A DNA stretch of 64,000 bases from Spirochaetota bacterium (GCA_023438065.1 JAEXRH010000014.1:22959-86958); one strand, 5' to 3'. Positions 1 through 64,000 are shown, counted from the stretch's first letter. Notes: generated from the sequence alone by a model not told the origin. A program made the numbers and translations.

Positions 1-52
1 CGACGCGACCGGAGGAACCATGTTCCCCGCCGGGGCTTCGGCGCGACCGGGA

Positions 53-2188
53 TCACGGCTCGCGCCGGGCGGGCGGGTGAATCCAGAGAATCGAGCTCAC
101 GAGCCGCGGATACAGCCGCGACCCCATGTCCTTTCCCGTCGCCGAATCAAGTTGATCGGTCGCCCCCCAATCCGCGCAGCCCACGCACTGCCATCTCACG
201 TGCGCGGCGTCCCGTCGGGTTCGCTCGTCGTTAAAACCGAGAATTTTCTCGGCCACGAATTGGCTGATGAAGATCTTCGAGGGCCAGGTGTTCCGGCTCG
301 TGGACGAAAGCTTCCATCCTCCCGTCGTCGCGTCGAGGCATACCCCCGGCGCGAGCACCGTATCAAGATGTTTCCTGAGCGCCTTCACGAGATGCCCGAA
401 CGGACCGGTAAGCGAACTGGACTCGCGTTCCCCGCAGAACCACGGATACACGAGCCCTTCGACCGCGGGAATGATCCTCGAGGTGTTTCCGCCCTCGAAC
501 ACCGCGGGTATGTATCCCTCCTCCTCGATCATCCGCGCGGTCACGGTCACGGCCGCCTTCTCCGCGCTCGCGCGGGCTCGGCCCGCAAGAGCCTCGAGCT
601 GCGCCGCGGAACGGCCGGATCCCGCGAGATGGCTTCCTCCCGCCCGCGCGAACCGGCCCAAAATTCCGGCCGCGCATACGAGCGCCGACCACCCCTTTAC
701 CGCCACGTAGAGATTGTTCCGCGCCTGTCCGAGGCTCGCGTCAAGGGAATCGAACGTGGTGATCTCGGAGCCGTCGCCGCAGCGATCGGAGTCGCGGTCC
801 ATGATGCCGTCGCCGTTCCCGTCGCGCGCGAGGATCGATTCCACCGCGGTGGCGAGGGTTTCCGCGTTTCGCGCGAGCCATGCCGTGTCGCCCTCGTTAT
901 GGGCGTACAGGCACGCGACGAGGATCCAGTTCAGGGTCTCCTCGTAGCACATGTAGCTGAAGCATCCCGTCAGGTTCGGGATCTCGTAGCTCGAGTGCCC
1001 CGCCCTCGTAAACGAGTCCGCCACGCCCTGATCGTGCGTGAAGGTGATTCCGTCGCGATCGCGGAAGGAATAGCGGGCGGCGAAGAAGTCGAGCTCGTTC
1101 CTGACCGCCCACGGCGAGTAATGGAGCTCGTGAAAGGCCTGGTCTATCGTGAGGTCAAGGGTATTCATCATGCGGTACTCGCCCTCGTTCACGACGAATA
1201 TCGGGTTCCCGTCCTCGCCGACCAAAAGCTCGGAACTCGCGTTATAGCTGTGAGCCCCGTGCGCGATGATGAATTTACGCTCGTCGGAGAGCGGCGCGGA
1301 GTCCAACTCCGCGTCGAGCCGGTCGGCGGCGGCGAGAGCCTCCCCGGCACCGTGAAGCGCGTCGCGAAGGACGTCCTCGAGATCCGCGAAAAGGGTCGCC
1401 TGAAAAAGCCGCGCGCGCACGCCGGAGGTTATGACCCCGTCCCTGAAGGATCCCACCGCGACGAGATACTCGCGTTTCTCGCGCGCCGGAACCTCGAATC
1501 GAAGGCATCCTTCCGAGGCAAGTCGCCTGATAGGATGCGGGGTCACGTCGAACGCGGAGGCGAGCGACACCCAGTCCATCGCCTCGACCACGCCCTCGCG
1601 CGCCGCGACCGCGAAGCCCCACTCGGTTTGATGCGCGAACCCGAGGAGAGATCCTTCGGTCGTGTCGGAAAGCGGCCGATTGACGCCCTGCATCCCGAAC
1701 GCGCCGATCATCGGCTCGTCGCCCTTCGTGTTGTCGAAGGCCAGACGCACGTATATGGCGGGACGCATCCCCTTGCGGAGGGCAGCGCGACCCGCGGTCG
1801 CCGGATCCGGGACCGCGCCGAAAAAGGAGGTCACGGTCATCGACAGGGAGCCCGCGCTCCAAGTCTCGCCGCTCATCGAGATCTCGCGGCGGATGTCGCC
1901 ACTGCCGAAACAGGAAGCGCCCATCGCTGCCGATATGGCCGGATCGACGGGACCGTCGGCGACGAAGGCGTCCACGCCGAGACCGACCTTCACGTCGGGC
2001 GCGAACGGCAGGAGAACGGGGCGGGAATGTCCCGAGCGGTAGCCGGCGAAAAGGGCCCGCTGCGGCGGCTGCACGTCACCGACGACCACGCCGGCCCCGC
2101 GTCCGATGCGCCCGAGGGCAAGCGCGCTGTTCGCACCCCAGATCCCGTGAAGGGAATAAAAATCATTGTCCTTGATCAACGTGGGCAT
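53..2188 (-). CDS. Glycoside hydrolase family 52 beta-xylosidase (711 aa)
   Basis: Similarity along the whole length to Geobacillus XynB2-type GH52 as I remember it. Matching blocks: VVNEGEYRMMNTLDLTIDQ, ITFTHDQGVADSF, EITTFDSLDASLGQARNNLY, GYIPAVFEGGNTSRIIPAVEGLVYPWF, GGWKLSSTSRNTWPSKIF. AGGAGG lies 6 nt upstream of the ATG at 2188. Confidence 0.9.
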   Translation of the reverse strand: MPTLIKDNDFYSLHGIWGANSALALGRIGRGAGVVVGDVQPPQRALFAGYRSGHSRPVLLPFAPDVKVGLGVDAFVADGPVDPAISAAMGASCFGSGDIRREISMSGETWSAGSLSMTVTSFFGAVPDPATAGRAALRKGMRPAIYVRLAFDNTKGDEPMIGAFGMQGVNRPLSDTTEGSLLGFAHQTEWGFAVAAREGVVEAMDWVSLASAFDVTPHPIRRLASEGCLRFEVPAREKREYLVAVGSFRDGVITSGVRARLFQATLFADLEDVLRDALHGAGEALAAADRLDAELDSAPLSDERKFIIAHGAHSYNASSELLVGEDGNPIFVVNEGEYRMMNTLDLTIDQAFHELHYSPWAVRNELDFFAARYSFRDRDGITFTHDQGVADSFTRAGHSSYEIPNLTGCFSYMCYEETLNWILVACLYAHNEGDTAWLARNAETLATAVESILARDGNGDGIMDRDSDRCGDGSEITTFDSLDASLGQARNNLYVAVKGWSALVCAAGILGRFARAGGSHLAGSGRSAAQLEALAGRARASAEKAAVTVTARMIEEEGYIPAVFEGGNTSRIIPAVEGLVYPWFCGERESSSLTGPFGHLVKALRKHLDTVLAPGVCLDATTGGWKLSSTSRNTWPSKIFISQFVAEKILGFNDERTRRDAAHVRWQCVGCADWGATDQLDSATGKDMGSRLYPRLVSSILWIHPPARREP

Positions 2189-2266
2189 GGTCAGCCTCCT
2201 GGGATAAAGGGTATACGAGGAAGGGAATTCCGGCTATCGGTCGTTTTCCGGACGCGCAAGCGCCGC

Positions 2267-2923
2267 TTACCCCTGCGTCGCCTCGGGCTCGAGGCTCTTC
2301 AGGTTCTTGACCATCCAGGCGTACTGCGCGTTCATGAGCGGCCAACAAAGCACGCCGAAGGTCGGCATCCAGGCCCATATCTCGTGCAGGAAGGTGTCGG
2401 TCGGAACGAGAAGGAGGTTCACTGCCCAGCACGCCGCAGAGATGAAAAACCACCCGATAACGGCGTTTCTGACCTCATCGCCCCGGTCGAGCGAGACGAG
2501 CGCGGTCTCGTGCCGATGGGCTCTCCAGTCGATCCATTTCAGGATCGCGGGCACGACAAAGCCGAGCCATCCGGGGATGGCGACGAATATCGCCTGTCGG
2601 CCGAACGAATCGAAATAAAACCAGAGGCCTACTGCGAACATGTAGACCGTTCCGTACGCCGCGGCGAACGCGAGCATGAGCATCTCGGCCTTTTTCTCGT
2701 ATATCTTTTTTTTCGCCCCGGTCATCGTTTCGATAAGCTCGTCGAGGTTCCCGAGGGACGAGACCGCCTCGCTGAATGCCTCGGCTTCAGGGACGCCCCG
2801 GGCCATCGAATCGGAGATCCTGTCCTTGATATGCGCTTCCAGTTCTTCGCGCTGTTCCGCGATCTTCTCCGTCTCGCTCATCCCGCGGAAAAGCCCGCGC
2901 ACGAAATAGTGGACCGAATCCAT
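2267..2923 (-). CDS. PadR-associated membrane protein (N-terminal helical prefix plus about 4 TM helices, 218 aa)
   Basis: The start overlaps the PadR stop (TGATG with a shared A at 2923). The N-terminus (EKIAEQREELEAHIKDRI...LGNLDELIETM) is typical of membrane proteins encoded downstream of PadR regulators. The C-terminal half is hydrophobic. Confidence 0.75.
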   Translation of the reverse strand: MDSVHYFVRGLFRGMSETEKIAEQREELEAHIKDRISDSMARGVPEAEAFSEAVSSLGNLDELIETMTGAKKKIYEKKAEMLMLAFAAAYGTVYMFAVGLWFYFDSFGRQAIFVAIPGWLGFVVPAILKWIDWRAHRHETALVSLDRGDEVRNAVIGWFFISAACWAVNLLLVPTDTFLHEIWAWMPTFGVLCWPLMNAQYAWMVKNLKSLEPEATQG

Positions 2924-3267
2924 CAGCTTTCTCCTATTAATTTATCGAGGATTCGACGGGCGAGAGTCCATTCAGCGCGAATGCGCGCGCTGTAGTCGCG
3001 CCCGGTTTCGGTTATCGCGTAATACTTCCTGCGCCCGCCCTGGCTTTCCTCGCCCCAATACGCGCGGATATACCCTTGCCCCTCGAGTCTCCGGAACGCG
3101 GAATACAACGACGGCTCCTTTAATTCGTATTCGCCGCCCGAGCGGGAAAGAACCTCTTTGTAGACCTCATACCCGTACCGATCCTGCTCGGTAAGCAGGG
3201 TGAGCACGATCGAGTCGATGTGCCCACGGATCAAATCCTTTCCGATAGTATTCGCTTGTTCACTCAT
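2923..3267 (-). CDS. PadR family transcriptional regulator
   Basis: Winged-helix PadR signature: IVLTLLTEQDRYGYEVYKEV...LKEPSLYSAFRRLEGQGYIRAYWGEESQGGRRKYYAITETGR. I chose the ATG at 3267. The ORF extends to a GTG at 3294, which is an alternative start. Confidence 0.85.
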   Translation of the reverse strand: MSEQANTIGKDLIRGHIDSIVLTLLTEQDRYGYEVYKEVLSRSGGEYELKEPSLYSAFRRLEGQGYIRAYWGEESQGGRRKYYAITETGRDYSARIRAEWTLARRILDKLIGES

Positions 3268-3370
3268 AGTACTATGAGCATAAGCGTAAAGCACTTGTGA
3301 GGATTTTGCAACGGTTATTCGCGGAAACCGCGACGGAAGGCGCGAACCGGCCCCGCGCGGGGCCGGTCGT

Positions 3371-4906
3371 TCATGCTTCCCCGAAAGTAAAGAACTTCAA
3401 CTGTTCGGCAAGCTGTTCCGCTTGGGCGGAAAGCTCCTCGGCGGTGGAGGCCAACTCCTCCGAGATGCTCGCGTTCTGCTGAATCACCGTATCGAGCTGC
3501 TTGATCGCGGATGCCGTCTGCTCGACGCCCGTCCGCTGCTCGGCGCTCGCGGCGCTGATCTCCTGCACGAGATCCGCCGTTCTCTTGATGTCCGGGACCA
3601 GTTGGGAGAGAAGCGCGCTTACGTTCGTCGACGCGTTGACGGTCGAGTTGGAGAGGACGCCAATCTCGTTCGCGGAGCTGTGACTCCGTTCCGCGAGCTT
3701 CCGTACCTCCGTCGCGACGACCGCGAAACCCTTGCCGTACTCGCCGGCGCGAGCCGCCTCGATCGCGGCGTTCAGCGCGAGGAGATTCGTCTGCCGCGCG
3801 ATCTCCTCGATAATGGAGATCTTCTTGGCGATTTCCTTCATCATGCCGACGGCGTCGCCTACCGCGACTCCGCTCGACTCCGCGTCCGCCGCGGCCTTAA
3901 CCGCGATCTGCCCCGTCGCGACGGCATTCTCGGTGCTTTTCACGATAAGGTCGCTCGACTCGACTACCGACGCGGACACCTGCTCGGAAAGAGACGCCTG
4001 TTCGCTCGCGCCCTGGGCGATCTGCTGCGCGCTCGCGCTCAACTCGACGCTGCCCGTCTTTACGTACTTGGCGATCTCCCCGACGTTCGATATTACCTCG
4101 CGCACGCGCCCCTTCATCTCGTCAAGGCTTCGGGCAAGCACGCCGAACTCGTCCCCGCGCGCGAGGATCTTCCCGTCGACTACCGCCGAAAGGTCCCCGC
4201 TACCGATCTTGAAGGCGAAAGCCCGCATTGCGTCGAGCGGGACGGAAATGGAACGATAGAGGATATACGTGCAAAGAAGCGAGAAGAGAACGATCCCCGC
4301 GAGGATCCCGACGAGGGAAGCGATAATCCTCCGGAACGCCTCGTTTCCCTCGGCATAGTCTTTCGCGGTCTCGTCGAGCATGACCTCCGTGAGGGTATTG
4401 AGCGCCTCGCGCATGGCGTTAAAGGAGCTCGTGTACTCCTTCGTGTAGAGCGACCAGGCGCCTTCCCCGTCGCGCGCGCGAAGCAAGCCCTTCATAGCCT
4501 CGGTATGGCGCCCGAGCGTCGCGTAATTGTCGTGGAAAACCTTGAACGCGTCATTCGCGGCCCTCTCGGCATCGATATAGAGTTTCTCGAAAACCATGAA
4601 TCGCTCGCTGATCTGTTTGTAATTCGCGTCCGCGTCCTCTATGCGCTTGTCGAGCGTTTCCCCGTCGACGGTCGCGAGAACCGGAAAGCAGAGCGACAGG
4701 GCATACGCGGACTGATACGCGTCGCGATCGGCCTCGATGAGCTTGTCGATCCCGACGAGACCCTCATTGTAGATATACCCCGTAGTCTCGTTCATCGCCT
4801 TCAGCGACTGGAAAATGAACACAAAACCGACCAGGATAATCGCGATAATCAGCGCGAAAACCGCTATCAGCTTAACCCGAACGCTCATATTGCCGAACCT
4901 TGCCAT
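3371..4906 (-). CDS. Methyl-accepting chemotaxis protein (N-terminal TM plus helical sensor, HAMP, MA signalling domain; 511 aa)
   Basis: Conserved MCP hairpin-tip region [41 protein letters not shown]. Two TM segments are present. GGAGGG lies upstream of the ATG at 4906. Confidence 0.93.
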
Positions 4907-5000
4907 CTAGCCCTCCGGAACGTAAGTTACATTAAGTATCAGACACCGACGGTAAAAAAGCAAAATTGACAACGAATCGCGGTCGCTGTACAGTTACGGT

Positions 5001-5954
5001 ATGCAGGACTCGATCAATGCCCTCCTTGAGTCGCCCGAATTCGCGGGGTTTCTCTTCAACAACCTCTCCTCGGCGATATTTCTCGTGGATACCGGCTTCC
5101 GCGTGCAAAGGGTCAACGACGCGTATTCCGCGATCTTTTCCCAAGATGAGGCGGATGCCCTCGGGCGCCTGTGCGGGGACGCGCTGGGATGCCAATTCGC
5201 CGTGGACCAGGGAGTCTCCTGCGGAAACACGAAGGAGTGCGCCAATTGCGCCATACGGAATTCCGTTCTCGCGTCCTCGCAGGCGGCGAACGGAGCCGTC
5301 AAGCGCTCATACGTCTCGCGAACCTTCTATATCCAGGGAAATCCCGTCAAGAAGCACCTGCGGGTTTCCACCAAGGCCATTTCCTGGAACGGCGGAGGCA
5401 TGACCGTCATCACGATCGACGACGTGACCGAGCTCGAGGAACAGAAGGAACGGATCGCCGATCTCGCGAACAAGGATCCGCTTACCGGCCTTTACAATCG
5501 CCGTTACTTTTTTGAGGTCGGCGAGGCGATATTCCAGAACGCCAAACGGGGAAGCATCGGCATCGCCGTCGCGATGTTCGACATTGATTTCTTCAAGCGC
5601 ATCAACGACTCGCACGGGCATGCCGCGGGGGACGCGGTCCTTCGCGCGGTTTCCGACAGCCTTTCCCGTCATCTGCGAAAGGCGGACGTCCTCGCCCGTT
5701 TCGGCGGGGAGGAGTTCTGCCTTCTCATGCACTGCACGGAGCCCGACGACTCCTATACCGTCATCGACAAGATCAGGCTCATCGTGGAACAACAGCCGAT
5801 TCTCTTCGAGGGAAGAAACATCTCGGTCACTATCAGCGCGGGACTCACCGCGCGCCTCGAGGACACGCTCGAGACGATGATCGCGAAGGCGGACGAGATG
5901 CTCTACAAGGCGAAGCAGGCCGGACGGAACAGGACCGAGGAGTACACGGGCTAG
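5001..5954 (+). CDS. Diguanylate cyclase (GGDEF) with N-terminal Cys-rich PAS-like sensor domain (317 aa)
   Basis: GGEEF active site with an RxxD I-site 5 residues upstream (RKADVLARFGGEEF), and DPLTGLYNRRYF. The N-terminal roughly 140 aa carry five Cys within about 27 residues (LCGDALGCQFAVDQGVSCGNTKECANC). Confidence 0.9.
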   Translation: MQDSINALLESPEFAGFLFNNLSSAIFLVDTGFRVQRVNDAYSAIFSQDEADALGRLCGDALGCQFAVDQGVSCGNTKECANCAIRNSVLASSQAANGAVKRSYVSRTFYIQGNPVKKHLRVSTKAISWNGGGMTVITIDDVTELEEQKERIADLANKDPLTGLYNRRYFFEVGEAIFQNAKRGSIGIAVAMFDIDFFKRINDSHGHAAGDAVLRAVSDSLSRHLRKADVLARFGGEEFCLLMHCTEPDDSYTVIDKIRLIVEQQPILFEGRNISVTISAGLTARLEDTLETMIAKADEMLYKAKQAGRNRTEEYTG

Positions 5955-6028
5955 ACGGGCGCCGAGCGGACGGTTTCGCTTGCATCTTTGCGCGTTTTGG
6001 GGGAAACTGATTGGTAAGGAGCGCCCTC

Positions 6029-6751
6029 ATGCCCGATAAATTCAAGAACATCGCCGTACTCATCGACGCCGAGAACATTTCGCACAACTTCCTCGAGGAC
6101 ATATCCGAGAATATCGCCCTCTACGGCATCGTCTCCGTCAGGAGAATCTACGGCGACTGGACGTCCGAGAAGATGAAGGGATGGAAATCGCTCCTCCTCG
6201 AGTACGCGATTCAGCCGATCCAGCAATTCAGCAACACCGTCGGAAAGAACTCGACCGACAGCGCGCTCATCATCGACGCGATGGACCTTCTGTACCTTCA
6301 GCATTTCGACTGCTTCTGCATCGTCTCGAGCGACAGCGACTTCACGCGCCTCGCGAGCCGCATCCGCGAGCAGGGTAAGTACGTCATCGGCATCGGGGAG
6401 AAAAAGACGCCAAGCTCCTTCGTGAACGCCTGCAACGAGTTCCTTCACATCGAGCCCGCGAACCAGGAACGGAAGGAAAAGGAAACGCGCGGCGGAAAAA
6501 AGACGAACGAGAAAGCGAGCCGCGCCGAGGTGCTTATCGACCGCGGCGTCGACCAGCTCGCGGACGCCTCGGGCTGGGTAATGCTCTCGCAGCTCATGCA
6601 GTACATCAGGCAGGTCAAGCCCGACTTCGACCTCCGCGAACTCGGGGTCAGGAAGCCGCTCGACTACTTCGCGAACCGCAAGGACAAATACGCGGTACAG
6701 AAGGAACGCGAGGACGCCCCGAGCGCCATCTTCATCTCGCGCATCCGGTAA
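6029..6751 (+). CDS. NYN (LabA/PIN-like) nuclease domain protein with C-terminal OST-HTH/LOTUS-like domain (240 aa)
   Basis: NYN motifs IAVLIDAENIS, IRRIYGDW, NSTDSALIIDAMDLLY and FCIVSSDSDFTRLASRIREQGKYVIGIG. I chose the ATG at 6029, which is preceded by AAGGAG. The ORF track starts at a TTG at 6011. Confidence 0.85.
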   Translation: MPDKFKNIAVLIDAENISHNFLEDISENIALYGIVSVRRIYGDWTSEKMKGWKSLLLEYAIQPIQQFSNTVGKNSTDSALIIDAMDLLYLQHFDCFCIVSSDSDFTRLASRIREQGKYVIGIGEKKTPSSFVNACNEFLHIEPANQERKEKETRGGKKTNEKASRAEVLIDRGVDQLADASGWVMLSQLMQYIRQVKPDFDLRELGVRKPLDYFANRKDKYAVQKEREDAPSAIFISRIR

Positions 6752-6763
6752 GGATCCCTTACC

Positions 6764-7345
6764 ATGGGCGAAAGGACGGTCGATCTCCTCTCCCGGATCT
6801 ACGACCGGGATCCCGAGACGGGCAACTTCATCATCAAGCTGTCGATCGGCGAATACGCCGAGATCTTCAACGAGCTCGACCCGTCACCGATGCGAAAGAG
6901 GGATCTCGCGAGCCACGTCGTCGCGTTTTTGGACGATTGTTCCTCGGACGTGCCGCTCAAGTACGGGTTCGACATACAGATCCTCGCGCCGCGCGAGATC
7001 ATGAACGAGGGCCGCGAGCATCGCACCATGAACGGGCTCAAGACCTATTTCAGCTACATGATCTTCCTGTACCGCAAGGACCTCAAGGTCCTCGGGCAGA
7101 AGGCCCTCGTTTACTTCGCCACGTCCATACTTTTCCTGTTCTGCTCGCTCTACCTGAGCTCGGTCTTTCCCGCGGGGATCTTCTTCAAGACGATCGTCGA
7201 GGGGCTCTCGATCGGCGGGTGGGTATTCCTGTGGGAGGCGATCGTGCTCGCCTTCTTCAAGAGCAGGAAGATCCGCATCCGCCGTCGCCGCTATCGCCGC
7301 CTTCTCGGCGCGACGATCACCTTCATCTACCAAACGATCGGCTGA
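6764..7345 (+). CDS. Hypothetical membrane protein (soluble N-terminal roughly 100 aa plus 2-3 TM helices and a basic tail, 193 aa)
   Basis: ORF lies 12 nt downstream of the NYN gene. Coding-like composition with hydrophobic segments LVYFATSILFLFCSLYLSSVF and LSIGGWVFLWEAIVLAFF. I recognise no family. Confidence 0.6.
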   Translation: MGERTVDLLSRIYDRDPETGNFIIKLSIGEYAEIFNELDPSPMRKRDLASHVVAFLDDCSSDVPLKYGFDIQILAPREIMNEGREHRTMNGLKTYFSYMIFLYRKDLKVLGQKALVYFATSILFLFCSLYLSSVFPAGIFFKTIVEGLSIGGWVFLWEAIVLAFFKSRKIRIRRRRYRRLLGATITFIYQTIG

Positions 7346-7372
7346 AGAATCCCATTCCGGCGCGATTCTCCC

Positions 7373-9382
7373 TCAAAAGCCGGCGAGTCTCCCGAGCTGA
7401 AAGACGAGTGCCGAGACCAGCCAGGCGACCCCGGTCTGGAAGACGACGGCAGCGAGCGTCCACTTGAGGGAGCCGAGTTCGCGACGGGTCGCGGCCAGCG
7501 CGGCGACGCACGGCGTATAGAGAAGCGTGAACGCGAGGAAGGAAAGCGCGCTAAGCGGGTTGAAATAGGCCTCGAGTCCTCCCGGAAGCACGACCGACAG
7601 GGTGCTGATGACCGCTTCCTTCGCGGTGAACCCGCTCACGAGCGCGGCGACCGCCTGCCACGAGGCGAACCCGTTCAGGGTAAACACCGGCGCGACCGCG
7701 GAACCGAGCCCCGCGAGGATGCTTCTCGAGCCGTCGGACGCGAACGAAAAGGTCCAGTCGACGTTCGTGAGAAACCAGATCACGAGCGATCCGACGAAGA
7801 TGATCGTGAACGCGCGATGTACGAAGTCCTTGATCTTCTCCCAAAGGTGCAGCACGACCGACCTCGGCGAGGGGAGCCGGTACACGGGCAGCTCGAGCAC
7901 GAAGGGAACGGAATTCCCCTTGAAGGCGGTGCGCTTGAGAACGAGACCGCTCGCGATCGCGACGGCGATCCCGCCGAAATAGAGCGCGCTCATCACGAGC
8001 GCCCCGTGATCGGGAAAGAACGCGGCGCAGAAAACGGCATACACCGGAACCTTCGCGGAGCATGACATGAACGGCGTAAGGAGTATGGTCATCCTTCTGT
8101 CGCGCTCGCTCGAAAGGGTGCGGGCGGCCATGATAGCGGGAACCGAGCAGCCGAAGCCGACGAGCATCGGAACGAAGGAACGGCCCGAGAGTCCGATTTT
8201 CCTGAGCAGGGCGTCGAGCACGAAGGCGACGCGCGCCATGTACCCCGTGTCCTCGAGAAGCGAGAGAAAGAAGAAAAGGATCGCGATGACGGGAAGGAAG
8301 GAAAGCACGCTCCCGACCCCGGCGAGCGCGCCCGACACGACGAGCGAGCGCATCCAGTCGCTGACGCCGACCGAGGCGAGCCCCGAGTCCGCGAGCGCAA
8401 TCCCCGAATCGATGAGGCCGGCGAGCGAATCGCTCGTGAACGACCCGACGGGACCGAAAGTGAACCAGAAGACGGCGCACATGATCGCGACGAAGATCGG
8501 GATCGCGAGAATGTTGTTCGTGAGGACGCGGTCGAGGGCGACCGAGCGGGCCTGCTCGCGCGACTCGGCGCGCTTGGTCACGCACGAGCGAGAGAGGCCC
8601 TCGATGAACGCGTACCGCATGTCCGCTATGGCCGCCTCGCGGTCGGTACCGAGCGACTCTTCCATCTCGGCGACGATGCGCGCGACGATGTCGCGGTCGG
8701 CGGGGGAGAGCGCGAGCGCCTTTTCCATGGGGGGATCGCCCTCGACGAGCTTCGTCGCGGCGAAGCGCGGCTCGTAACCCGCGGCCCGCGCGCGATCCTC
8801 GACGATGTGCGTGCTCGCGTGAAGGGCCTTGTGCGCCGGCCCCGAGCAGAAATCGACCCGGCGACCCGAGGCTCCCGCCGGGTGCTTGCCCGCGGCCGCG
8901 TCGACGACGCGCTCGAGAAGCTCGTCGATTCCCTCTCCCCTGTTCGCGGATATCGGGACGACGAAGCAGCCGAGCTCCCGTTCCATGCGCTCGACGTCTA
9001 TCGTCCCCCCGTTCGAGCGCACCTCGTCCATCATGTTGAGCGCGAGCACGAACGGGATGCCGAGGGTCATGAGCTGGAGCGAGAGATACAGGTTCCGCTC
9101 GATGTTCGTCGCGTCTACGATGTTGAGAATCACGTCGGGGCGCTCGCGCACGAGATAGTCCCGCGTCACGACCTCCTCCGCGGTGTACGGGGAAAGCGAG
9201 TAGATGCCGGGAAGGTCGACGACCGTCACGTTCGGCCGCTTTCTCGCGAAGCCTTCCTTTTTCTCGACGGTCACGCCGGGGAAATTCCCGACGTGCTGGT
9301 TGCTCCCCGTAAGCTGGTTGAACAGGGTCGTCTTTCCGCAATTCTGGTTTCCCGCGAGGGCGACGGTCACGTGCCTGTTCAT
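7373..9382 (-). CDS. feoB: Ferrous iron transporter FeoB (669 aa)
   Basis: N-terminal G-domain (VALAGNQNCGKTTLFNQLTG, DLPGIYSL) followed by a polytopic membrane domain. Shares an ATGA overlap with feoA. Confidence 0.95.
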   Translation of the reverse strand: MNRHVTVALAGNQNCGKTTLFNQLTGSNQHVGNFPGVTVEKKEGFARKRPNVTVVDLPGIYSLSPYTAEEVVTRDYLVRERPDVILNIVDATNIERNLYLSLQLMTLGIPFVLALNMMDEVRSNGGTIDVERMERELGCFVVPISANRGEGIDELLERVVDAAAGKHPAGASGRRVDFCSGPAHKALHASTHIVEDRARAAGYEPRFAATKLVEGDPPMEKALALSPADRDIVARIVAEMEESLGTDREAAIADMRYAFIEGLSRSCVTKRAESREQARSVALDRVLTNNILAIPIFVAIMCAVFWFTFGPVGSFTSDSLAGLIDSGIALADSGLASVGVSDWMRSLVVSGALAGVGSVLSFLPVIAILFFFLSLLEDTGYMARVAFVLDALLRKIGLSGRSFVPMLVGFGCSVPAIMAARTLSSERDRRMTILLTPFMSCSAKVPVYAVFCAAFFPDHGALVMSALYFGGIAVAIASGLVLKRTAFKGNSVPFVLELPVYRLPSPRSVVLHLWEKIKDFVHRAFTIIFVGSLVIWFLTNVDWTFSFASDGSRSILAGLGSAVAPVFTLNGFASWQAVAALVSGFTAKEAVISTLSVVLPGGLEAYFNPLSALSFLAFTLLYTPCVAALAATRRELGSLKWTLAAVVFQTGVAWLVSALVFQLGRLAGF

Positions 9383-9609
9383 GCGCTCGCCCGCCGGACG
9401 CGAATCGTGCGCGCGTCCTCGCCGCGAAGGGTCAGTTCATACCCTCGCAGGGATAACTCCATCGGGTCGCCGAATGGCGCGACCTTCCGCACGGATACGC
9501 GCGTTCCGGGGGTTAAACCCATATCCAAAAGGCGCCTTCTCAGCGCGCCCGTCCCGGTAACGCTGTGAATGACGCCCGATTCACCTGGTAGCAATTGATC
9601 CAAACCCAT
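9379..9609 (-). CDS. feoA: FeoA family iron transport protein (76 aa)
   Basis: Small SH3-like FeoA signature (LRRRLLDMGLTPGTRVSVRKVAPFGDPMEL). Lies directly upstream of feoB and overlaps it. Confidence 0.9.
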   Translation of the reverse strand: MGLDQLLPGESGVIHSVTGTGALRRRLLDMGLTPGTRVSVRKVAPFGDPMELSLRGYELTLRGEDARTIRVRRASA

Positions 9610-9631
9610 ATGTTAACCTCTAGCTACATTT

Positions 9632-9660
9632 ACTATACAAAATATCAGTTGTTTAGTCAA
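9632..9660 (-). promoter_or_regulatory. Putative sigma70-type promoter of feoAB (TTGACT-17 nt-TATAGT)
   Basis: On the minus strand the -35 TTGACT is at 9660-9655 and the -10 TATAGT is at 9637-9632, with a 17-nt spacer. It lies in the AT-rich 75-bp divergent intergenic region. GAGG precedes the feoA ATG. Confidence 0.45.
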
Positions 9661-9684
9661 AGGTTTTAGGGTATATTTCTAGGC

Positions 9685-10119
9685 ATGCCCGACTCTTTGA
9701 GCGCGTCCAAACAGGACTATCTCGAAACGATCCTCGACTTTGCCGCCGAATCCGGCCAGGTACGTTCCATAGACATTGCAAGAACCCTCGGCGTATCCCG
9801 CGCGAGCGTGAACAAGTCGCTCGGCGTACTCAAGGAATCAGGACTCATCGAGCATGAGCATTACGGGGACGTAAAGCTCACCGAAAAGGGCCTCAAGGCC
9901 GCCAGGCAGGTTCGCGCCCGCCACAATAATCTCAAACTCTTCCTTATTGATGTCCTCGGGGTATCGCCAGAAACCGCCGAGAACGACGCGTGCCGGATGG
10001 AACATGCCATCTGCCGGGAAACCGCGACAAAACTCGAGGATTATCTTAAAAAGATCCTCCATCACGCGGACTCCGGAATCGGCGATACCGCCGACCAGGC
10101 TTCGACCTCTCAATCCTGA
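9685..10119 (+). CDS. DtxR/MntR-family metal-dependent transcriptional regulator (144 aa)
   Basis: N-terminal HTH plus metal-binding/dimerisation region: QDYLETIL, IARTLGVSRASVNKSLGVLKESGLIEHEHYGDVKLTEKG, RHNNLKLFLIDVLGV, ACRMEHAI. Divergent from feoAB. Confidence 0.88.
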   Translation: MPDSLSASKQDYLETILDFAAESGQVRSIDIARTLGVSRASVNKSLGVLKESGLIEHEHYGDVKLTEKGLKAARQVRARHNNLKLFLIDVLGVSPETAENDACRMEHAICRETATKLEDYLKKILHHADSGIGDTADQASTSQS

Positions 10120-10259
10120 CGCAAACCGCGCCCGGGGAAATCCTTCGAGCGGATCCGCCATTGCCAAATTTTCACCTTGTAAAGCCTTGCCATCGCTATC
10201 CCTTCATGTGTACATTCAATCGAGCGCCGGAAAGCGACCCCGATCACACGCGGGATAAT

Positions 10260-10288
10260 TTGTTTTCCGGGGAGAAACGGCCTATACT
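10260..10288 (+). promoter_or_regulatory. Putative promoter (TTGTTT-17 nt-TATACT) about 120 nt upstream of the methyltransferase gene
   Basis: Hexamer match only, within the 287-bp intergenic region. This implies a roughly 110-nt 5' UTR. Confidence 0.25.
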
Positions 10289-10406
10289 TCTATCGTGTTC
10301 AATACCCCGGATCACCTCTCGTCAACGATGCCCTGCCAGGGCTATAGTGGCGATCCCGAACGAATACAGAATATGACCGGTATGTGAAATTACTGAAGGA
10401 GCTTAC

Positions 10407-11216
10407 ATGAGCATGGGGATGGCGGGGTATCAGCCTCCGCCGCATATGGTTGAAACGCTGCAGGATTACTATTCGGAGATACTCGAGTACTACGACGAAC
10501 TATTTCCCTTTGACGAAGCCCAACTCGCCTTTTTCCGCGCGCTTCAACAGGAACAGGGCAAACGCATCGCTGCGGGAACCGCACCCCTTGTCCGGTTCCT
10601 CGGAATTGCCTGCGCGACCGGTAACCTCGAGAACAAACTTTCGGGGCCCGGCATCGACATTACCGGGATCGACCGCAACGCCCAGATGGTTGAAACCGCG
10701 AAGCGCCGGATGAAACGGGGCTTCTCCACGACGCGCTTCTTCGAGATGTCAACGCTCGACATGGCAAGATACCTTAAAAAAGGATCCTTCCACATCATCG
10801 CGAGCGTCGACAATTTCCTGCCGTATATCGGAGACGAAACCCTGATCAGGAAATTTTTCCATGACGCGCGGGTTCTTCTCGCACCCGGCGGCACGCTCGT
10901 GGCGGAAACCTTCAATTTCGACTCGATTAGCCCGGGAAAGGTAATCCGGCTCCCCGACCAGAGCTCGCTCCGCGTCACCCTGAAGCGTGCCCTGATCCCC
11001 GACGCGAACGAATCGTACTTCCTCGACGCGTCGCTCGAGCTCGGAAACGGCCGCAAGATCGCGCTTCAAAAGGGAACCGCGGTCATTCCCCTGACGACCG
11101 AAAAAATCGAACGCTTCGCGCGCGAGTCCGGCTTCTCGTCGGTATCGTTCGCGGGGTCGTTCTCCGGATCGCCCTGGTCGCCCGAAAGCCTGAAAACCGT
11201 CGTTACCCTATCATAA
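10407..11216 (+). CDS. Class I SAM-dependent methyltransferase (269 aa)
   Basis: Motif I-like FLGIACATGNL and motif II-like FHIIASVDNFLPYI. GAAGGAG lies upstream of the ATG. Confidence 0.75.
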   Translation: MSMGMAGYQPPPHMVETLQDYYSEILEYYDELFPFDEAQLAFFRALQQEQGKRIAAGTAPLVRFLGIACATGNLENKLSGPGIDITGIDRNAQMVETAKRRMKRGFSTTRFFEMSTLDMARYLKKGSFHIIASVDNFLPYIGDETLIRKFFHDARVLLAPGGTLVAETFNFDSISPGKVIRLPDQSSLRVTLKRALIPDANESYFLDASLELGNGRKIALQKGTAVIPLTTEKIERFARESGFSSVSFAGSFSGSPWSPESLKTVVTLS

Positions 11217-11235
11217 GGCAAAGCGAACCGAGAAA

Positions 11236-11274
11236 GACAAAGCCGACGCACGGAGACCGCGCGTCGGCTTTGTC
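11236..11274. terminator. 14-bp GC-rich hairpin between convergent genes (terminator-like)
   Basis: GACAAAGCCGACGC (11236-11249) pairs with GCGTCGGCTTTGTC (11261-11274). The flanking U-tract is weak on both strands. Confidence 0.45.
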
Positions 11275-11294
11275 ATGCCATTATCCGGAATGTC

Positions 11295-12212
11295 CTACTG
11301 AATTTTCCACTTGCCCTCGACGCGAACCATCCGCGTCGAGGGGATCTCGAGGACGCGGCCGTCTTCCCCGAGAAGCCTGATCATCCGCGTCAGCGGATTG
11401 ACCTCGGTCACGCGGAAATTCGCCTCGTCGTAAAAGAGCCTGATACCCTCGTTCGGGAGGCTTTTCCGCTCCTCGCAATACCAGTCGTGCTCGTAGGCGA
11501 GACAGCACAAGAGCCTGCCGCATTGCCCCGAAATCTTCAGCGAGTTAAGCGAGAGATTCTGGTCCTTCGCCATGCGGATCGAGACGGGTTTGAGCCTATC
11601 GGTGACGGAATGGCAGCAATAAGGCCTGCCGCACACGCCGAGTCCGCCGGTAATGCGGGACTCGTCGCGAACGCCGATCTGCCTGAGCTCGATGCGCATC
11701 TTGAATATCGAGACGAGGTCCTTCACGAGATCGCGAAAGTCCACGCGGTTCTCCGCGCTGAAGAAAAACAGGATCTTCGGCTCGTCGAGAAGATAGTGGG
11801 TCGCGATGAGCTTCATCTCGAGCCGATGCTGCGCGACCTTCTCGCGGAAGACCTTGAACGCCTTATCCTCGCGTTCGCGATAATCCTCCGCGCGCGCGAG
11901 ATCGGCGGGGTCCGCCTTCCGCTCGATCATCACCACGTCGTCCGGCCTTATACCGAGCGGCACGCGTATCTTCCCCATGACGAGCGCGAGATCGCGCCCG
12001 TAGCGGGTCGGCACGAGCACGTACTCGCCGACGGTGAGCTGGAGCGTCGGGTGTGTCGCGTAGATGCTTTCGCTCGAGTACTCGAGCTTCAGGTGATACA
12101 GAGGGTCGGGAAAGACATAACTTCCCGGAGCAACCTCTATCGTTTCCCCTTGGGGATCTTCGAGACTCGAAAGATCCTGGGGTATATCGTCGTGTTCGAA
12201 CGCGCTGTTCAT
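11295..12212 (-). CDS. ricT: PSP1-domain protein, RicT/YaaT family (305 aa)
   Basis: PSP1 C-terminal domain with a Cys cluster (GVCGRPYCCHS ... GQCGRLLCCLAYEHDWY). Confidence 0.85.
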   Translation of the reverse strand: MNSAFEHDDIPQDLSSLEDPQGETIEVAPGSYVFPDPLYHLKLEYSSESIYATHPTLQLTVGEYVLVPTRYGRDLALVMGKIRVPLGIRPDDVVMIERKADPADLARAEDYREREDKAFKVFREKVAQHRLEMKLIATHYLLDEPKILFFFSAENRVDFRDLVKDLVSIFKMRIELRQIGVRDESRITGGLGVCGRPYCCHSVTDRLKPVSIRMAKDQNLSLNSLKISGQCGRLLCCLAYEHDWYCEERKSLPNEGIRLFYDEANFRVTEVNPLTRMIRLLGEDGRVLEIPSTRMVRVEGKWKIQ

Positions 12213-12233
12213 GCGTTTCCTCGCCTTCGGTCG

Positions 12234-12761
12234 TCAGGACATCAAGTCGACCAACAACCCGTTGATTTCTTCGATCTTTTCCAGAAGCCCGAGTTGCGGG
12301 CGCTGATTGGAAAGGATCCCTGCAGCCAACTGCTCCAGTTTCTCGTCGATTACCCGCACCTGCGTGAACTTTTTGCGCTTGAGGATATTTCCCCCGGAGA
12401 CGCTCTCGGTTACGGTGTAGGTCCTTTCCACCACATAGCGGACGAAGGACCTGACGGCGTTTTTGTACGCCACGATGTTGTCGGGCAACGGTTTTTCCTT
12501 GAGGGCGTCTCCCGCGGAGTGCACGTCGTCAAGAAGCGTTGAAAGGATCTTCTCCGGGGGCAAGCCGACAAGATGCGCCGGAATCGAGCGCTCGGCCTCT
12601 TCGGCCCGGTCTGCGAGCTCTTCCTTGACGAGCCGGTCAAATCGCCTTACGCCCGGCTTCTCTTTCTTGTCAGAAGGCCGCGCGGCTCCGCCCGCCACCG
12701 CGGCATGCCCCGCGATCGAGGCGAAAAAGGGTGCCGACTCGATGGGTCCCGCGCCCGCCAT
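12234..12761 (-). CDS. YaaR/DUF327 family protein (175 aa)
   Basis: C-terminal block NAVRSFVRYVVERTYTV...KKFTQVRVIDEKLEQLAAGIL is typical of DUF327. The start shares one nucleotide with the bactofilin stop (TGATG). Confidence 0.7.
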   Translation of the reverse strand: MAGAGPIESAPFFASIAGHAAVAGGAARPSDKKEKPGVRRFDRLVKEELADRAEEAERSIPAHLVGLPPEKILSTLLDDVHSAGDALKEKPLPDNIVAYKNAVRSFVRYVVERTYTVTESVSGGNILKRKKFTQVRVIDEKLEQLAAGILSNQRPQLGLLEKIEEINGLLVDLMS

Positions 12762-13207
12762 CAGCGACCCGAACCGGAGGCCGGATATCGCGCGCCGGCA
12801 AGCGTCGTCGAGCCGAGCGCGCGACGGTTATCGTACTCGGAAAGCGCGGCGTCGAAACGGGCCTGATCGTTCACCGCGACGCACGCGCCGTTGAGCACGA
12901 CCGACTCCTCGACCTGCAGGCGCTTGGTGATGACGTTCCCGAGAACCATTCCCGACGAAAGGATCGTGACGCCCTCGGGAGCGATGACGTCGCCTTGCAC
13001 CACCCCGCCGACGGTCGCGACGAGTGCGCGAATGTCCCCGCGTACGCGGGCGTTCTCGCCGATGATCACGCGGCCGGGGGTCTCGAGGCTCCCGTCGATG
13101 TCGCCGTCGATGCGGATGAAGCCGGCGATTTTCAGCTCGCCCCGAATGAACGCGCCGGGCCCGACGATGGTATTGATTGAAACGTCTTCCTGGATCTGGA
13201 AAGCCAC
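12761..13207 (-). CDS. Bactofilin (polymer-forming cytoskeletal protein, 148 aa)
   Basis: Beta-helical bactofilin repeats: TIVGPGAFIRGELKIAGFIRIDGDIDGSLETPGRVIIGENARVRGDIRALVATVGGVVQGDVIAPEGVTILSSGMVLGNV. Confidence 0.88.
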   Translation of the reverse strand: MAFQIQEDVSINTIVGPGAFIRGELKIAGFIRIDGDIDGSLETPGRVIIGENARVRGDIRALVATVGGVVQGDVIAPEGVTILSSGMVLGNVITKRLQVEESVVLNGACVAVNDQARFDAALSEYDNRRALGSTTLAGARYPASGSGR

Positions 13208-13218
13208 TTGTACCGCCC

Positions 13219-14247
13219 TTACTTGCGCGCCGCGACCTTGATGTTGAGGTACTTCATCGGGTCGACTACGTCGGATCCGATGTGCACCTCGTAATGGAGG
13301 TGCGGCCCCGTCGAGACGCCGGTATTTCCGATATAACCGATTACCTGTCCCTGTTGCACATACTGGCCGCGCTGGACGCGGAACGACTGCATGTGGGCAT
13401 AACGGGTATAGAATCCGTGTTTGTGCTTGATGAGCACGTAGTTTCCGAATCCGGGATCGTACTCGACGGTCACGACCTGGCCATCGGCCGTCGCGAGAAT
13501 CGGGTCGCCCATGCGATAGGTGGAAAGGTCGACGCCCTTATGGATATACCACTGACCGGTGAAAGGATGCCGGTTCTGGCCGAAGACCATCGAGACGTGC
13601 CCGATTCCGCCGGCGATCGGCCAGAGGCTCGGGATGTCCGAAAAGAGGGTGTTCTGCGAGTCGAGAAGCTTCCCGATCTCCTCGATGGGCTGGACGGAAT
13701 TCTCGAGATAGCCGGTGAGGCGCTGGAGCTCGGCGATCTCCTTGACCGACCCGGTCGCCGATTCCTTGACGTTGAAGAGCGAGGAAAGGTCGCCGTTCTG
13801 CATGCTGCTTTTAGACGCGGCTGCGTTGTTGTCGAGCCCGATCACCGAAAGGGTCCCGGAAAAGGCCGACTGGAAATTCTGGGCGGCGCGGAGAAGGTTT
13901 CCCGTTTCGTCCTTGAGGCTGTCGAGGCTCGCGCGGGTCTCCCGCGACTCCTTCTCGAGCGCGGCGATATTCCGCGCGGATACGAGGGAATTCCTCGAGA
14001 ACCAGAAGAACGAAGCGAATATGCCGACGATGACGACGACGAACGAAACGAGAGAAAAGAGCGTTGTCTGGAAATTCACGACACGCTTCTGGGAATGGGG
14101 CACCACCATGATGGTAAGCTTTCGCCTGCCCCCGCGGATGAAGGCGGAAAGCGCGTTGCCGACGGCCGTGAAACATCCTTTAAAAAACCGGCCGATTGAG
14201 CGAACGATGTTGTTCTCGACCCGCTTGTATCCTCTGGTCCTGGGCAC
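13219..14247 (-). CDS. M23 family metallopeptidase (LytM-type, membrane anchored, coiled-coil linker; 342 aa)
   Basis: HKGVDL, YVLIKHKHGFYTRYAHM, GNTGVSTGPHLHYEV. GTG start at 14247 is preceded by GGGAG. There is one N-terminal TM helix. Confidence 0.9.
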   Translation of the reverse strand: MPRTRGYKRVENNIVRSIGRFFKGCFTAVGNALSAFIRGGRRKLTIMVVPHSQKRVVNFQTTLFSLVSFVVVIVGIFASFFWFSRNSLVSARNIAALEKESRETRASLDSLKDETGNLLRAAQNFQSAFSGTLSVIGLDNNAAASKSSMQNGDLSSLFNVKESATGSVKEIAELQRLTGYLENSVQPIEEIGKLLDSQNTLFSDIPSLWPIAGGIGHVSMVFGQNRHPFTGQWYIHKGVDLSTYRMGDPILATADGQVVTVEYDPGFGNYVLIKHKHGFYTRYAHMQSFRVQRGQYVQQGQVIGYIGNTGVSTGPHLHYEVHIGSDVVDPMKYLNIKVAARK

Positions 14248-14293
14248 AATGTACTCCCTGTCAGAACGCTAAAAAAACATACTTTTGAAATGT

Positions 14294-14323
14294 ATAATAT
14301 CATGGAACAAAAATAGCTGTCAA
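14294..14323 (-). promoter_or_regulatory. Putative promoter of the M23-bactofilin-yaaR-ricT operon (TTGACA-18 nt-TATTAT)
   Basis: On the minus strand, TTGACA is at 14323-14318 and TATTAT is at 14299-14294, in the AT-rich divergent intergenic region. Confidence 0.4.
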
Positions 14324-14353
14324 ACCGGCGAGGTCCTCAGGAACCGGTTTTTT
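14322..14353 (+). terminator. Orphan terminator-like hairpin plus T6 in the divergent promoter region
   Basis: AAACCGG (14322-14328) pairs with CCGGTTT (14344-14350), and the run of six T (14348-14353) continues past the stem. There is no upstream plus-strand gene. An extended -10 (TGTATAAT, 14291-14298) lies about 25 nt upstream. Confidence 0.3.
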
Positions 14354-14365
14354 ATTGACGCCAGG

Positions 14366-14393
14366 TTGAAGCTATGCTATTTTGAAGTATAAT
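14366..14393 (+). promoter_or_regulatory. Putative promoter of the tatD-like/dus operon (TTGAAG-16 nt-TATAAT)
   Basis: -35 at 14366-14371 and -10 at 14388-14393, about 70 nt upstream of the ATG at 14463. Confidence 0.45.
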
Positions 14394-14462
14394 CGTTATA
14401 TCCAGTTTGGATATATCTTTTGGCCCGTTCAGGCCCCACTACTCTCTGATTGGAAGTCAGCC

Positions 14463-15236
14463 ATGCAATTTTTTGATACTCACGCTCATATTGGGCTTAT
14501 TTATGACGACCCGATCGAGCAGCTTCGGGTGATCCAGGAAGCGAAACAGGCGCAAGTTACCCGTATCGTCAGCATCTGTAACAGTTTGCACGATTTCAGC
14601 GTCGTGTATCCGACCCTTAAATCCGCACAGTCCGTCTATCACGCCATAGGCGTATCCCCGTCCGAGGTGACCAATCCCGGCCGCGACTGGATTCGCACGG
14701 TCGAGGAGGGCCTCAAACAGCCGAACGTCGTCGCCCTGGGCGAGATCGGCCTCGATTATTTCCGGAAATACGGAGACAAGCGTTCACAGATTGAACTGTT
14801 TATCACCCAACTCGAGCTCGCGAACAAGGCCGACATGCCGGTCATCATCCATAATCGCGACGCGGGCAAGGACGTGCTCGATATCCTCGCCGAGCGCCTT
14901 CCCGAGGCCGGAGGCGTGCTCCACTGCTATTCCGAGGACGCCGAATACGCCAGGATCGCGCTCGACCTCAACCTCTATTTCTCCTTCGCGGGAAACCTGA
15001 CCTACCGGAACGCGCGAAACCTTCACGAGACGGTCCTTACCCTTCCGATCGACCGAATTCTCATCGAGTCGGAAAGCCCCTTCATGGTGCCCGCCGAGTT
15101 CCGCGGCAAACGGAACATGCCGTCATATACCCCTTCGACGGCGAAGTTCCTCGCGGAGATGCTCGAGATGGATCTCGAGGCCCTCGCGGCCCAGCTGTGG
15201 ACGAACAGCTGCAAGTTCTTCCGCCTTCCTGAATGA
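14463..15236 (+). CDS. TatD family metal-dependent hydrolase/DNase (257 aa)
   Basis: FDTHAHIG at the N-terminus, then GEIGLDY, VIIHNRDA, HCYS and ESESPF. I chose the ATG at 14463. The ORF track starts at 14382. Confidence 0.88.
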   Translation: MQFFDTHAHIGLIYDDPIEQLRVIQEAKQAQVTRIVSICNSLHDFSVVYPTLKSAQSVYHAIGVSPSEVTNPGRDWIRTVEEGLKQPNVVALGEIGLDYFRKYGDKRSQIELFITQLELANKADMPVIIHNRDAGKDVLDILAERLPEAGGVLHCYSEDAEYARIALDLNLYFSFAGNLTYRNARNLHETVLTLPIDRILIESESPFMVPAEFRGKRNMPSYTPSTAKFLAEMLEMDLEALAAQLWTNSCKFFRLPE

Positions 15237-16363
15237 CGGCCGCCGTTTCTCCGGGTCAGGCCTCAGGCGGAACCGGGAAACTCTGGCACCCGGTCCGCAT
15301 CGGTTCCCTCGACATTCCCGGAAACCTCTTTCTCGCGCCCGTAGCGGGGTATTCCGACCGCTCGTTCCGCTCGCTTTGCGTCGAATACGGCGCCTCCTTC
15401 ACCTATACCGAGATGGTATCGGCCGAGGCCCTCGTCCGCGACTCCGAGAAAACCCGGCTCATGATGCGGCGCGCGCCGAACGAGAAACGGTACGCGGTCC
15501 AGCTCTTCGGCGGGGACGCCGACCGCATGGCCCTCGCCGTCCCGCTCGCGCTCGAGCATTCCGGATGCGAATGCATCGACATCAACGCGGGATGCCCGGT
15601 ACCCAAGGTCTACAAGACGGGCGCGGGTTCGGCCCTCACGCGGGATCCGGACCGGCTCGCCGGCATCGTTCGCGCGGCCGTGTCCGCGAGCGAGGCCTTC
15701 GCGGGAAACCGCCCGCAGGGCCTTGAGCGCGGCGAGGATTCGCAAGGGTCGGCCCAAGCCCCGATCGCCCCGGTTCCGATAACGGTGAAAATCCGCTCGG
15801 GGTGGGACGACGCGTCCATCACCTGGAAGGAAGCGGCGGCCGCCGCGATCGAGTCGGGGGCGAAAGCCGTTACCCTCCATCCGCGAACGAGGGCGCAGGG
15901 TTACGAAGGAAAGTCGCGCTGGGATCTCCTCGCCGAGCTCGTCGCCTTCGTCCGGTCGCGCTGGCCCGGCATCCCGGTATTCGGCTCGGGAGACCTCTTT
16001 ACGCCCGAATCGGCCAAGGCGATGCTCGAGGAAACGGGCTGCGACGCGGTCATGTTCGCGCGCGGGGCTATGGGAAATCCCTTCATTTTCCGCCAGGCGA
16101 GGGACCTCCTCGAGACCGGCGCGTACGGCGAGATACCGGCGAACGTCAGGATCGCCTCGGGATGGAGGGAGCTCCACAGCCTCGCGGCGGACGCGGGGGA
16201 ACATGTCGCGTGCCGCGAGATGCGAAAGCGGTTTTGCTCCTATTCCAAGGGGATCGAGGGCGGCTCGGCGCTCCGGGTCGAGCTCGTGAAGGCTTCGACG
16301 ATCGAAGAATACCGTCAGATTCTCGCGAGATTCGGCTTCCCGTTCCCACAGGACCGAGCCTGA
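15233..16363 (+). CDS. tRNA-dihydrouridine synthase (Dus family, 376 aa)
   Basis: APVAGYSDRSFRSLC, VQLFGGD, IDINAGCP, VTVKIRSGWD, VTLHPRTRAQGY, GSGD, MFARGAMGNPFIF. Shares an ATGA overlap with the upstream tatD-like gene. Contains an insertion of about 30 aa. Confidence 0.9.
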   Translation: MTAAVSPGQASGGTGKLWHPVRIGSLDIPGNLFLAPVAGYSDRSFRSLCVEYGASFTYTEMVSAEALVRDSEKTRLMMRRAPNEKRYAVQLFGGDADRMALAVPLALEHSGCECIDINAGCPVPKVYKTGAGSALTRDPDRLAGIVRAAVSASEAFAGNRPQGLERGEDSQGSAQAPIAPVPITVKIRSGWDDASITWKEAAAAAIESGAKAVTLHPRTRAQGYEGKSRWDLLAELVAFVRSRWPGIPVFGSGDLFTPESAKAMLEETGCDAVMFARGAMGNPFIFRQARDLLETGAYGEIPANVRIASGWRELHSLAADAGEHVACREMRKRFCSYSKGIEGGSALRVELVKASTIEEYRQILARFGFPFPQDRA

Positions 16364-16400
16364 ACCTTGCATAACGGATCGCATCCGTTTAGAATGGCCT

Positions 16401-18041
16401 ATGGGTTTCGTGAATTCGCTCATCGCGTTTCTCAAGGATTTCGTCGAGTCCCTTTTCGCGTCATCCTCGCCGGAATACAAGAAGAAACAGCAACTCAAAC
16501 GCCTTGCGGCCCAACTGAAAGCCTCCGAAACCCCGCTATGGAGACAAGACGGATACATCCTGCCCGCATTTCCGGCAACCCTGTACCAGATCGCGCAGTT
16601 TCTCCTGCCTATCAAGGCAACCCTCGACGCGACCGTCGCGAGCCCCGACCGACGGGTGCAGGATCGCTATCGGGATTACCTCCTTGAGCTCGCGCTGACC
16701 GAAGAGCAGCGCGCGGAGCGGAGAAGCTTCTCCCTCTCGGAACGGGCCGAGGCTCTCGTCGCGCAAAAGGCGACGCCCGAACGGGTCATCGAGGAACAGG
16801 GAAAGCGATTCTCCCAGTTTCTCCACGTGCTTGACGCCCAACCGATCCGACAGGCGGGGATCCTCCTTCAAAAGGCGGACGCGCTTTCGGATTTTTGCCG
16901 TTTCGATTTCAATAATTTCTTTTCCTACTTCGATCCCGCCTTCAAGGCGCACGTCGGCCACGATACGACCGTCGATACGCCTACCTTTCACGAGGTGGAG
17001 GTCGTCGAGATCATCCCGGTCCTTCTCGACCTGTACTATCTTCTCTCGAAACTCGAACTCGGCCCCGCGATCGTCGACATCATCGCGCTCCTCGAGTCGA
17101 AGCGCGCGGGCGTTCGCCTGACCGAGGAGCTTTCGGGACGGCTCAATCGCGTAATACAGGCGGTAACCTACCTTCTCCAAAACAAGGCCGGCAAAGACGC
17201 CATACTCGCGATCATCCGGGTCACCAAGGGCGATCCCGACTTCGTTCCGGACCAACCGAGGGATTCGGTCGATTACGTCGGCCAATACCGGGAGAGGATC
17301 ACCGAGTTTTTCCACGGCGACTCCCGAAAACTCCTCAAGGAGCGCGAGGCGAACGAGATCCAGAGCCTCATCGACGAGACCTTCGGACAGCGCGAGCTCG
17401 AGACCCTTCAAGGGTACAACGAGGCGACGAACGCGCTGATCCAGGAATTCACCCCTTTTTCCCTCGAATGGATCAAGCCGCTCGAGGTGATCAAGACCTT
17501 TTCGCGACACTATTTCGACCAGCACTTCAAGCAGATCCTCAGGTCGGTGATCGTCGAGGGTTACTTCGCGAATCGCACGCTCCAGAGCTCCCTTTCCTCC
17601 TCGTATTACTATTGCGAGTCCATCGGCGGCAAGATCGTCGACTTCGAGCAGCTCTTCAACGCAGGACAGCCGTGCAGCCTGAAGATCCTCACCGGGTACC
17701 TCACCGAACTCGAGAAGGGCATGGACTTCGAGAAGCCCTTGCGCAAAATGGTGGAAAACATGAACGGTAACGCCCGCGCGTTCGTCCAGCAGGCGGTCAA
17801 CAACTACATTGAGGTTTTCAACTTCACCCAGATCATTATCGAGGACAACAAAAAAACCGTGCCCGACTACATTACGAACATCCGTACGTTGACCTCGTCC
17901 ACGAAAAACGCCGACTCGTTTGCCTGGCTTGAGCGTGAAAATGGAGTATTTCGTAATTTCCTTGAAATAATGAAAAAATATGCTATAGTAGGTACGTTGT
18001 CTGTTTCCGCGCAGGCGCAGGAACAAACGGAGAATACATAA
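16401..18041 (+). CDS. Hypothetical protein (546 aa, mostly alpha-helical by composition, no TM helix)
   Basis: Long ORF with coding-like composition, followed 3 nt later by the GAF-GGDEF gene. I recognise no family. Confidence 0.7.
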   Translation: MGFVNSLIAFLKDFVESLFASSSPEYKKKQQLKRLAAQLKASETPLWRQDGYILPAFPATLYQIAQFLLPIKATLDATVASPDRRVQDRYRDYLLELALTEEQRAERRSFSLSERAEALVAQKATPERVIEEQGKRFSQFLHVLDAQPIRQAGILLQKADALSDFCRFDFNNFFSYFDPAFKAHVGHDTTVDTPTFHEVEVVEIIPVLLDLYYLLSKLELGPAIVDIIALLESKRAGVRLTEELSGRLNRVIQAVTYLLQNKAGKDAILAIIRVTKGDPDFVPDQPRDSVDYVGQYRERITEFFHGDSRKLLKEREANEIQSLIDETFGQRELETLQGYNEATNALIQEFTPFSLEWIKPLEVIKTFSRHYFDQHFKQILRSVIVEGYFANRTLQSSLSSSYYYCESIGGKIVDFEQLFNAGQPCSLKILTGYLTELEKGMDFEKPLRKMVENMNGNARAFVQQAVNNYIEVFNFTQIIIEDNKKTVPDYITNIRTLTSSTKNADSFAWLERENGVFRNFLEIMKKYAIVGTLSVSAQAQEQTENT

Positions 18042-18044
18042 GAC

Positions 18045-19091
18045 ATGCCAAAACAAAAGAAGGGAGGCCCTGGCGAGGCGTCTCCCGAAAAGCAGATATA
18101 CGATCTCAAACAGCTCCTTGAAATCTCGAAAAGCCTCAATTCGGTCATAGACTTCTCGACCCTTATCGAAGCCATTCTCTATACCTGCATGGGTCAGATG
18201 AAAACCCTCGGCGTCGCCATCTTCACGAAAAAGAACTTTGACGCGTCCTGCTTTCAGTTGAACAGGAATTTTTACGGATTCGAGCTCCAGAACGAATTCG
18301 AGTATTCCATCCCCGAAGACCATCAGCTGGTGAAATTCATCTCGCAGCGGAACGCCTGCATCACCGTCGAGGACATCAGGACGAGCGGCATCCCGATCGA
18401 TCGGTCCATCGAGGGCCTGATCGCGCTCGAACCGACCCTCATCGTCCCGCTCAAGGCGAAAAACCACGTTTCGGGCCTTCTCGTACTCGGCGAGCAGATC
18501 ACGGCGGAACCGTACTCGGAATACGAAAAAGAGCACATCATGAATATCGCCTCCCTCGCCGCGATCGCCATCAGCAATGCCGCGCTCCTCGAGATGACGA
18601 CGACCGACATGATGACGCACCTCAAGCTCAAGCATTACTTCTACACCGTGCTCATCGAGAAACTCGAGCTCAGCGAGTCGCAGCAACTGCCGCTTTCGGT
18701 CCTGATGCTCGACATCGATTTTTTCAAGCGCTTCAACGACACCTACGGCCATGCCTGCGGCGACGTCGTTCTTCAGATGGTCGCGTCGGTGGTCCAGCAA
18801 AACACCCGCAACCAGGACATGGCGGCGCGCTACGGCGGCGAGGAATTCGTGATCATGCTCTGCGACACGAACGCCCAGACGGCGGTCAAGATCGCCGAGC
18901 GCATCCGCACCTCGATCGAGAATCTCGACATCCTCTACGACGGCCAGCATCTCAACCTGACGATATCGGTCGGCGTGGCGGAATACCGGCCCGGAGCGGA
19001 TCAGAACGCGAGAGCTCTCGTCGACCGGGCGGACAAAGCCCTTTACGTCTCGAAGCAATCGGGGCGAAACAAGGTATCCCTTTCGGAATAG
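18045..19091 (+). CDS. GAF domain-containing diguanylate cyclase (348 aa)
   Basis: C-terminal GGDEF domain (DIDFFKRFNDTYGHACGD, RNQDMAARYGGEEF with I-site, ALYVSKQSGRNKV). The N-terminal roughly 170 aa are GAF-like. Confidence 0.9.
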   Translation: MPKQKKGGPGEASPEKQIYDLKQLLEISKSLNSVIDFSTLIEAILYTCMGQMKTLGVAIFTKKNFDASCFQLNRNFYGFELQNEFEYSIPEDHQLVKFISQRNACITVEDIRTSGIPIDRSIEGLIALEPTLIVPLKAKNHVSGLLVLGEQITAEPYSEYEKEHIMNIASLAAIAISNAALLEMTTTDMMTHLKLKHYFYTVLIEKLELSESQQLPLSVLMLDIDFFKRFNDTYGHACGDVVLQMVASVVQQNTRNQDMAARYGGEEFVIMLCDTNAQTAVKIAERIRTSIENLDILYDGQHLNLTISVGVAEYRPGADQNARALVDRADKALYVSKQSGRNKVSLSE

Positions 19092-19168
19092 GGCCCGATC
19101 CGTTAAAAACGCGGTGAATCGGCGAAAACGTACTTGCCCCAATAAAGCCTTACTGCTACCTTTCTTCC

Positions 19169-19807
19169 ATGAGCCTCAAGAACCTGGTCCGCATGCCCTT
19201 CCGGTACGAATTCTGGAACGCCGCCTTCATTCTCATCGGCGTCAACCTGCTCTTTTTTCTTCTCAATTACGCGTTGCCGAACTCCGCCGCGTACCTCGCG
19301 CTCAACCCCGTCCTCGCGACGCGCGGGGGAATGTTCTGGCAGGTCTTCACGTATCAATTCGTCCATGGGGGGATGTCGCATCTTCTCTCGAACATGATCG
19401 GACTCTTTTTCTTCGGCGTCGCGGTCGAACGGCGCGTCGGATCGAAGGAGTTTCTCCTCCTTTATCTCCTGTCGGGAACGCTGTGCGGAGCCCTTTCCCT
19501 TGCCGTCTACCTCGCCACCGGCGCCGAGTCCGTCTTCCTCATGGGAGCCTCGGGAGCGGTCTTCGCGATCCTGCTCGCCTACGCGATCCTGTATCCGGAC
19601 TCGGTCGTCTATATCTGGGCGATCATCCCGATCCCGGCGCCGCTTCTCGTGATCGGTTACGCGGCGATCGAAACCCTCTATCTCGTGACCGGGACGAACC
19701 GGGGCGTGGCCCACGGCACCCACCTGATCGGCTTCGGCGTCTGCTGGCTCTATTTTTATGTCAGGTTCGGGATCAATCCGTACCGGGTATGGTTCAAGCG
19801 CCGATGA
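19169..19807 (+). CDS. Rhomboid family intramembrane serine protease (212 aa)
   Basis: Six TM helices. HLLSNM motif, catalytic GASGAVFAIL, and a downstream His (GVAHGTHLIGF). Confidence 0.88.
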   Translation: MSLKNLVRMPFRYEFWNAAFILIGVNLLFFLLNYALPNSAAYLALNPVLATRGGMFWQVFTYQFVHGGMSHLLSNMIGLFFFGVAVERRVGSKEFLLLYLLSGTLCGALSLAVYLATGAESVFLMGASGAVFAILLAYAILYPDSVVYIWAIIPIPAPLLVIGYAAIETLYLVTGTNRGVAHGTHLIGFGVCWLYFYVRFGINPYRVWFKRR

Positions 19808-20508
19808 GGGCCTTCCGCGCCCTCGCGTTCGGCGCATGCATCCTCATCGCGGCGCTGCAGGCGTCCGCAGAAGCGCCGCGCGTCGTACGGGTTCCGATAT
19901 GGGTCTTTCTCGAAGCCTATCCCGCTACGGGCTTTGATGGCGGGGGAGCGGACAGCGCCCCGGCCGGCGACGAACGCCCGGCAAGACTCCCTCCCGCCGA
20001 GGATCTCCGCTCGGTCGCGCGATTCGTGCTCGGGGGAATGGTATTCGGCTGGCGTTTCGAGTACGTCCCGAGTGACCGTACCCGGCGGGTCGATGAGGTC
20101 TTTACCCTCGAGCCGATCGCGGAGATTCGCGACGACGATCCCCGATTTTCCCTTTCCGGCGTCGATCCCGACTATCCGCGCGTTTCCGCCTGGGCGGACT
20201 TTCTCATGGACGATACGACCGCGCGCCGTTCGCTGTACTGGAAATCGGTGCAGTTCAGATCCGCCGACGGACGCGGCTACGGGGCCCTGGAGCGCGACAG
20301 CGCCGGGATCAGGGACGCCTACGCGGACGCCGTGCGGGTCGCGGTGCGCTCGTACGCGAGGAAACTCGAGAAAAACAAGCCGAAGGAAATCCGCGGCGAA
20401 GTCCTGCTCCGCGAAAATCCGCGCCTCTTCACCGACGAGGGCCGTTTCGTCGCGGACATCACCGTCCTCGTCAATATCCAGGAAATAGTCCCTTACGCGC
20501 TCTACTGA
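19804..20508 (+). CDS. Secreted or anchored hypothetical protein (234 aa)
   Basis: The ATG at 19804 overlaps the rhomboid stop (ATGA). Signal-like N-terminus MRAFRALAFGACILIAALQASAEAP. The ORF track extends the frame spuriously back to 19114. Confidence 0.6.
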   Translation: MRAFRALAFGACILIAALQASAEAPRVVRVPIWVFLEAYPATGFDGGGADSAPAGDERPARLPPAEDLRSVARFVLGGMVFGWRFEYVPSDRTRRVDEVFTLEPIAEIRDDDPRFSLSGVDPDYPRVSAWADFLMDDTTARRSLYWKSVQFRSADGRGYGALERDSAGIRDAYADAVRVAVRSYARKLEKNKPKEIRGEVLLRENPRLFTDEGRFVADITVLVNIQEIVPYALY

Positions 20509-22190
20509 TCGTCCGGAAACCTGATCGTTATCTCGGAGCCGGAGGAGCCGCTCTTCAGGGACAGGGACCCGCGGATCTGGACGACGAGCGCCTCGACCAT
20601 CTCGAAGCCCATCGTATCCTTCGAGGCGCCATCGCTCTCGAAACCGATACCGTCGTCGGCGAGGGTCAGCCGTATCAGCGAGGGCGTTTCGCGGGCGAAC
20701 GAGACGCGTATGGAACCGCCCGCGCCCCCCGGGAACGCGTGCAGAATGCTGTTCGAGACGAGCTCGTTCAGGATCAGCGCGAGCGGCAAGGCTTTCTCAA
20801 TCGGAAGCGCGACGTCGATCCCCGAGACGGAACAGGACACGTCGGTACCCACGTCTGAGTAGAGCGAGACGAGATAGTCGCACAGCCCCGTGCAGTAGCG
20901 GAGCATCTGGACCCGCTGGACGTCGGAATAGCGATAGATGGTCTCGTACACGAGGGCAAGGGCCATCACGCGGGAATGCGTGGTCGTGAGCGCGCGGCGT
21001 ACCCCGTCGTCGGATGCGTGCCCGATCTGCAGGTTGACCATGCTCGAAAGAAGTTGAAGATTGTCCGATACCCGTTTCTGGAGTTCCTGGAGGAGCTGCT
21101 CCTTCTCGGCGAGGGTGCGCTCGTTGCTCGCGTTCCGTTCCTCGAGCGCCGAGGCCATTTTGTTGAACGATGCGGCAAGCTCGGTGATCTCGTCCGGCGC
21201 CGAGTCCAGCTCGGAACGAATGCTCAGGTTTCCGTCCGCGAGAGCGGCGGTATACTCGGTAAGCCGCTCGATGCGCGCGACGACGAGACGCCGCGCGAGC
21301 CTGATCGAAAGGAAAAAAGCGGCCAGGCAGGAGCCAAGCATGAAAAGAAGGATGCGCAAAACCGGCGTATAGGCCTCGGCGAGCATCCTGTCATAGGGCA
21401 TCCTGACGGAGATATGGATGGAAAGCCCGTTCGCGCTCACGATCCCCGTTGAAACGAGATACGGCACCCCGGAAACGGCGAGCTTTCGCGCGGAGGCCGA
21501 GGGCATCATGAGCGAACGCCGGAAAAGATCCTCGGAAACCCGCTGCCCCAAGGCAGCGCCAGGTTCGTCGGAACTCGCAAAAAGTCTCATCCCGTAATAG
21601 TCGAAGATCTCGAGTATGGTTCCCTGGGGAAGGCGATCGAGCGAAAGTTCCCGGGTGTACTTGCTCAGGCTGAACGCGCAGACGAGATACAGGGATGCGC
21701 CCGAATCGAGCTTGACGGGAAGGGTAAAGGTGATCGCGTGTTCGCCGGTGGAACGGCTCACGATATACTGCCCCGGCGTAAAGAGGCCGGTCTCCTTGGC
21801 GTATTGGAAATACGGCCTGTCCGCGAGGGTGTACCCGATCTTGTCCACGCCGGAGGCGACGACGAGGCCACGCTCGTCGGCGGCGAGAAGAACCGCGTAA
21901 TCGGGATACACGCGCATCAGGTCCTGCAGGTACCGGTTCAACGCGGGGTAATCGGCTTCCTGAACCGCCCTCGTTTGGGATATGGCGACGAGCATCTCTT
22001 CCGCGTTTCGAACGATGAGCCGCTGTTCGTTGGTAAAGCCGTCGCAAAGGTTCGTGATCTGGGTAATGTTTTCGTTTATATAGGATCTTTGGAAAAACAG
22101 CGCGGAATATACCGCTATTGCGACGACGGGAATGACCGCCACGAGCACGACAAGGAAGAACTTCGTCCTGATTTTAACCTTTTCTCGCAC
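20502..22190 (-). CDS. HisKA_2/HWE-type sensor kinase-like protein (periplasmic Cache-like domain, HAMP, HATPase_c) with a non-canonical H-box (562 aa)
   Basis: Two TM helices flank a periplasmic domain of about 250 aa. HAMP-like IERLTEYTAALADGNLSIR. N-box NELVSNSILHAF, then DDGIGF and GFEMVEAL. The H-box position reads ELQKRVSDNLQ where EIHHRVKNNLQ is expected. Confidence 0.8.
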   Translation of the reverse strand: MREKVKIRTKFFLVVLVAVIPVVAIAVYSALFFQRSYINENITQITNLCDGFTNEQRLIVRNAEEMLVAISQTRAVQEADYPALNRYLQDLMRVYPDYAVLLAADERGLVVASGVDKIGYTLADRPYFQYAKETGLFTPGQYIVSRSTGEHAITFTLPVKLDSGASLYLVCAFSLSKYTRELSLDRLPQGTILEIFDYYGMRLFASSDEPGAALGQRVSEDLFRRSLMMPSASARKLAVSGVPYLVSTGIVSANGLSIHISVRMPYDRMLAEAYTPVLRILLFMLGSCLAAFFLSIRLARRLVVARIERLTEYTAALADGNLSIRSELDSAPDEITELAASFNKMASALEERNASNERTLAEKEQLLQELQKRVSDNLQLLSSMVNLQIGHASDDGVRRALTTTHSRVMALALVYETIYRYSDVQRVQMLRYCTGLCDYLVSLYSDVGTDVSCSVSGIDVALPIEKALPLALILNELVSNSILHAFPGGAGGSIRVSFARETPSLIRLTLADDGIGFESDGASKDTMGFEMVEALVVQIRGSLSLKSGSSGSEITIRFPDDQ

Positions 22191-22250
22191 CCTTTACTGC
22201 ACTCCGCCGAAAATGGTATAAATATACGCATATTTTAACAGGAGTAAGTC

Positions 22251-23807
22251 ATGGATGTACAGTCAATAGTGAAAAATCTGCATCCGCTCGAGATACGCGT
22301 CCTTCGCGCGTTCGCGCCCGGGACGGAGCTCACCTCGGAACGGCTTGAAAAGGAACTCGACTACAAGCCGGGCCACGCGAACCAGGCGTTTTCCTGGCTT
22401 GGCGGCAAGGGTCTCGTCACCGAGGTCCGGCGGGAAGCCAATACCTTTTTCGAAATCACCGAGCTTGGCCGCGCGTTCGCGAAAGCGGGAACACCCGACG
22501 AGCGCATCCTCACCCTCCTGAAGGACAAGGGACCGCACACCCTCCCCGAGATCGCCGAGGCCCTCGGCCTCGAGCAGAAGGACGTCGGTTCCGCGTTCGG
22601 AAGCCTCTCGAAAGAAGGCGCCGTTCGCATGGACGAATCGAAGAAAGCCGCCTTCGTCGAGATGCCGAAGGACAAGCGGCACGCGATCACCGTCGCGCTC
22701 ATCCGCCTCGCCTCGGAGTCCCCCTCGGGCTCGCTCGACCAGAAAACCCTCACCCCCGACGAGGTCGCCGTCATGGGCACGCTCGCCAAGAAACGCGGCT
22801 CGGCCGACTCCCCGTTCCGCGTCGTCGAGCGCGAGACCGTGGTATACAGCCTCGCAAGCGAGGCCATTGAGGTGAAGAAAGCCCTCGACGCCGCGGGCAT
22901 CACCGGCGAGGAGATCGGATCGATCACCCCCGCGATGCTCAAGTCCGGCGAGTGGAAAAACGGGACCTTCCGCGGCTACAACATCGCGATCCCCCCCGCG
23001 CGAATCATCCCCGGCCGCACGAATCCCTACGTGAGCTTTCTCGAGAGCGTGAAGGACAAGCTTTGCTCGCTCGGCTTCGAGGAGTTCGACGGTCCGCTCG
23101 TCGAAACCGAGTTCTGGAACTCGGACGCGCTTTTCATGCCGCAGTTCCACGCGGCGCGCGACATCCACGACGCGTACTACGTGAAAAACCCGACCCACGC
23201 GAAGTCGATCGAGGAGCCCTGGCTCTCGAACGTCGCGGCCGCGCACCAGAACGGCGGCAACACCGGCAGCCGCGGATGGAACTATAATTTCGACCGCGAC
23301 TTCACCCGCCGCCTCATCCTCCGGAGCCAGGGCACCGCGCTCTCCGCGCACCAGCTCCACAAGGCGAAGATCCCCGGCAAGTACTTCGGCATCGCGCGCT
23401 GCTTCCGCTACGACAAGGTCGACGCGACCCACCTTTCCGACTTCTACCAGACCGAGGGCATCGTCCTCGGCGACGAGGTGAACCTCAAGACCCTCCTCGG
23501 CTTCCTCGAGATGTTCGCGGTCGAGATCGCGGGCGCCACCGACGTGAAGTACGTCCCCGGCTACTTCCCCTTCACCGAGCCCTCGATCGAGGTGCACATC
23601 AAGCACCCGGTCCTCGGCTGGTTCGAGCTCGGCGGCTCGGGCATCTTCCGCCCCGAGGTGACGCGCGCGATGGGAATCGACGTCCCGGTCCTCGCGTGGG
23701 GCATCGGCATCGACCGCATGGCCCTCATGGCGCTCGGCCTCAACGACCTCCGCGAGCTCTTCTCGGGCGACATCGAAGGCGTGCGTCTCCGGAAGGCCAA
23801 GTACTGA
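22251..23807 (+). CDS. pheS: Phenylalanine--tRNA ligase alpha subunit, archaeal/eukaryal type (518 aa)
   Basis: Long N-terminal winged-helix repeats plus a class II core (FRYDKVDATHLSDFYQTEGIV, YFPFTEPSIEVH, ELGGSGIFRPEV, LAWGIGIDRMAL). Length and motifs fit the archaeal type, not the roughly 340-aa bacterial type. Confidence 0.93.
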   Translation: MDVQSIVKNLHPLEIRVLRAFAPGTELTSERLEKELDYKPGHANQAFSWLGGKGLVTEVRREANTFFEITELGRAFAKAGTPDERILTLLKDKGPHTLPEIAEALGLEQKDVGSAFGSLSKEGAVRMDESKKAAFVEMPKDKRHAITVALIRLASESPSGSLDQKTLTPDEVAVMGTLAKKRGSADSPFRVVERETVVYSLASEAIEVKKALDAAGITGEEIGSITPAMLKSGEWKNGTFRGYNIAIPPARIIPGRTNPYVSFLESVKDKLCSLGFEEFDGPLVETEFWNSDALFMPQFHAARDIHDAYYVKNPTHAKSIEEPWLSNVAAAHQNGGNTGSRGWNYNFDRDFTRRLILRSQGTALSAHQLHKAKIPGKYFGIARCFRYDKVDATHLSDFYQTEGIVLGDEVNLKTLLGFLEMFAVEIAGATDVKYVPGYFPFTEPSIEVHIKHPVLGWFELGGSGIFRPEVTRAMGIDVPVLAWGIGIDRMALMALGLNDLRELFSGDIEGVRLRKAKY

Positions 23808-23979
23808 GCTTTCACGCCAGGCGACTGGCTTACCGTTGATCTCCGGCATCCGGTGGACGCCGGGGAAACGCGTTCCCGCGGAGCTTTGGAGCCCGCGAGG
23901 GCGACAGCGGAGCGGGGACCGTTTCCCCGAAGCTGGCACCGCCGGATGCCGGAACATAACGGAAACTAAGGAGCGATAG
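23808..23979 (+). promoter_or_regulatory. Structured intercistronic RNA element between pheS and pheT (putative)
   Basis: 172-nt non-coding spacer. Positions 23843-23856 pair with 23939-23952 (14 bp including one G-U). This helix encloses at least two local hairpins (23877-23897 and 23913-23929). The AAGGAG SD of pheT follows at 23968-23973. Confidence 0.4.
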
Positions 23980-25710
23980 ATGCCGAAAATCGAAGTAAAC
24001 GAGAAACTCTTCTTCAGCCTCCTCGGCGAAAAATACGACTACGCGAAGCTCGAGGAGCGCCTTACCTGCGGGAAGGCCGAGCTCGACGAGAAACCCGACG
24101 CCTCGCTTCCCGAGGCCGAGCGCACGATCAAGATCGAGCTCAACGACACGAACCGGCCCGACCTCTGGTCGACCGCCGGCGTCGCGCGCCAGCTCAGGCT
24201 CCACGCGCACGGCGCGGCGAAAAAGGGCCATTACGGGGATTTCTTCTCGCGCGAAGGAAAGGCGATGGACTCAGGTAGCCGCGTCGTCAAGGTCGATCCC
24301 GCGCTCAAGGATATCCGCCCCTTCATGACGGCCTTCGTCATATCGGGAAAGCCGATCGACGAGCCGATGCTCCTCGACATCATCCAGACGCAGGAAAAGC
24401 TCTGCTGGAACTACGGCCGCAAGCGCCGCTCGATCTCGATGGGCGTGTACCGCTCCGCGAACATCGCGTGGCCTATCGACTACAAGGCCGTCGACCCCGA
24501 CAAGACGAGTTTCGTCCCGCTCGCGTGCGACGCGCCGATGACCTGCCGCCAGATCCTTACCGAGCATCCGAAAGGGAAGGAATACGGCTGGATCCTCAAG
24601 GACGCGAAGGCCTTCCCCCTCCTCGTCGACGCGAAAAACGAGGTCCTGTCGATGGCCCCGATCATCAACAGCGCGACCCTCGGCGCGGTCAAGGTCGGCG
24701 ACTCCGACCTCCTCGTCGAGATGACCGGAACCGACATGCCCTCGCTCGTCCTCGCGACGAGCATCGTCGCCTGCGATTTCGCGGACGCGGGTTACCGGAT
24801 CCTCCCGGTAAAGGTCGAGCATCCCTACGAAACCGGACTCGGAAAGTCGGTCACGACCCCGTACTATTTCCAGAAGTCGACGAGCACGACGATCGCCGCG
24901 ATCAACCGCCTCCTCGGGGCCGAGCTCTCCGGCGGCGAGATCCGCGACGCGCTCGAGCGGATGGGAAGCGAGGTCGAGACCTCGGGAGACACCGTCACCG
25001 TCTATCCCGCGGAGTACCGGAACGACTTCCTCCACGAGGTCGACATCATCGAGGACGTCATGATGGGAAAGGAGATTTCCTTCTTCAAGCCCGCGAAGCC
25101 GCGCGACTTCACGATCGGCCGGCTCACCCCCCTCACGCTCTTCAGCCGGAAGGCGAAGAGCCTCATGGTGGGCCTCGGCTACCAGGAGATGATCTTCAAC
25201 TATCTCGGTTCCGGGAAGGACTTCATCGAGCGGATGAACATCGCCGACGCGAAAGAGGGAGAGAAGGTAATCGAGATCTCGAATCCCATGACCGAGAACT
25301 ACCAGTTCGTCAGGCCCTCGATCCTCCCGAGCCTCCTCGCCGCCGAGGCGCCCTCGGGGAACGCGGTCTATCCGCACAGGATCTTCGAGATCGGTAAGGT
25401 CGCCTATCTCGAGGAAAGCGAGGTCACCGGCACGCAAACGAGGCAGCACCTCGGCTTCCTCATGGCCTCGAGCGACGCGAACTTCAACGAGGCGGCGAGC
25501 CAGGTCGCGAGCCTTCTCTATTATCTTGACCACGAGTACAAGGTTTCCGAGTCCGACGACCCGCGCTTCATCCACGGCCGCCAGGCCGCGGTCATCGTGA
25601 AGGGAAAGACCGTCGGCGTGTTCGGCGAGATCCATCCCCGGGTCCTCGAGAACTGGACGATCGGCACGCCCTGCGTCGCCGGCGAGATCGACCTCGAGGA
25701 ACTCATGTAG
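23980..25710 (+). CDS. pheT: Phenylalanine--tRNA ligase beta subunit, archaeal type (576 aa)
   Basis: MPKIEVNEKLFFSLLG start, B3/4 and B5-like regions. The length of about 575 aa is typical of archaeal PheT, whereas bacterial PheT is about 800 aa. Lies directly downstream of pheS. Confidence 0.9.
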   Translation: MPKIEVNEKLFFSLLGEKYDYAKLEERLTCGKAELDEKPDASLPEAERTIKIELNDTNRPDLWSTAGVARQLRLHAHGAAKKGHYGDFFSREGKAMDSGSRVVKVDPALKDIRPFMTAFVISGKPIDEPMLLDIIQTQEKLCWNYGRKRRSISMGVYRSANIAWPIDYKAVDPDKTSFVPLACDAPMTCRQILTEHPKGKEYGWILKDAKAFPLLVDAKNEVLSMAPIINSATLGAVKVGDSDLLVEMTGTDMPSLVLATSIVACDFADAGYRILPVKVEHPYETGLGKSVTTPYYFQKSTSTTIAAINRLLGAELSGGEIRDALERMGSEVETSGDTVTVYPAEYRNDFLHEVDIIEDVMMGKEISFFKPAKPRDFTIGRLTPLTLFSRKAKSLMVGLGYQEMIFNYLGSGKDFIERMNIADAKEGEKVIEISNPMTENYQFVRPSILPSLLAAEAPSGNAVYPHRIFEIGKVAYLEESEVTGTQTRQHLGFLMASSDANFNEAASQVASLLYYLDHEYKVSESDDPRFIHGRQAAVIVKGKTVGVFGEIHPRVLENWTIGTPCVAGEIDLEELM

Positions 25711-25720
25711 GCAGCAATAA

Positions 25721-25752
25721 AAAAGCCCTTGCTTATCGCAAGGGCTTTTTTT
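25721..25752. terminator. Bidirectional intrinsic terminator (A-run, 8-bp GC stem, T-run)
   Basis: GCCCTTGC (25725-25732) pairs with GCAAGGGC (25738-25745). It is flanked by A-rich sequence (25718-25724) and by T7 (25746-25752). It sits between the convergent pheT and lipoprotein genes. Confidence 0.8.
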
Positions 25753-25798
25753 AGAACAATGGCGGTATGATAACCGGCAATGCCTGTCTCGCAAACTA

Positions 25799-27136
25799 CT
25801 AGTTGGTCGAAACGGCTGTCGTTACAGCCTGACAGGGCGTTCGGGAGTAACGACCATACCCGTCGCTGGTGAATACAACGACGTAATATGTCGTGTTCGG
25901 AGTAAGCGCCGAAAAGGAATAACTTCTCGTTGCCGTTCCGAGTGACGAGGAAAATTTTAGACCATCCGTGTTAAGTCCTAAAGTCGGCCAGGTATTCGGC
26001 GCAAACATGTACCCGTTACCATCAATCGTGCCGAACCGCGAATCATTATTGGTTTTAGATAGACCTACCACATAGGTCACGGAATTCTCGCTGTCGTTGT
26101 TCTCGGACCCATTCCAGGTAACGGTAAAACCACTCGTTGTTTTATCGGTAAAATTGAGCAAGGTATTGGAAAACTTCGGGGCATACCAATCATAAGTATG
26201 GGTAATAATGGGATTCGCCTTAAGCTCGGCAGCCGTGAAGACCCTTGAATACTGATTGACCGGAGTGGTGCCGCTTTGAACTGATATCGTATAGCTTGTT
26301 TGATTGTCCTTCACCTTGAACGTCGTCGAATTCGAGGAAATCTGGCCACTTGCCTTTGTATAGGAAGCTGTCTTTCCGTCAGGGTAGGTCACCTGAATCA
26401 ACGAGGGAACGGCAGCAACGGATTGATCCTTAGGGTTAAGCGACGAAGTCAACGCCCTCGTCACGATCGAAAGATCGAAGGTCGGTACCGTTTTAAACGC
26501 GAATCCATTCAGGTTCGTATACCCAAAATCGCCCGCGCTATAATTAGCCGTCGATACGACATTGACGCTCACGCTTACGGTAGGCAATCCGAAACCCGCG
26601 GTAAAAAGATAATCGAGCAAGGTCGCGCCAAGGTTGTTATATGAAATTCGAGAGCCAGAGCGCGGGGCCGCGTAAATAACTTCATTATCGCCATCCAGTA
26701 CCAAAAATTGGGTTATTTTGTATCCTTCCAGAGAATTTGATTCATAATTCCCATTAGAAACTTGTTCGTCCAGGTATAGATTCCCCGAATAGTATTGATT
26801 GCCGAATTTGAACACCTCGATTGCCTCGTTTTCGTAGATGGGTACAGTAAAATATGATGTTCCCGAGGGCGTCATTTTCTTCCAGTAAGATGAAATCGAC
26901 ACTACAATACGCCTGACGTTCGGATCTATCGTCGTTCCCATCGCTGAACGAGCAATTACGGCTTTCCCAACGGCTTGTTTCGTGGTAGAAGAATCAACGA
27001 GATCCGCCTCTGAAAACGAAAATTGCACGGCGGTACGGTTGCCTTGATTGTCATTGCTCGAATCAATGGACCCTGTTCCGTTTGAACACCCTAAAAACAG
27101 TAACACCACGAGAATTCCCGACATAAAACGTTTCAT
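25799..27136 (-). CDS. Surface/periplasmic lipoprotein, S/T/N-rich, with C-terminal fibronectin type III-like domain (445 aa), in a low-GC island
   Basis: Lipobox in MKRFMSGILVVLLFLGCSNG. FN3-like C-terminus (GFTVTWNGSENNDSENSVTYVVGLS ... YSFSALTPNTTYYVVVFTSDGYG). A 100-nt sample at 26641-26740 has 43 G+C, against 67 in the neighbouring pheT. Confidence 0.8.
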   Translation of the reverse strand: MKRFMSGILVVLLFLGCSNGTGSIDSSNDNQGNRTAVQFSFSEADLVDSSTTKQAVGKAVIARSAMGTTIDPNVRRIVVSISSYWKKMTPSGTSYFTVPIYENEAIEVFKFGNQYYSGNLYLDEQVSNGNYESNSLEGYKITQFLVLDGDNEVIYAAPRSGSRISYNNLGATLLDYLFTAGFGLPTVSVSVNVVSTANYSAGDFGYTNLNGFAFKTVPTFDLSIVTRALTSSLNPKDQSVAAVPSLIQVTYPDGKTASYTKASGQISSNSTTFKVKDNQTSYTISVQSGTTPVNQYSRVFTAAELKANPIITHTYDWYAPKFSNTLLNFTDKTTSGFTVTWNGSENNDSENSVTYVVGLSKTNNDSRFGTIDGNGYMFAPNTWPTLGLNTDGLKFSSSLGTATRSYSFSALTPNTTYYVVVFTSDGYGRYSRTPCQAVTTAVSTN

Positions 27137-27282
27137 TTTCAGCTCCTTTCAATAATATTGCTTATGTCATGGTAGATTCTGGAAAGCAACACTGTCAAGA
27201 AAAATGAATTGCTGTGTGTTATACCAATGCGATCTAGCGTTAATGGCTATGCGCGGGAACAAGAAAAGCTTATTTTCCTATC

Positions 27283-27855
27283 ATGACTTTTCCCTTTCCG
27301 CAGACGCATTTCATCGGGATACTCGCGAACGACGAGCTCGCCGACACCCTCGGGCAATGTCGCCTCTGGATGGGCGAGACCTTCGGCTGTCGCTCGGGCT
27401 TCTCGACGCCCATCCACGTGACGCTCGTCCCGCCCTTCGCGCTCCCCGATCCCGGCGACCTCGAGCTTCTCGCCCGCGCGATCGCGTCATGCGCTCACGA
27501 TGCGACTCCTTTCGTCGCCCGAGTCTCGGGCTTCGGCGCGTTCGGCGAGCGCACGGTCTTCGCGCGCGTCGAGAGCGATCCCCGATGGACGGAGCTTCGC
27601 GACTCGCTGTACGCGTCCATCGCGCGCGCCCTTCCCGGAAGAATCGGTAAAGACGCGCGACCCTTCGTTCCGCACCTCACGGTCGCCAATCGAGACCTGC
27701 CCGCGATCGCGGTCCCGCGCGCGCTCGAGTACTTCGCCCATCTCGATCTCGACGAGGAATTTCCCGTCGACCACGTCGCTCTTTTCGCGAGAAGGGGGGG
27801 ATTATGGACGACGGAGCACGCGTGGAAGCTTGGAGATGAGGAGCCGGGGTACTAG
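27283..27855 (+). CDS. 2H phosphoesterase superfamily protein (LigT/ThpR-like RNA 2',3'-cyclic phosphodiesterase, 190 aa)
   Basis: Two H-x-T/S-x motifs with appropriate spacing (IHVTLVPPF and PHLTVANRD). Confidence 0.8.
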   Translation: MTFPFPQTHFIGILANDELADTLGQCRLWMGETFGCRSGFSTPIHVTLVPPFALPDPGDLELLARAIASCAHDATPFVARVSGFGAFGERTVFARVESDPRWTELRDSLYASIARALPGRIGKDARPFVPHLTVANRDLPAIAVPRALEYFAHLDLDEEFPVDHVALFARRGGLWTTEHAWKLGDEEPGY

Positions 27856-27867
27856 CGGGAACAGCCG

Positions 27868-28812
27868 TCAATCCACCCGGGCGAGAAGCGTCTCCACGTC
27901 GAGATCGAGTACGCTCGCGGTAGTCTCGTTCGACAGAGGGGAGGGAGAGCGGCCACGCGCTTGGGAGAGGCGAATCCGTTCGGCATCGAAGAGCTTTCGG
28001 AGGAAGTCGTTTACCATCCCGGAAAAATAGTTGAAGACGACCCCGTTTACCCGCTCTTGCTGCTCGTAATCGAGCCCCTCCCGGCCGTCCTGCGTCCGGA
28101 AAACGAACACATGGATCAGGCACCCGCCGATATCGCGCTTCAGGCACAAGACCGCGTCGACGGTGCATCGCGTTCCCCGGAGATTCATCTGCAGGTTCTT
28201 GATCTTTTCCATGATCGGGATCTCGGGCTCTTCGCCGAGGAACGCGCAGGAAAAATGGCTCACGCTTATGTCGCGGATCGCGCACGAGTACTGGCGCCCC
28301 TTGAAGAGCATGTTCATCCTGAACGCGTCGGAGCATACCGCGCGGAGGTGTTTTCGTTGCCCGTTCGCCCTGTTGGCCGCGAGAACGGACAGAAACAGCG
28401 GCAAGTTTTTGCACTTCTGGTACTCGATCGGTATACAGCCGCAGGTGATTCCAATGTCGTAAAGATACAGCCGCTCGAGACGCCTCGTCTCCTCGAGACT
28501 GTTTCGCTTCTGGAAGGTTACCCCGATTCTCACCCGGTCCCGATAGGTGTATTGCAGCTTCCGGATTAACGCGGCCCAGTCGATCCCTTCGATCCTTCGG
28601 TCAATGTTGAAAAAGAAAATGGTTTCGGCGAAGGCCGAGATCAGGAGGTGTATCTTCGATACGAGGGGACAATAGGGGTCGTCGTGAACGTAGTACGCCT
28701 CATAACCGTGAAGGCAGAAGCTCTTCAGGCACTCTTCCGGGAATACGGAGAGTTCCGGCACGATGAAAAAGGTCTTGATACCCGACCTGACGTCGGATAG
28801 CGCAGTATCCAA
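27868..28812 (-). CDS. PilZ-like domain protein (putative c-di-GMP receptor, 314 aa)
   Basis: RxxxR (QRKHLR) is followed 24 residues later by DISVSHF, where DxSxxG is expected. The N-terminal roughly 140 aa are unassigned. TTG start at 28812 is preceded by GGAGGG. Rich in Cys. Confidence 0.5.
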   Translation of the reverse strand: MDTALSDVRSGIKTFFIVPELSVFPEECLKSFCLHGYEAYYVHDDPYCPLVSKIHLLISAFAETIFFFNIDRRIEGIDWAALIRKLQYTYRDRVRIGVTFQKRNSLEETRRLERLYLYDIGITCGCIPIEYQKCKNLPLFLSVLAANRANGQRKHLRAVCSDAFRMNMLFKGRQYSCAIRDISVSHFSCAFLGEEPEIPIMEKIKNLQMNLRGTRCTVDAVLCLKRDIGGCLIHVFVFRTQDGREGLDYEQQERVNGVVFNYFSGMVNDFLRKLFDAERIRLSQARGRSPSPLSNETTASVLDLDVETLLARVD

Positions 28813-28949
28813 GCAATCCCTCCGGCACGAAGCAAGGCTCTAACATGGATTTCTCAGAAGGCGACTTTATTTTTATTGGCTTCATGATACCCTGCATTTA
28901 TCCCGAACGCAAGCGCGCTTTGCAAATTTAATGAAAAACCCGCAGCTTC

Positions 28950-28979
28950 TTGTTAAAGCCGTTCCGGTGAGTGTATAAT
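28950..28979 (+). promoter_or_regulatory. Putative promoter of the cyclase operon (TTGTTA-18 nt-TGTATAAT, extended -10)
   Basis: -35 at 28950-28955 and -10 at 28974-28979 with a TG at -15/-14. This implies a 5' UTR of about 115 nt. Confidence 0.4.
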
Positions 28980-29101
28980 TGTAACGAGCGCGTAAACGCC
29001 GGAGACACCGCCTGATCATTGCTCGCCTGGGTGAGATTCCCTTGCCGGTTCAGGCCATGGCGTTCGCAAGGCGACTATTCCACGACAACAGGAACGGCTT
29101 C

Positions 29102-30943
29102 ATGATTAAAAGCAGGTTTTTCATCCCTATCGGGTTCAAGCTCACGGGAATGGTCTCGCTCATCCTTGGCGTTTCGCTCGCCGGGCTCACCATTGTATCC
29201 ACCCTGTATTTCAGCGCCGAAATAGAGCGCACCCTTCTTACGAATACCCAGGATCGGGTCGAACTCCTTTCCGATAAAATCGAAACCGACCTCATGAACG
29301 AAATGAACGCCGCCCGTCTCATCGCCGCGACCCTGCAAGGCGGACTCGTCTACGGCGGCACGGGGGTGGCGCCGACGGAAGAGCTTCTCGCGCAAAATCC
29401 CGTCATCCGCGCGGTGCACATCCTCGTTCGAAAGGACGGGAACGTCGAGGAATCGGCTGTCGCGGGGGAATCCCGGATCGACGACATCTCGTCCTTCGCC
29501 GCCAGGGAAAACGTCGCGCTCCTGTCCGCTTTCGCGAACCAGCCGGCGATACTCAACGCCTCGCCCGAGTCGGGCGAGCCCGCGCTCGCGATCCTCTTTC
29601 CCTATCAATTGCTGTCCGATACGGAAGCGGACAGCGTCGTTCTCGCCGAGCTCGACGGAGAACCCTTTATCCTGGCGGTCGCGGCGAGGGAACTCTACGT
29701 GAACAGCATCGTGGACGCCTCGGGGAATCTCGTCGTGCACGTCGACCGGGAACTCATGATGACGAGGCCGAACCTCTCGGGCGACGCCCTCGTGAAGGAC
29801 GCGATGAAGGGCGAGACTACCCTGAAGCAGATGACCTTCGAGGACTCGGCCGGGACCGAGAGCATCGGCTCCTGGAAGCGATTCTTCGACGGACAGCTCG
29901 TCGCGGTCTCGACCGTGCGGAAGGAGACCGCCATGGCGGGCGCCTACGCAATGCAAAGAAGAAACAGCCTCATCACGATACTCATCCTCTGCGCCTCGAT
30001 GCTCCTCCTCTTTCTCTTCTCGAAAACCCTCACGACGCCCATACAGAGCCTCATGGCGGGCGCGCTCAAGATCGGAGAGGGAGACTTCTCGGTGCGCGTC
30101 GGCGTAAAGACGAGCGACGAGATCGGCAGGCTCTCGGATACCTTCAACACCATGACGAAAGGCCTCGAGGAGCGCGACAAGATCAAGAGCGCGTTCGGCA
30201 AATTCGTCAACAAGGAGGTCGCGGAGCGGGTCATCCGCGGCGAGGTTCAGCTCGGGGGCGAAAGCAGGACGGCGGCGATCTTCTTCTCGGACATCAGGTC
30301 GTTCACCGCGATCTCGGAGCGGCTTACCCCGCACGAGGTCGTCGAGTTCCTCAACGAGTACATGACGGCGATGGTCGCGTGCGTGAACAGGACGCACGGC
30401 GTCGTCGACAAATACATCGGCGACGCGATCATGGCGGAATGGGGAGTCCCGTACTCCACGGGCAACGACACGGAAAACGCCGTGAACGCCGCGCTCCTCA
30501 TGCGAAAGGCGCTCGCGGAGTTCAACCGGGGCCGCGGCGGGGAAAAGAAGCCGATCATCAGGATCGGCAGCGGCATCAATACCGGAGAGGTCATCGCGGG
30601 GCAGATCGGCTCGCTCGAGCGCATGGAATACACCTGCATCGGCGACGCGGTAAACCTCGCCTCGCGCATCGAGAGCCTCAACAAGGTATTCAAGACTGAC
30701 ATTCTCATCTCCGAGCATTCCTGGTCGCTCGTCAAGGACGCCTTCAGGGTCGAACCGATGAAAAAGATCCTCGTGAAGGGCAAGGCGGAGCCGCAGCAGA
30801 TCTACGCGGTGCTCGGAAGACTCGACGATCCCGGCTCGTACAGGAACGTACACGAGCTGCGCGAGCACCTCGGGTATGAAGACGTCGACCTCGCGACGGT
30901 CAACGCGAACGCCGAAGAGAAGAAATATGAGATTGTTGAGTAA
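29102..30943 (+). CDS. Class III adenylate/guanylate cyclase with periplasmic Cache-like sensor and HAMP domain (613 aa)
   Basis: TM1, a periplasmic region of about 250 aa, then TM2. HAMP region PIQSLMAGALKIGEGDFSVRVGVKTSDEIGRLSDTFNTM. Cyclase core AAIFFSDIRSFT, VDKYIGDAIMAEWG, IGSGINTGEVIAGQIG, YTCIGDAVNLASRIE. I chose the ATG at 29102. Alternatives are the TTG at 29042 and the ATG at 29057. Confidence 0.9.
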   Translation: MIKSRFFIPIGFKLTGMVSLILGVSLAGLTIVSTLYFSAEIERTLLTNTQDRVELLSDKIETDLMNEMNAARLIAATLQGGLVYGGTGVAPTEELLAQNPVIRAVHILVRKDGNVEESAVAGESRIDDISSFAARENVALLSAFANQPAILNASPESGEPALAILFPYQLLSDTEADSVVLAELDGEPFILAVAARELYVNSIVDASGNLVVHVDRELMMTRPNLSGDALVKDAMKGETTLKQMTFEDSAGTESIGSWKRFFDGQLVAVSTVRKETAMAGAYAMQRRNSLITILILCASMLLLFLFSKTLTTPIQSLMAGALKIGEGDFSVRVGVKTSDEIGRLSDTFNTMTKGLEERDKIKSAFGKFVNKEVAERVIRGEVQLGGESRTAAIFFSDIRSFTAISERLTPHEVVEFLNEYMTAMVACVNRTHGVVDKYIGDAIMAEWGVPYSTGNDTENAVNAALLMRKALAEFNRGRGGEKKPIIRIGSGINTGEVIAGQIGSLERMEYTCIGDAVNLASRIESLNKVFKTDILISEHSWSLVKDAFRVEPMKKILVKGKAEPQQIYAVLGRLDDPGSYRNVHELREHLGYEDVDLATVNANAEEKKYEIVE

Positions 30944-32975
30944 GGGCGAATCCGCGTTCGTCTTGCTCGTAATCCTCTGCTTCGGGGCAGCCGCGACCGC
31001 GCTCGTGCGCGACATCACGGGGGCCAGGGAGCTTCGCGGAACGCAGGTCGGCACGATCACCTGGAAGGATCGCTACGCCGAGCAGCGGCAGGAAGGCACG
31101 GGACTATGGGTGGCCGCCGTGCGCGACGGACCCGTCTACAACCACGACACGATTCGCACGGGGGAGAACTCCTCCGCGACGATACGACTCGCGAACGACA
31201 CGGTGATCTCGCTCGACGCGGGGTCGATGGTGTACGTCCGCGTTGACGCCGCCACGGAGAAGGCGACGATCTCGATCAAGGGAGGCTCGATCAAGGTCGC
31301 GCAGGGCGAAAAGGCCGCCCCGGTCGAGCTCGAGACGAACTCCGGCTCGGTCGCGCTCGAGAAAGGCGCGGTCAGGATAACCGGCGACGAAACGAAGACG
31401 ACCGTCCGCGCGGAGACCCCGGCAGCGACGATCGTGTCGAGCGGCGATACGAAGGCGATAACCCTCGACGCCGCGTCAAACTTCGACGTCGCGAACGGGG
31501 AGATCGTCGCCGCGCCCGTATCGATAACCTCTCCCGGGCAAAACGAGTATCTCGTCGCCGAGGGGAAAAAGGCCGAGGTCGTCTTCTCGTGGTCGCCCGC
31601 CGACATGCCGCTTCGGGTAACGATAGCCCGAGACGCGGCGTTCCGGAAGCCGGCCGTCGAAGGGGAGGCCCTCGCGAGCGGCTCCGTTCAAACCCTTTCA
31701 GAAGGACGTTATTGGTGGCGCGTCGACGAAACCGGGGAGACGCGGTCGTTCACCGTCGCCGAAGGCGGCGTCTGCGCGCCCGTAAGCCCCGTCGATAAAT
31801 CCTTCCTGAAGGCGGGAGAGTTCGTCACCGTCCCCTTTGCCTGGGCAAAACGGGGAAACGCGGATTCGTATCGCCTTGACGTCTTCGCCGAAGGGACGGG
31901 AGACACCCCGATAATCCAGCGCATGGTGACACAACGAAGCACGATGATCGACATTGCCGACGAAGGCGAGTATTCCTGGTCGGTTACCGCCTTCTACGGC
32001 CCGAACCGCGTCGCCTTTACCTCGGCAAGGGAGCGCTTCTCGATCGTTACCGCGACCCTCGCGGTCCCGGCGACGCCGACGGTCGCGCGCGGCGTCGCGT
32101 CCTGGGCCCCGGTAGCGGGCGCGGAAGCCTACGAGATCAGAATCAGCCCGGAAGAGAGCGGATCGCCCGTGCAATACGGCGCGATCGTCAACGCCTCCTC
32201 CGCGAGCCTGAAAAACGCCGTGTCGACGGGCGCCTGGTACGTTTCGGTTCGATCCAAGGCGGGTTCGCTGACTTCCGATTGGTCAAATCCCGCGAAATAC
32301 GAAATCCTTCCCCCTCAGCCCCTCTCGATATCGGCGCCCGCGAACGGCGCGGTGGTCGACGGCTCCTCCGGAAAGGTTTCCCTTTCCTGGATCGATCGAA
32401 ACGACGGCAATCGCTACCGCGTGACGGTGTCGAGATCCGCGGACCTCGCGAACCCGCTCGGAGAGCTCGTTCCCTATCGACCAACAGGCCAGTTTACCCT
32501 TCCCAAGGAAGAACGGGGCGGTCTTTACTACTGGAAGGTCGTTCTCCTCGACGCGGCCGGCGCGCCGGTCAGCGAATCGCCGATCTCGTCATTCAGGGTA
32601 CGCGAGCCGATGCCGGCGCCGGAACCAGTATTCCCGATAAACGGGAAGCAGCTCGACATCAACGCGCTTTCGGCGCTCTCGCTCGAGTGGAAGCCCGTCA
32701 CCGACGCATCCTTTTACACCGCGCGGCTTTATCGCATGACGGCGGGGATCCCGCAATCGCTCGGTTCCTGGAAAACCGTCGAACCGCGTGTCACGATCAC
32801 CGACTTCACGAAACTCGCGCTCGACTCATTCTCGTGGGAAGTGGTCGCGGTCAAAACGGAAGAAGACGGAAGCGAAACGCCCAGCGCTCCCGCGAAGGCC
32901 TATTTCAGGATCGTGCAAGCAAAGGTTCTTTCGGCGCCTTCCATCAAGATCATGAAATCCCGAGGAGCGTTTTAA
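30927..32975 (+). CDS. FecR-domain protein with N-terminal TM anchor and multiple FN3/Ig-like periplasmic repeats (682 aa)
   Basis: The ATG at 30927 overlaps the cyclase 3' end by 17 nt. TM segment AFVLLVILCFGAAATALV. FecR-like block GTITWKDRYAEQR...VYNHDTIRTGENSSATIRLANDTVISLDAGSMV. At least five repeats carry a W-x(2-5)-[VA/D]-x(2-4)-Y-x-[IVL] signature. Confidence 0.8.
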   Translation: MRLLSKGESAFVLLVILCFGAAATALVRDITGARELRGTQVGTITWKDRYAEQRQEGTGLWVAAVRDGPVYNHDTIRTGENSSATIRLANDTVISLDAGSMVYVRVDAATEKATISIKGGSIKVAQGEKAAPVELETNSGSVALEKGAVRITGDETKTTVRAETPAATIVSSGDTKAITLDAASNFDVANGEIVAAPVSITSPGQNEYLVAEGKKAEVVFSWSPADMPLRVTIARDAAFRKPAVEGEALASGSVQTLSEGRYWWRVDETGETRSFTVAEGGVCAPVSPVDKSFLKAGEFVTVPFAWAKRGNADSYRLDVFAEGTGDTPIIQRMVTQRSTMIDIADEGEYSWSVTAFYGPNRVAFTSARERFSIVTATLAVPATPTVARGVASWAPVAGAEAYEIRISPEESGSPVQYGAIVNASSASLKNAVSTGAWYVSVRSKAGSLTSDWSNPAKYEILPPQPLSISAPANGAVVDGSSGKVSLSWIDRNDGNRYRVTVSRSADLANPLGELVPYRPTGQFTLPKEERGGLYYWKVVLLDAAGAPVSESPISSFRVREPMPAPEPVFPINGKQLDINALSALSLEWKPVTDASFYTARLYRMTAGIPQSLGSWKTVEPRVTITDFTKLALDSFSWEVVAVKTEEDGSETPSAPAKAYFRIVQAKVLSAPSIKIMKSRGAF

Positions 32976-32977
32976 CC

Positions 32978-34486
32978 ATGTACCGTTTGCGAACCGCGGT
33001 AGCCGCTATCATTGGCCTGTTCCTCATGAGCGCCGGGTCTTTCGCCCAAACCGGCGAAAGCCTTCCCTACTACATCGAATGGGATGCCGTCGAGGGCGCG
33101 GGAGGTTACGACATTGAGGTCACGACCGACGACGGGAAACCGGCGCTCGAGCGACGGATGGGTCCCGCCGAGACCAGCATCGAACTCGCCCTGCCGGCGG
33201 GCAACTACCGGTTCAGAATCTCGACACTCAACAAGTTTCTCCACGCGGACTCCACTTCCGACTGGATAGCCTTCAAAGTGCTCGCGTACGGGCCGCCGAC
33301 GATAACGAGGGTCGGTCAGGCGAAGATAGCGCCCGGGACGCAGGCGAGCGTTTCCGTTCAGGCGGATATGGTCTCCTCAAAAGCCCGCGCGACGCTCGTC
33401 TCGCCGACGGGAAAGAGCATTCCCCTCACCATTAAAAAAGCGAAGAACAGATCGTTCACGCTCACGAGCGCGCCGCTTTCAGAGCGGGGCTCATACACCC
33501 TCGTACTCACGAATCCCCCTTCCTTCTCGGCGGAAAAAAAGAACGCGGTCACCGTGGAATACCCGACGCCGACGATCGTATCAGTCGAGCCGGGAATGGT
33601 TTCCCGCGTGGCGCTCGAGGATGCTCGGGACGCGGGGTCGGCGCTATCGCTTATCGTCAAGGGCAAGAACTTCTCGCCTGAGGCGACCCTTATCCTCAAG
33701 GGCGGAGAGGCGGATAATCCCGTCGCGCTCGAGAACCCGCGCGTACAGCCGGTCGAGATCTCGAGCGACATCCCCGCGACGCTCGAAGCCGGCTCCTACG
33801 CCGTGTTCCTCCGAAACGCGCCGGATCTGGCGGAAATCCCGGCCGGAACGCTCGTTGTCGAAAAGAAACCTGAACCGGTGGCGGAAAAGGAACCCGCCGA
33901 AAAACCGCCGAAGGAACCGAAGGCGGATAAGCCCGCGGGGGACAAAACGGTTCGCGCCTGGATCGCGCTTGGCGCCTCGGGCGGCGCGGGCTTCGTGTTC
34001 GGCGATTGGAACGACGTCTACGGGGAACCGCTGCCGTCGGGATCCGCGTTCGCGAACCTCTATCTCTCGCCCGCGCTTTCGCCGGAGGAAGACCGCGGCA
34101 TCCGCTATTCCTTCGGTCTCCGGGCCGATTTCGCGTTCATGAAAAACGACGGTGCAGGAATCTACGTGAAAAGCGACGCGCAAACCCTCTCGATAACCGT
34201 GGCGCCCGCGGCCGAATACGCTTTCGGGAAATTCCGCGTACGGGGCCGAATCGGCGGGGGAATCAGTTTTCTCAAGATTACGGCCAACACCATAACCTCC
34301 GGTTCTAAAACCGAGGAAACCTCGCTTGACCTGGCGGGAACCGCCGGACTCAGCCTTGAATACCTTCCGTTCCCGCGATTTGCCGTTGGCCTCGACAACG
34401 CATTGTTCTACGTCGCGAATCGAGACCCCATGACCCGGTACGCCGGAACCCTCTCCGCCTCGTACGCGATTCCGATCAAACGATAG
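32978..34486 (+). CDS. Outer-membrane-anchored repeat protein: signal peptide, FN3/IPT-like domains, P/E/K-rich linker, C-terminal beta-barrel-like domain (502 aa)
   Basis: The ATG at 32978 is 2 nt after the FecR-gene stop, with GAGGAG upstream. Signal peptide MYRLRTAVAAIIGLFLMSAGSFAQ. YYIEWDAVEGAGGYDIEV repeat and KKPEPVAEKEPAEKPPKEPKADKPAGDK linker. The C-terminal roughly 170 aa show an alternating hydrophobic pattern and an aromatic-rich end. The ORF track extends the frame spuriously back to 32279. Confidence 0.75.
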   Translation: MYRLRTAVAAIIGLFLMSAGSFAQTGESLPYYIEWDAVEGAGGYDIEVTTDDGKPALERRMGPAETSIELALPAGNYRFRISTLNKFLHADSTSDWIAFKVLAYGPPTITRVGQAKIAPGTQASVSVQADMVSSKARATLVSPTGKSIPLTIKKAKNRSFTLTSAPLSERGSYTLVLTNPPSFSAEKKNAVTVEYPTPTIVSVEPGMVSRVALEDARDAGSALSLIVKGKNFSPEATLILKGGEADNPVALENPRVQPVEISSDIPATLEAGSYAVFLRNAPDLAEIPAGTLVVEKKPEPVAEKEPAEKPPKEPKADKPAGDKTVRAWIALGASGGAGFVFGDWNDVYGEPLPSGSAFANLYLSPALSPEEDRGIRYSFGLRADFAFMKNDGAGIYVKSDAQTLSITVAPAAEYAFGKFRVRGRIGGGISFLKITANTITSGSKTEETSLDLAGTAGLSLEYLPFPRFAVGLDNALFYVANRDPMTRYAGTLSASYAIPIKR

Positions 34487-34534
34487 CGCTTTAACTACGT
34501 TCTTAATGCTTTTTTATACTACCGGAGGAGATCA

Positions 34535-35518
34535 ATGAAACAGCATCTTAAATGTGCGATAACGGGAGCCGCTTGGTGGAAACCGTTTATCGCGTTCGTA
34601 GCCCTTTTTCTTGCAATAATGATCCCGAATGAGCTCGCTTCGCTTAACCCGCCCGAGGCGCCGGGAAAGGCGTTCGCGACCCTGCTTTTCACCCTTACCC
34701 TGCAAGGCCTTCTCGTCGTCATCCAGGCCGCGTTTTCGGTCGTTCTCATGCGGATCGCGTTCCCCCTCGTTTCCGTCGGCGACAAGCCTTTCGCCTTTAC
34801 CGGGAAAGTCGGCGAATACGTCAAGATCAATATCTTCGGGTTTCTTCTCTGTATCGTCACGCTCGGGTTTTACATACCCGCGTATGCCCGCAAGATCACC
34901 GCGTATCTGGCCGGGAGCACCCGACTCGACGGCGAGAGCGCTGCCTTCCTGTCGAAGACCGGCAAGCTCATGAAATACTACGTGCTTGCGCTGCTCGTTC
35001 CCGTTATCGCGGTATGCGTTCTGTTCGTCGTCGTTGTCGCGAAAACGGGATATGTCTCGTCGGTCGCGGGATCCCTTGGCCCCGTGATACTCGCGCTCTA
35101 TCTCGTCCTGTTCCTCGCGATGATCCCGTTCCTCTATCTCGCGTACCGGTGGACCGTTAACTTCGGCTGGAAGGACCTGACGATTTCGTGGAATACCCGC
35201 TTCGGACCGTCGTGCGCGTTTATCGCGGGCCAATTCGCCCTGCTCGTCATCACCCTTGGCGTACTCTGGCCGATCGCGGTCGTCAACCTCGCACGCTACT
35301 TCGCGGAGAGGACCGTCATCCGGAAAAACGGAACGGAAACGGGCCATCTCGGATTTGACGGCACGAGGGGTAAGGGCTTCACCCTTCTCTGGGGTCAGAC
35401 CCTCCTGACCGTCATCACCCTCGGCATCTACCTGCCCTGGGCATACGCGAATTGCGTGCGGTTCTTCGTCAACGGAACGTATTTCGAGGGGAAACAAGAG
35501 CTCCTCGATCAGGCATAA
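34535..35518 (+). CDS. DUF898 (YjgN) family membrane protein (327 aa)
   Basis: Duplicated DUF898 signature (FTGKVGEYVKINIFGFLLCIVTLGFYIPAY and GFTLLWGQTLLTVITLGIYLPWAY). GGAGGAG lies upstream of the ATG. Confidence 0.8.
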   Translation: MKQHLKCAITGAAWWKPFIAFVALFLAIMIPNELASLNPPEAPGKAFATLLFTLTLQGLLVVIQAAFSVVLMRIAFPLVSVGDKPFAFTGKVGEYVKINIFGFLLCIVTLGFYIPAYARKITAYLAGSTRLDGESAAFLSKTGKLMKYYVLALLVPVIAVCVLFVVVVAKTGYVSSVAGSLGPVILALYLVLFLAMIPFLYLAYRWTVNFGWKDLTISWNTRFGPSCAFIAGQFALLVITLGVLWPIAVVNLARYFAERTVIRKNGTETGHLGFDGTRGKGFTLLWGQTLLTVITLGIYLPWAYANCVRFFVNGTYFEGKQELLDQA

Positions 35519-35525
35519 ATAGATA

Positions 35526-35556
35526 AGCCCCCCGAAACGCGTCGCTTCGGGGGGCT
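35526..35556. terminator. 11-bp GC hairpin between the convergent DUF898 and pspC-domain genes
   Basis: AGCCCCCCGAA (35526-35536) pairs with TTCGGGGGGCT (35546-35556). The U-tract is short. A second, weaker hairpin lies at 35563-35585. Confidence 0.5.
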
Positions 35557-35590
35557 TTCGGCCCCGTTCGCTATCGGCCGAACGGCCGCG

Positions 35591-35797
35591 CTACTTCCAG
35601 GAGTTCTCTACTTCGCTTTTCGTCGGAAGGACGAACGCGCAGATCAGGTAGAGAATGAGGCCCATACCCCAGAACAGCGTGCAGACGGCCCACAGGATCC
35701 GGACGAGCGTTACGTCGACATTCAGGTATTCCGCAAGCCCGCCGCAGACGCCAAAGATCTTCTTGCCGTACTCGATCTTGTATAACCGCTTCGTCAT
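35591..35797 (-). CDS. PspC domain-containing membrane protein (68 aa)
   Basis: KIFGVCGGLAEYLNVDVTLVRILWAV followed by a TM helix. I chose the ATG at 35797, which has GGAGGA 5 nt upstream. The ORF track starts at 35809. Confidence 0.8.
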   Translation of the reverse strand: MTKRLYKIEYGKKIFGVCGGLAEYLNVDVTLVRILWAVCTLFWGMGLILYLICAFVLPTKSEVENSWK

Positions 35798-35906
35798 GAT
35801 ATCCTCCATTGCTATACGCCGTATAATATATAATCTCGCATATTATACCCGAGTCGTCAAGATCAATCGCTTTACGCTTTCAATCCGTGCGACCGCTAGC
35901 AACATG

Positions 35907-36626
35907 TCACCGGGGAAGGATCGCCAGGCTGTACCATCGCCCTTCGCGGGTATTATACCAGCGCCGCGCGACGAACACCCCCTTCAGGGTCGCCTCATAC
36001 ACGCGCGACGCGCCCGAGGCCGTCGGTTTCGCGACGCTTCGCGCCAACGCGCCGATCGCGTTCATGTCCGCGTAGGAATACGCGTCCGCCGATGAAGCCT
36101 CAAGGGCTATCGAGCCGACCGCGCTCACGAAGCCGCTTCCCTTAGGTGGGCGGGATACCCAATCCGGATTGCCATCCGAACGTACGCTATCGCTCGGATT
36201 GACGGACGGAACGCGCATGCCCCGAGACGGACGCGCGCGAACGACCGCCTCGGTACCCGTCTCTCCGCGAACGACCCTGAGTACGGTCAGGGTATCGAGA
36301 ATGGCCATGCTGTTTGATTGATCGTAATCGAGAAGCACCTGCGAGCGGGTCAGGCGGGTACCGTCGGCGGCGGATACCGGGGTCTCGACGACGCGAACGG
36401 AGACCGACTTTCTCAGGGAAACCTGCCCGGCGACGCGGAAAAGGCATTCCGAAAGCTCCCGCTCGGGGCTCTCCCGCGAGGGGGCTCGCGCCGAGTATAC
36501 GCCCTCGGACGCGTCATACCCGCCGAGAGAGAGCGCATGATCGCCGCCCGCGGACGCACAGCCCGCGACGGCGATCAGCAGGCACAAAACCGGGACGAAA
36601 AGTCCCGGAATCCGCGCCATTTTCAC
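35907..36626 (-). CDS. Lipoprotein with C-terminal LPP20-like domain (239 aa)
   Basis: Lipobox LLIAVAGCAS. C-terminal PDWVSRPP...FVSAVGS...SSADAYSYADMNAIGALARSV is typical of LPP20-type lipoproteins. GTG at 36626; an ATG at 36620 is an alternative start. Confidence 0.7.
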   Translation of the reverse strand: MKMARIPGLFVPVLCLLIAVAGCASAGGDHALSLGGYDASEGVYSARAPSRESPERELSECLFRVAGQVSLRKSVSVRVVETPVSAADGTRLTRSQVLLDYDQSNSMAILDTLTVLRVVRGETGTEAVVRARPSRGMRVPSVNPSDSVRSDGNPDWVSRPPKGSGFVSAVGSIALEASSADAYSYADMNAIGALARSVAKPTASGASRVYEATLKGVFVARRWYNTREGRWYSLAILPR

Positions 36627-36635
36627 GTCCGTGCC

Positions 36636-37229
36636 TTACTTGGTAACGCCGGCCGAGGTTTCCTTGTCAAGGAAGGAAAGAGCTTCCTTCGCCTTGAATT
36701 CGGAGAAGGCCGCGGCTTCGTTCCGCTGGAAGGTCTGGACGGTCGCCTCGAAGCTCTTGCCGATGTTCGCTTTCGGGAAGGAGGTGAGCATATACACGCC
36801 ACCCTTGTCGTCGACCCAAACCTCGTCATCCTCGACGCCGACCAGGGTCTGGTCCGCGACCTGCTTCGAGATGTTCTCGAAGTAACTGAGGGTCTGGATG
36901 TTCTTCTCCGAACCGGACTCGTTGGTGTAGTTCACGAGCGCGTTCTTGACGCTCGTTCCGACCCAGCGGGCGATCTGGTCGCGGGCGTCGGCGCCGGCGG
37001 CGGTCTTCGAAATCGCCTTGGTCGACTTCATCGCGTAACCGACGGCATAAAAGGTGTCCGCGCTCTTCGGGGTCTTGTTGACCCACGCGGGCTGGGGAAC
37101 GCCCTCAAGGCCGATGATCGGTTTGGCGACGGGCGCCTCGGGAGCCTTTTCCGCGGGCTTGGACGCGCAGGAAACAAAAATTGCCGCGACGAGCGCGAGA
37201 ATGGTCGATACAGCTACGAACTTCTTCAT
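36636..37229 (-). CDS. LPP20 family lipoprotein (197 aa)
   Basis: Lipobox AAIFVSCAS. PAWVNKTPKSADTFYAVGYA...AGADARDQIARWVGTSVKNAL. The ATG at 37229 has AGGAGG 7 nt upstream. Confidence 0.75.
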   Translation of the reverse strand: MKKFVAVSTILALVAAIFVSCASKPAEKAPEAPVAKPIIGLEGVPQPAWVNKTPKSADTFYAVGYAMKSTKAISKTAAGADARDQIARWVGTSVKNALVNYTNESGSEKNIQTLSYFENISKQVADQTLVGVEDDEVWVDDKGGVYMLTSFPKANIGKSFEATVQTFQRNEAAAFSEFKAKEALSFLDKETSAGVTK

Positions 37230-37311
37230 CAATATCCTCCTAAAAAAAACGTATGCCTATAAAATAAGTCTAGCACATCGATCGTTACAAAACCACCGAA
37301 GTCGGCGAGTC

Positions 37312-38217
37312 TTATCGGCCGAGGCCGGACTGATCCAATTCCATCATCGCATCCCTGCCAAGTCGCTCCGCGTCATACAGCATCGCGGTAGGAACGCCGT
37401 ACGAGGCCTCGAGGGCTTCTGGAACGAGAACCTCCTCGGGCGTTCCAAGGTCGATCCGCCGGTCGGGATAGAAGAGCATGGCAAGGTCGGCGTACTTCCG
37501 CGTCAGGGACATCTCGTGGAGAGACACCATTACTGAAACACCCGAGCTCCGGCAAATGTCACCGAAAAACTCGAGCGCGCGCTCTTTTTGCCGCTGTTCC
37601 ATCGCGAACACCGGCTCGTCCATCATGACCACGCGCGAGCCGTAGAGCGCGGAAAACGCGAGGAGAACCCGTTGCGTCTCCCCTTTCGAGAGGGCTGAAA
37701 GCCGCCGGCCGCGAAGATTCCCGAGCTCGAACGCGCCGATCGCGTCGCGGAAAAAGGCTTCGTCTTTCGATACCCTCCCGCCCTGCGCGTATACGCGCTC
37801 GAGAAGGGCACCGACGGAATCGCCCGACCCGTCGTCTGCCTCGAATTCCATGTTTTGATAGATAAACGAACAGGCGAGATTGCGTCGATGCTCGACGTCC
37901 GCCGAAAGCCCCTCGCCCGGCGTTCCCGAAGCGTCCGACCAAACCCCCGCCAAAACCCGGGTATTTTCCCCGAGGAGCTCGATACGCCCCCGAGCGGGCA
38001 TGACGCGAGCCCCGGCAAGAAGCATGAAGGTTGTCTTTCCGGAGCCGTTCGGTCCGATAAGACTGATAAAGCCTTGGGGAATGTCGGCCGTGAAGGCGTC
38101 GAATATCGGCTTCGCGGGATTTCCGTCGGCGAGGAGTAGCGGTTCGCCCGTTTCAGGGTCTGGCCAGGAAAAAGAAACGTCGGTAAAGCGCAGCAAGGGC
38201 GCGGATTCAGTACTCAT
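37312..38217 (-). CDS. ABC transporter ATP-binding protein, orphan (no adjacent permease), with atypical signature motif (301 aa)
   Basis: Walker A GPNGSGKTT, Walker B VVMMDEP, H-loop SLHE. The signature motif reads LSKGETQ instead of LSGGQ. A roughly 40-aa insertion follows the Q-loop region. Confidence 0.85.
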   Translation of the reverse strand: MSTESAPLLRFTDVSFSWPDPETGEPLLLADGNPAKPIFDAFTADIPQGFISLIGPNGSGKTTFMLLAGARVMPARGRIELLGENTRVLAGVWSDASGTPGEGLSADVEHRRNLACSFIYQNMEFEADDGSGDSVGALLERVYAQGGRVSKDEAFFRDAIGAFELGNLRGRRLSALSKGETQRVLLAFSALYGSRVVMMDEPVFAMEQRQKERALEFFGDICRSSGVSVMVSLHEMSLTRKYADLAMLFYPDRRIDLGTPEEVLVPEALEASYGVPTAMLYDAERLGRDAMMELDQSGLGR

Positions 38218-38365
38218 ACGGGAAAGTATAGCATAAATGCCTTATAATGAATGAAGTCGTCTCCCCTTGCATAAAAGCGGTCGGCAAGGTATTTTATTGG
38301 ACGAATGGGTATTTATTTACCTATTAAGCAGTCTCACCACAATTCTTTTTTGTAAGGACGGAAAT

Positions 38366-41300
38366 ATGTCTGAGAAAAAGCTCGTTATGATCGACGGTAA
38401 CACCGCCGCCGGTCACGTCGCTCACGCGCTGAGCGAGGTTATCGCGATCTACCCGATCACCCCGTCGAGTCCGATGGGCGAGGTTGCCGATGAATACTCG
38501 GCAAAGGGCAAGAAGAACATCTGGGGAACCGTTCCCGAGGTTGTCGAACTCCAGTCCGAGGCGGGTGCCGCCGGTGCCGTCCACGGCGCGCTTACCACGG
38601 GAGCCCTCTCCTCGACGTTCACCGCGTCGCAGGGACTCCTGCTCATGATCCCGAACATGTACAAGATCTCCGGTGAGCTCACCAGCACCGTGTTCCACAT
38701 CGCCGCGCGCGCGCTCGCGACGAGCTCCCTTTCCATTTTCGGCGACCATCAGGACGTCATGGCCTGCCGCCAGACCGGATGGGCGATGCTCGCCTCCGAT
38801 AACGTGCAGGAAGTCATGGACCTCGCGGTCATCTCCCACGCCGCGACCCTCCGCTCCCGCATCCCCTTCCTTCACTTCTTCGACGGGTTCCGCACCTCCC
38901 ACGAAATCCAGAAGATCGAGGAAGTCTCCTACGACGTCATGCAGCAGATGATCGACAACGAGCTCGTGCGCGCCCACCGCGCCCGCGGACTCACCCCGGA
39001 GAATCCCGCGATCCGCGGAACCGCCCAGAACCCCGACGTCTACTTCCAGGGTCGCGAGGCGGTAAACAAGTACTATGACGCCGTCCCCGAGATCGTCCAG
39101 AAGGAAATGGACAAGTACGCGAAGCTCACCGGCCGCCAGTACCAGCTCTACGAGTATTACGGCCCGAAGGACGCCGAGAAGGTCGTCATCGCGATGGGCT
39201 CCGGTTGCGACACCATCGAGGAAACCGTCGATTACCTCACCGGAAAGGGCGAGAAGGTCGGACTCCTCAAGGTTCGCCTCTACCGCCCCTTCAGCGCCGA
39301 GCTCTTCGTGAAGGCGCTCCCCGCGACCGTCAAGGCGATCGCCGTCCTCGACCGCACCAAGGAGCCCGGATCGCTCGGCGAGCCGCTCTATGAGGACGTC
39401 CGCACCGCCATCGGCGAGATGCAGGCGGCCGGCAAGTGCCAGTTCAAGGATTACCCGCTCATCGTCGGCGGACGCTTCGGCCTCGGCTCGAAGGAGTTCA
39501 CCCCGGCGATGGTCAAGGCCGTCTATGACAACCTCTCCGGCGAGAAGAAGAACAAATTCACCATCGGCATCGACGACGACCTCACCTTCACCAGCCTCAA
39601 GTACGACGCCGCGTTCCAGCTTGACGACTCCGCGATGCACCAGGCGATGTTCTTCGGCCTCGGCTCCGACGGTACCGTCGGCGCGAACAAGAACTCCATC
39701 AAGATCATCGGCGAGGCGACCGACAACAAGGTCCAGGCTTACTTCGTCTACGACTCCAAGAAGTCGGGCGTCATCACGACGAGCCACCTCCGCTTCGGCC
39801 ACGGCTCGATCCGCAAGCCCTACCTCGTCACCCAGGCCGACTTCGTCGCCTGCCACAAGTTCGCGTTCCTCGAGAAGTACGACCTCCTCGCGACCGCGAA
39901 GAAAGGTGCGACCTTCCTCCTCACGAGCGCCTACGGCAAGGACCAGGTGTGGGATCACCTCCCCGTCGAGGTCCAGAAGCAGATCATCGAGAAGGAACTC
40001 AAGTTCTACGTGATCGACGCGGTATCCATCGCCGCCAAGGCCGGAATGGGCGAGCGCATCAACGTCGTCATGCAGACCGCGTTCTTCAAGATCTCCGGCA
40101 TCCTCCCCGAGGCCGAGGCCGTCGCGCTCATCAAGAAGTTCATCGAGAAGTCCTACGGAAAGAAGGGCGCGGACGTCGTCAAGAAGAACATCGACACGAT
40201 CGACATGGCCCTCGCCGGAGTCGAGAAGGTCGACTACCCGAAGGTCGCCTCGAGCAAGCTCAAGATGCTCCCCGCGATGACCGCTGACGCCCCGAAGTTC
40301 GAGAAGGAAGTTCTCGGCGTCATCGGCGTCAACAAGGGCGATTCCCTCAAGGTCAGCCAGATCCCGGACGACGGAACCTTCCCGACCGCGACCACGCAGT
40401 ACGAGAAGCGCGCGATCGCCGAGCGGATGCCCCTCTGGGACGAGAAGCTCTGCATCCAGTGTGGTCAGTGTACCCTCGTATGCCCGCACGCAGTCATCCG
40501 CATGAAGGCCTACGATCCCAAGCTCCTCTCGGGCGCGCCCGCGACCTTCAAGAGCGCGGACTACAAGACCAAGGAGTTCGAGGGTTGGAAGTGCACCATC
40601 CAGGCCTCCGCCGAGGACTGCACCGGCTGCGGACTCTGCGTCCAGCAGTGCCCCGCGAAGAGCAAGGAAAACCCCGAGATCCGCGCGATCAACATGGCGA
40701 ACTTCGCCGAGCACCGCGCCGTCGAGTCCGCGAACTGGAAGTTCTTCAACGCGCTCCCCGACCCGGACGCCTCCAAGCTCAACCTCTCGAGCCCGAAGGG
40801 CTGCGCCATGAAGCGCCCGCTCTTCGAGTTCTCCGGCGCCTGCGCCGGCTGCGGAGAGACCCCGTACGTGAAGCTCCTCTCGCAGCTCTACGGAGACCGC
40901 GCGATCATCGCGAACGCGACCGGATGCTCCTCGATCTACGGCGGTAACCTCCCGACCACCCCGTACGCGAAAACCGCGGACGGAAAAGGCCCGGCCTGGT
41001 CCAACTCCCTCTTCGAGGACGCGGCGGAATTCGGCCTCGGTATGCGCCTGACGAGCGACAAGCTCGCGATCTACGCGCGCGAAGTCGCCGAGACCGTCAA
41101 GGGCAAGGGAATCGCCGCCGCGGAGATCGACGCCGTGCTCGCCACCAAGGGAGCCGACGAGGCGACCGTCGCCAAGCAGCGAAAGAACATCGAGGCCCTC
41201 AAGGCCGCCCTCGCCAAGAGCAAGGACGAGGCCGCTAAGGAACTCGCCTCGCTCACCGACAACTTCATCGACCGCTCCGTGTGGGTCATCGGCGGCGACG

Positions 41301-41920
41301 GATGGGCGTACGACATCGGATTCGGCGGTCTCGACCACGTCATCGCCTCCGGCCGCAACGTCAACCTCCTCGTCCTCGATACCGAGGTCTACTCGAACAC
41401 CGGCGGACAGATGTCCAAGGCGACCCCGATCGGAGCCGTCGCGAAGTTCGCCGCGTCCGGAAAGGCCACGAGCAAGAAGGACCTCGGCATGATCGCGATG
41501 AGCTACGGCTACGTGTACGTCGCCCGCATCTCGATGGGCGCGAACATGAACCAGGTCATCAAGGCCTTCCGCGAGGCGGAGAGCTACGACGGCCCGTCGA
41601 TCATCATCGCGTACAGCCACTGCATCAACCACGGCATCGACATGGAAAAGGGAATGACGAACCAGAAGGAAGCGGTTACCTGCGGACTCTGGCCCCTCTA
41701 CCGCTACGACCCGCGCCTCGCCGAGCAGGGAAAGAACCCCTTCCAGCTCGACAGCAAGGAGCCCGACTTCAAGCTCGCCGACTTCATGTACAAGGAAGTC
41801 CGCTTCAAGAGCCTCAAGGCCGCCGATCCCGCGCGCGCCGAGTCGCTCCTGAAGAAGGCCGAAGAGAAGGCAAAGCGCCAGTGGAAGGAGTACGAGTACC
41901 TCTCCAAGAGGGACTTCTGA
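38366..41920 (+). CDS. nifJ: Pyruvate:ferredoxin (flavodoxin) oxidoreductase, single-polypeptide NifJ/PFOR type (1184 aa)
   Basis: Recognisable PFOR along the whole length: MIDGNTAAGHVAHALSEVIAIYPITPSS; two 4Fe-4S ferredoxin motifs (CIQCGQCTLVCPH, CTGCGLCVQQCP); TPP-binding region GCGETPY ... GGDGWAYDIGFGGLDHV ... LVLDTEVYSNTGGQ. I chose the ATG at 38366. The ORF track starts at 38267. Confidence 0.96.
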   Translation: MSEKKLVMIDGNTAAGHVAHALSEVIAIYPITPSSPMGEVADEYSAKGKKNIWGTVPEVVELQSEAGAAGAVHGALTTGALSSTFTASQGLLLMIPNMYKISGELTSTVFHIAARALATSSLSIFGDHQDVMACRQTGWAMLASDNVQEVMDLAVISHAATLRSRIPFLHFFDGFRTSHEIQKIEEVSYDVMQQMIDNELVRAHRARGLTPENPAIRGTAQNPDVYFQGREAVNKYYDAVPEIVQKEMDKYAKLTGRQYQLYEYYGPKDAEKVVIAMGSGCDTIEETVDYLTGKGEKVGLLKVRLYRPFSAELFVKALPATVKAIAVLDRTKEPGSLGEPLYEDVRTAIGEMQAAGKCQFKDYPLIVGGRFGLGSKEFTPAMVKAVYDNLSGEKKNKFTIGIDDDLTFTSLKYDAAFQLDDSAMHQAMFFGLGSDGTVGANKNSIKIIGEATDNKVQAYFVYDSKKSGVITTSHLRFGHGSIRKPYLVTQADFVACHKFAFLEKYDLLATAKKGATFLLTSAYGKDQVWDHLPVEVQKQIIEKELKFYVIDAVSIAAKAGMGERINVVMQTAFFKISGILPEAEAVALIKKFIEKSYGKKGADVVKKNIDTIDMALAGVEKVDYPKVASSKLKMLPAMTADAPKFEKEVLGVIGVNKGDSLKVSQIPDDGTFPTATTQYEKRAIAERMPLWDEKLCIQCGQCTLVCPHAVIRMKAYDPKLLSGAPATFKSADYKTKEFEGWKCTIQASAEDCTGCGLCVQQCPAKSKENPEIRAINMANFAEHRAVESANWKFFNALPDPDASKLNLSSPKGCAMKRPLFEFSGACAGCGETPYVKLLSQLYGDRAIIANATGCSSIYGGNLPTTPYAKTADGKGPAWSNSLFEDAAEFGLGMRLTSDKLAIYAREVAETVKGKGIAAAEIDAVLATKGADEATVAKQRKNIEALKAALAKSKDEAAKELASLTDNFIDRSVWVIGGDGWAYDIGFGGLDHVIASGRNVNLLVLDTEVYSNTGGQMSKATPIGAVAKFAASGKATSKKDLGMIAMSYGYVYVARISMGANMNQVIKAFREAESYDGPSIIIAYSHCINHGIDMEKGMTNQKEAVTCGLWPLYRYDPRLAEQGKNPFQLDSKEPDFKLADFMYKEVRFKSLKAADPARAESLLKKAEEKAKRQWKEYEYLSKRDF

Positions 41921-41993
41921 TTCCCGTCCGGCATATAGCCTGACGTGTCCAATCGGCCGCGGATGAATCCGCGGCCAACGGTTCAAACTGCAA

Positions 41994-42028
41994 GGACCTC
42001 CCGGAACTTCCGGGAGGTCCTTTTTTTT
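41994..42028 (+). terminator. Intrinsic terminator of nifJ (11-bp stem plus T8)
   Basis: GGACCTCCCGG (41994-42004) pairs with CCGGGAGGTCC (42010-42020), followed by TTTTTTTT (42021-42028). An additional hairpin GGCCGCGGA/TCCGCGGCC lies at 41955-41976. Confidence 0.85.
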
Positions 42029-42103
42029 CAGGCAGGACGCGGTACCGCGTTCTCGCCGGCCGGTCGCCATTGTGGCAATACCATCCATTTGCGCTAAAAG
42101 CTG

Positions 42104-42132
42104 TTCAAACCTTTTCGCCAAAGTGGTATAGT
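42104..42132 (+). promoter_or_regulatory. Putative promoter (TTCAAA-17 nt-TATAGT) of the amidohydrolase gene
   Basis: Hexamers at 42104-42109 and 42127-42132, about 24 nt upstream of the ATG at 42156. Confidence 0.35.
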
Positions 42133-42155
42133 TGGATCGAGAAGGACCCCCTCCG

Positions 42156-42962
42156 ATGCGAATCATCGACTTTCACGCGCACATCTACCCCGCGAAGATC
42201 GCGGAACGCGCGACGCAGGCAATCAGCGATTTTTACGACGCGCCGATGGCGTTTAACGGCTCCGTCGCCGAGCTCCTGACAAGCGGCGACACGATAGGCG
42301 TCGAGCGTTACATCGTGCACTCGACGGCGACGAAGAGCGACCAGGTACGCTCGATCAACGATTTTATCATCGGGGAAACGCGGAAAGAGCCGCGCTTCGT
42401 CGGCTTCGGCACCCTTCATCCCGACTTCGACGAAACCCGCGACGAGCTCGACCGGATCATCTCGCTCGGCCTCAAGGGCATCAAGCTCCATCCCGATTTT
42501 CAGCGTTTCGAGATCGACTGCGCGAAGATGGACAGCGCCTACGAGCAGATAGCCGCAGCGGGAATTCCGGTCCTCGTGCACGCGGGCGACGCCCGATACG
42601 ATTTCTCGGGGCCGCGGAGGATCGCGCGCGTCCTTGACCGCCATCCCGCGATCAAGCTCATTGCCGCGCACTTCGGGGGGTATACCGAATGGGACGAAGC
42701 CCTCGAAATGCTCGCGGGGCGCGATCTCTGGCTCGATACCTCAAGCACCTTCTGGAAGATCGAGCCTTCGATCGCGCGAAAGATTATCGAAAAGCACGGG
42801 ATCTCGCGCTTTCTCTTCGGCTCGGACTTCCCGATGTGGCGGCACGACGACGAGCTCGCGCGCTTCCTTGCCCTCGGGCTCACTCAGGCGGAAAACGAGG
42901 CCATCCTCGCGGGAAACGCCGACGCGCTGTTGGCGTCCATTCCCGCCGCAAAAGCGCGCTAA
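42156..42962 (+). CDS. Amidohydrolase-2 family TIM-barrel metal-dependent hydrolase (268 aa)
   Basis: MRIIDFHAHIYP start, GIKLHPDFQ, VLVHAGD, FGSDFPMW. I chose the ATG at 42156. Confidence 0.8.
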   Translation: MRIIDFHAHIYPAKIAERATQAISDFYDAPMAFNGSVAELLTSGDTIGVERYIVHSTATKSDQVRSINDFIIGETRKEPRFVGFGTLHPDFDETRDELDRIISLGLKGIKLHPDFQRFEIDCAKMDSAYEQIAAAGIPVLVHAGDARYDFSGPRRIARVLDRHPAIKLIAAHFGGYTEWDEALEMLAGRDLWLDTSSTFWKIEPSIARKIIEKHGISRFLFGSDFPMWRHDDELARFLALGLTQAENEAILAGNADALLASIPAAKAR

Positions 42963-45781
42963 CGCGCGAGGTACGCGAGAAAATCGTCGAACGGCAGGGG
43001 TCTCGCGACGACGAAACCCTGCACGATATCGCAGCCGCGCGCGCGAAGGCGGTCGAGCTGATCGAGGGTCTCGACCCCTTCGGCCACCGAGGAAAGCCCG
43101 AATGCCCGGGCCATCGATATGATCGCGGAAACGATATCCCCGCCCGACTGGCTGTCGTCCATCGAGCGGACGAAAGACTGGTCGATTTTCAGGCAATCGA
43201 CGGGCAGGCGATTGAGATACTGCAGGGAGCAGTATCCCGTACCGAAATCGTCGATCGCGAATTTTACCCCCATTTCGCGGATCTTTCGCATGATATCGCT
43301 CACGTGCGCGATATTCCGCATGAAGCCGGACTCGGTAACCTCCAATTGAAGCATCTCGCCGGGCAACCCCGAAATCGACAGCGCCGACCGGACGCGCTCG
43401 ACGAAATTCCCCGAGTCAAACTGGCGCGCCGCGACGTTAACCGAGACGGGCACGCGCAGTCCCGTATCAAGCCACCTTTTCGCGTCCGCGCAGGCTTGCG
43501 CAAGAACCCAGTCCCCGAGCGGCGAGATGAACCCGGTTTCCTCGGCGACCGGAAGAAAATCCCCGGGTGGAATGATCAGGTTATCCTCGCGATTCCAGCG
43601 AATCAGGGCTTCCGCCCCCGAAAGACCCGCCGGACTTCCCGGTCTGGCCTCCGCGATCAGCGTCTGCGGCTGATAGTAGAGCCTGAACTCGTTCAGCTCG
43701 AGCGCCTTGTGCATCTTCGTCTCTATCTCGAGGCGGCCGCGATTCGCGCGTTCCATGTCGGAGGAGGCGTAACAGTACGCGCCGCGACCGGCCTCTTTCG
43801 CGAGGTACATCGCCGCGTCGCCCTTTCTGAGCAAGGTCTCCGCGTCCAGGCCGTCCTTGGGATACAACGCAATCCCGATGCTCGCGCCGACGTAGACCTC
43901 GGAACCGTCGATGTCGAAGCTTTCCGACATACCGCGAACCACCGACGACGCGACGATCCCGGCGTTTTCCTCGCGGGAGAGATCGGGCAATATCATGGTG
44001 AACTCGTCCCCGCCGATCCTGCAAAGCGTGTCCGAATCCCGGATGCATTTCGCGAGACGGGTCGAGACCTTCACGAGGAGCGAATCGCCGGCGACGTGCC
44101 CGAGGGAATCGTTCACGTTCTTGAAGCGATCGAGATCGATGAACAGGAGCGCGAACGGCGAGGACGAACGTTTCGCGCAGGCGATCTGGTGCTCGAGCCG
44201 GTCGGAGAACAGCATCCGGTTCGGAAGATTCGTGAGCGGATCGTAATACGCGAGATGATTCAGCCGCTCCTCCGCCTCCTTGATCACCGAAATGTCGGAT
44301 GAGACGCTTATGTAGTTGAGCGGTTGGCCCGTCTCGTCGCGCAGCACGTTAATCGTTTGCCACTTCGGGCAGAGAGATCCGTCCTTCCTGCGGTCCCACA
44401 CCTCTCCCTCCCAATGTCCCGTCTCCGATACGGCCGCCCGGATCCGCTCGAAAAAGTCGTCGTCGTGCCGTCCCGAGTTGAGCATGCGCCCGTTCCTTCC
44501 AAGCAGCTCGTCGCGGGTGTATCCGCTCATCGCGCACATGGCGTCGTTCATGTCGATGATGTTTCCCCCGAGGTCCGTAATGATGACGGCCTCGCTCGTG
44601 TTCTCGAGGACCTTCCGGAACATCTCGAGCTTTCCGTTGATCGTTATCAGCGCGGCCGTCCGTTCCGCCACGAGATTCTCGAGGTTCTCGTTCGTCTTTC
44701 GTACCGCCTCGTGCGCGTCTCGCACGCGCGTGTTCATTTCCGCGATGACCTTAGCGATATGACCGATCTCGTCATGTCGGGAAAAGAGCGCCTTCATCAG
44801 TTCGTCCGGCTTGGCGGGATCGCCGGCGCCGGCCGAAGACAAAGCCTTGCGCGCGCCCGACTCGAGGATGATCGAGTCGACGACGTTCTCGAGAAGACCC
44901 AACGGAGTGACGACCCAATAGCGAAAGGCGACGCTGAGCGAGAAAATGAAAAAAATGGTCAGGGTCCCGAAAAGGACGAGCATGCTTGCCGTCACGTTCG
45001 CGCTTTGCGCCTTAAGCGCCCGCGGGGTAGACGTCTTGATGATGAACGCGGGCATGCCGAAGGAATCGGCGAACCGGATATAGCCCGTTATCGCGGAATC
45101 GGACTGTAACCGGAACATCCCGGATTCGATATTCTCGTGCCTACGGACATTCTGAAGGCCGCTCGGGAAGGGCTCGCGAAAGAGTTCCACGTACACCCCG
45201 ATCCGCTCGCGCAGGCTCTCGATGAACGTTTCGTTCACGCTTCTTGCCATGAGGAAGAAGCCCGCGGAAGGGCCAGTCCCGTCGGAATGAAGGATCGGCA
45301 CGGAAACCGCGAGAACAGGATTCCCGTCATGAACCTGAAAGTCGGAGACGGGCTCCCTGATCCGGCGACGTTCGCTCCCCGCGACGATATCGATAAAGAA
45401 ATCGCAAACCCTTTCCCGGCCTTCCCCGTCGCGGCACCGCGCGTAAATTTTTCTCCCGCTCGCGTCGTACAGAGCGAAAACCGATACGTTGAGATTGTCG
45501 AAGGGCGTCGGGCCTATGTCATTTTCGATATACTGCGGATTCCCGCCGCGGGCGAATAGCCAGGTAGAGTCCCAAACGGCATAATCCCGGACGGTCACCT
45601 CGAGGCTCGAAGACTCCACCTTGATCGCGTTGATCGCGCGATCGATGTCGGAACGCGCGATATCGGCCTCGATCGCGAGGAATTTCGTGTATACCATTAC
45701 CGTGATGACCGACAGCAGACCAAGGGTATAGAGGCTTATAAACGCGACGGTCAGTACCAGCAGCTTGTTTCTGATCCGCAC
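42959..45781 (-). CDS. CHASE4-HAMP-PAS-GGDEF-EAL c-di-GMP turnover protein (940 aa)
   Basis: CHASE4-like RDYAVWDSTWLF between two TM helices, and a PAS region (EAVIITDLGGNIIDMNDAMCAMSGYTRDELLG). GGDEF domain (RDSDTLCRIGGDEF) and EAL domain (GAEALIRW, QLEVTES, AIDDFGTGYCSLQYL, KIDQSFV). GTG start is preceded by AGGAGAGGAG. Confidence 0.92.
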   Translation of the reverse strand: MRIRNKLLVLTVAFISLYTLGLLSVITVMVYTKFLAIEADIARSDIDRAINAIKVESSSLEVTVRDYAVWDSTWLFARGGNPQYIENDIGPTPFDNLNVSVFALYDASGRKIYARCRDGEGRERVCDFFIDIVAGSERRRIREPVSDFQVHDGNPVLAVSVPILHSDGTGPSAGFFLMARSVNETFIESLRERIGVYVELFREPFPSGLQNVRRHENIESGMFRLQSDSAITGYIRFADSFGMPAFIIKTSTPRALKAQSANVTASMLVLFGTLTIFFIFSLSVAFRYWVVTPLGLLENVVDSIILESGARKALSSAGAGDPAKPDELMKALFSRHDEIGHIAKVIAEMNTRVRDAHEAVRKTNENLENLVAERTAALITINGKLEMFRKVLENTSEAVIITDLGGNIIDMNDAMCAMSGYTRDELLGRNGRMLNSGRHDDDFFERIRAAVSETGHWEGEVWDRRKDGSLCPKWQTINVLRDETGQPLNYISVSSDISVIKEAEERLNHLAYYDPLTNLPNRMLFSDRLEHQIACAKRSSSPFALLFIDLDRFKNVNDSLGHVAGDSLLVKVSTRLAKCIRDSDTLCRIGGDEFTMILPDLSREENAGIVASSVVRGMSESFDIDGSEVYVGASIGIALYPKDGLDAETLLRKGDAAMYLAKEAGRGAYCYASSDMERANRGRLEIETKMHKALELNEFRLYYQPQTLIAEARPGSPAGLSGAEALIRWNREDNLIIPPGDFLPVAEETGFISPLGDWVLAQACADAKRWLDTGLRVPVSVNVAARQFDSGNFVERVRSALSISGLPGEMLQLEVTESGFMRNIAHVSDIMRKIREMGVKFAIDDFGTGYCSLQYLNRLPVDCLKIDQSFVRSMDDSQSGGDIVSAIISMARAFGLSSVAEGVETLDQLDRLRARGCDIVQGFVVARPLPFDDFLAYLAR

Positions 45782-45847
45782 GGCGACACGCTCCTCTCCT
45801 TGAAGTATATGGAAGGAGCAAGCGGAGTCAAACGAAACGGATTTGGT

Positions 45848-46600
45848 TTACGGGATGCCGAGCAGGTCCTTGACGACCCTGCCGGCGATCATGATCCCCG
45901 CGGCGGGGGGAACGAAGGAGACGCTTCCGGGAATTTGCCTTCGTCCGGCGCAGGATCTCGCGCTTCCGGGGGGGCATACGCACCCTTCGGCGCACGATGG
46001 CCCGGCGAGTGGAGCGCGCGGTTCCTCGCGGGAATAGAGCACCTTGAGGGATGGGATTTTCCGCTTTCTGAGTTCATGGCGCATGACCCGCGCGAGGGGG
46101 CATACCGAGGTCTCGTAGATATCCGCGAATTCGAACTTGAGCGGGTCGAGCTTGTTTCCCGTTCCCATGCTGCTTAAAAGCGGAAAGCCGCACGTGAAGG
46201 CCTTCTCCGCGAGGAGAATCTTGGATGAAACCGTATCGATGCAATCAACAACATAGGAATACCCGGCAAAGTCGAAGCCGTCGGCCGTTTCCTTCCCGAA
46301 GAAGCACTGACGGGCGTCAACCTCGGCGGTCGGGTTGATGTCAAAAATTCGCGCGCGCGCCACCGCGACCTTTGGCATCCCGATCGTGCTGTGAAGGGCG
46401 ATCGCCTGCCGGTTGATGTTCGTAAGGCACACCGTGTCGTCGTCGACGATAACGAACCTTCCGACTCCTGCGCGGGCGAGAGCCTCGACGACGAACGAGC
46501 CCACGCCGCCGATCCCGAACACGGCGACTGTTTTCTCCGCGAGAATCGCCGTAGACTCCGCCCCTAGGAGCAATTCGCTCCGAGAATACTGTGTCTGCAT
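45848..46600 (-). CDS. tcdA: tRNA threonylcarbamoyladenosine dehydratase (ThiF/E1-like, TcdA family; 250 aa)
   Basis: VAVFGIGGVGSFVVEALARAGVGRFVIVDDDTVCLTNINRQ, plus length and C-terminal region typical of TcdA/CsdL. Confidence 0.8.
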   Translation of the reverse strand: MQTQYSRSELLLGAESTAILAEKTVAVFGIGGVGSFVVEALARAGVGRFVIVDDDTVCLTNINRQAIALHSTIGMPKVAVARARIFDINPTAEVDARQCFFGKETADGFDFAGYSYVVDCIDTVSSKILLAEKAFTCGFPLLSSMGTGNKLDPLKFEFADIYETSVCPLARVMRHELRKRKIPSLKVLYSREEPRAPLAGPSCAEGCVCPPGSARSCAGRRQIPGSVSFVPPAAGIMIAGRVVKDLLGIP

Positions 46601-46737
46601 GAGTCAATAATATCTCACTACGCCGAATGTGTCAGCGAAGGACACGCGTTGCCCACGAGTCGAAAACGTTTTTTTTTGACGAGAGCAAACAGGGCGCTAA
46701 GCGGTGTTATATTATTCGTGTAAAGGAGATATGCACG

Positions 46738-47268
46738 ATGGGAAAAACCGCGGTTTTGTATCGCTCGAAGTACGGATCGACCGGGCAGTACGCCAAATGG
46801 ATCGCAGAGGAGACGGGCGCGGACCTTTTCAGGATTCCGCATGTCTCCGTTCGCGATCTCGCCCGATACGACACGATCATCGTCGGAGGCGGACTCTATG
46901 CCGGGGGCATGCTCGGCGCCTCTTTCCTGAAAAGGAATTTCGCCGCTATCGCGGACAAAAGGATTATCGTGTTTTCCGTGGGCGCGTCGTTCGCTAACGA
47001 GAAAAACATCGCCGCGATCAAGGCCCGGCTTCTCGCTCCGGAAATGCTTTCCCGCGTATCGTTCTACCACCTTCGGGGAGCCCTCGATTATCACGCGATG
47101 AAACCCCTCGACCGGTTCGCGATGCGGCTTCTCGTCTCGATGATCCGCAGGAAACCCGAAAGCGAGCGGGACGAGGAGGAGAAAGGAATCGTCGCGACAT
47201 ACGGAAAAAGCGTAACATTCCTGAATCGCGATAGCATCGCCCCGATCGTGCGGGAGGCGATGGCATAA
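46738..47268 (+). CDS. Flavodoxin-like domain protein (HemG/Flavodoxin_5-like, 176 aa)
   Basis: AVLYRSKYGSTGQYAKWIAEE, YDTIIVGGGLYAG, and a long loop LRGALDYHAMKPLDRFAMRLL resembling HemG-type long-chain flavodoxin folds. The ATG at 46738 is preceded by AAAGGAG. Confidence 0.7.
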   Translation: MGKTAVLYRSKYGSTGQYAKWIAEETGADLFRIPHVSVRDLARYDTIIVGGGLYAGGMLGASFLKRNFAAIADKRIIVFSVGASFANEKNIAAIKARLLAPEMLSRVSFYHLRGALDYHAMKPLDRFAMRLLVSMIRRKPESERDEEEKGIVATYGKSVTFLNRDSIAPIVREAMA

Positions 47269-47372
47269 GGCCGCATGATGCACCGCAACTCCAAAAAGTA
47301 AAATCGCTCCAGAAAAAACTTCCTTGTCTGTCTCGCTCCGTGCGCTATACTCTGCGCGTAAGGAGGACTTCA

Positions 47373-47561
47373 ATGTCCAAGGAACAGAAGAAAATTGAGG
47401 GCAAGCACTGCTATTCATGCCTTCAATGGGATGGTCCGCGAGCCTACAACGCGGAAAAAAACACGCTCCTCGTCGACGAGACGCTCGCGGAAAATTGCCG
47501 CGTCTTTCACAAGAAGATGAAAGGCTCGTCCACCTGCGAGCGGTATTTCCCCTTCCATTAA
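47373..47561 (+). CDS. Small Cys-containing hypothetical protein (62 aa)
   Basis: The ATG at 47373 has AGGAGG 6 nt upstream. Contains CYSC plus two further Cys. I recognise no family. Confidence 0.5.
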   Translation: MSKEQKKIEGKHCYSCLQWDGPRAYNAEKNTLLVDETLAENCRVFHKKMKGSSTCERYFPFH

Positions 47562-47570
47562 AAAAGTGAC

Positions 47571-47599
47571 AAAAAAATCGGCGCCCCGTCGGGGCGCCG
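47571..47599 (-). terminator. Intrinsic terminator of hcp (9-bp all-GC stem plus T7 on the minus strand)
   Basis: CGGCGCCCC (47579-47587) pairs with GGGGCGCCG (47591-47599). The A7 run at 47571-47577 on the plus strand is a T7 run downstream of the hairpin on the minus strand. Confidence 0.8.
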
Positions 47600-47631
47600 A
47601 AAATCTCTCGCGCGAAAACCTCGCGAGCCGA

Positions 47632-49200
47632 TTATCCGAGAATCTTCTTGAGATCCGCCTCCGGCGTCGAGATGGGCGTCACGTTCCACTTATCCACAAG
47701 AACCTTCAGCACGTTTGACGACACGAACGCGGGAAGCGTCGGCCCCAGGTAGATGTTTTTGATGCCGAGAGAAAGCAGCGTAAGCAGAACGCACACCGCC
47801 TTCTGCTCGTACCACGAAAGGACGAGGGTGAGCGGCAGCTCGTTCACGCCGCACTTGAACGCGTCGGCGAGCGCGAGCGCGACCCGAATCGCGCTATAGG
47901 AGTCATTGCACTGCCCCATGTCCATGATGCGGGGCAGCCCTCCGATCTCGCCGAGATCGAGATCGTTGAATCGATACTTTCCGCACGCGAGCGTGAGGAT
48001 CACCGAGTCCTTCGGGGTCGCCTTCACGAAATCGGTATAGTAATTCCGCCCGGGTTTCGCGCCGTCGCACCCGCCGACGAGGAAGAAATGCTTGATCGCA
48101 CCGGCCTTCACCGCGTCGATCACCTTGTCCGCGACCGAGAGCACCGTGCCGTGCCCGAATCCGGTCGTCAGCGTGTCGCCGCCGTTGATGCCCGTCATCT
48201 TCCGCTCCTCCGCGTAACCGCCGAGCTCGAGAGCCTTCCCGATCACCGGGGAGAAATCCTTCTTTCCCCCCTTCTCGTCGATATGCACGAGCCCGGGGAA
48301 CCCGACGACCGAGGTCGTGTATACGCGGTCCTGGTATGAGGGACGGGGAACCATGAGACAGTTCGTGGTGAAAAGGAAGGCCGCGGGCACGCCGTCGAAT
48401 TCCTTCTGCTGGTTTTGCCAGGCGGTTCCGAAATTTCCCTTCAGCTGAGGATGCTTCTTGAGCTCGGGATACGCGTGGCACGGGAGCATCTCGCCGTGGG
48501 TGTACACGTTGATCCCCTTTCCGTCCGTCTGCTCGAGGAGCTGCGCGAGATCGTGGAGGTCGTGGCCGGAAACGACGATGAACGGCCCCTTCTCGACATT
48601 CGTTGAAACCTTGGTCGGGACCGGGGTGCCGTACGTGCCGACGTTCGCCGCGTCGAGAACCTCCATGCACCGGAGGTTCACCTTGCCGAATTCCATGTTG
48701 AGGTCGAGCAGTTCAGGGACGCCAAGATCGTTCGCGAGGGCGGAAAGCCCTTTATAGAAAAACGCGTTCACCTCCGCGTCGCGCTTGCCGAGGGCGGCCG
48801 CGTGGTGCGCGTACGCCGCCATGCCCTTCATCCCGAAAAGGAGCAGCGACTTGAGGCTTCGCGTGTCCTCGTCTCCCGCGGTCCAGAGGGCATTCATGTC
48901 GAAGTCCTTCGCGTTAGCCGCGCCGAGGCCCGCGACCGCGTCGTCGATCCGCGCGGAAAGCGCCGCGATCTGCGCGTCGTCAAAAGAAACGTTCGTGATC
49001 GCGGTGAAAAGCGCGTCGATGACGAGATCGTCGGTTTTGGCCGTCGCCTTCCCGTCCTTCGCCGCGAGGGCCAGCTTGATGATCTTTCCGATCAACGCGT
49101 CCTGAAGGTTCGCGGTATTTTCCTTTTTTCCGCAAACGCCATTTATCGTACAACCCTTGCCGCCCGCAGTCTGCTCGCACTGAAAACAAAACATAGACAT
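47632..49200 (-). CDS. hcp: Hybrid-cluster protein / hydroxylamine reductase (522 aa)
   Basis: N-terminal Cys motif MFCFQCEQTAGGKGCTINGVCGK and conserved hybrid-cluster ligand regions (TNCLM, GGCDG, MGQCNDSYSA). AGGAGG lies 7 nt upstream of the ATG at 49200. Confidence 0.93.
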   Translation of the reverse strand: MSMFCFQCEQTAGGKGCTINGVCGKKENTANLQDALIGKIIKLALAAKDGKATAKTDDLVIDALFTAITNVSFDDAQIAALSARIDDAVAGLGAANAKDFDMNALWTAGDEDTRSLKSLLLFGMKGMAAYAHHAAALGKRDAEVNAFFYKGLSALANDLGVPELLDLNMEFGKVNLRCMEVLDAANVGTYGTPVPTKVSTNVEKGPFIVVSGHDLHDLAQLLEQTDGKGINVYTHGEMLPCHAYPELKKHPQLKGNFGTAWQNQQKEFDGVPAAFLFTTNCLMVPRPSYQDRVYTTSVVGFPGLVHIDEKGGKKDFSPVIGKALELGGYAEERKMTGINGGDTLTTGFGHGTVLSVADKVIDAVKAGAIKHFFLVGGCDGAKPGRNYYTDFVKATPKDSVILTLACGKYRFNDLDLGEIGGLPRIMDMGQCNDSYSAIRVALALADAFKCGVNELPLTLVLSWYEQKAVCVLLTLLSLGIKNIYLGPTLPAFVSSNVLKVLVDKWNVTPISTPEADLKKILG

Positions 49201-49267
49201 CTAACTGCCTCCTTGATGTTCTGAAGTGTAATGCCAAACCGTGCTCTCTGCCGTTGCGGATGCAACG

Positions 49268-49660
49268 TCATGCGGTTATTTCCACGGAGTTTCCCTCGGG
49301 ATCGAGGATCAGAACCTCGTAGTATCCGTCGCCGGTCGTGCGCGGGCCTGAAACCACGGGGATACCATCGGACTCAAACCGTTCGGCAAGCCGGTCCACT
49401 TCCGCTTCGCTCCCGCAGGAAAAGGCGAGATGCGCGTAGCCATACCGCTCCCGGGGCGGTAAATCGTCTCCAGATCCCGCCATCGAGTCCTTTTTCATGA
49501 TTTCGAGCCGCGCGCCGCTTTCAAACGACAGGAAATACGACGAAAAACCCTTTGCCCGGTTGTCGTACCGAGTACCGGCGGTCGCGCCGAAACGCGAAAC
49601 GTAGAAATCCTTCATCGCGTCAAGATCGCGAACCCAAAGTGCGGCATGCTCAAGAACCAT
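49268..49660 (-). CDS. VOC (glyoxalase/bleomycin-resistance/dioxygenase) family protein (130 aa)
   Basis: MVLEHAALWVRDLDAMKDFY ... YAHLAFS ... GYYEVLILDPEGNSVEI. The ATG at 49660 is preceded by AAGGAG. The ORF track starts at 49693. Confidence 0.8.
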   Translation of the reverse strand: MVLEHAALWVRDLDAMKDFYVSRFGATAGTRYDNRAKGFSSYFLSFESGARLEIMKKDSMAGSGDDLPPRERYGYAHLAFSCGSEAEVDRLAERFESDGIPVVSGPRTTGDGYYEVLILDPEGNSVEITA

Positions 49661-49689
49661 GGAATCTCCTTTCGTTATTCTCGCGCGCA

Positions 49690-50196
49690 TCAAATCTTCC
49701 GGCTATCGTACGCCCAATGGAGGAGCGCTTGCCGCTGCCGTCGCCGCGCGGAAAGGTCCCCCGGCGCGCAATGGGCGCGTATCTGCGCGACGTGGCGAAC
49801 CATCGCCCGCCACCGCGCGATCTGACGCGCGTCGTCGGGACAGCGCCGCCCCCGCCAATAACGGCAATACCATTGAAACCATCCCCGGGGATCCTCGGGA
49901 TAGATCCAGCCCTTCGCGCGCCATACGGAAAGCGGCTGAGACGCGTTGACGAGGAAATAATTGAGTTCCGCCCGATGCTCCTCGTGGCAAAGCTTCGCGT
50001 TCGCATACCAGTCGGCGGGAAACTCGTCCCGGCAATCGGTCATGTACTTTCCCCCGAAAACCCCGAGCTCGAGCATCTCCTTCGGGGTCAATTCGGGCTT
50101 GAAACCCGGATCGAAATCCCGTCCTTCGGGCGCGGTGAGATAATACGTGTATCCGTCCTGCATGAGGTCCCTGACGACGATTCTGATCGGTTCCAT
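49690..50196 (-). CDS. Conserved hypothetical protein, Trp/Arg-rich motif GWIYPEDPRGWFQWYCRYWRGRR (about 168 aa)
   Basis: ORF with coding-like composition. The start is uncertain: ATG at 50196, ATG at 50205, or TTG at 50232. I cannot assign a family from memory. Confidence 0.55.
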   Translation of the reverse strand: MEPIRIVVRDLMQDGYTYYLTAPEGRDFDPGFKPELTPKEMLELGVFGGKYMTDCRDEFPADWYANAKLCHEEHRAELNYFLVNASQPLSVWRAKGWIYPEDPRGWFQWYCRYWRGRRCPDDARQIARWRAMVRHVAQIRAHCAPGDLSARRRQRQALLHWAYDSRKI

Positions 50197-50288
50197 ACCG
50201 CCCATGATTATGGACAATCGGCATCCCGTCAAGGTAAAGTGACGCGCATGAAATCCGTCAACAATCCCCGCGAAAACAGGTCCCGCCG

Positions 50289-50987
50289 ATGAGCGACCGC
50301 TGTCTTCGCTGTCTGAGACCCGTATCCTCCTGCTATTGTCCCCATATCGAGCCCTTCGACCCGGGCGTGAAATTCGTGTTCCTCATGCACCCGAAGGAAG
50401 CCTATCACCAGAAAACGGGCACGGGAAGACTCGCGGCCCTTACCCTCGAGGGATCGGAGATTATCGTCGGGATCGACTTCACGAACAACGCGCGGCTCAA
50501 CGAGCTCATCAGCGCGCGCGACGGCAATCCCGGCTACGGGGACGGGCGGGAGCTCTACCCCGTCGTCCTCTATCCCGCCGAGAACGCGAATTACGCGGAC
50601 GACGCGGCGTTAAAAACCGCCGTCGGGACGAAACGCCTTTGCGTCATCGTCGTGGACGCGACCTGGTTTTTCGCGCGGAAGATGGTTTTCCTGAGCCAAA
50701 ATCTCCACGACCTCCCGAAGCTTTCCTTCAAGAACGAGTATCGGTCGCGCTTCGAATTCAAGCGCCAACCCGCGCCCGAGTGCCTCTCGACGATCGAGTC
50801 GTCCTACTATCTCGTGGAGGAACTGAAATCGGCCGGTCTCGCGCGGGTAAACGGGGATCCGGGCGCCCTCATGCGGGTCTTTCGCGCGATGGTCGAGTAC
50901 CAGCTCGCCCGCGAGCAGGAACGGCACGTCGAGCTCGCGCGCGTTCTCCATCCCGAGCTTTTCGACGATTCGGACGAAAAGGAATAA
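50289..50987 (+). CDS. DTW domain-containing protein (tRNA-uridine aminocarboxypropyltransferase family, 232 aa)
   Basis: N-terminal Cys cluster CLRCLRPVSSCYCPH, and a DTW-type motif VVDATWFFARKM. Confidence 0.8.
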   Translation: MSDRCLRCLRPVSSCYCPHIEPFDPGVKFVFLMHPKEAYHQKTGTGRLAALTLEGSEIIVGIDFTNNARLNELISARDGNPGYGDGRELYPVVLYPAENANYADDAALKTAVGTKRLCVIVVDATWFFARKMVFLSQNLHDLPKLSFKNEYRSRFEFKRQPAPECLSTIESSYYLVEELKSAGLARVNGDPGALMRVFRAMVEYQLAREQERHVELARVLHPELFDDSDEKE

Positions 50988-51024
50988 AAAAAAAGCGGCC
51001 GCGCGCGAAACAGCGCGACCGCTT
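50986..51024 (-). terminator. Intrinsic terminator of the DUF4139 gene (10-bp stem with one mismatch, plus T9 on the minus strand)
   Basis: GCGGCCGCGC (50995-51004) pairs with GCGCGACCGC (51013-51022). The A9 run at 50986-50994 on the plus strand is a T9 run downstream of the hairpin on the minus strand. Confidence 0.75.
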
Positions 51025-51045
51025 GATACCGACGGCTCGCTGCCG

Positions 51046-53097
51046 TCAGTCTACCGTCAGGTTCGCGAGGTACGCGTCGAAGGCGGTCTTCGCCTCGTCG
51101 AGCGCTTTCCGCGCGAGCTCGATTTTCGCCGCGAGCGCGTCGATGTCCGCGTCGAGCGCGGAAAGGCGTCTCAGGTATTCCTTCCCCTGCTGGGTCTCGT
51201 TCCCGGCGGCCTCGAGGTTCTTTCTCACCCGATCCTGCTCGCTTACCTTGTCGCGCTTTTGCGTTTCGAGAAGGGTAAGCGCCTTCTGCGCCTCGTCCGC
51301 GCGGTTCCTGAAATCGATGGCCTTCTCGAAGGCGGCGCGCGCCTTCGCGGGAAGCTCGCCCGAGGACCGGTAATAGAGAAGGCTCTCGATTCCCAGCTTC
51401 GCGAGGACGACCGTCTCCTCGGAAGGAGACTGCTCGTGCACGGCGAGTTTCGTTTCGGCTCCGGCCCCGACCGTGACCGCGAACCGATAGAGCCGGTCCG
51501 TCTTTTCCTCGGCCTTCGCGGGCCGGGTAAGCGTCGCGCCCGGAATGAACGGGTGCTCGACGACGACCTTACGGGACTTGGCAGAAGCGTTCCTGATCGC
51601 GTACGCGCGCTCATGGGTCGTGCGCCGCGCGATGGTCATCGCCCCGCGGGCGATCTTGACCGAGACGACCTCCTGAGAGCTCGAGGCGGAAAGGATACCG
51701 GTTACCGAGAGATCCTCTCCGTACGCGACGATCCTTTTGTCGTTCTCGGGAAAGAACTCGACGAGCGCGTCCCCCGCGTAGGCCCCGTCGTCGAATACCG
51801 TGATCGGCCCGGCGGGAAGCTTCATTCCCGTCGTGTTCGTGAGCTCCGCGCAGAGCATCGGATGGACGGGACCGCCGTACGCGGCCTTGTCTCCGGAGAG
51901 CACCGAAACCTTCTCGGTCTTCACCGCGGCCTCGACGAGCGGGATCATCGCGCTTTGCTGGCGGGGGAGCGTCACCGGCTTTTTGACGGTAAACTCGAAC
52001 TGCTCGCCCGCCGACCGCGCGACCGCGGTCTCGACGACGCCGCCGGAGACCGATTCGCGTTTCGCCTTCATGGCGGGCGCCGCCGCTTTCGCGAGCGCGC
52101 GGCTCGGCGCGGGACTCTCGGCGTATCCGTCGTAATCGGCCATCGCCTCCTCTGCCATCGACGCGCTCGAGGGAAGGGCTCCGAATCCGGATTCGTAGGT
52201 GGTAGCCTCGGCTATTCCCGCAATCGAAAGCGGCAAGACCGGGCGCGGAAGGTTCAGGGGCGGATAGAGATTCTGCACGAAGGATACGGGACGCCCCGTC
52301 ACGAGCGATAGCTCCACGCCGTTCCAATCCATGTCACCCGCGTTATCGACGATCGCCCATCCCTGTAAAAAGGGCTTTTCGCCCTCGAGGTCGAGCCGAT
52401 AGGACACTTTCCAGACGGGGGCGGGAACGACATACCCGAGAGAGACCTCGCGCGGCCCCTTGCCCGGTAAGCTCACCCGAAGCACGCGCGTATCGTCGCC
52501 TTTCGAGGACTGGATGAGATCGAGCGCCCGCGCGAGGTCTTCCGACACCTTCCGGTCCGCGAACGCGAAGGACGCGATCTCGGAAATCCTGAACGCGCGA
52601 ATGCCCTCCTTCGTCAAAAGGGACAGATACGCCTCGCTCGCCGGAACGGCGGAATCCTCATGGCCCGGGGGCACGACGCGATTTTCGACCCCGAGAATAC
52701 GGCCTGAAACCGGTTCCGGAACCGACACGGAGATCTCCTGGCCCCGAAGGCCCGAAAGGATCTCCGCGATCCCGGGATTTCCCGAAAGATCGACGCTCAG
52801 GCTTCTCAGGGTCTTCGCGAGGGTATCCGCCGAGGGATACATCACCGAGGGAGAGGTCGCCTCGGGGTCGCTGATGACGAGCGATTTCAGGACGTCGTTG
52901 ACCGCCTGCGCGTCAAAGGTCAAATCCGTCTCGACGTTTCCCGAGACCGGTCCGCGATGCTCGAAAAAGCCGACGCCCGACGAATAGAGCGCGACCTTCT
53001 TGACGGGAAGGTCAACTTTTTTCGTTTCCGCGAAAAGTGCCGTGGTCGCCAGCATCAGCGCGCACAGCGCGATAGCGTTGCATGTCCGTCGAATCAT
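51046..53097 (-). CDS. Secreted DUF4139-like protein with C-terminal coiled coil (683 aa)
   Basis: Signal peptide MIRRTCNAIALCALMLATTALFA. DUF4140-like N-terminus (VKKVALYSSGVGFFEHRG) and DUF4139-like core (VWKVSYRLDLEGEKPFLQGWAIVDNAGDMDWNGVELSLVTGRPVSF). Shares an ATGA overlap with the upstream hydrolase gene. Confidence 0.7.
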   Translation of the reverse strand: MIRRTCNAIALCALMLATTALFAETKKVDLPVKKVALYSSGVGFFEHRGPVSGNVETDLTFDAQAVNDVLKSLVISDPEATSPSVMYPSADTLAKTLRSLSVDLSGNPGIAEILSGLRGQEISVSVPEPVSGRILGVENRVVPPGHEDSAVPASEAYLSLLTKEGIRAFRISEIASFAFADRKVSEDLARALDLIQSSKGDDTRVLRVSLPGKGPREVSLGYVVPAPVWKVSYRLDLEGEKPFLQGWAIVDNAGDMDWNGVELSLVTGRPVSFVQNLYPPLNLPRPVLPLSIAGIAEATTYESGFGALPSSASMAEEAMADYDGYAESPAPSRALAKAAAPAMKAKRESVSGGVVETAVARSAGEQFEFTVKKPVTLPRQQSAMIPLVEAAVKTEKVSVLSGDKAAYGGPVHPMLCAELTNTTGMKLPAGPITVFDDGAYAGDALVEFFPENDKRIVAYGEDLSVTGILSASSSQEVVSVKIARGAMTIARRTTHERAYAIRNASAKSRKVVVEHPFIPGATLTRPAKAEEKTDRLYRFAVTVGAGAETKLAVHEQSPSEETVVLAKLGIESLLYYRSSGELPAKARAAFEKAIDFRNRADEAQKALTLLETQKRDKVSEQDRVRKNLEAAGNETQQGKEYLRRLSALDADIDALAAKIELARKALDEAKTAFDAYLANLTVD

Positions 53098-54107
53098 TGT
53101 GTCCTCCGATAAAACTCGCGTATCTTCCGCATATAGAGCTCTCTCGCGTAGAAAAAAGGCCCGATGTGGGGCGCACCGGGAATAACAACCGACTCGGACC
53201 CCGGTTTCAGGGGATACTGAAAAATATCCCGAACCATCCCGATCGGGACAAGGACGTCGTTTTGCCCGTGGAAAAAAAGGATCGGAACGGCGATTCGGCC
53301 CATGACGCGGCGCGGGGCCATCCGGCGGAAGAACACGCCCGTCGCGATAAAGCTCGCGAGGCTCGAGCCGAGGGAAAGGCTTTTCGCGATGAACGCGTTT
53401 CCGGCGGCGATAGCGACGAGCCGCTCGAAAACCTCGCCGTGGCTCGCGAACGCGGAATCCGCGATAAGCCCGCGAACGGCATGGGGCATGCCTCGGGCGG
53501 CGTAAAGGAGCACGGCGGATGCGCCCATCGATATTCCATGGAGATACACGCGGGTATCAGGATCGCGCGCGAGCAGCCAGGAAACCCACGCGCCGATATC
53601 CTCGCCCTCGCGGACGCCCATCGTGCGTTTCGTTCCCTCGCTCTCCCCGTGCGAACGATGATCCACGGCGAGGACATTCCAGCCCATCGCGTGGTATTCC
53701 TCGGCGAGATAGCCCAGCCCGGCCGCCGAGTCCATCATCCCGTGCGCGAGGAGCGCCGTAGGCGCGGCCCCGCGCCCTTCCGACGAATTCCGCCAGTAAT
53801 ATCCGGCGAGGGAGAGTCCGTCCCGGGAGAGAATGGTTATGTCCTCGATTTGACCCGATGCCCTGAGCGCGGCCCAGCGTTCGCGACCCGCGACGATCGG
53901 CTCCATGACGCGCTGATCGCGGGTATGGGCATAGAGGGGCGAGCGGGCTTCGCGTTCCCTGAGCCGCATGGGCTGAAAGGCCGCGCGATCGGTGGTGAAG
54001 CTCGAGCAATAAAGAACCGCGCCCCCGACAAGCGTTAATACGAGCCAAACGAGGGCGCAGGCAAGCGCGGATAGCAGAATGAACGAAAGAACCGGAACGA
54101 TAGTCAT
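53094..54107 (-). CDS. Alpha/beta hydrolase (membrane-anchored, 337 aa)
   Basis: Nucleophile elbow HGISMGAS and HG oxyanion region LLAHGMMDS. Has an N-terminal TM helix. I chose the ATG at 54107. The ORF track starts at 54152. Confidence 0.8.
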   Translation of the reverse strand: MTIVPVLSFILLSALACALVWLVLTLVGGAVLYCSSFTTDRAAFQPMRLREREARSPLYAHTRDQRVMEPIVAGRERWAALRASGQIEDITILSRDGLSLAGYYWRNSSEGRGAAPTALLAHGMMDSAAGLGYLAEEYHAMGWNVLAVDHRSHGESEGTKRTMGVREGEDIGAWVSWLLARDPDTRVYLHGISMGASAVLLYAARGMPHAVRGLIADSAFASHGEVFERLVAIAAGNAFIAKSLSLGSSLASFIATGVFFRRMAPRRVMGRIAVPILFFHGQNDVLVPIGMVRDIFQYPLKPGSESVVIPGAPHIGPFFYARELYMRKIREFYRRTQ

Positions 54108-54174
54108 AGGCCTTCCCCCCGAAAGTATACTTCCTGCATGGGGAAGCGGCAATCGAGGGGAAGGATCCCGTGAG

Positions 54175-55521
54175 CTATTTGTCCTTCTTTTCCTCTTTCT
54201 CCGCCTTGTAGATGGCGTTGAATGCCTTCGTCTCGGCGACGATCACCCCGGAAAGGCCGAGGAGCGCGATGAGGTTCGGGATCGCCATCAGGCCGTTGAA
54301 CACGTCCGAGATGTTCCAGACCATGTCGAGGTTCGTCGCGACCGCGCCGATTCCCGCGACGAGGATATAAAGAACGCGATACGGGAATATCGCCTTCTGC
54401 CCGCCGAGGTAGTACGCGCAACGCTCCCCGTAATAGGCCCAGCCGAGAACGGTCGAGTACGCGAAGAGGAAAAGCCCGATCGTGACGATGTACGGCCCGA
54501 TTCCCCCCGCGAACAGCTTGAAGGTCGCGTTCGTGAGCATCGCCCCCTTGAGCCCGCTGTCATACTGGCCGCCCATGACGAGGATGAGGCCGGTCATCGT
54601 GCACACGACGATCGTGTCGAGGAATACCGAGGTCATCGAGACGAGGGCCTGGCGTCCGGGATGGTCGCTGATCGCCGCCGCGGCCGCGATCGGCGCCGAG
54701 CCGAGACCCGCCTCGTTCGAGAAAACGCCGCGCGCGACGCCGTAGCGGATCGCGAGACCCGCCATGCCGCCCGCGAAGGCCTGCGCCGAGAACGCGCCGT
54801 TCCAGATAATGGCGAACGCGCCCGGAACGAGCTTGTAATTCGCGATAATGATGAAAAGGCTGATGACGACGTAAAAAATGATCATGAACGGCACGAAGAT
54901 CGAGACGACCCTGCCGATGGATTTGATTCCGCCGAGGATGACGAGGGCGGAGATCACGACGAGCACGACGGCCGTAATCCAGGTCGGAACGTTGAAGGTG
55001 CTGAGCATCGAGGACGCTATCGAGTTCGTCTGGACGCCGCTTCCGATACCGAAGGAGGCGACGACCGCGAAGAACGCGAAAAGAAGCCCGAGCCAGCGGG
55101 CCTTGAGCCCCCGCTCGATGTAGAACATCGGGCCGCCGGCCATCATTCCCTTTTCGTCCGTCACACGGTACTTCACCGCGAGGATGGCCTCGCCGTATTT
55201 CGTGGCCATACCGACGAGCGCGCTCGCCCACATCCAGATCATGGCGCCAGGTCCGCCGATGACGATCGCCGTCGCGACGCCGACGATATTTCCGGTTCCG
55301 ACCGTCGCGGCGAGCGCGGTCATGAGCGCCTGAAAATGCGAGATATCGCCTTCGGAGTTATTATCCTGATGTTTCGAGAACGCGAGTTTGAGCGCGTAGG
55401 GAAGCCGCGTGAATTGCAGCCCCTTCAGGATGATCGTGAGAAAAAGACCCGTACCGATGAGCAGCACGAGAACCGGCGGGCCCCAAACGATGTTGGAAAC
55501 CGTTGAAATAATCTGTTCCAT
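54175..55521 (-). CDS. Alanine/glycine:cation symporter (AGCS) family transporter (448 aa)
   Basis: ALMTALAATVGTGNIVGVATAIVIGGPGAMIWMW and FSNEAGLGSAPIAAAAA. Polytopic. The ATG at 55521 is preceded by AAGGAAAGG. Confidence 0.9.
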   Translation of the reverse strand: MEQIISTVSNIVWGPPVLVLLIGTGLFLTIILKGLQFTRLPYALKLAFSKHQDNNSEGDISHFQALMTALAATVGTGNIVGVATAIVIGGPGAMIWMWASALVGMATKYGEAILAVKYRVTDEKGMMAGGPMFYIERGLKARWLGLLFAFFAVVASFGIGSGVQTNSIASSMLSTFNVPTWITAVVLVVISALVILGGIKSIGRVVSIFVPFMIIFYVVISLFIIIANYKLVPGAFAIIWNGAFSAQAFAGGMAGLAIRYGVARGVFSNEAGLGSAPIAAAAAISDHPGRQALVSMTSVFLDTIVVCTMTGLILVMGGQYDSGLKGAMLTNATFKLFAGGIGPYIVTIGLFLFAYSTVLGWAYYGERCAYYLGGQKAIFPYRVLYILVAGIGAVATNLDMVWNISDVFNGLMAIPNLIALLGLSGVIVAETKAFNAIYKAEKEEKKDK

Positions 55522-55585
55522 TTCGCCTTTCCTTTGTATATTGAGACAATGAGGTTTATTATAACCTGAAGAGGGGTTTTGCTGT

Positions 55586-56266
55586 ATGTTTTTCGACAAA
55601 TATTACCTGCTTTTGGTCGTTCCCACGCTCATCCTTTCGATCTATGCGCAGATCAAGGTCAAGACGACCTTTTCCCGGTTCTCGAAAGAGCAGAGTCGCC
55701 GGCGCATTACGGGCGCCGAGGCGGCCAAACTTCTCATGCGCTCGAGCGGGATCAACGACGTCGGGATCGAGGCGGTCGCCGGCTCCCTTTCCGACCATTA
55801 TGACCCTTCGAGCAAGAAACTCCGCCTTTCCGAGCCGGTTTACGGCGAAACCTCGATCGCCGCTATCGGGGTCGCCGCGCACGAAACGGGTCACGCGATC
55901 CAGCATGCGACGGCGTACGGTCCGCTCGCGCTCAGAAGCTATCTCGTCCCGGTAGCGAATATCGGCTCCATGTTCGGCCCCTACATCGCGATCGCCGGGC
56001 TTTTTTTCGGAATGCCGTTCCTCCTCGACCTCGGCATCATCCTTTTCGCCGGCGCGGTACTTTTCTACCTCATTACCCTGCCCGTTGAATTCAACGCCTC
56101 AAGCCGCGCGATCGCGATCCTCCGGAACAACGGTGTTCTCGCCGAGGACGAGCTTTCCGGCGTCCGCACGGTCCTTACCGCGGCGGCGATGACCTACGTC
56201 GCCTCGGCGCTCACGGCGGTCGCGAACCTGCTCCGGCTCGTGCTCCTTGCCCGGGACCGCGACTAG
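55586..56266 (+). CDS. Zinc metallopeptidase, Zn_peptidase_2 (YugP-like) family (226 aa)
   Basis: N-terminal TM helix, HETGHAIQH zinc motif, C-terminal TM helices and EFNASSRA. Confidence 0.85.
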   Translation: MFFDKYYLLLVVPTLILSIYAQIKVKTTFSRFSKEQSRRRITGAEAAKLLMRSSGINDVGIEAVAGSLSDHYDPSSKKLRLSEPVYGETSIAAIGVAAHETGHAIQHATAYGPLALRSYLVPVANIGSMFGPYIAIAGLFFGMPFLLDLGIILFAGAVLFYLITLPVEFNASSRAIAILRNNGVLAEDELSGVRTVLTAAAMTYVASALTAVANLLRLVLLARDRD

Positions 56267-56334
56267 CCCGCGTCACGAACCGGGGAACCGTTTCTGTTAG
56301 AAAACGGGCCCCCGGTATGCTATACTTTCCCCCT

Positions 56335-57318
56335 ATGACAACCTACGACACCGCAACCGCCCTCATCGAGGGTCTTTCCTCGGTCATCCAGGGGAAACGC
56401 GGCGAACTCGAGTTATTTGTCGCGTCGTTTCTCGCGGGAGGACACGTCCTCATCGAGGACTTTCCCGGCCTCGGCAAGACGACGCTCGCGCGGACCCTTT
56501 CGCGTCTCGTCGCTTCCGACGCGGGGAGCGCGAGTTTCAAGCGCATCCAGTTCACCCCCGACCTTCTCCCCTACGACATCACCGGCGTCGACATATTCAA
56601 TCCCGAGGAACGAACCTTCACCTTCAGGCCCGGTCCGGTCTTTTGCGACATCCTCCTCGCGGACGAGATCAATCGCACGACCCCGAAGGTCCAGTCCGCC
56701 CTGCTCGAGGTAATGGCCGAGCGGCAGGTGACGATCAGCGGAACCACGCATGAAGTCAGCCCGCTCTTTTTCGTCGTCGCGACGCAAAACCCCATCGAGA
56801 CCGAGGGGACCTATCCCTTGCCCGCGGCCCAGCTCGACCGATTCATGACGCGCCTGTCCCTCGGCTACCCGGACGAGAAAGCCGAACGGGCGATTCTGCG
56901 GATGGACCCGTCCGAGACGATCCTTCCGACCGTAAAACCCGTTATTTCGACCGCGGAAGTCCTGGAGGCGAGAGCCGGACAAAAGGGCGTTCACTGCCAC
57001 CCCGCGCTCGAGGAAGCCCTCCTGACCGTCGTCCGAAAGACGCGCGCCCATCCGGCCTTCGCACTGGGCGTTTCCCCGCGCGGGGCCCTGCAATACCTCC
57101 ACGCCGCGAAAACTCTCGCGCTCGTCCGGGGAAGGCAATGGGTCGAGGACGGGGACATCGTCGACCTCGCGTTGCCGATTCTCGCGCACCGGGTCGTTCC
57201 GAGCGACGCCAGGACCGACATAGCGTCAACCCTTTCATCCATCGTTTCCGAAACCTTGCGCAAGCTCGACCGGAAAACGGATTGGTCGAAAGAGGCTCCC
57301 CTTGACTCATCCCGCTGA
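56335..57318 (+). CDS. MoxR family AAA+ ATPase (327 aa)
   Basis: Walker A region DFPGLGKTTLARTL, Walker B LLADEINR, VVATQNPIE, sensor region GVSPRG. An upstream ATG at 56317 is an alternative start. Confidence 0.92.
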   Translation: MTTYDTATALIEGLSSVIQGKRGELELFVASFLAGGHVLIEDFPGLGKTTLARTLSRLVASDAGSASFKRIQFTPDLLPYDITGVDIFNPEERTFTFRPGPVFCDILLADEINRTTPKVQSALLEVMAERQVTISGTTHEVSPLFFVVATQNPIETEGTYPLPAAQLDRFMTRLSLGYPDEKAERAILRMDPSETILPTVKPVISTAEVLEARAGQKGVHCHPALEEALLTVVRKTRAHPAFALGVSPRGALQYLHAAKTLALVRGRQWVEDGDIVDLALPILAHRVVPSDARTDIASTLSSIVSETLRKLDRKTDWSKEAPLDSSR

Positions 57319-58600
57319 AAAACGGGATGGCGCTCGCTTTTCCGTCACCCGCTTCGGATTCGCCGCCCTCGCGCTCGCCCTTGCCTTAATCGCGGAAGGC
57401 CTCTTGCACGGAGAGCTCGCCGCGCTTCTTTCGGGCGCGGGACTCCTTGCCTACGCGACATACTCGTTTTGCGTCGCGGCGCTCGCCTCGTTCGCCTGGC
57501 GCGACGTGAGCGTGTCCGCGGAATGGGGCGACGTCGACCATGTCATCCTTCGAGCCCTTCCGGCTATCGGCGATTCGGCGCTCGGGCCCTGGCTTTCCTT
57601 CTGCTCGGTCCGGTATGAGGCCAGCTATCGACACGACGAAGAAGGCCCGGGATCAAAGGCCTTTATTCTTTCCGTGCTCCTGTCGCCCGGGGAACCGAAA
57701 AAAAGGATCGCGCCTCCCGATCGCGGGATCTATGTCGGTTCTGTCCCCAAACTCGTCATTTCCGACTTCTCCGGACTATTCCGTTTCGCGAGGGATCTCG
57801 CGAGCGCGGGAAGCGCGGGCACCCTCGCAATTCCGGCCCGACCGGAAACTTGCGGGATTCCGGTCCTCCCCTCGGGAAGCTCCTCCTTTGTCGCGGGGAA
57901 AAGCACCTTTCGCCGCTCGGAGGAGCTGTACGAGGCTCGCCGTTATTTCTCGGGCGACGACCCCCGAAAGATCAACTGGAATATCTTCGCCCATACCGGA
58001 GAGCTCGCGATCCGCGAGGGAGAACTGTTGCCGCCGCCGTCGGCCGAATTCCTCTTTCGCGTGAATGCCTCCATGCCGGTCGGGTTTCGCGGAGACTCGC
58101 GGCGAGACGCCGAACGGCGCTTCGAGCGGCTCGTATCCCGGGCGGCGTACGTGGCGCTTTGGCTATCGAGAAGAGGAAGGGTCGTGACCCTCGAGACGGG
58201 GAGGCGGAACGGGTCGCCCGAAAGGATACGGATAGAACCGGAAAGCGTCCTGGCCGAACGCGAAATCCTCGAGGCGTTCGCCCGTTACGCCCTTTTCCGG
58301 AAAGCAGTCCCGGAAGACGCCCCGTCAGCGCCCGTCAGCGACCCGGACAACGCGGCCATACTGGTTTTCACGATGCCCGATCAAGCGGTCCCGCCCATTC
58401 GCTCCGGCGCGAACGTCGCGCTCATCCTCGGTCCGTTTCCGGAAAAAGCGCGTCCCTGGTCCCCGAGGGAAGAGCTCCTCAAATACGTGTTTCTCGGGAC
58501 GACCGGGACCTCCCCGCTTTCGGGTCAGGCCTATCGTTCACGATTCATGACCGCGCTTTCGTCGCTGCGCAAGGAGCGAGACAATGTTCAGACGGTTTGA
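57302..58600 (+). CDS. DUF58 domain-containing protein (432 aa)
   Basis: Two N-terminal TM helices. DUF58 signature EARRYFSGDDPRKINWNIFAHTGELAIRE. TTG start overlaps the MoxR 3' end by 17 nt. Confidence 0.8.
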   Translation: MTHPAEKRDGARFSVTRFGFAALALALALIAEGLLHGELAALLSGAGLLAYATYSFCVAALASFAWRDVSVSAEWGDVDHVILRALPAIGDSALGPWLSFCSVRYEASYRHDEEGPGSKAFILSVLLSPGEPKKRIAPPDRGIYVGSVPKLVISDFSGLFRFARDLASAGSAGTLAIPARPETCGIPVLPSGSSSFVAGKSTFRRSEELYEARRYFSGDDPRKINWNIFAHTGELAIREGELLPPPSAEFLFRVNASMPVGFRGDSRRDAERRFERLVSRAAYVALWLSRRGRVVTLETGRRNGSPERIRIEPESVLAEREILEAFARYALFRKAVPEDAPSAPVSDPDNAAILVFTMPDQAVPPIRSGANVALILGPFPEKARPWSPREELLKYVFLGTTGTSPLSGQAYRSRFMTALSSLRKERDNVQTV

Positions 58601-61600
58601 CCCCGCGCAAGGCTTGCGAACCCTCTCTTTTTTGATCCTTTTCGTCGTCCCCGGGCTTTATATCAAGGAAATACTTCCCTTGTGGGTTTTGCCCCTTGCC
58701 GTCGCGCTGTCGATCGCGGCGGCCTATGCGCTCGACGGGATCCGGCTCAGGACGATACCGGCAGTCATGTGCTCGCTCGCGGGAACGGGCCTTCTCTTCG
58801 TCGCGCTCTATGTCATCGCGCGCGCGATCCGGAACAACTCCGTCAGCGCGGCCTTTCTTCGCGTATCGCTCGCCTACTGGATCCCGGTGGTATCCTGCGC
58901 CCTGACCGTCGCCGCAACCCTCGCGTGGAGACGGAACCCTGTCTGGAAGAAACTCGAGCCGCTCGCGCTCATCGCGGCGTTCGCCGTTCTTTTCTGGTCT
59001 CAGGGGAGGCACTCGATCACGGTTTTTCCCCACCCGCTCTACCTCGCGTCGCTCGCCTCCGCGATGATCGGCGTTACCCTCGCCAGGATGACGCTCACCC
59101 GCGAGGAAAGGCATCGCGGATGGGCCGCCCTCGCGGGTTTCGCGCCCTTTTTGGCGCTCGTCATTTTCTTCATCATGGCTGCCTTCAACGCCCTTTCGGT
59201 GACCAATAACGGGGGCCTCATCCAGCCGACCCTTTTCCGTTTTGATTTTTCCCCGTATCTCTCCCTCCAGAACGAGATCAAGCTCAACGACAAGCTCGTG
59301 CTCATCGTCAGGACCGCGGAGGAAAACTCGACGACGCTCCTGAGACGCATCTATCTCGCCGGGTGGAACCCGGAAAAGGGCTTTTTCGAGGACGACCCGC
59401 CGGGAGAGCCCCGCCAGATAACGCAAGTGCCGGGCCGGCCGCAATCAGTTCCCCATGACGCCTTCGAGCTCCGCTCGCCCGCGGAGCAGGAGTATTTCAT
59501 CGTGAACTTCGATCCCTCCTCCCTGATCGCCATGGATTACCCCGTCGCCATCACGCCGTATCGCATCTGGGACTCGACCGCGTTCAACGGCGCGTACGCG
59601 GTCACGAGCGAGACCATCGGCTTCATTCCCTTCGAGCTCTTCGACTGTCCCGCGCCTACCGGAAATCCCGACGAGGGAATGACGCGAAAGACGCTCGACT
59701 ACTACACCGCGATCGACCCGAAAACGGCGGCTCTCGTCGGGGCAATCGCACGAAGGCATATCGAGAACGTTCCCGGATACTACGACAAAATCCAGGCTCT
59801 CAACTCCTATCTCCGCGACGGGGAGTTCCGGTATTCCCTCAAGCCCGGTGTCGCGCCCGACGGGAACCAGCTTCGCTACTTTCTCGAGGACACTAAAAAG
59901 GGCTACTGCACCTATTTCGCGTTTTCACTGTGCCTGATGCTCAGAAGCGTCGGTATTCCCGCGCGCATCGCCGCGGGATTTTTCCTGAAGCCCGATTCCG
60001 GCGCGCTCGACTATTATCCCGTGCGCGCGAACATGGCCCACGCGTGGGTCGAGGTTTTCTTTCCCCGGTACGGCTGGATCTCGTTCGACCCGACCTCGAA
60101 CGAGCTCGCGGAGGGCGAAAATCTCGAGATCGACATGAATCCCGGCGGGGACGAATTCCTCAACCTTCTCAGCGAGATCATAGACCGGAGAAACGAGCTC
60201 ACCGCGGAAAACCGCGCGACGGCGTCGCAAGGATCGCTCGCCTCGCTCATGAAAGCCGTGTACTCCTTCGTCTCGAGGCATTCCCGGCCGGGAATCCTCG
60301 CGCTTGTGTGCATACTCCTCGCGATACCGGGCCTGAGGCGTCTCTATCGACATCTCGTCATGACCCGTTCGGCCAACGCGAGAAAGGCCGTGCTCTTCGC
60401 CGCCCGGGAGATGTACCGCGCGCTCGCGCGTTCGGGACTCAAGCGGGAACGGGGGGAATCCAGGACCGCCTTTACCCGCAGGTTGAACGATCCCGCGGTC
60501 TCGGAGCTCTTCTCGCTCGAGCAGCGCGCGCGATATGCGCCGGAGCTCCCCGCCTCGGCGCGGGAGCAAGCCCTTGTCCTCCTGAGAACCGTCAAACGCC
60601 ACTACCGGAAACGAAAGACTTTATCGGCAAGATCCTGGCTGATGATTCTTTTTCTCGCCTTGACCCTCCGTTCGCCCTCGGCTCAGGAAGTGAACGCCGC
60701 CGAGGAGACGCTTCTCGCGCAGGCGAATACGGCGATCAAGGCCGAAAACTGGGAGTCGGCCATCACGCTCCTGACGAACGGGATCCGTTCGTTCCCGAAA
60801 AATCCCTTCTTCCACTATACCCTCGGAAACCTCTATACCGATCAGCGTCTCTATGCGGCCGCGAGAAAGGAACTCCTCGCGGCGCGCGAACTCGATTATC
60901 CCGACATCGAGCTCTATTCCCGTCTCTCGGAGGTATCGAGCCTTCTCAATCTGGACGAGGAAGCCCTTTCCTTCATAACGGAGTTTCTCGCCGAAAGGCC
61001 CGAGGATCTTGTCGCCTGGTCGAATTACGGCTGGCTTTGCTACAAGACGAACCGCCTCGACGAGGGAATCAAGAAGCTCCACGAAACCCTCGCGACCTAC
61101 GGCCCGGACGGAAACCTGTACGTCGGGCTCGGAAACCTCTATACGGCCGCGTTCGACTACCCTAACGCGAAGAAGTACTACACCCTTGCCATCGAAAACG
61201 CGGAGCGCCTCAATCAGCTCTATCCGGCGTCGATCCATTACTATAACCGTTCGATTCTCGAGGAAACCTTTTATCATTTCGATGATGCCTATCGGGACAC
61301 GGTACGCTCTCTCGAGGCGACCCCGCGGTCCTCCGGTTATCTCATGCAGGGAGAACTCGAACTCAGACGGCATTCCTTCAAGGCGGCGTTTGAGCAATAC
61401 ATGAAAGCCTTTACGATCGATTCCACCCCGCTTGCGTCCATGGGCCTTGCCGACACCTTGATGCAAGCCGGGTATCCGAGCGAAGCCGCTCAGTACATGG
61501 ACGCAATCGAGCGAAAGAAAGACCTTTCATGGATTTCCAACTATGGAACGACGCCCGACCAATATCGCGCCGATATCTTTAAAACCCGCATGGAAATCTC

Positions 61601-62417
61601 GCGATTTGCCAGAAACCTTGAAAAACGCAAAGTTGTCCACAGTTTATCCACATTTATTTCTAAACACTGGCACATCGCGCGGCTGAGCGTGGCTTTTTGG
61701 TATTACGACGCCATGAACCGGGTGCTTACCGCGACGGTTGCGCAGTACTACGAAACGAGCGAACAGTACATCCGACATCACGCGGGGGATGGTTTCAGGG
61801 TTAACAGTTTTTATTATCAGGCGTTCAATTCCTGGCATGGAATCGCCGCCCCGTATCTTTCGCGTGCGAAAGCCATCGAAACCGGTCGTATTCCCGCGGC
61901 ATTGCCTTCTTATAAATATGAGGAAGCCCTCATCCGGGGGGATATGTCTCTGCTGGAAGACGCGATCGGGTCGCTAGACCCCGAATGGGAACGCCAATTC
62001 CTGTCCAAAGCCCTTGCTGAGCGCCTTTCAGGCTTTCCCTGGCTTGAAAAGGAGAAAAGCAACGCCTTTTCGTCACGCCTGTACGCTATCCATCCGGCCG
62101 CGTTCATTAAACACGACTTGCGCCTTCCGGTCAGCTTCACGACCGGCGAAATCCGGACAAGGCGCGATAAACGCATTACGCGTAAAATCGAACGGCTTTT
62201 TCGCCGATCGGGATTTGAGCAAGACCCGAAGGCACCCTTCACCATCAACCTCAGCATGAGCGATACGACGCTCACCGCATCTCTTGTCGATAAAAACAAC
62301 AACAGAACAATTTATTCACAGGTTATCAACATTTCCACAGACTCTCCACCGGATTTGTACGGTTTTATTAACAAGTTTTCCACAAAAGCTTTTCAGTCCG
62401 ACATCGGATTACCGTAA
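58584..62417 (+). CDS. Transglutaminase-like membrane protein fused in frame to a signal-peptide-like segment, TPR repeats and an unassigned C-terminal region of about 480 aa (1277 aa)
   Basis: Polytopic N-terminus. Cys-His-Asp transglutaminase core (KGYCTYFAFSL, HAWVEVFFPRYGWISFDPT). A second hydrophobic segment SWLMILFLALTLRSPSAQE at about aa 684-702 contains an in-frame ATG at 60642. TPR repeats follow at about aa 715-960. Overlaps the DUF58 gene by 17 nt. Confidence 0.85.
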   Translation: MFRRFDPAQGLRTLSFLILFVVPGLYIKEILPLWVLPLAVALSIAAAYALDGIRLRTIPAVMCSLAGTGLLFVALYVIARAIRNNSVSAAFLRVSLAYWIPVVSCALTVAATLAWRRNPVWKKLEPLALIAAFAVLFWSQGRHSITVFPHPLYLASLASAMIGVTLARMTLTREERHRGWAALAGFAPFLALVIFFIMAAFNALSVTNNGGLIQPTLFRFDFSPYLSLQNEIKLNDKLVLIVRTAEENSTTLLRRIYLAGWNPEKGFFEDDPPGEPRQITQVPGRPQSVPHDAFELRSPAEQEYFIVNFDPSSLIAMDYPVAITPYRIWDSTAFNGAYAVTSETIGFIPFELFDCPAPTGNPDEGMTRKTLDYYTAIDPKTAALVGAIARRHIENVPGYYDKIQALNSYLRDGEFRYSLKPGVAPDGNQLRYFLEDTKKGYCTYFAFSLCLMLRSVGIPARIAAGFFLKPDSGALDYYPVRANMAHAWVEVFFPRYGWISFDPTSNELAEGENLEIDMNPGGDEFLNLLSEIIDRRNELTAENRATASQGSLASLMKAVYSFVSRHSRPGILALVCILLAIPGLRRLYRHLVMTRSANARKAVLFAAREMYRALARSGLKRERGESRTAFTRRLNDPAVSELFSLEQRARYAPELPASAREQALVLLRTVKRHYRKRKTLSARSWLMILFLALTLRSPSAQEVNAAEETLLAQANTAIKAENWESAITLLTNGIRSFPKNPFFHYTLGNLYTDQRLYAAARKELLAARELDYPDIELYSRLSEVSSLLNLDEEALSFITEFLAERPEDLVAWSNYGWLCYKTNRLDEGIKKLHETLATYGPDGNLYVGLGNLYTAAFDYPNAKKYYTLAIENAERLNQLYPASIHYYNRSILEETFYHFDDAYRDTVRSLEATPRSSGYLMQGELELRRHSFKAAFEQYMKAFTIDSTPLASMGLADTLMQAGYPSEAAQYMDAIERKKDLSWISNYGTTPDQYRADIFKTRMEISRFARNLEKRKVVHSLSTFISKHWHIARLSVAFWYYDAMNRVLTATVAQYYETSEQYIRHHAGDGFRVNSFYYQAFNSWHGIAAPYLSRAKAIETGRIPAALPSYKYEEALIRGDMSLLEDAIGSLDPEWERQFLSKALAERLSGFPWLEKEKSNAFSSRLYAIHPAAFIKHDLRLPVSFTTGEIRTRRDKRITRKIERLFRRSGFEQDPKAPFTINLSMSDTTLTASLVDKNNNRTIYSQVINISTDSPPDLYGFINKFSTKAFQSDIGLP

Positions 62418-62442
62418 CCTTTCAAGCCGTTTAGGTAAGCAT

Positions 62443-62476
62443 AAAAAAAAGCGCGTACCTTGAGTACGCGCTTTTT
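62443..62476. terminator. Bidirectional intrinsic terminator (A8, 8-bp stem, T5)
   Basis: GCGCGTAC (62451-62458) pairs with GTACGCGC (62464-62471). It is flanked by A8 (62443-62450) and T5 (62472-62476). It sits between the convergent transglutaminase and PPIase genes. Confidence 0.8.
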
Positions 62477-62511
62477 CTGAATCTCGCCACAATCGGCGTC
62501 TTCGTGAATCC

Positions 62512-63597
62512 TTACTTGGCCGCTAGCAGCTCGAGGTCAAACGCGATATAGGCATTCCCCGGAATCGCTCCCGGAACCCCGGCCGCGCCATAGGCGAGTT
62601 CGGGAGGAATCACGATAGTTCGGCGTTCGCCGACCGTCATGTCGAGAGCCTGCGAATCGAAACCCGGAATGAGCTGGCCGCGACCGACCTGGAACTCAAG
62701 CGGGGCGTGCATGTCGGAATCGTCGAAAACTGTTCCGTTGAGGAGATAGCCCTTGTATTTCATCGTCAGGGTCTGTCCGACAGAGACTCCGGCGCCCGTA
62801 CCGGGCTTGCTCACGACGTAATAGACGCCGGACTCGGCCTTCGTGGCGTTCGGCCACTTTTTGACGATGGTATCGAGGGTATCCTTCCGCGCGGACTCCT
62901 GAGCGTTCTTCTGCCGGTCTGTATTGCCCGCGACGTACTTGTTGAACGCCTCCTGCGTCGCGGAAAAGGATTTCGCCTCGCCGCCCTGCCTGACGATACG
63001 CACGGAGACGATTTTATCTCCGCCCGCGATCGCGTTCACGACGTCCTGGCCCTCGATGACGCGCCCGAACACGGTATGCTTCCCGTCGAGCCACGGGGTC
63101 GCGACGTGGGTTATGAAAAACTGGCACCCGTTCGTCCCGGGGCCTGAGTTCGCCATGGAAAGGACGCCGGGACCGTCATGCCTGAGAGAGGGGTCGAATT
63201 CGTCGGGGAACCGATAGCCGGGATTTCCCGTCCCGTTCCCCGCGGGATCCCCGCCCTGGATCATGAAATCCTTGATGACGCGATGAAAGGTAAGGCCGTC
63301 GTAAAAGGGCTTTCCTTTCGCCGCGTCAAGGGTTCCCTCGGCGAGCCCGACGAAATTGCAGACGGTCATCGGGGTTTTCCTGAAATAGAGCTCGAGGACG
63401 ATAGTCCCCTTGCTCGTCTCCATGATCGCGTACAGTCCGTCCTTGTCAATCGCGGACACCGTGCTTTTTTCGTCCATCTTTGAATCCCCTCCTGTTCCGG
63501 CGGGCGCGCCGCCTATCAATATGGCAGCGGCCGTTGCGCTCCCGACAATCACCAATAAAACCGCCACGATCAGCAGAATTTTCACCTTTTTCGTCAT
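62512..63597 (-). CDS. Dual-family peptidyl-prolyl cis-trans isomerase: N-terminal anchor, cyclophilin-type domain, then FKBP-type domain (361 aa)
   Basis: Cyclophilin block: [50 protein letters not shown] block: [46 protein letters not shown]. Has an N-terminal TM or signal segment. Confidence 0.92.
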
Positions 63598-64000
63598 CGT
63601 TTAAACTCCCTTGCCGCCTTGACCGCGCTATGCCATAGATCAAGGCGCTTAGCTCGATCCGATTCGTTCATACCGGGATCAAACCGGCTTTTCGCGCGCC
63701 AATTGTTCTCGATTTCCTCAAGCCCGCTCCAGAACCCGCACCGCAAACCGGCCATATACGCCGCGCCAAGGGCGGTAATCTCGGTGATTTCGGGTAACAG
63801 AACGGGAATGCCCGAAATATCCGACTGGAATTGCATGAGAAAACCGTTTGCGGTCGCGCCACCGTCCGCCTTGAGCGCCATTACCGGCGCGCCGCAGTCG
63901 GCTCCCATCGCCGCGATGAGGTCCTCCGACTGATAGGCGATGCTCTCGAGGGCCGCGCGCACGATATGGGCACGATTGACCCCGCGGGTCAACCCGACGA
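63594..64000 (-). CDS. glpK: Glycerol kinase, C-terminal part (gene continues beyond the window end)
   Basis: [51 protein letters not shown]. The stop overlaps the PPIase start (4-nt overlap). Confidence 0.9.

Follow-up and report, generated by a model that had tools for sequence, protein, structure and literature searches.

Does a locus that joins the genes for a receptor cyclase, a FecR-domain protein and a predicted outer-membrane-anchored protein encode a signalling system that spans the cell envelope? An earlier note on this DNA had proposed such an arrangement from the predicted topology of the three proteins. We analysed the locus in its window, a stretch of 64,000 nt from a Treponema-family spirochaete (GCA_023438065.1, JAEXRH010000014.1:22959-86958), and all positions are counted from the first letter of that stretch. 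The envelope-spanning arrangement was upheld as the best reading, with contacts and topology that we infer, and the locus would act as a co-receptor tether controlling cAMP synthesis, not by classical FecIRA signalling. The cyclase and its partners probably turn the condition of the envelope into a cAMP signal.

Organization of the three-gene unit

The cyclase gene (29102-30943, 613 aa), the gene for the FecR-Ig stalk protein (30927-32975, 682 aa) and the third gene, for the predicted outer-membrane-anchored partner (32978-34486, 502 aa), follow one another on the plus strand, as do all features within them. The calls matched the public gene set, in which all three proteins were found with identical sequence and starts, and one member of the cluster of the window cyclase was labelled 'adenylate cyclase' by its source. 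The stop of the cyclase gene and the start of the FecR-Ig gene overlap by 17 nt (30927-30943), and the FecR-Ig ATG lies inside TAT-GAG, the Tyr-Glu codons of KYEIVE at the C-terminus of the cyclase. Only 2 nt lie between the FecR-Ig gene and the third gene, which is preceded by GAGGAG. Re-reading the gene layout confirmed the coordinates, the overlap and the gap given in the earlier note, and its claim of one translationally coupled unit was borne out, the unit being conserved among relatives. A consensus scan picked out a candidate promoter-like site 5' of the cyclase gene (28950-28979, plus strand; TTGTTA-18-TATAAT, 10 of 12 positions), a candidate by consensus only.

The first gene encodes a receptor-type class III cyclase

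The first protein is built in the order TM1, periplasmic dCache-like domain, TM2, HAMP domain and class III catalytic domain. The two transmembrane segments were placed by a hydropathy scan at aa 6-39 (29117-29218) and aa 286-312 (29957-30037), and the HAMP domain at aa 305-356 (30014-30169) matched PF00672 in Pfam with 51.2 bits against a cut-off of 25. The catalytic domain at aa 390-568 (30269-30805) scored 92.3 bits with Guanylate_cyc (PF00211; cut-off 21.9) and matched bacterial adenylyl cyclases in the PDB with an E of 1e-31. The translation contains the motifs FFSDIRS, (DK)YIGDAIMA and IGDAVNLASRIE. The metal-binding Asp residues are found in FFSDIRS and IGDAIMA, the adenine pair in the Lys of DKYIGD and the Asp of GDAVN, and the transition-state Asn and Arg in NLASR. 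These roles were assigned by what is well established for class III cyclases, and not by aligning the protein residue by residue with a solved structure. Judged by its motifs, the first gene product has every catalytic residue expected of an adenylyl-type class III cyclase, and the expected HAMP cyclase with intact metal Asp and Asn/Arg residues was found.

The periplasmic sensor at aa 40-285 (29219-29956) appears to be a divergent dCache_1-like domain. Its size, about 250 aa between two transmembrane segments, fits dCache, and dCache_1 (PF02743) matched the window protein weakly in Pfam (15 bits, E 0.018, cut-off 45). Among orthologues the E value was 4e-4 in L005 and at most 1e-5 in L019, and the match was classed as 'weak' in L001, L013 and L021. 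The Cache-like domain suggested earlier is favoured by its size and by the orthologue scores, whereas the match of the window protein itself stayed weak. CHASE2 gave no match to the cyclase in Pfam, and the protein carries the dCache-like domain and HAMP instead. A point against the tether reading is that a small ligand might be sensed by this domain alone.

The second gene encodes a FecR-Ig stalk protein

The second protein begins with a predicted N-terminal signal anchor (aa 9-32; 30951-31022) preceded by about 8 cytoplasmic residues. The anchor has 19 uncharged residues, and no conserved AXA or Cys was seen among 54 family members. In the AF2 model (pLDDT 82), a transmembrane helix at residues 12-32 is followed by the FecR region, which is rich in beta structure and covers residues 40-200 or so, and then by five FN3/Ig sandwiches. 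The membrane-proximal FecR domain (aa 38-200; 31038-31526) matched PF04773 in Pfam with 41.4 bits against a cut-off of 24, and the profile of the 54-member family matched the FecR-type domain of PupR (6ovk/6ovm, E 2.4e-4) and also the putative anti-sigma factor 4m0h. A by-region comparison placed the peak of conservation of the FecR-Ig protein at aa 38-125, within this domain. The five tandem FN3/Ig-like domains of the model occupy aa 201-665 (31527-32921), and a Foldseek search showed that the model resembles multi-domain Ig/FN3 arrays. The FecR-like, inner-membrane-anchored protein with at least five Ig-like repeats that had been read from the sequence was in this way recovered by both the profile and the model.

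A cytoplasmic N-terminal anti-sigma domain is absent from the FecR-Ig protein, as no Pfam match was found in the residues before the transmembrane segment. The NCBIfam FecR equivalog scored 14 bits on this protein against a cut-off of 385, and no STN or FecR_C subdomain was detected in it. By its sequence, the FecR-Ig protein is not an anti-sigma factor. With no more than about 8-15 of its residues in the cytoplasm, it could touch the cyclase only within the membrane or the periplasm.

The third gene encodes a predicted outer-membrane anchor

The third protein starts with a signal peptide (aa 1-24, ...SFAQ/TG; 32978-33049) that was read from the sequence and was modelled as a low-confidence helix. 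It is followed by an N-terminal FN3-like domain (aa 29-105, 'YYIEWDAVEGAGGYDIEV...'; 33062-33292), the most conserved part of the protein. Two more Ig/FN3-like domains were seen in the AF2 model and by Foldseek at aa 106-296 (33293-33865), and the NCBIfam LIC11435 family matches aa 32-192. An HMM of the N-terminal domain matched the FecR-Ig protein with an E of 9e-8; the repeat signature that had been noted as common to the two proteins is real, but of a generic type. A disordered P/E/K-rich linker (aa 297-323; 33866-33946) comes next, with a pLDDT below 50 at residues 299-321 and a varying length in the alignment.

The C-terminal part (aa 324-502; 33947-34483) is predicted to form an 8-stranded beta-barrel. 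In the AF2 model of the protein (pLDDT 77), eight antiparallel strands of membrane length, each with 11-22 residues, close into a barrel within aa 325-501, and in Foldseek the barrel resembles OmpA (9fzd_A, TM 0.70) and OmpX (1qj9, TM 0.62). Sequence profiles stayed below threshold on the window protein, both OMP_b-brl (PF13505; 13.7 against 28.7 bits, 0.074) and NCBIfam CglE (E 0.0017). In orthologous third genes OMP_b-brl reached 28.5 bits in L021, about at the 28.7 threshold, and 21.1 bits in L013. The beta-barrel anchor expected earlier is supported by the eight-strand model and its structural matches, whereas the sequence HMM of the window protein was sub-threshold. The barrel ends in ...IPIKR and not in an aromatic residue, and the model gives it short putative external loops, of about 3-10 residues. 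Since both termini of an 8-stranded barrel face the periplasm, the Ig domains of the third protein would be periplasmic. In the model the barrel resembles an anchor more than a surface receptor, and the earlier description of the system as a surface relay was not borne out.

The cyclase/FecR-Ig pair is invariant and the distal modules are complementary

A cyclase of the same sensor type lies directly upstream of the FecR-Ig gene in every one of the 64 dereplicated metagenomic clusters whose sequence extends far enough upstream (101/101 loci); only the Spirochaetota members of this set carry a taxonomic label. The same holds for every individually inspected relative with a resolved upstream gene, down to 23% identity, and the pair is also present in the cultured Treponema saccharophilum. 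The linkage spans relatives of 20-56% identity and genomic G+C contents from 35 to 61%. The two genes overlap by 8-38 nt in 63 of 65 clusters, most often by 17, 38 or 20 nt. The start ATG falls within the C-terminal codons of the cyclase, and in the 17- and 20-nt classes it sits inside a conserved K-Y-E motif.

The third gene follows 25 of 30 full-length FecR-Ig genes, defined by a complete 5-Ig C-terminus, and is missing beside the other five. It was found in none of the six clusters in which the FecR-Ig protein is extended by PEGA and a PQQ_2 (BamB-like) propeller (Fisher p = 2e-4 against 25/30, a value that overstates independence because the clusters are phylogenetically related), and it is also absent where the FecR-Ig protein ends in an OmpA-type peptidoglycan-binding domain. 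Every third gene examined opens with the same FN3 domain, and the C-termini vary between OmpA/OmpX-like or OMP_b-brl barrels and ankyrin repeats. The cyclase/FecR-Ig pair is thus invariant, and the distal modules are complementary in their distribution. Conservation of the three-gene neighbourhood, proposed earlier as a check, held for the pair, whereas the trio is not universal, and in other variants fused anchors stand in for the third gene.

Relation to known systems

The earlier note knew of no characterised relay of this architecture, a claim that was overstated, as NsrA-CyaK and the FecR/CHASE2 clusters are precedents for this locus. In Sinorhizobium meliloti, NsrA, a beta-barrel protein of the outer membrane, is needed for the CHASE2 adenylate cyclase CyaK (with CyaD1/D2) to perceive the signal, and acts via cAMP-Clr; its barrel covers aa 600-1200 and has acidic surface loops. 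As Garnerone and colleagues reportedly described in 2018, nsrA lies directly beside cyaK, and the periplasmic N-terminal half of NsrA, about 600 aa, includes a FecR-like domain. The present locus likewise pairs a predicted outer-membrane beta-barrel protein with an inner-membrane class III adenylate cyclase and a predicted cAMP output, and in both cases an envelope-protein gene adjoins the cyclase gene (by the 17-nt overlap here; the adjacency recurs in 64/64 clusters). In contrast to CyaK, the sensor here is dCache-like with HAMP and not CHASE2. NsrA, compared here by its description, further differs from the present system, in which the FecR domain belongs to a protein of its own, anchored in the inner membrane and carrying five Ig domains, and the barrel belongs to a third protein, where it would form a small 8-stranded anchor unlike the large barrel of NsrA.

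A gene cluster of the Campylobacterota, known from a genomic description only, comprises a CHASE2 adenylate cyclase, a phosphodiesterase, a FecR-domain protein of the outer membrane and a TPR protein. It shares with the present locus the conserved clustering of a receptor adenylate cyclase with a FecR-domain envelope protein, there proposed to form one pathway, but it has another sensor domain and neither an Ig stalk nor a distinct barrel protein as partner, and the present locus has no linked phosphodiesterase or TPR gene. The 'BiofilmReg' operon of Burkholderia places a LysM-FecR protein (COG4254) next to a CHASE2 histidine kinase. There too the gene for a periplasmic FecR-domain protein adjoins and overlaps membrane-receptor genes, and the cell-wall-binding module of this protein has a counterpart among our loci in the variant with the OmpA domain; the operon's output is a histidine kinase and response regulator instead of a cyclase, its sensor is CHASE2, and it has no Ig stalk. 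FecI-FecR-FecA and PupI-PupR-PupB share the homologous periplasmic FecR (CJM-type) domain and the single transmembrane segment, whereas the present system lacks their anti-sigma domain, ECF sigma factor and TonB-dependent transducer and has Ig repeats after the FecR domain. FecR-domain proteins paired with receptor cyclases are already known, and the cyclase and FecR-Ig system is a widespread, uncharacterised variant of that pairing. In the RcsF-IgaA-Rcs system, an outer-membrane-tethered component signals across the periplasm to an inner-membrane protein, with an output that depends on the geometry and integrity of the envelope. The proteins are unrelated to those described here and the output is a phosphorelay, and the analogy is a mechanistic lead only.

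A model for envelope sensing and its alternatives

We propose, with a probability of about 0.55, that the locus encodes a periplasm-spanning sensory complex with cAMP as output, in which distal changes alter cyclase activity via the stalk; we infer its physical contacts, topology, direction of regulation and the nature of its signal. The cyclase would be an inner-membrane homodimer whose dCache-like domain is coupled to the catalytic domain via TM2 and HAMP. Translational coupling would yield FecR-Ig protein in a fixed proportion to the cyclase. The N-terminal signal anchor would hold that protein in the inner membrane, with the membrane-proximal FecR domain beside the sensor and transmembrane region of the cyclase, and the five FN3/Ig domains would form a stalk toward the outer layers of the envelope. 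From the typical dimensions of Ig/FN3 domains, such a stalk is estimated at about 20 nm. The N-terminal FN3 domain of the third protein may dock on the distal end of the stalk while the 8-stranded barrel fixes the protein in the outer membrane. In sister variants, the fused OmpA-type peptidoglycan-binding domain or the PEGA and BamB-like propeller would take over its role. A distal change could then be relayed along the stalk to the FecR domain and so affect the cyclase; candidates are the binding of a partner, a change in envelope spacing, strain or integrity, and a periplasmic or outer-membrane-associated ligand. In favour of this model are the invariant pair and its overlapping genes, the restriction of any cyclase contact to membrane or periplasm, the conservation peak in the FecR region, the constant FN3 start of the third protein, the complementary distal modules, the full set of catalytic residues, and the NsrA-CyaK and FecR/CHASE2 precedents. 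Against it count the five full-length FecR-Ig genes that have no third gene beside them, the sub-threshold profiles and non-aromatic end of the window barrel, and the finding of neither a cAMP receptor gene nor a phosphodiesterase gene nearby.

The distal parts might instead carry no signal, so that the dCache-like domain is the sole sensor, for a small ligand, and the stalk and anchor position or stabilise the cyclase. A dCache-HAMP-cyclase is a complete receptor by itself, barrels, OmpA domains and propellers are typical anchoring modules, and some lineages do without the third gene. However, the absolute linkage in 64/64 clusters and the conserved translational coupling argue for an obligatory partner, and conservation of the FecR-Ig protein peaks in the FecR domain, a known signal-relay module, and not at the anchor end; we regard this reading as unlikely, though a serious contender. 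Less credible is a mechanism in which the FecR-Ig protein keeps the cyclase inactive, much as FecR-type regulators do with their sigma factors, until a distal signal triggers proteolysis of the stalk, like the site-1/site-2 processing known from FecR-like regulators, and releases the cyclase. The relationship of the FecR domain with PupR and with structures of the anti-sigma type, the FecR-like signal-anchor topology and the 1:1 coupling would suit such a mechanism, but the FecR-Ig protein lacks a cytoplasmic domain that could sequester a partner, the Gly-Thr pair that follows the transmembrane segment is not invariant (T43 varies), and there is no linked protease gene, which together make it improbable.

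Chance could also have placed the cyclase beside the FecR-Ig and barrel proteins, these being adhesins or structural proteins of the envelope. This is very improbable: Ig/FN3 arrays are common in adhesins, but the invariant linkage and the overlap conserved across such divergent relatives contradict it. Classical cell-surface signalling would make the FecR-Ig protein an anti-sigma factor between a TonB-dependent transducer and an ECF sigma factor, with the cyclase unrelated. The PF04773 match by itself points that way, but the cytoplasmic segment is short, the score with the FecR equivalog is low, and neither the window nor the locus of any gene-annotated relative yielded an ECF sigma factor or a TonB-dependent receptor, which leaves it hardly any credence. 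With neither an anti-sigma N-domain nor a linked sigma factor found, the sequence refutes the FecIRA reading. Within the three-gene unit, the cyclase is the only output domain, and in this respect the earlier note was right.

Genomic surroundings

A search of the window's called genes turned up no sigma factor, no Crp/cNMP-binding protein and no phosphodiesterase. Downstream of the trio lies a gene for a DUF898 membrane protein (34535-35518, plus strand; Pfam 96 bits), and a consensus scan gave a candidate promoter-like site (34491-34520) between the third gene and this gene. The DUF898 gene follows the trio only in a close Treponemataceae clade and is possibly a clade-specific fourth gene outside the conserved core.

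Organization of the three genes

The three open reading frames, all on the + strand, lay where the earlier note had placed them: a cyclase gene (29102-30943, 613 aa), a gene for a FecR-domain protein (30927-32975, 682 aa), here called FecR-Ig, and a third gene (32978-34486, 502 aa). Public gene calls gave identical sequences for all three proteins. The cyclase and FecR-Ig genes overlap by 17 nt, and only 2 nt separate FecR-Ig from the third gene, which has a GAGGAG directly 5′ of it. Both in the window (30915-30943) and in related loci, the start ATG of FecR-Ig lies among the codons for the cyclase C-terminus, in a constant relative frame, so that one stretch of DNA is under constraint in two frames.

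The cyclase

Hydropathy analysis of the cyclase gave two transmembrane segments (aa 6-39 and aa 286-312), and Pfam searches identified a Guanylate_cyc domain (92 bits) and a HAMP domain (51 bits). The periplasmic stretch of about 250 aa matched dCache_1 only weakly (E 0.018). The match was stronger in the cyclase orthologues of two related loci (E 4e-4 in L005 and at most 1e-5 in L019), and the domain in the window is therefore termed divergent dCache-like. The nearest solved structures to the catalytic domain were bacterial adenylyl cyclases (E 1e-31). The sequence contains the metal-binding Asp residues in FFSDIRS and IGDAIMA, the Lys of DKYIGD, the Asp of GDAVN and the NLASR motif; judged by what is established for class III cyclases, the ATP-specific set is complete.

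The FecR-Ig protein

FecR-Ig passed the Pfam threshold for FecR (41 versus 24 bits). When the PDB was searched with the FecR region alone no match was found, but a profile built from 54 family members matched the FecR-type domain of PupR (6ovk/6ovm, E 2.4e-4) and also 4m0h, a putative anti-sigma factor. In the AlphaFold model (pLDDT 82), a helix (12-32) is followed by a region rich in beta structure that extends to about aa 200, and then by five FN3/Ig sandwiches up to aa 663. Foldseek searches with the models of FecR-Ig and the third protein returned mostly eukaryotic Ig/FN3 arrays and did not inform on the FecR domain itself.

Hydropathy analysis gave a single N-terminal hydrophobic segment in FecR-Ig. 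Only about 8 residues precede it, which excludes an anti-sigma domain. In the 54 relatives this segment comprises about 19 uncharged residues in a row, and neither an AXA nor a Cys is conserved; the N-terminus is thus likely a signal anchor. The best-conserved region of the protein is the membrane-proximal FecR domain. A Gly-Thr after the transmembrane segment was considered as a FoxR-like self-cleavage site and rejected, as the Thr is not conserved.

FecR-Ig belongs to a large family linked to the cyclase

In an exhaustive phmmer search with FecR-Ig, 2,624 representative proteins had E < 1e-3, and 209 of them E < 1e-30. These relatives were mostly 680-720 aa long and aligned end to end; the family is large and has a fixed architecture. 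It was revealed by the exhaustive search, whereas word-index searches with FecR-Ig, the third protein or an alignment returned only close relatives or generic Ig/FN3 proteins. No description of the family was found in the literature searched, and there is no NCBIfam model for it.

Eight relatives with 23-56% identity were inspected. A dCache/HAMP/Guanylate_cyc gene was found directly upstream in seven of them, nearly always overlapping; in the eighth, locus L022, a 121-aa upstream fragment was followed by the end of the contig. A signal-peptide protein was encoded downstream in all eight. A metagenome scan with the family motif PVYNxD[ST]IRT gave 119 loci, including about 11 chance matches, a number that agrees with the information content of the motif, and the remaining loci formed 70 clusters at about 80% identity. 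The cyclase was adjacent in all 64 clusters (101 loci) that had at least 700 nt upstream. The linkage between the cyclase and FecR-Ig is absolute, and because of this linkage a chance adjacency of the two genes is excluded. The stop and start overlapped in 63 of 65 clusters, by 17 nt (18 clusters), 38 nt (15), 20 nt (12) or, more rarely, other lengths, and in the 17- and 20-nt classes the ATG straddles the TAT-GAR codons in a conserved K-Y-E motif.

The trio is also annotated in the cultured Treponema saccharophilum JCM 32279, on plasmid pTS2 (NZ_AP025290.1, 370880-377544; locus L142), which makes experiments feasible. Its annotation calls the products an 'adenylate/guanylate cyclase domain-containing protein', a 'FecR family protein' and a 'hypothetical protein', and the genes overlap by 38 and 11 nt. 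The plasmid is a 382-kb secondary replicon, and the next gene after the trio encodes an InlB B-repeat protein. The remaining taxon-labelled members came from Treponemataceae, Spirochaetales and Spirochaetota MAGs, and a GTDB genome scan with narrow patterns from seven sequences found four loci, all in Spirochaetota.

The third protein and the distal end of the stalk

The third protein has one N-terminal hydrophobic segment by hydropathy, and in its model (pLDDT 77) three Ig/FN3 domains are joined by a disordered P/E/K linker to eight long strands. The modelled strands superposed on the structures of OmpA (TM 0.70) and OmpX (TM 0.62). A barrel HMM scored below threshold in the window protein and roughly at threshold in an orthologue (28.5 bits). 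Eight-stranded barrels have both termini in the periplasm and the external loops of the modelled barrel are only 3-10 residues long, which suggests that the Ig domains are periplasmic and that the barrel resembles an anchor. A repeat type common to FecR-Ig and the third protein had been noticed earlier from the sequence; the relationship is real, as an HMM of the first domain of the third protein matched FecR-Ig (E 9e-8), but the signature is a generic FN3-like one.

All third genes that were examined encode an N-terminal signal peptide followed by one shared FN3-like domain (aa 29-105 in the window protein), which is the most conserved region of the protein. The C-termini vary between OmpA/OmpX-like and OMP_b-brl barrels, and one lineage has ankyrin repeats instead. 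Where clusters had sufficient downstream sequence, a third gene followed 25 of 30 FecR-Ig genes with a complete five-Ig C-terminus and none of the six variants of about 1,000 aa (Fisher p = 2e-4, a statistic that overstates independence since the clusters are mutually related). In these longer variants, a PEGA domain and a BamB-like PQQ_2 propeller replace the last Ig region. Termite-gut samples yielded a variant of about 640 aa whose C-terminal end is an OmpA-family peptidoglycan-binding domain; the third gene is missing here as well. This distribution of third genes and fused modules argues that a module which would bind or anchor to outer layers of the envelope is always present at the distal tip of the stalk, either as part of it or by recruitment.

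The Leptospira NCBIfam family LIC11435 matched aa 32-192 of the third protein (window 33071-33553) at E 3e-22, below the cut-off of that family. The match covers the first two Ig domains, and because LIC11435 is listed elsewhere as RCC1-like, Leptospira may carry this N-terminal module on a propeller.

Proposed mechanism and alternatives

The absence of a cytoplasmic domain from FecR-Ig, the conservation of the membrane-proximal FecR domain and the translational coupling led us to propose that the FecR domain contacts the sensor and transmembrane region of the cyclase. The Ig stalk would join the FecR domain to the outer membrane, via the third protein, or to peptidoglycan, and events at the distal end would modulate cAMP synthesis. 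The contacts, the signal itself and the direction of regulation are inferred in this proposal. Classical FecIRA signalling is excluded because FecR-Ig lacks an anti-sigma domain and neither an ECF sigma factor nor a TonB-dependent receptor is encoded in the window or near the genes of the annotated relatives. Rival explanations are that the stalk is a pure scaffold with no role in signalling, which would leave the dCache-like domain as the sole sensor, or that FecR-Ig inhibits the cyclase until proteolysis of the stalk protein releases the enzyme.

A further reading, speculative and in our estimate rather unlikely, is that the module senses the mechanics or geometry of the spirochaete envelope and converts changes in inter-membrane spacing or strain into cAMP. 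In such a sensor, a stalk of set length would be held in the inner membrane beside the cyclase, with its tip fixed to the outer membrane or peptidoglycan. Candidate causes of a change in spacing or strain would be osmotic swelling, outer-membrane damage and deformation by the periplasmic flagella. Read in this way, the module would correspond to the Rcs-type 'periplasmic ruler', with a second messenger as output.

Neither a Crp or other cNMP-binding protein nor a phosphodiesterase is encoded in the window. At L016, the locus of a relative with 35% identity, a cNMP-binding regulator of the Crp family (1-264, -) is encoded on the strand opposite to the cyclase, five genes upstream of it, and this regulator was the sole candidate cAMP receptor seen near any member.

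Bacterial receptor-type class III cyclases are abundant, and the signals they sense are mostly unknown. The trio had been read in the earlier note as a candidate trans-envelope module with a cyclic-nucleotide output and no known characterized precedent. The observations were confirmed and the interpretation was supported in part; the claim that no such relay has been characterized was too strong. NsrA-CyaK is a genetically characterized outer-membrane-to-cyclase relay, the only one known, with its mechanism still open, and in Burkholderia a LysM-FecR protein is paired with a CHASE2 kinase. The present family differs from the known FecR/receptor pairings in that the sensor is dCache-like with a HAMP domain, the FecR domain is carried on an inner-membrane-anchored Ig stalk, and anchoring is by a small barrel on a separate protein or by a fused alternative. 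The analysis thus defines a large uncharacterized family (209 representative clusters at E < 1e-30) in which the pairing of a cyclase with a FecR-domain stalk protein is obligatory. It would extend the role of FecR domains past sigma-factor control, with a tie to NsrA-CyaK, and the interchangeable distal modules (barrel partner, peptidoglycan-binding domain or propeller) offer a testable structural hypothesis for how envelope state could be passed to cAMP.

Neighboring genes

A DUF898 membrane protein gene (34535-35518, +) begins 48 nt after the trio and has its own promoter-like site. It was considered as a fourth core gene and rejected, as the linkage is confined to the closest Treponemataceae clade. 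A strong 15-bp hairpin follows it at 35525-35557. Directly upstream of the operon, a divergently transcribed 314-aa ORF (27868-28812, -) had no Pfam or NCBIfam match, and the relative with 56% identity was the only one to have it at this position. An RKHLR...DISVS stretch in the ORF is reminiscent of a PilZ motif. A 445-aa lipoprotein-like ORF (25799-27136, -) with a C-terminal fn3 domain lies in a region of reduced G+C content (0.52 versus about 0.60) and is missing from the otherwise syntenic 56% relative.

The window is rich in signaling genes, encoding PAS-GGDEF (5001-5954, +), GAF-GGDEF (18045-19091, +) and CHASE4-PAS-GGDEF-EAL (42959-45781, -) proteins, a 4HB methyl-accepting chemotaxis protein (3371-4906, -) and a dCache-HAMP-HisKA_2 kinase (20502-22190, -). 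The kinase was considered as a relative of the cyclase and dismissed, as the similarity is confined to the HAMP region. A tight Bat/aerotolerance-type cluster (56317-62417, +) encodes a MoxR-type AAA ATPase, a DUF58 protein and a 1,277-aa transglutaminase/TPR protein.
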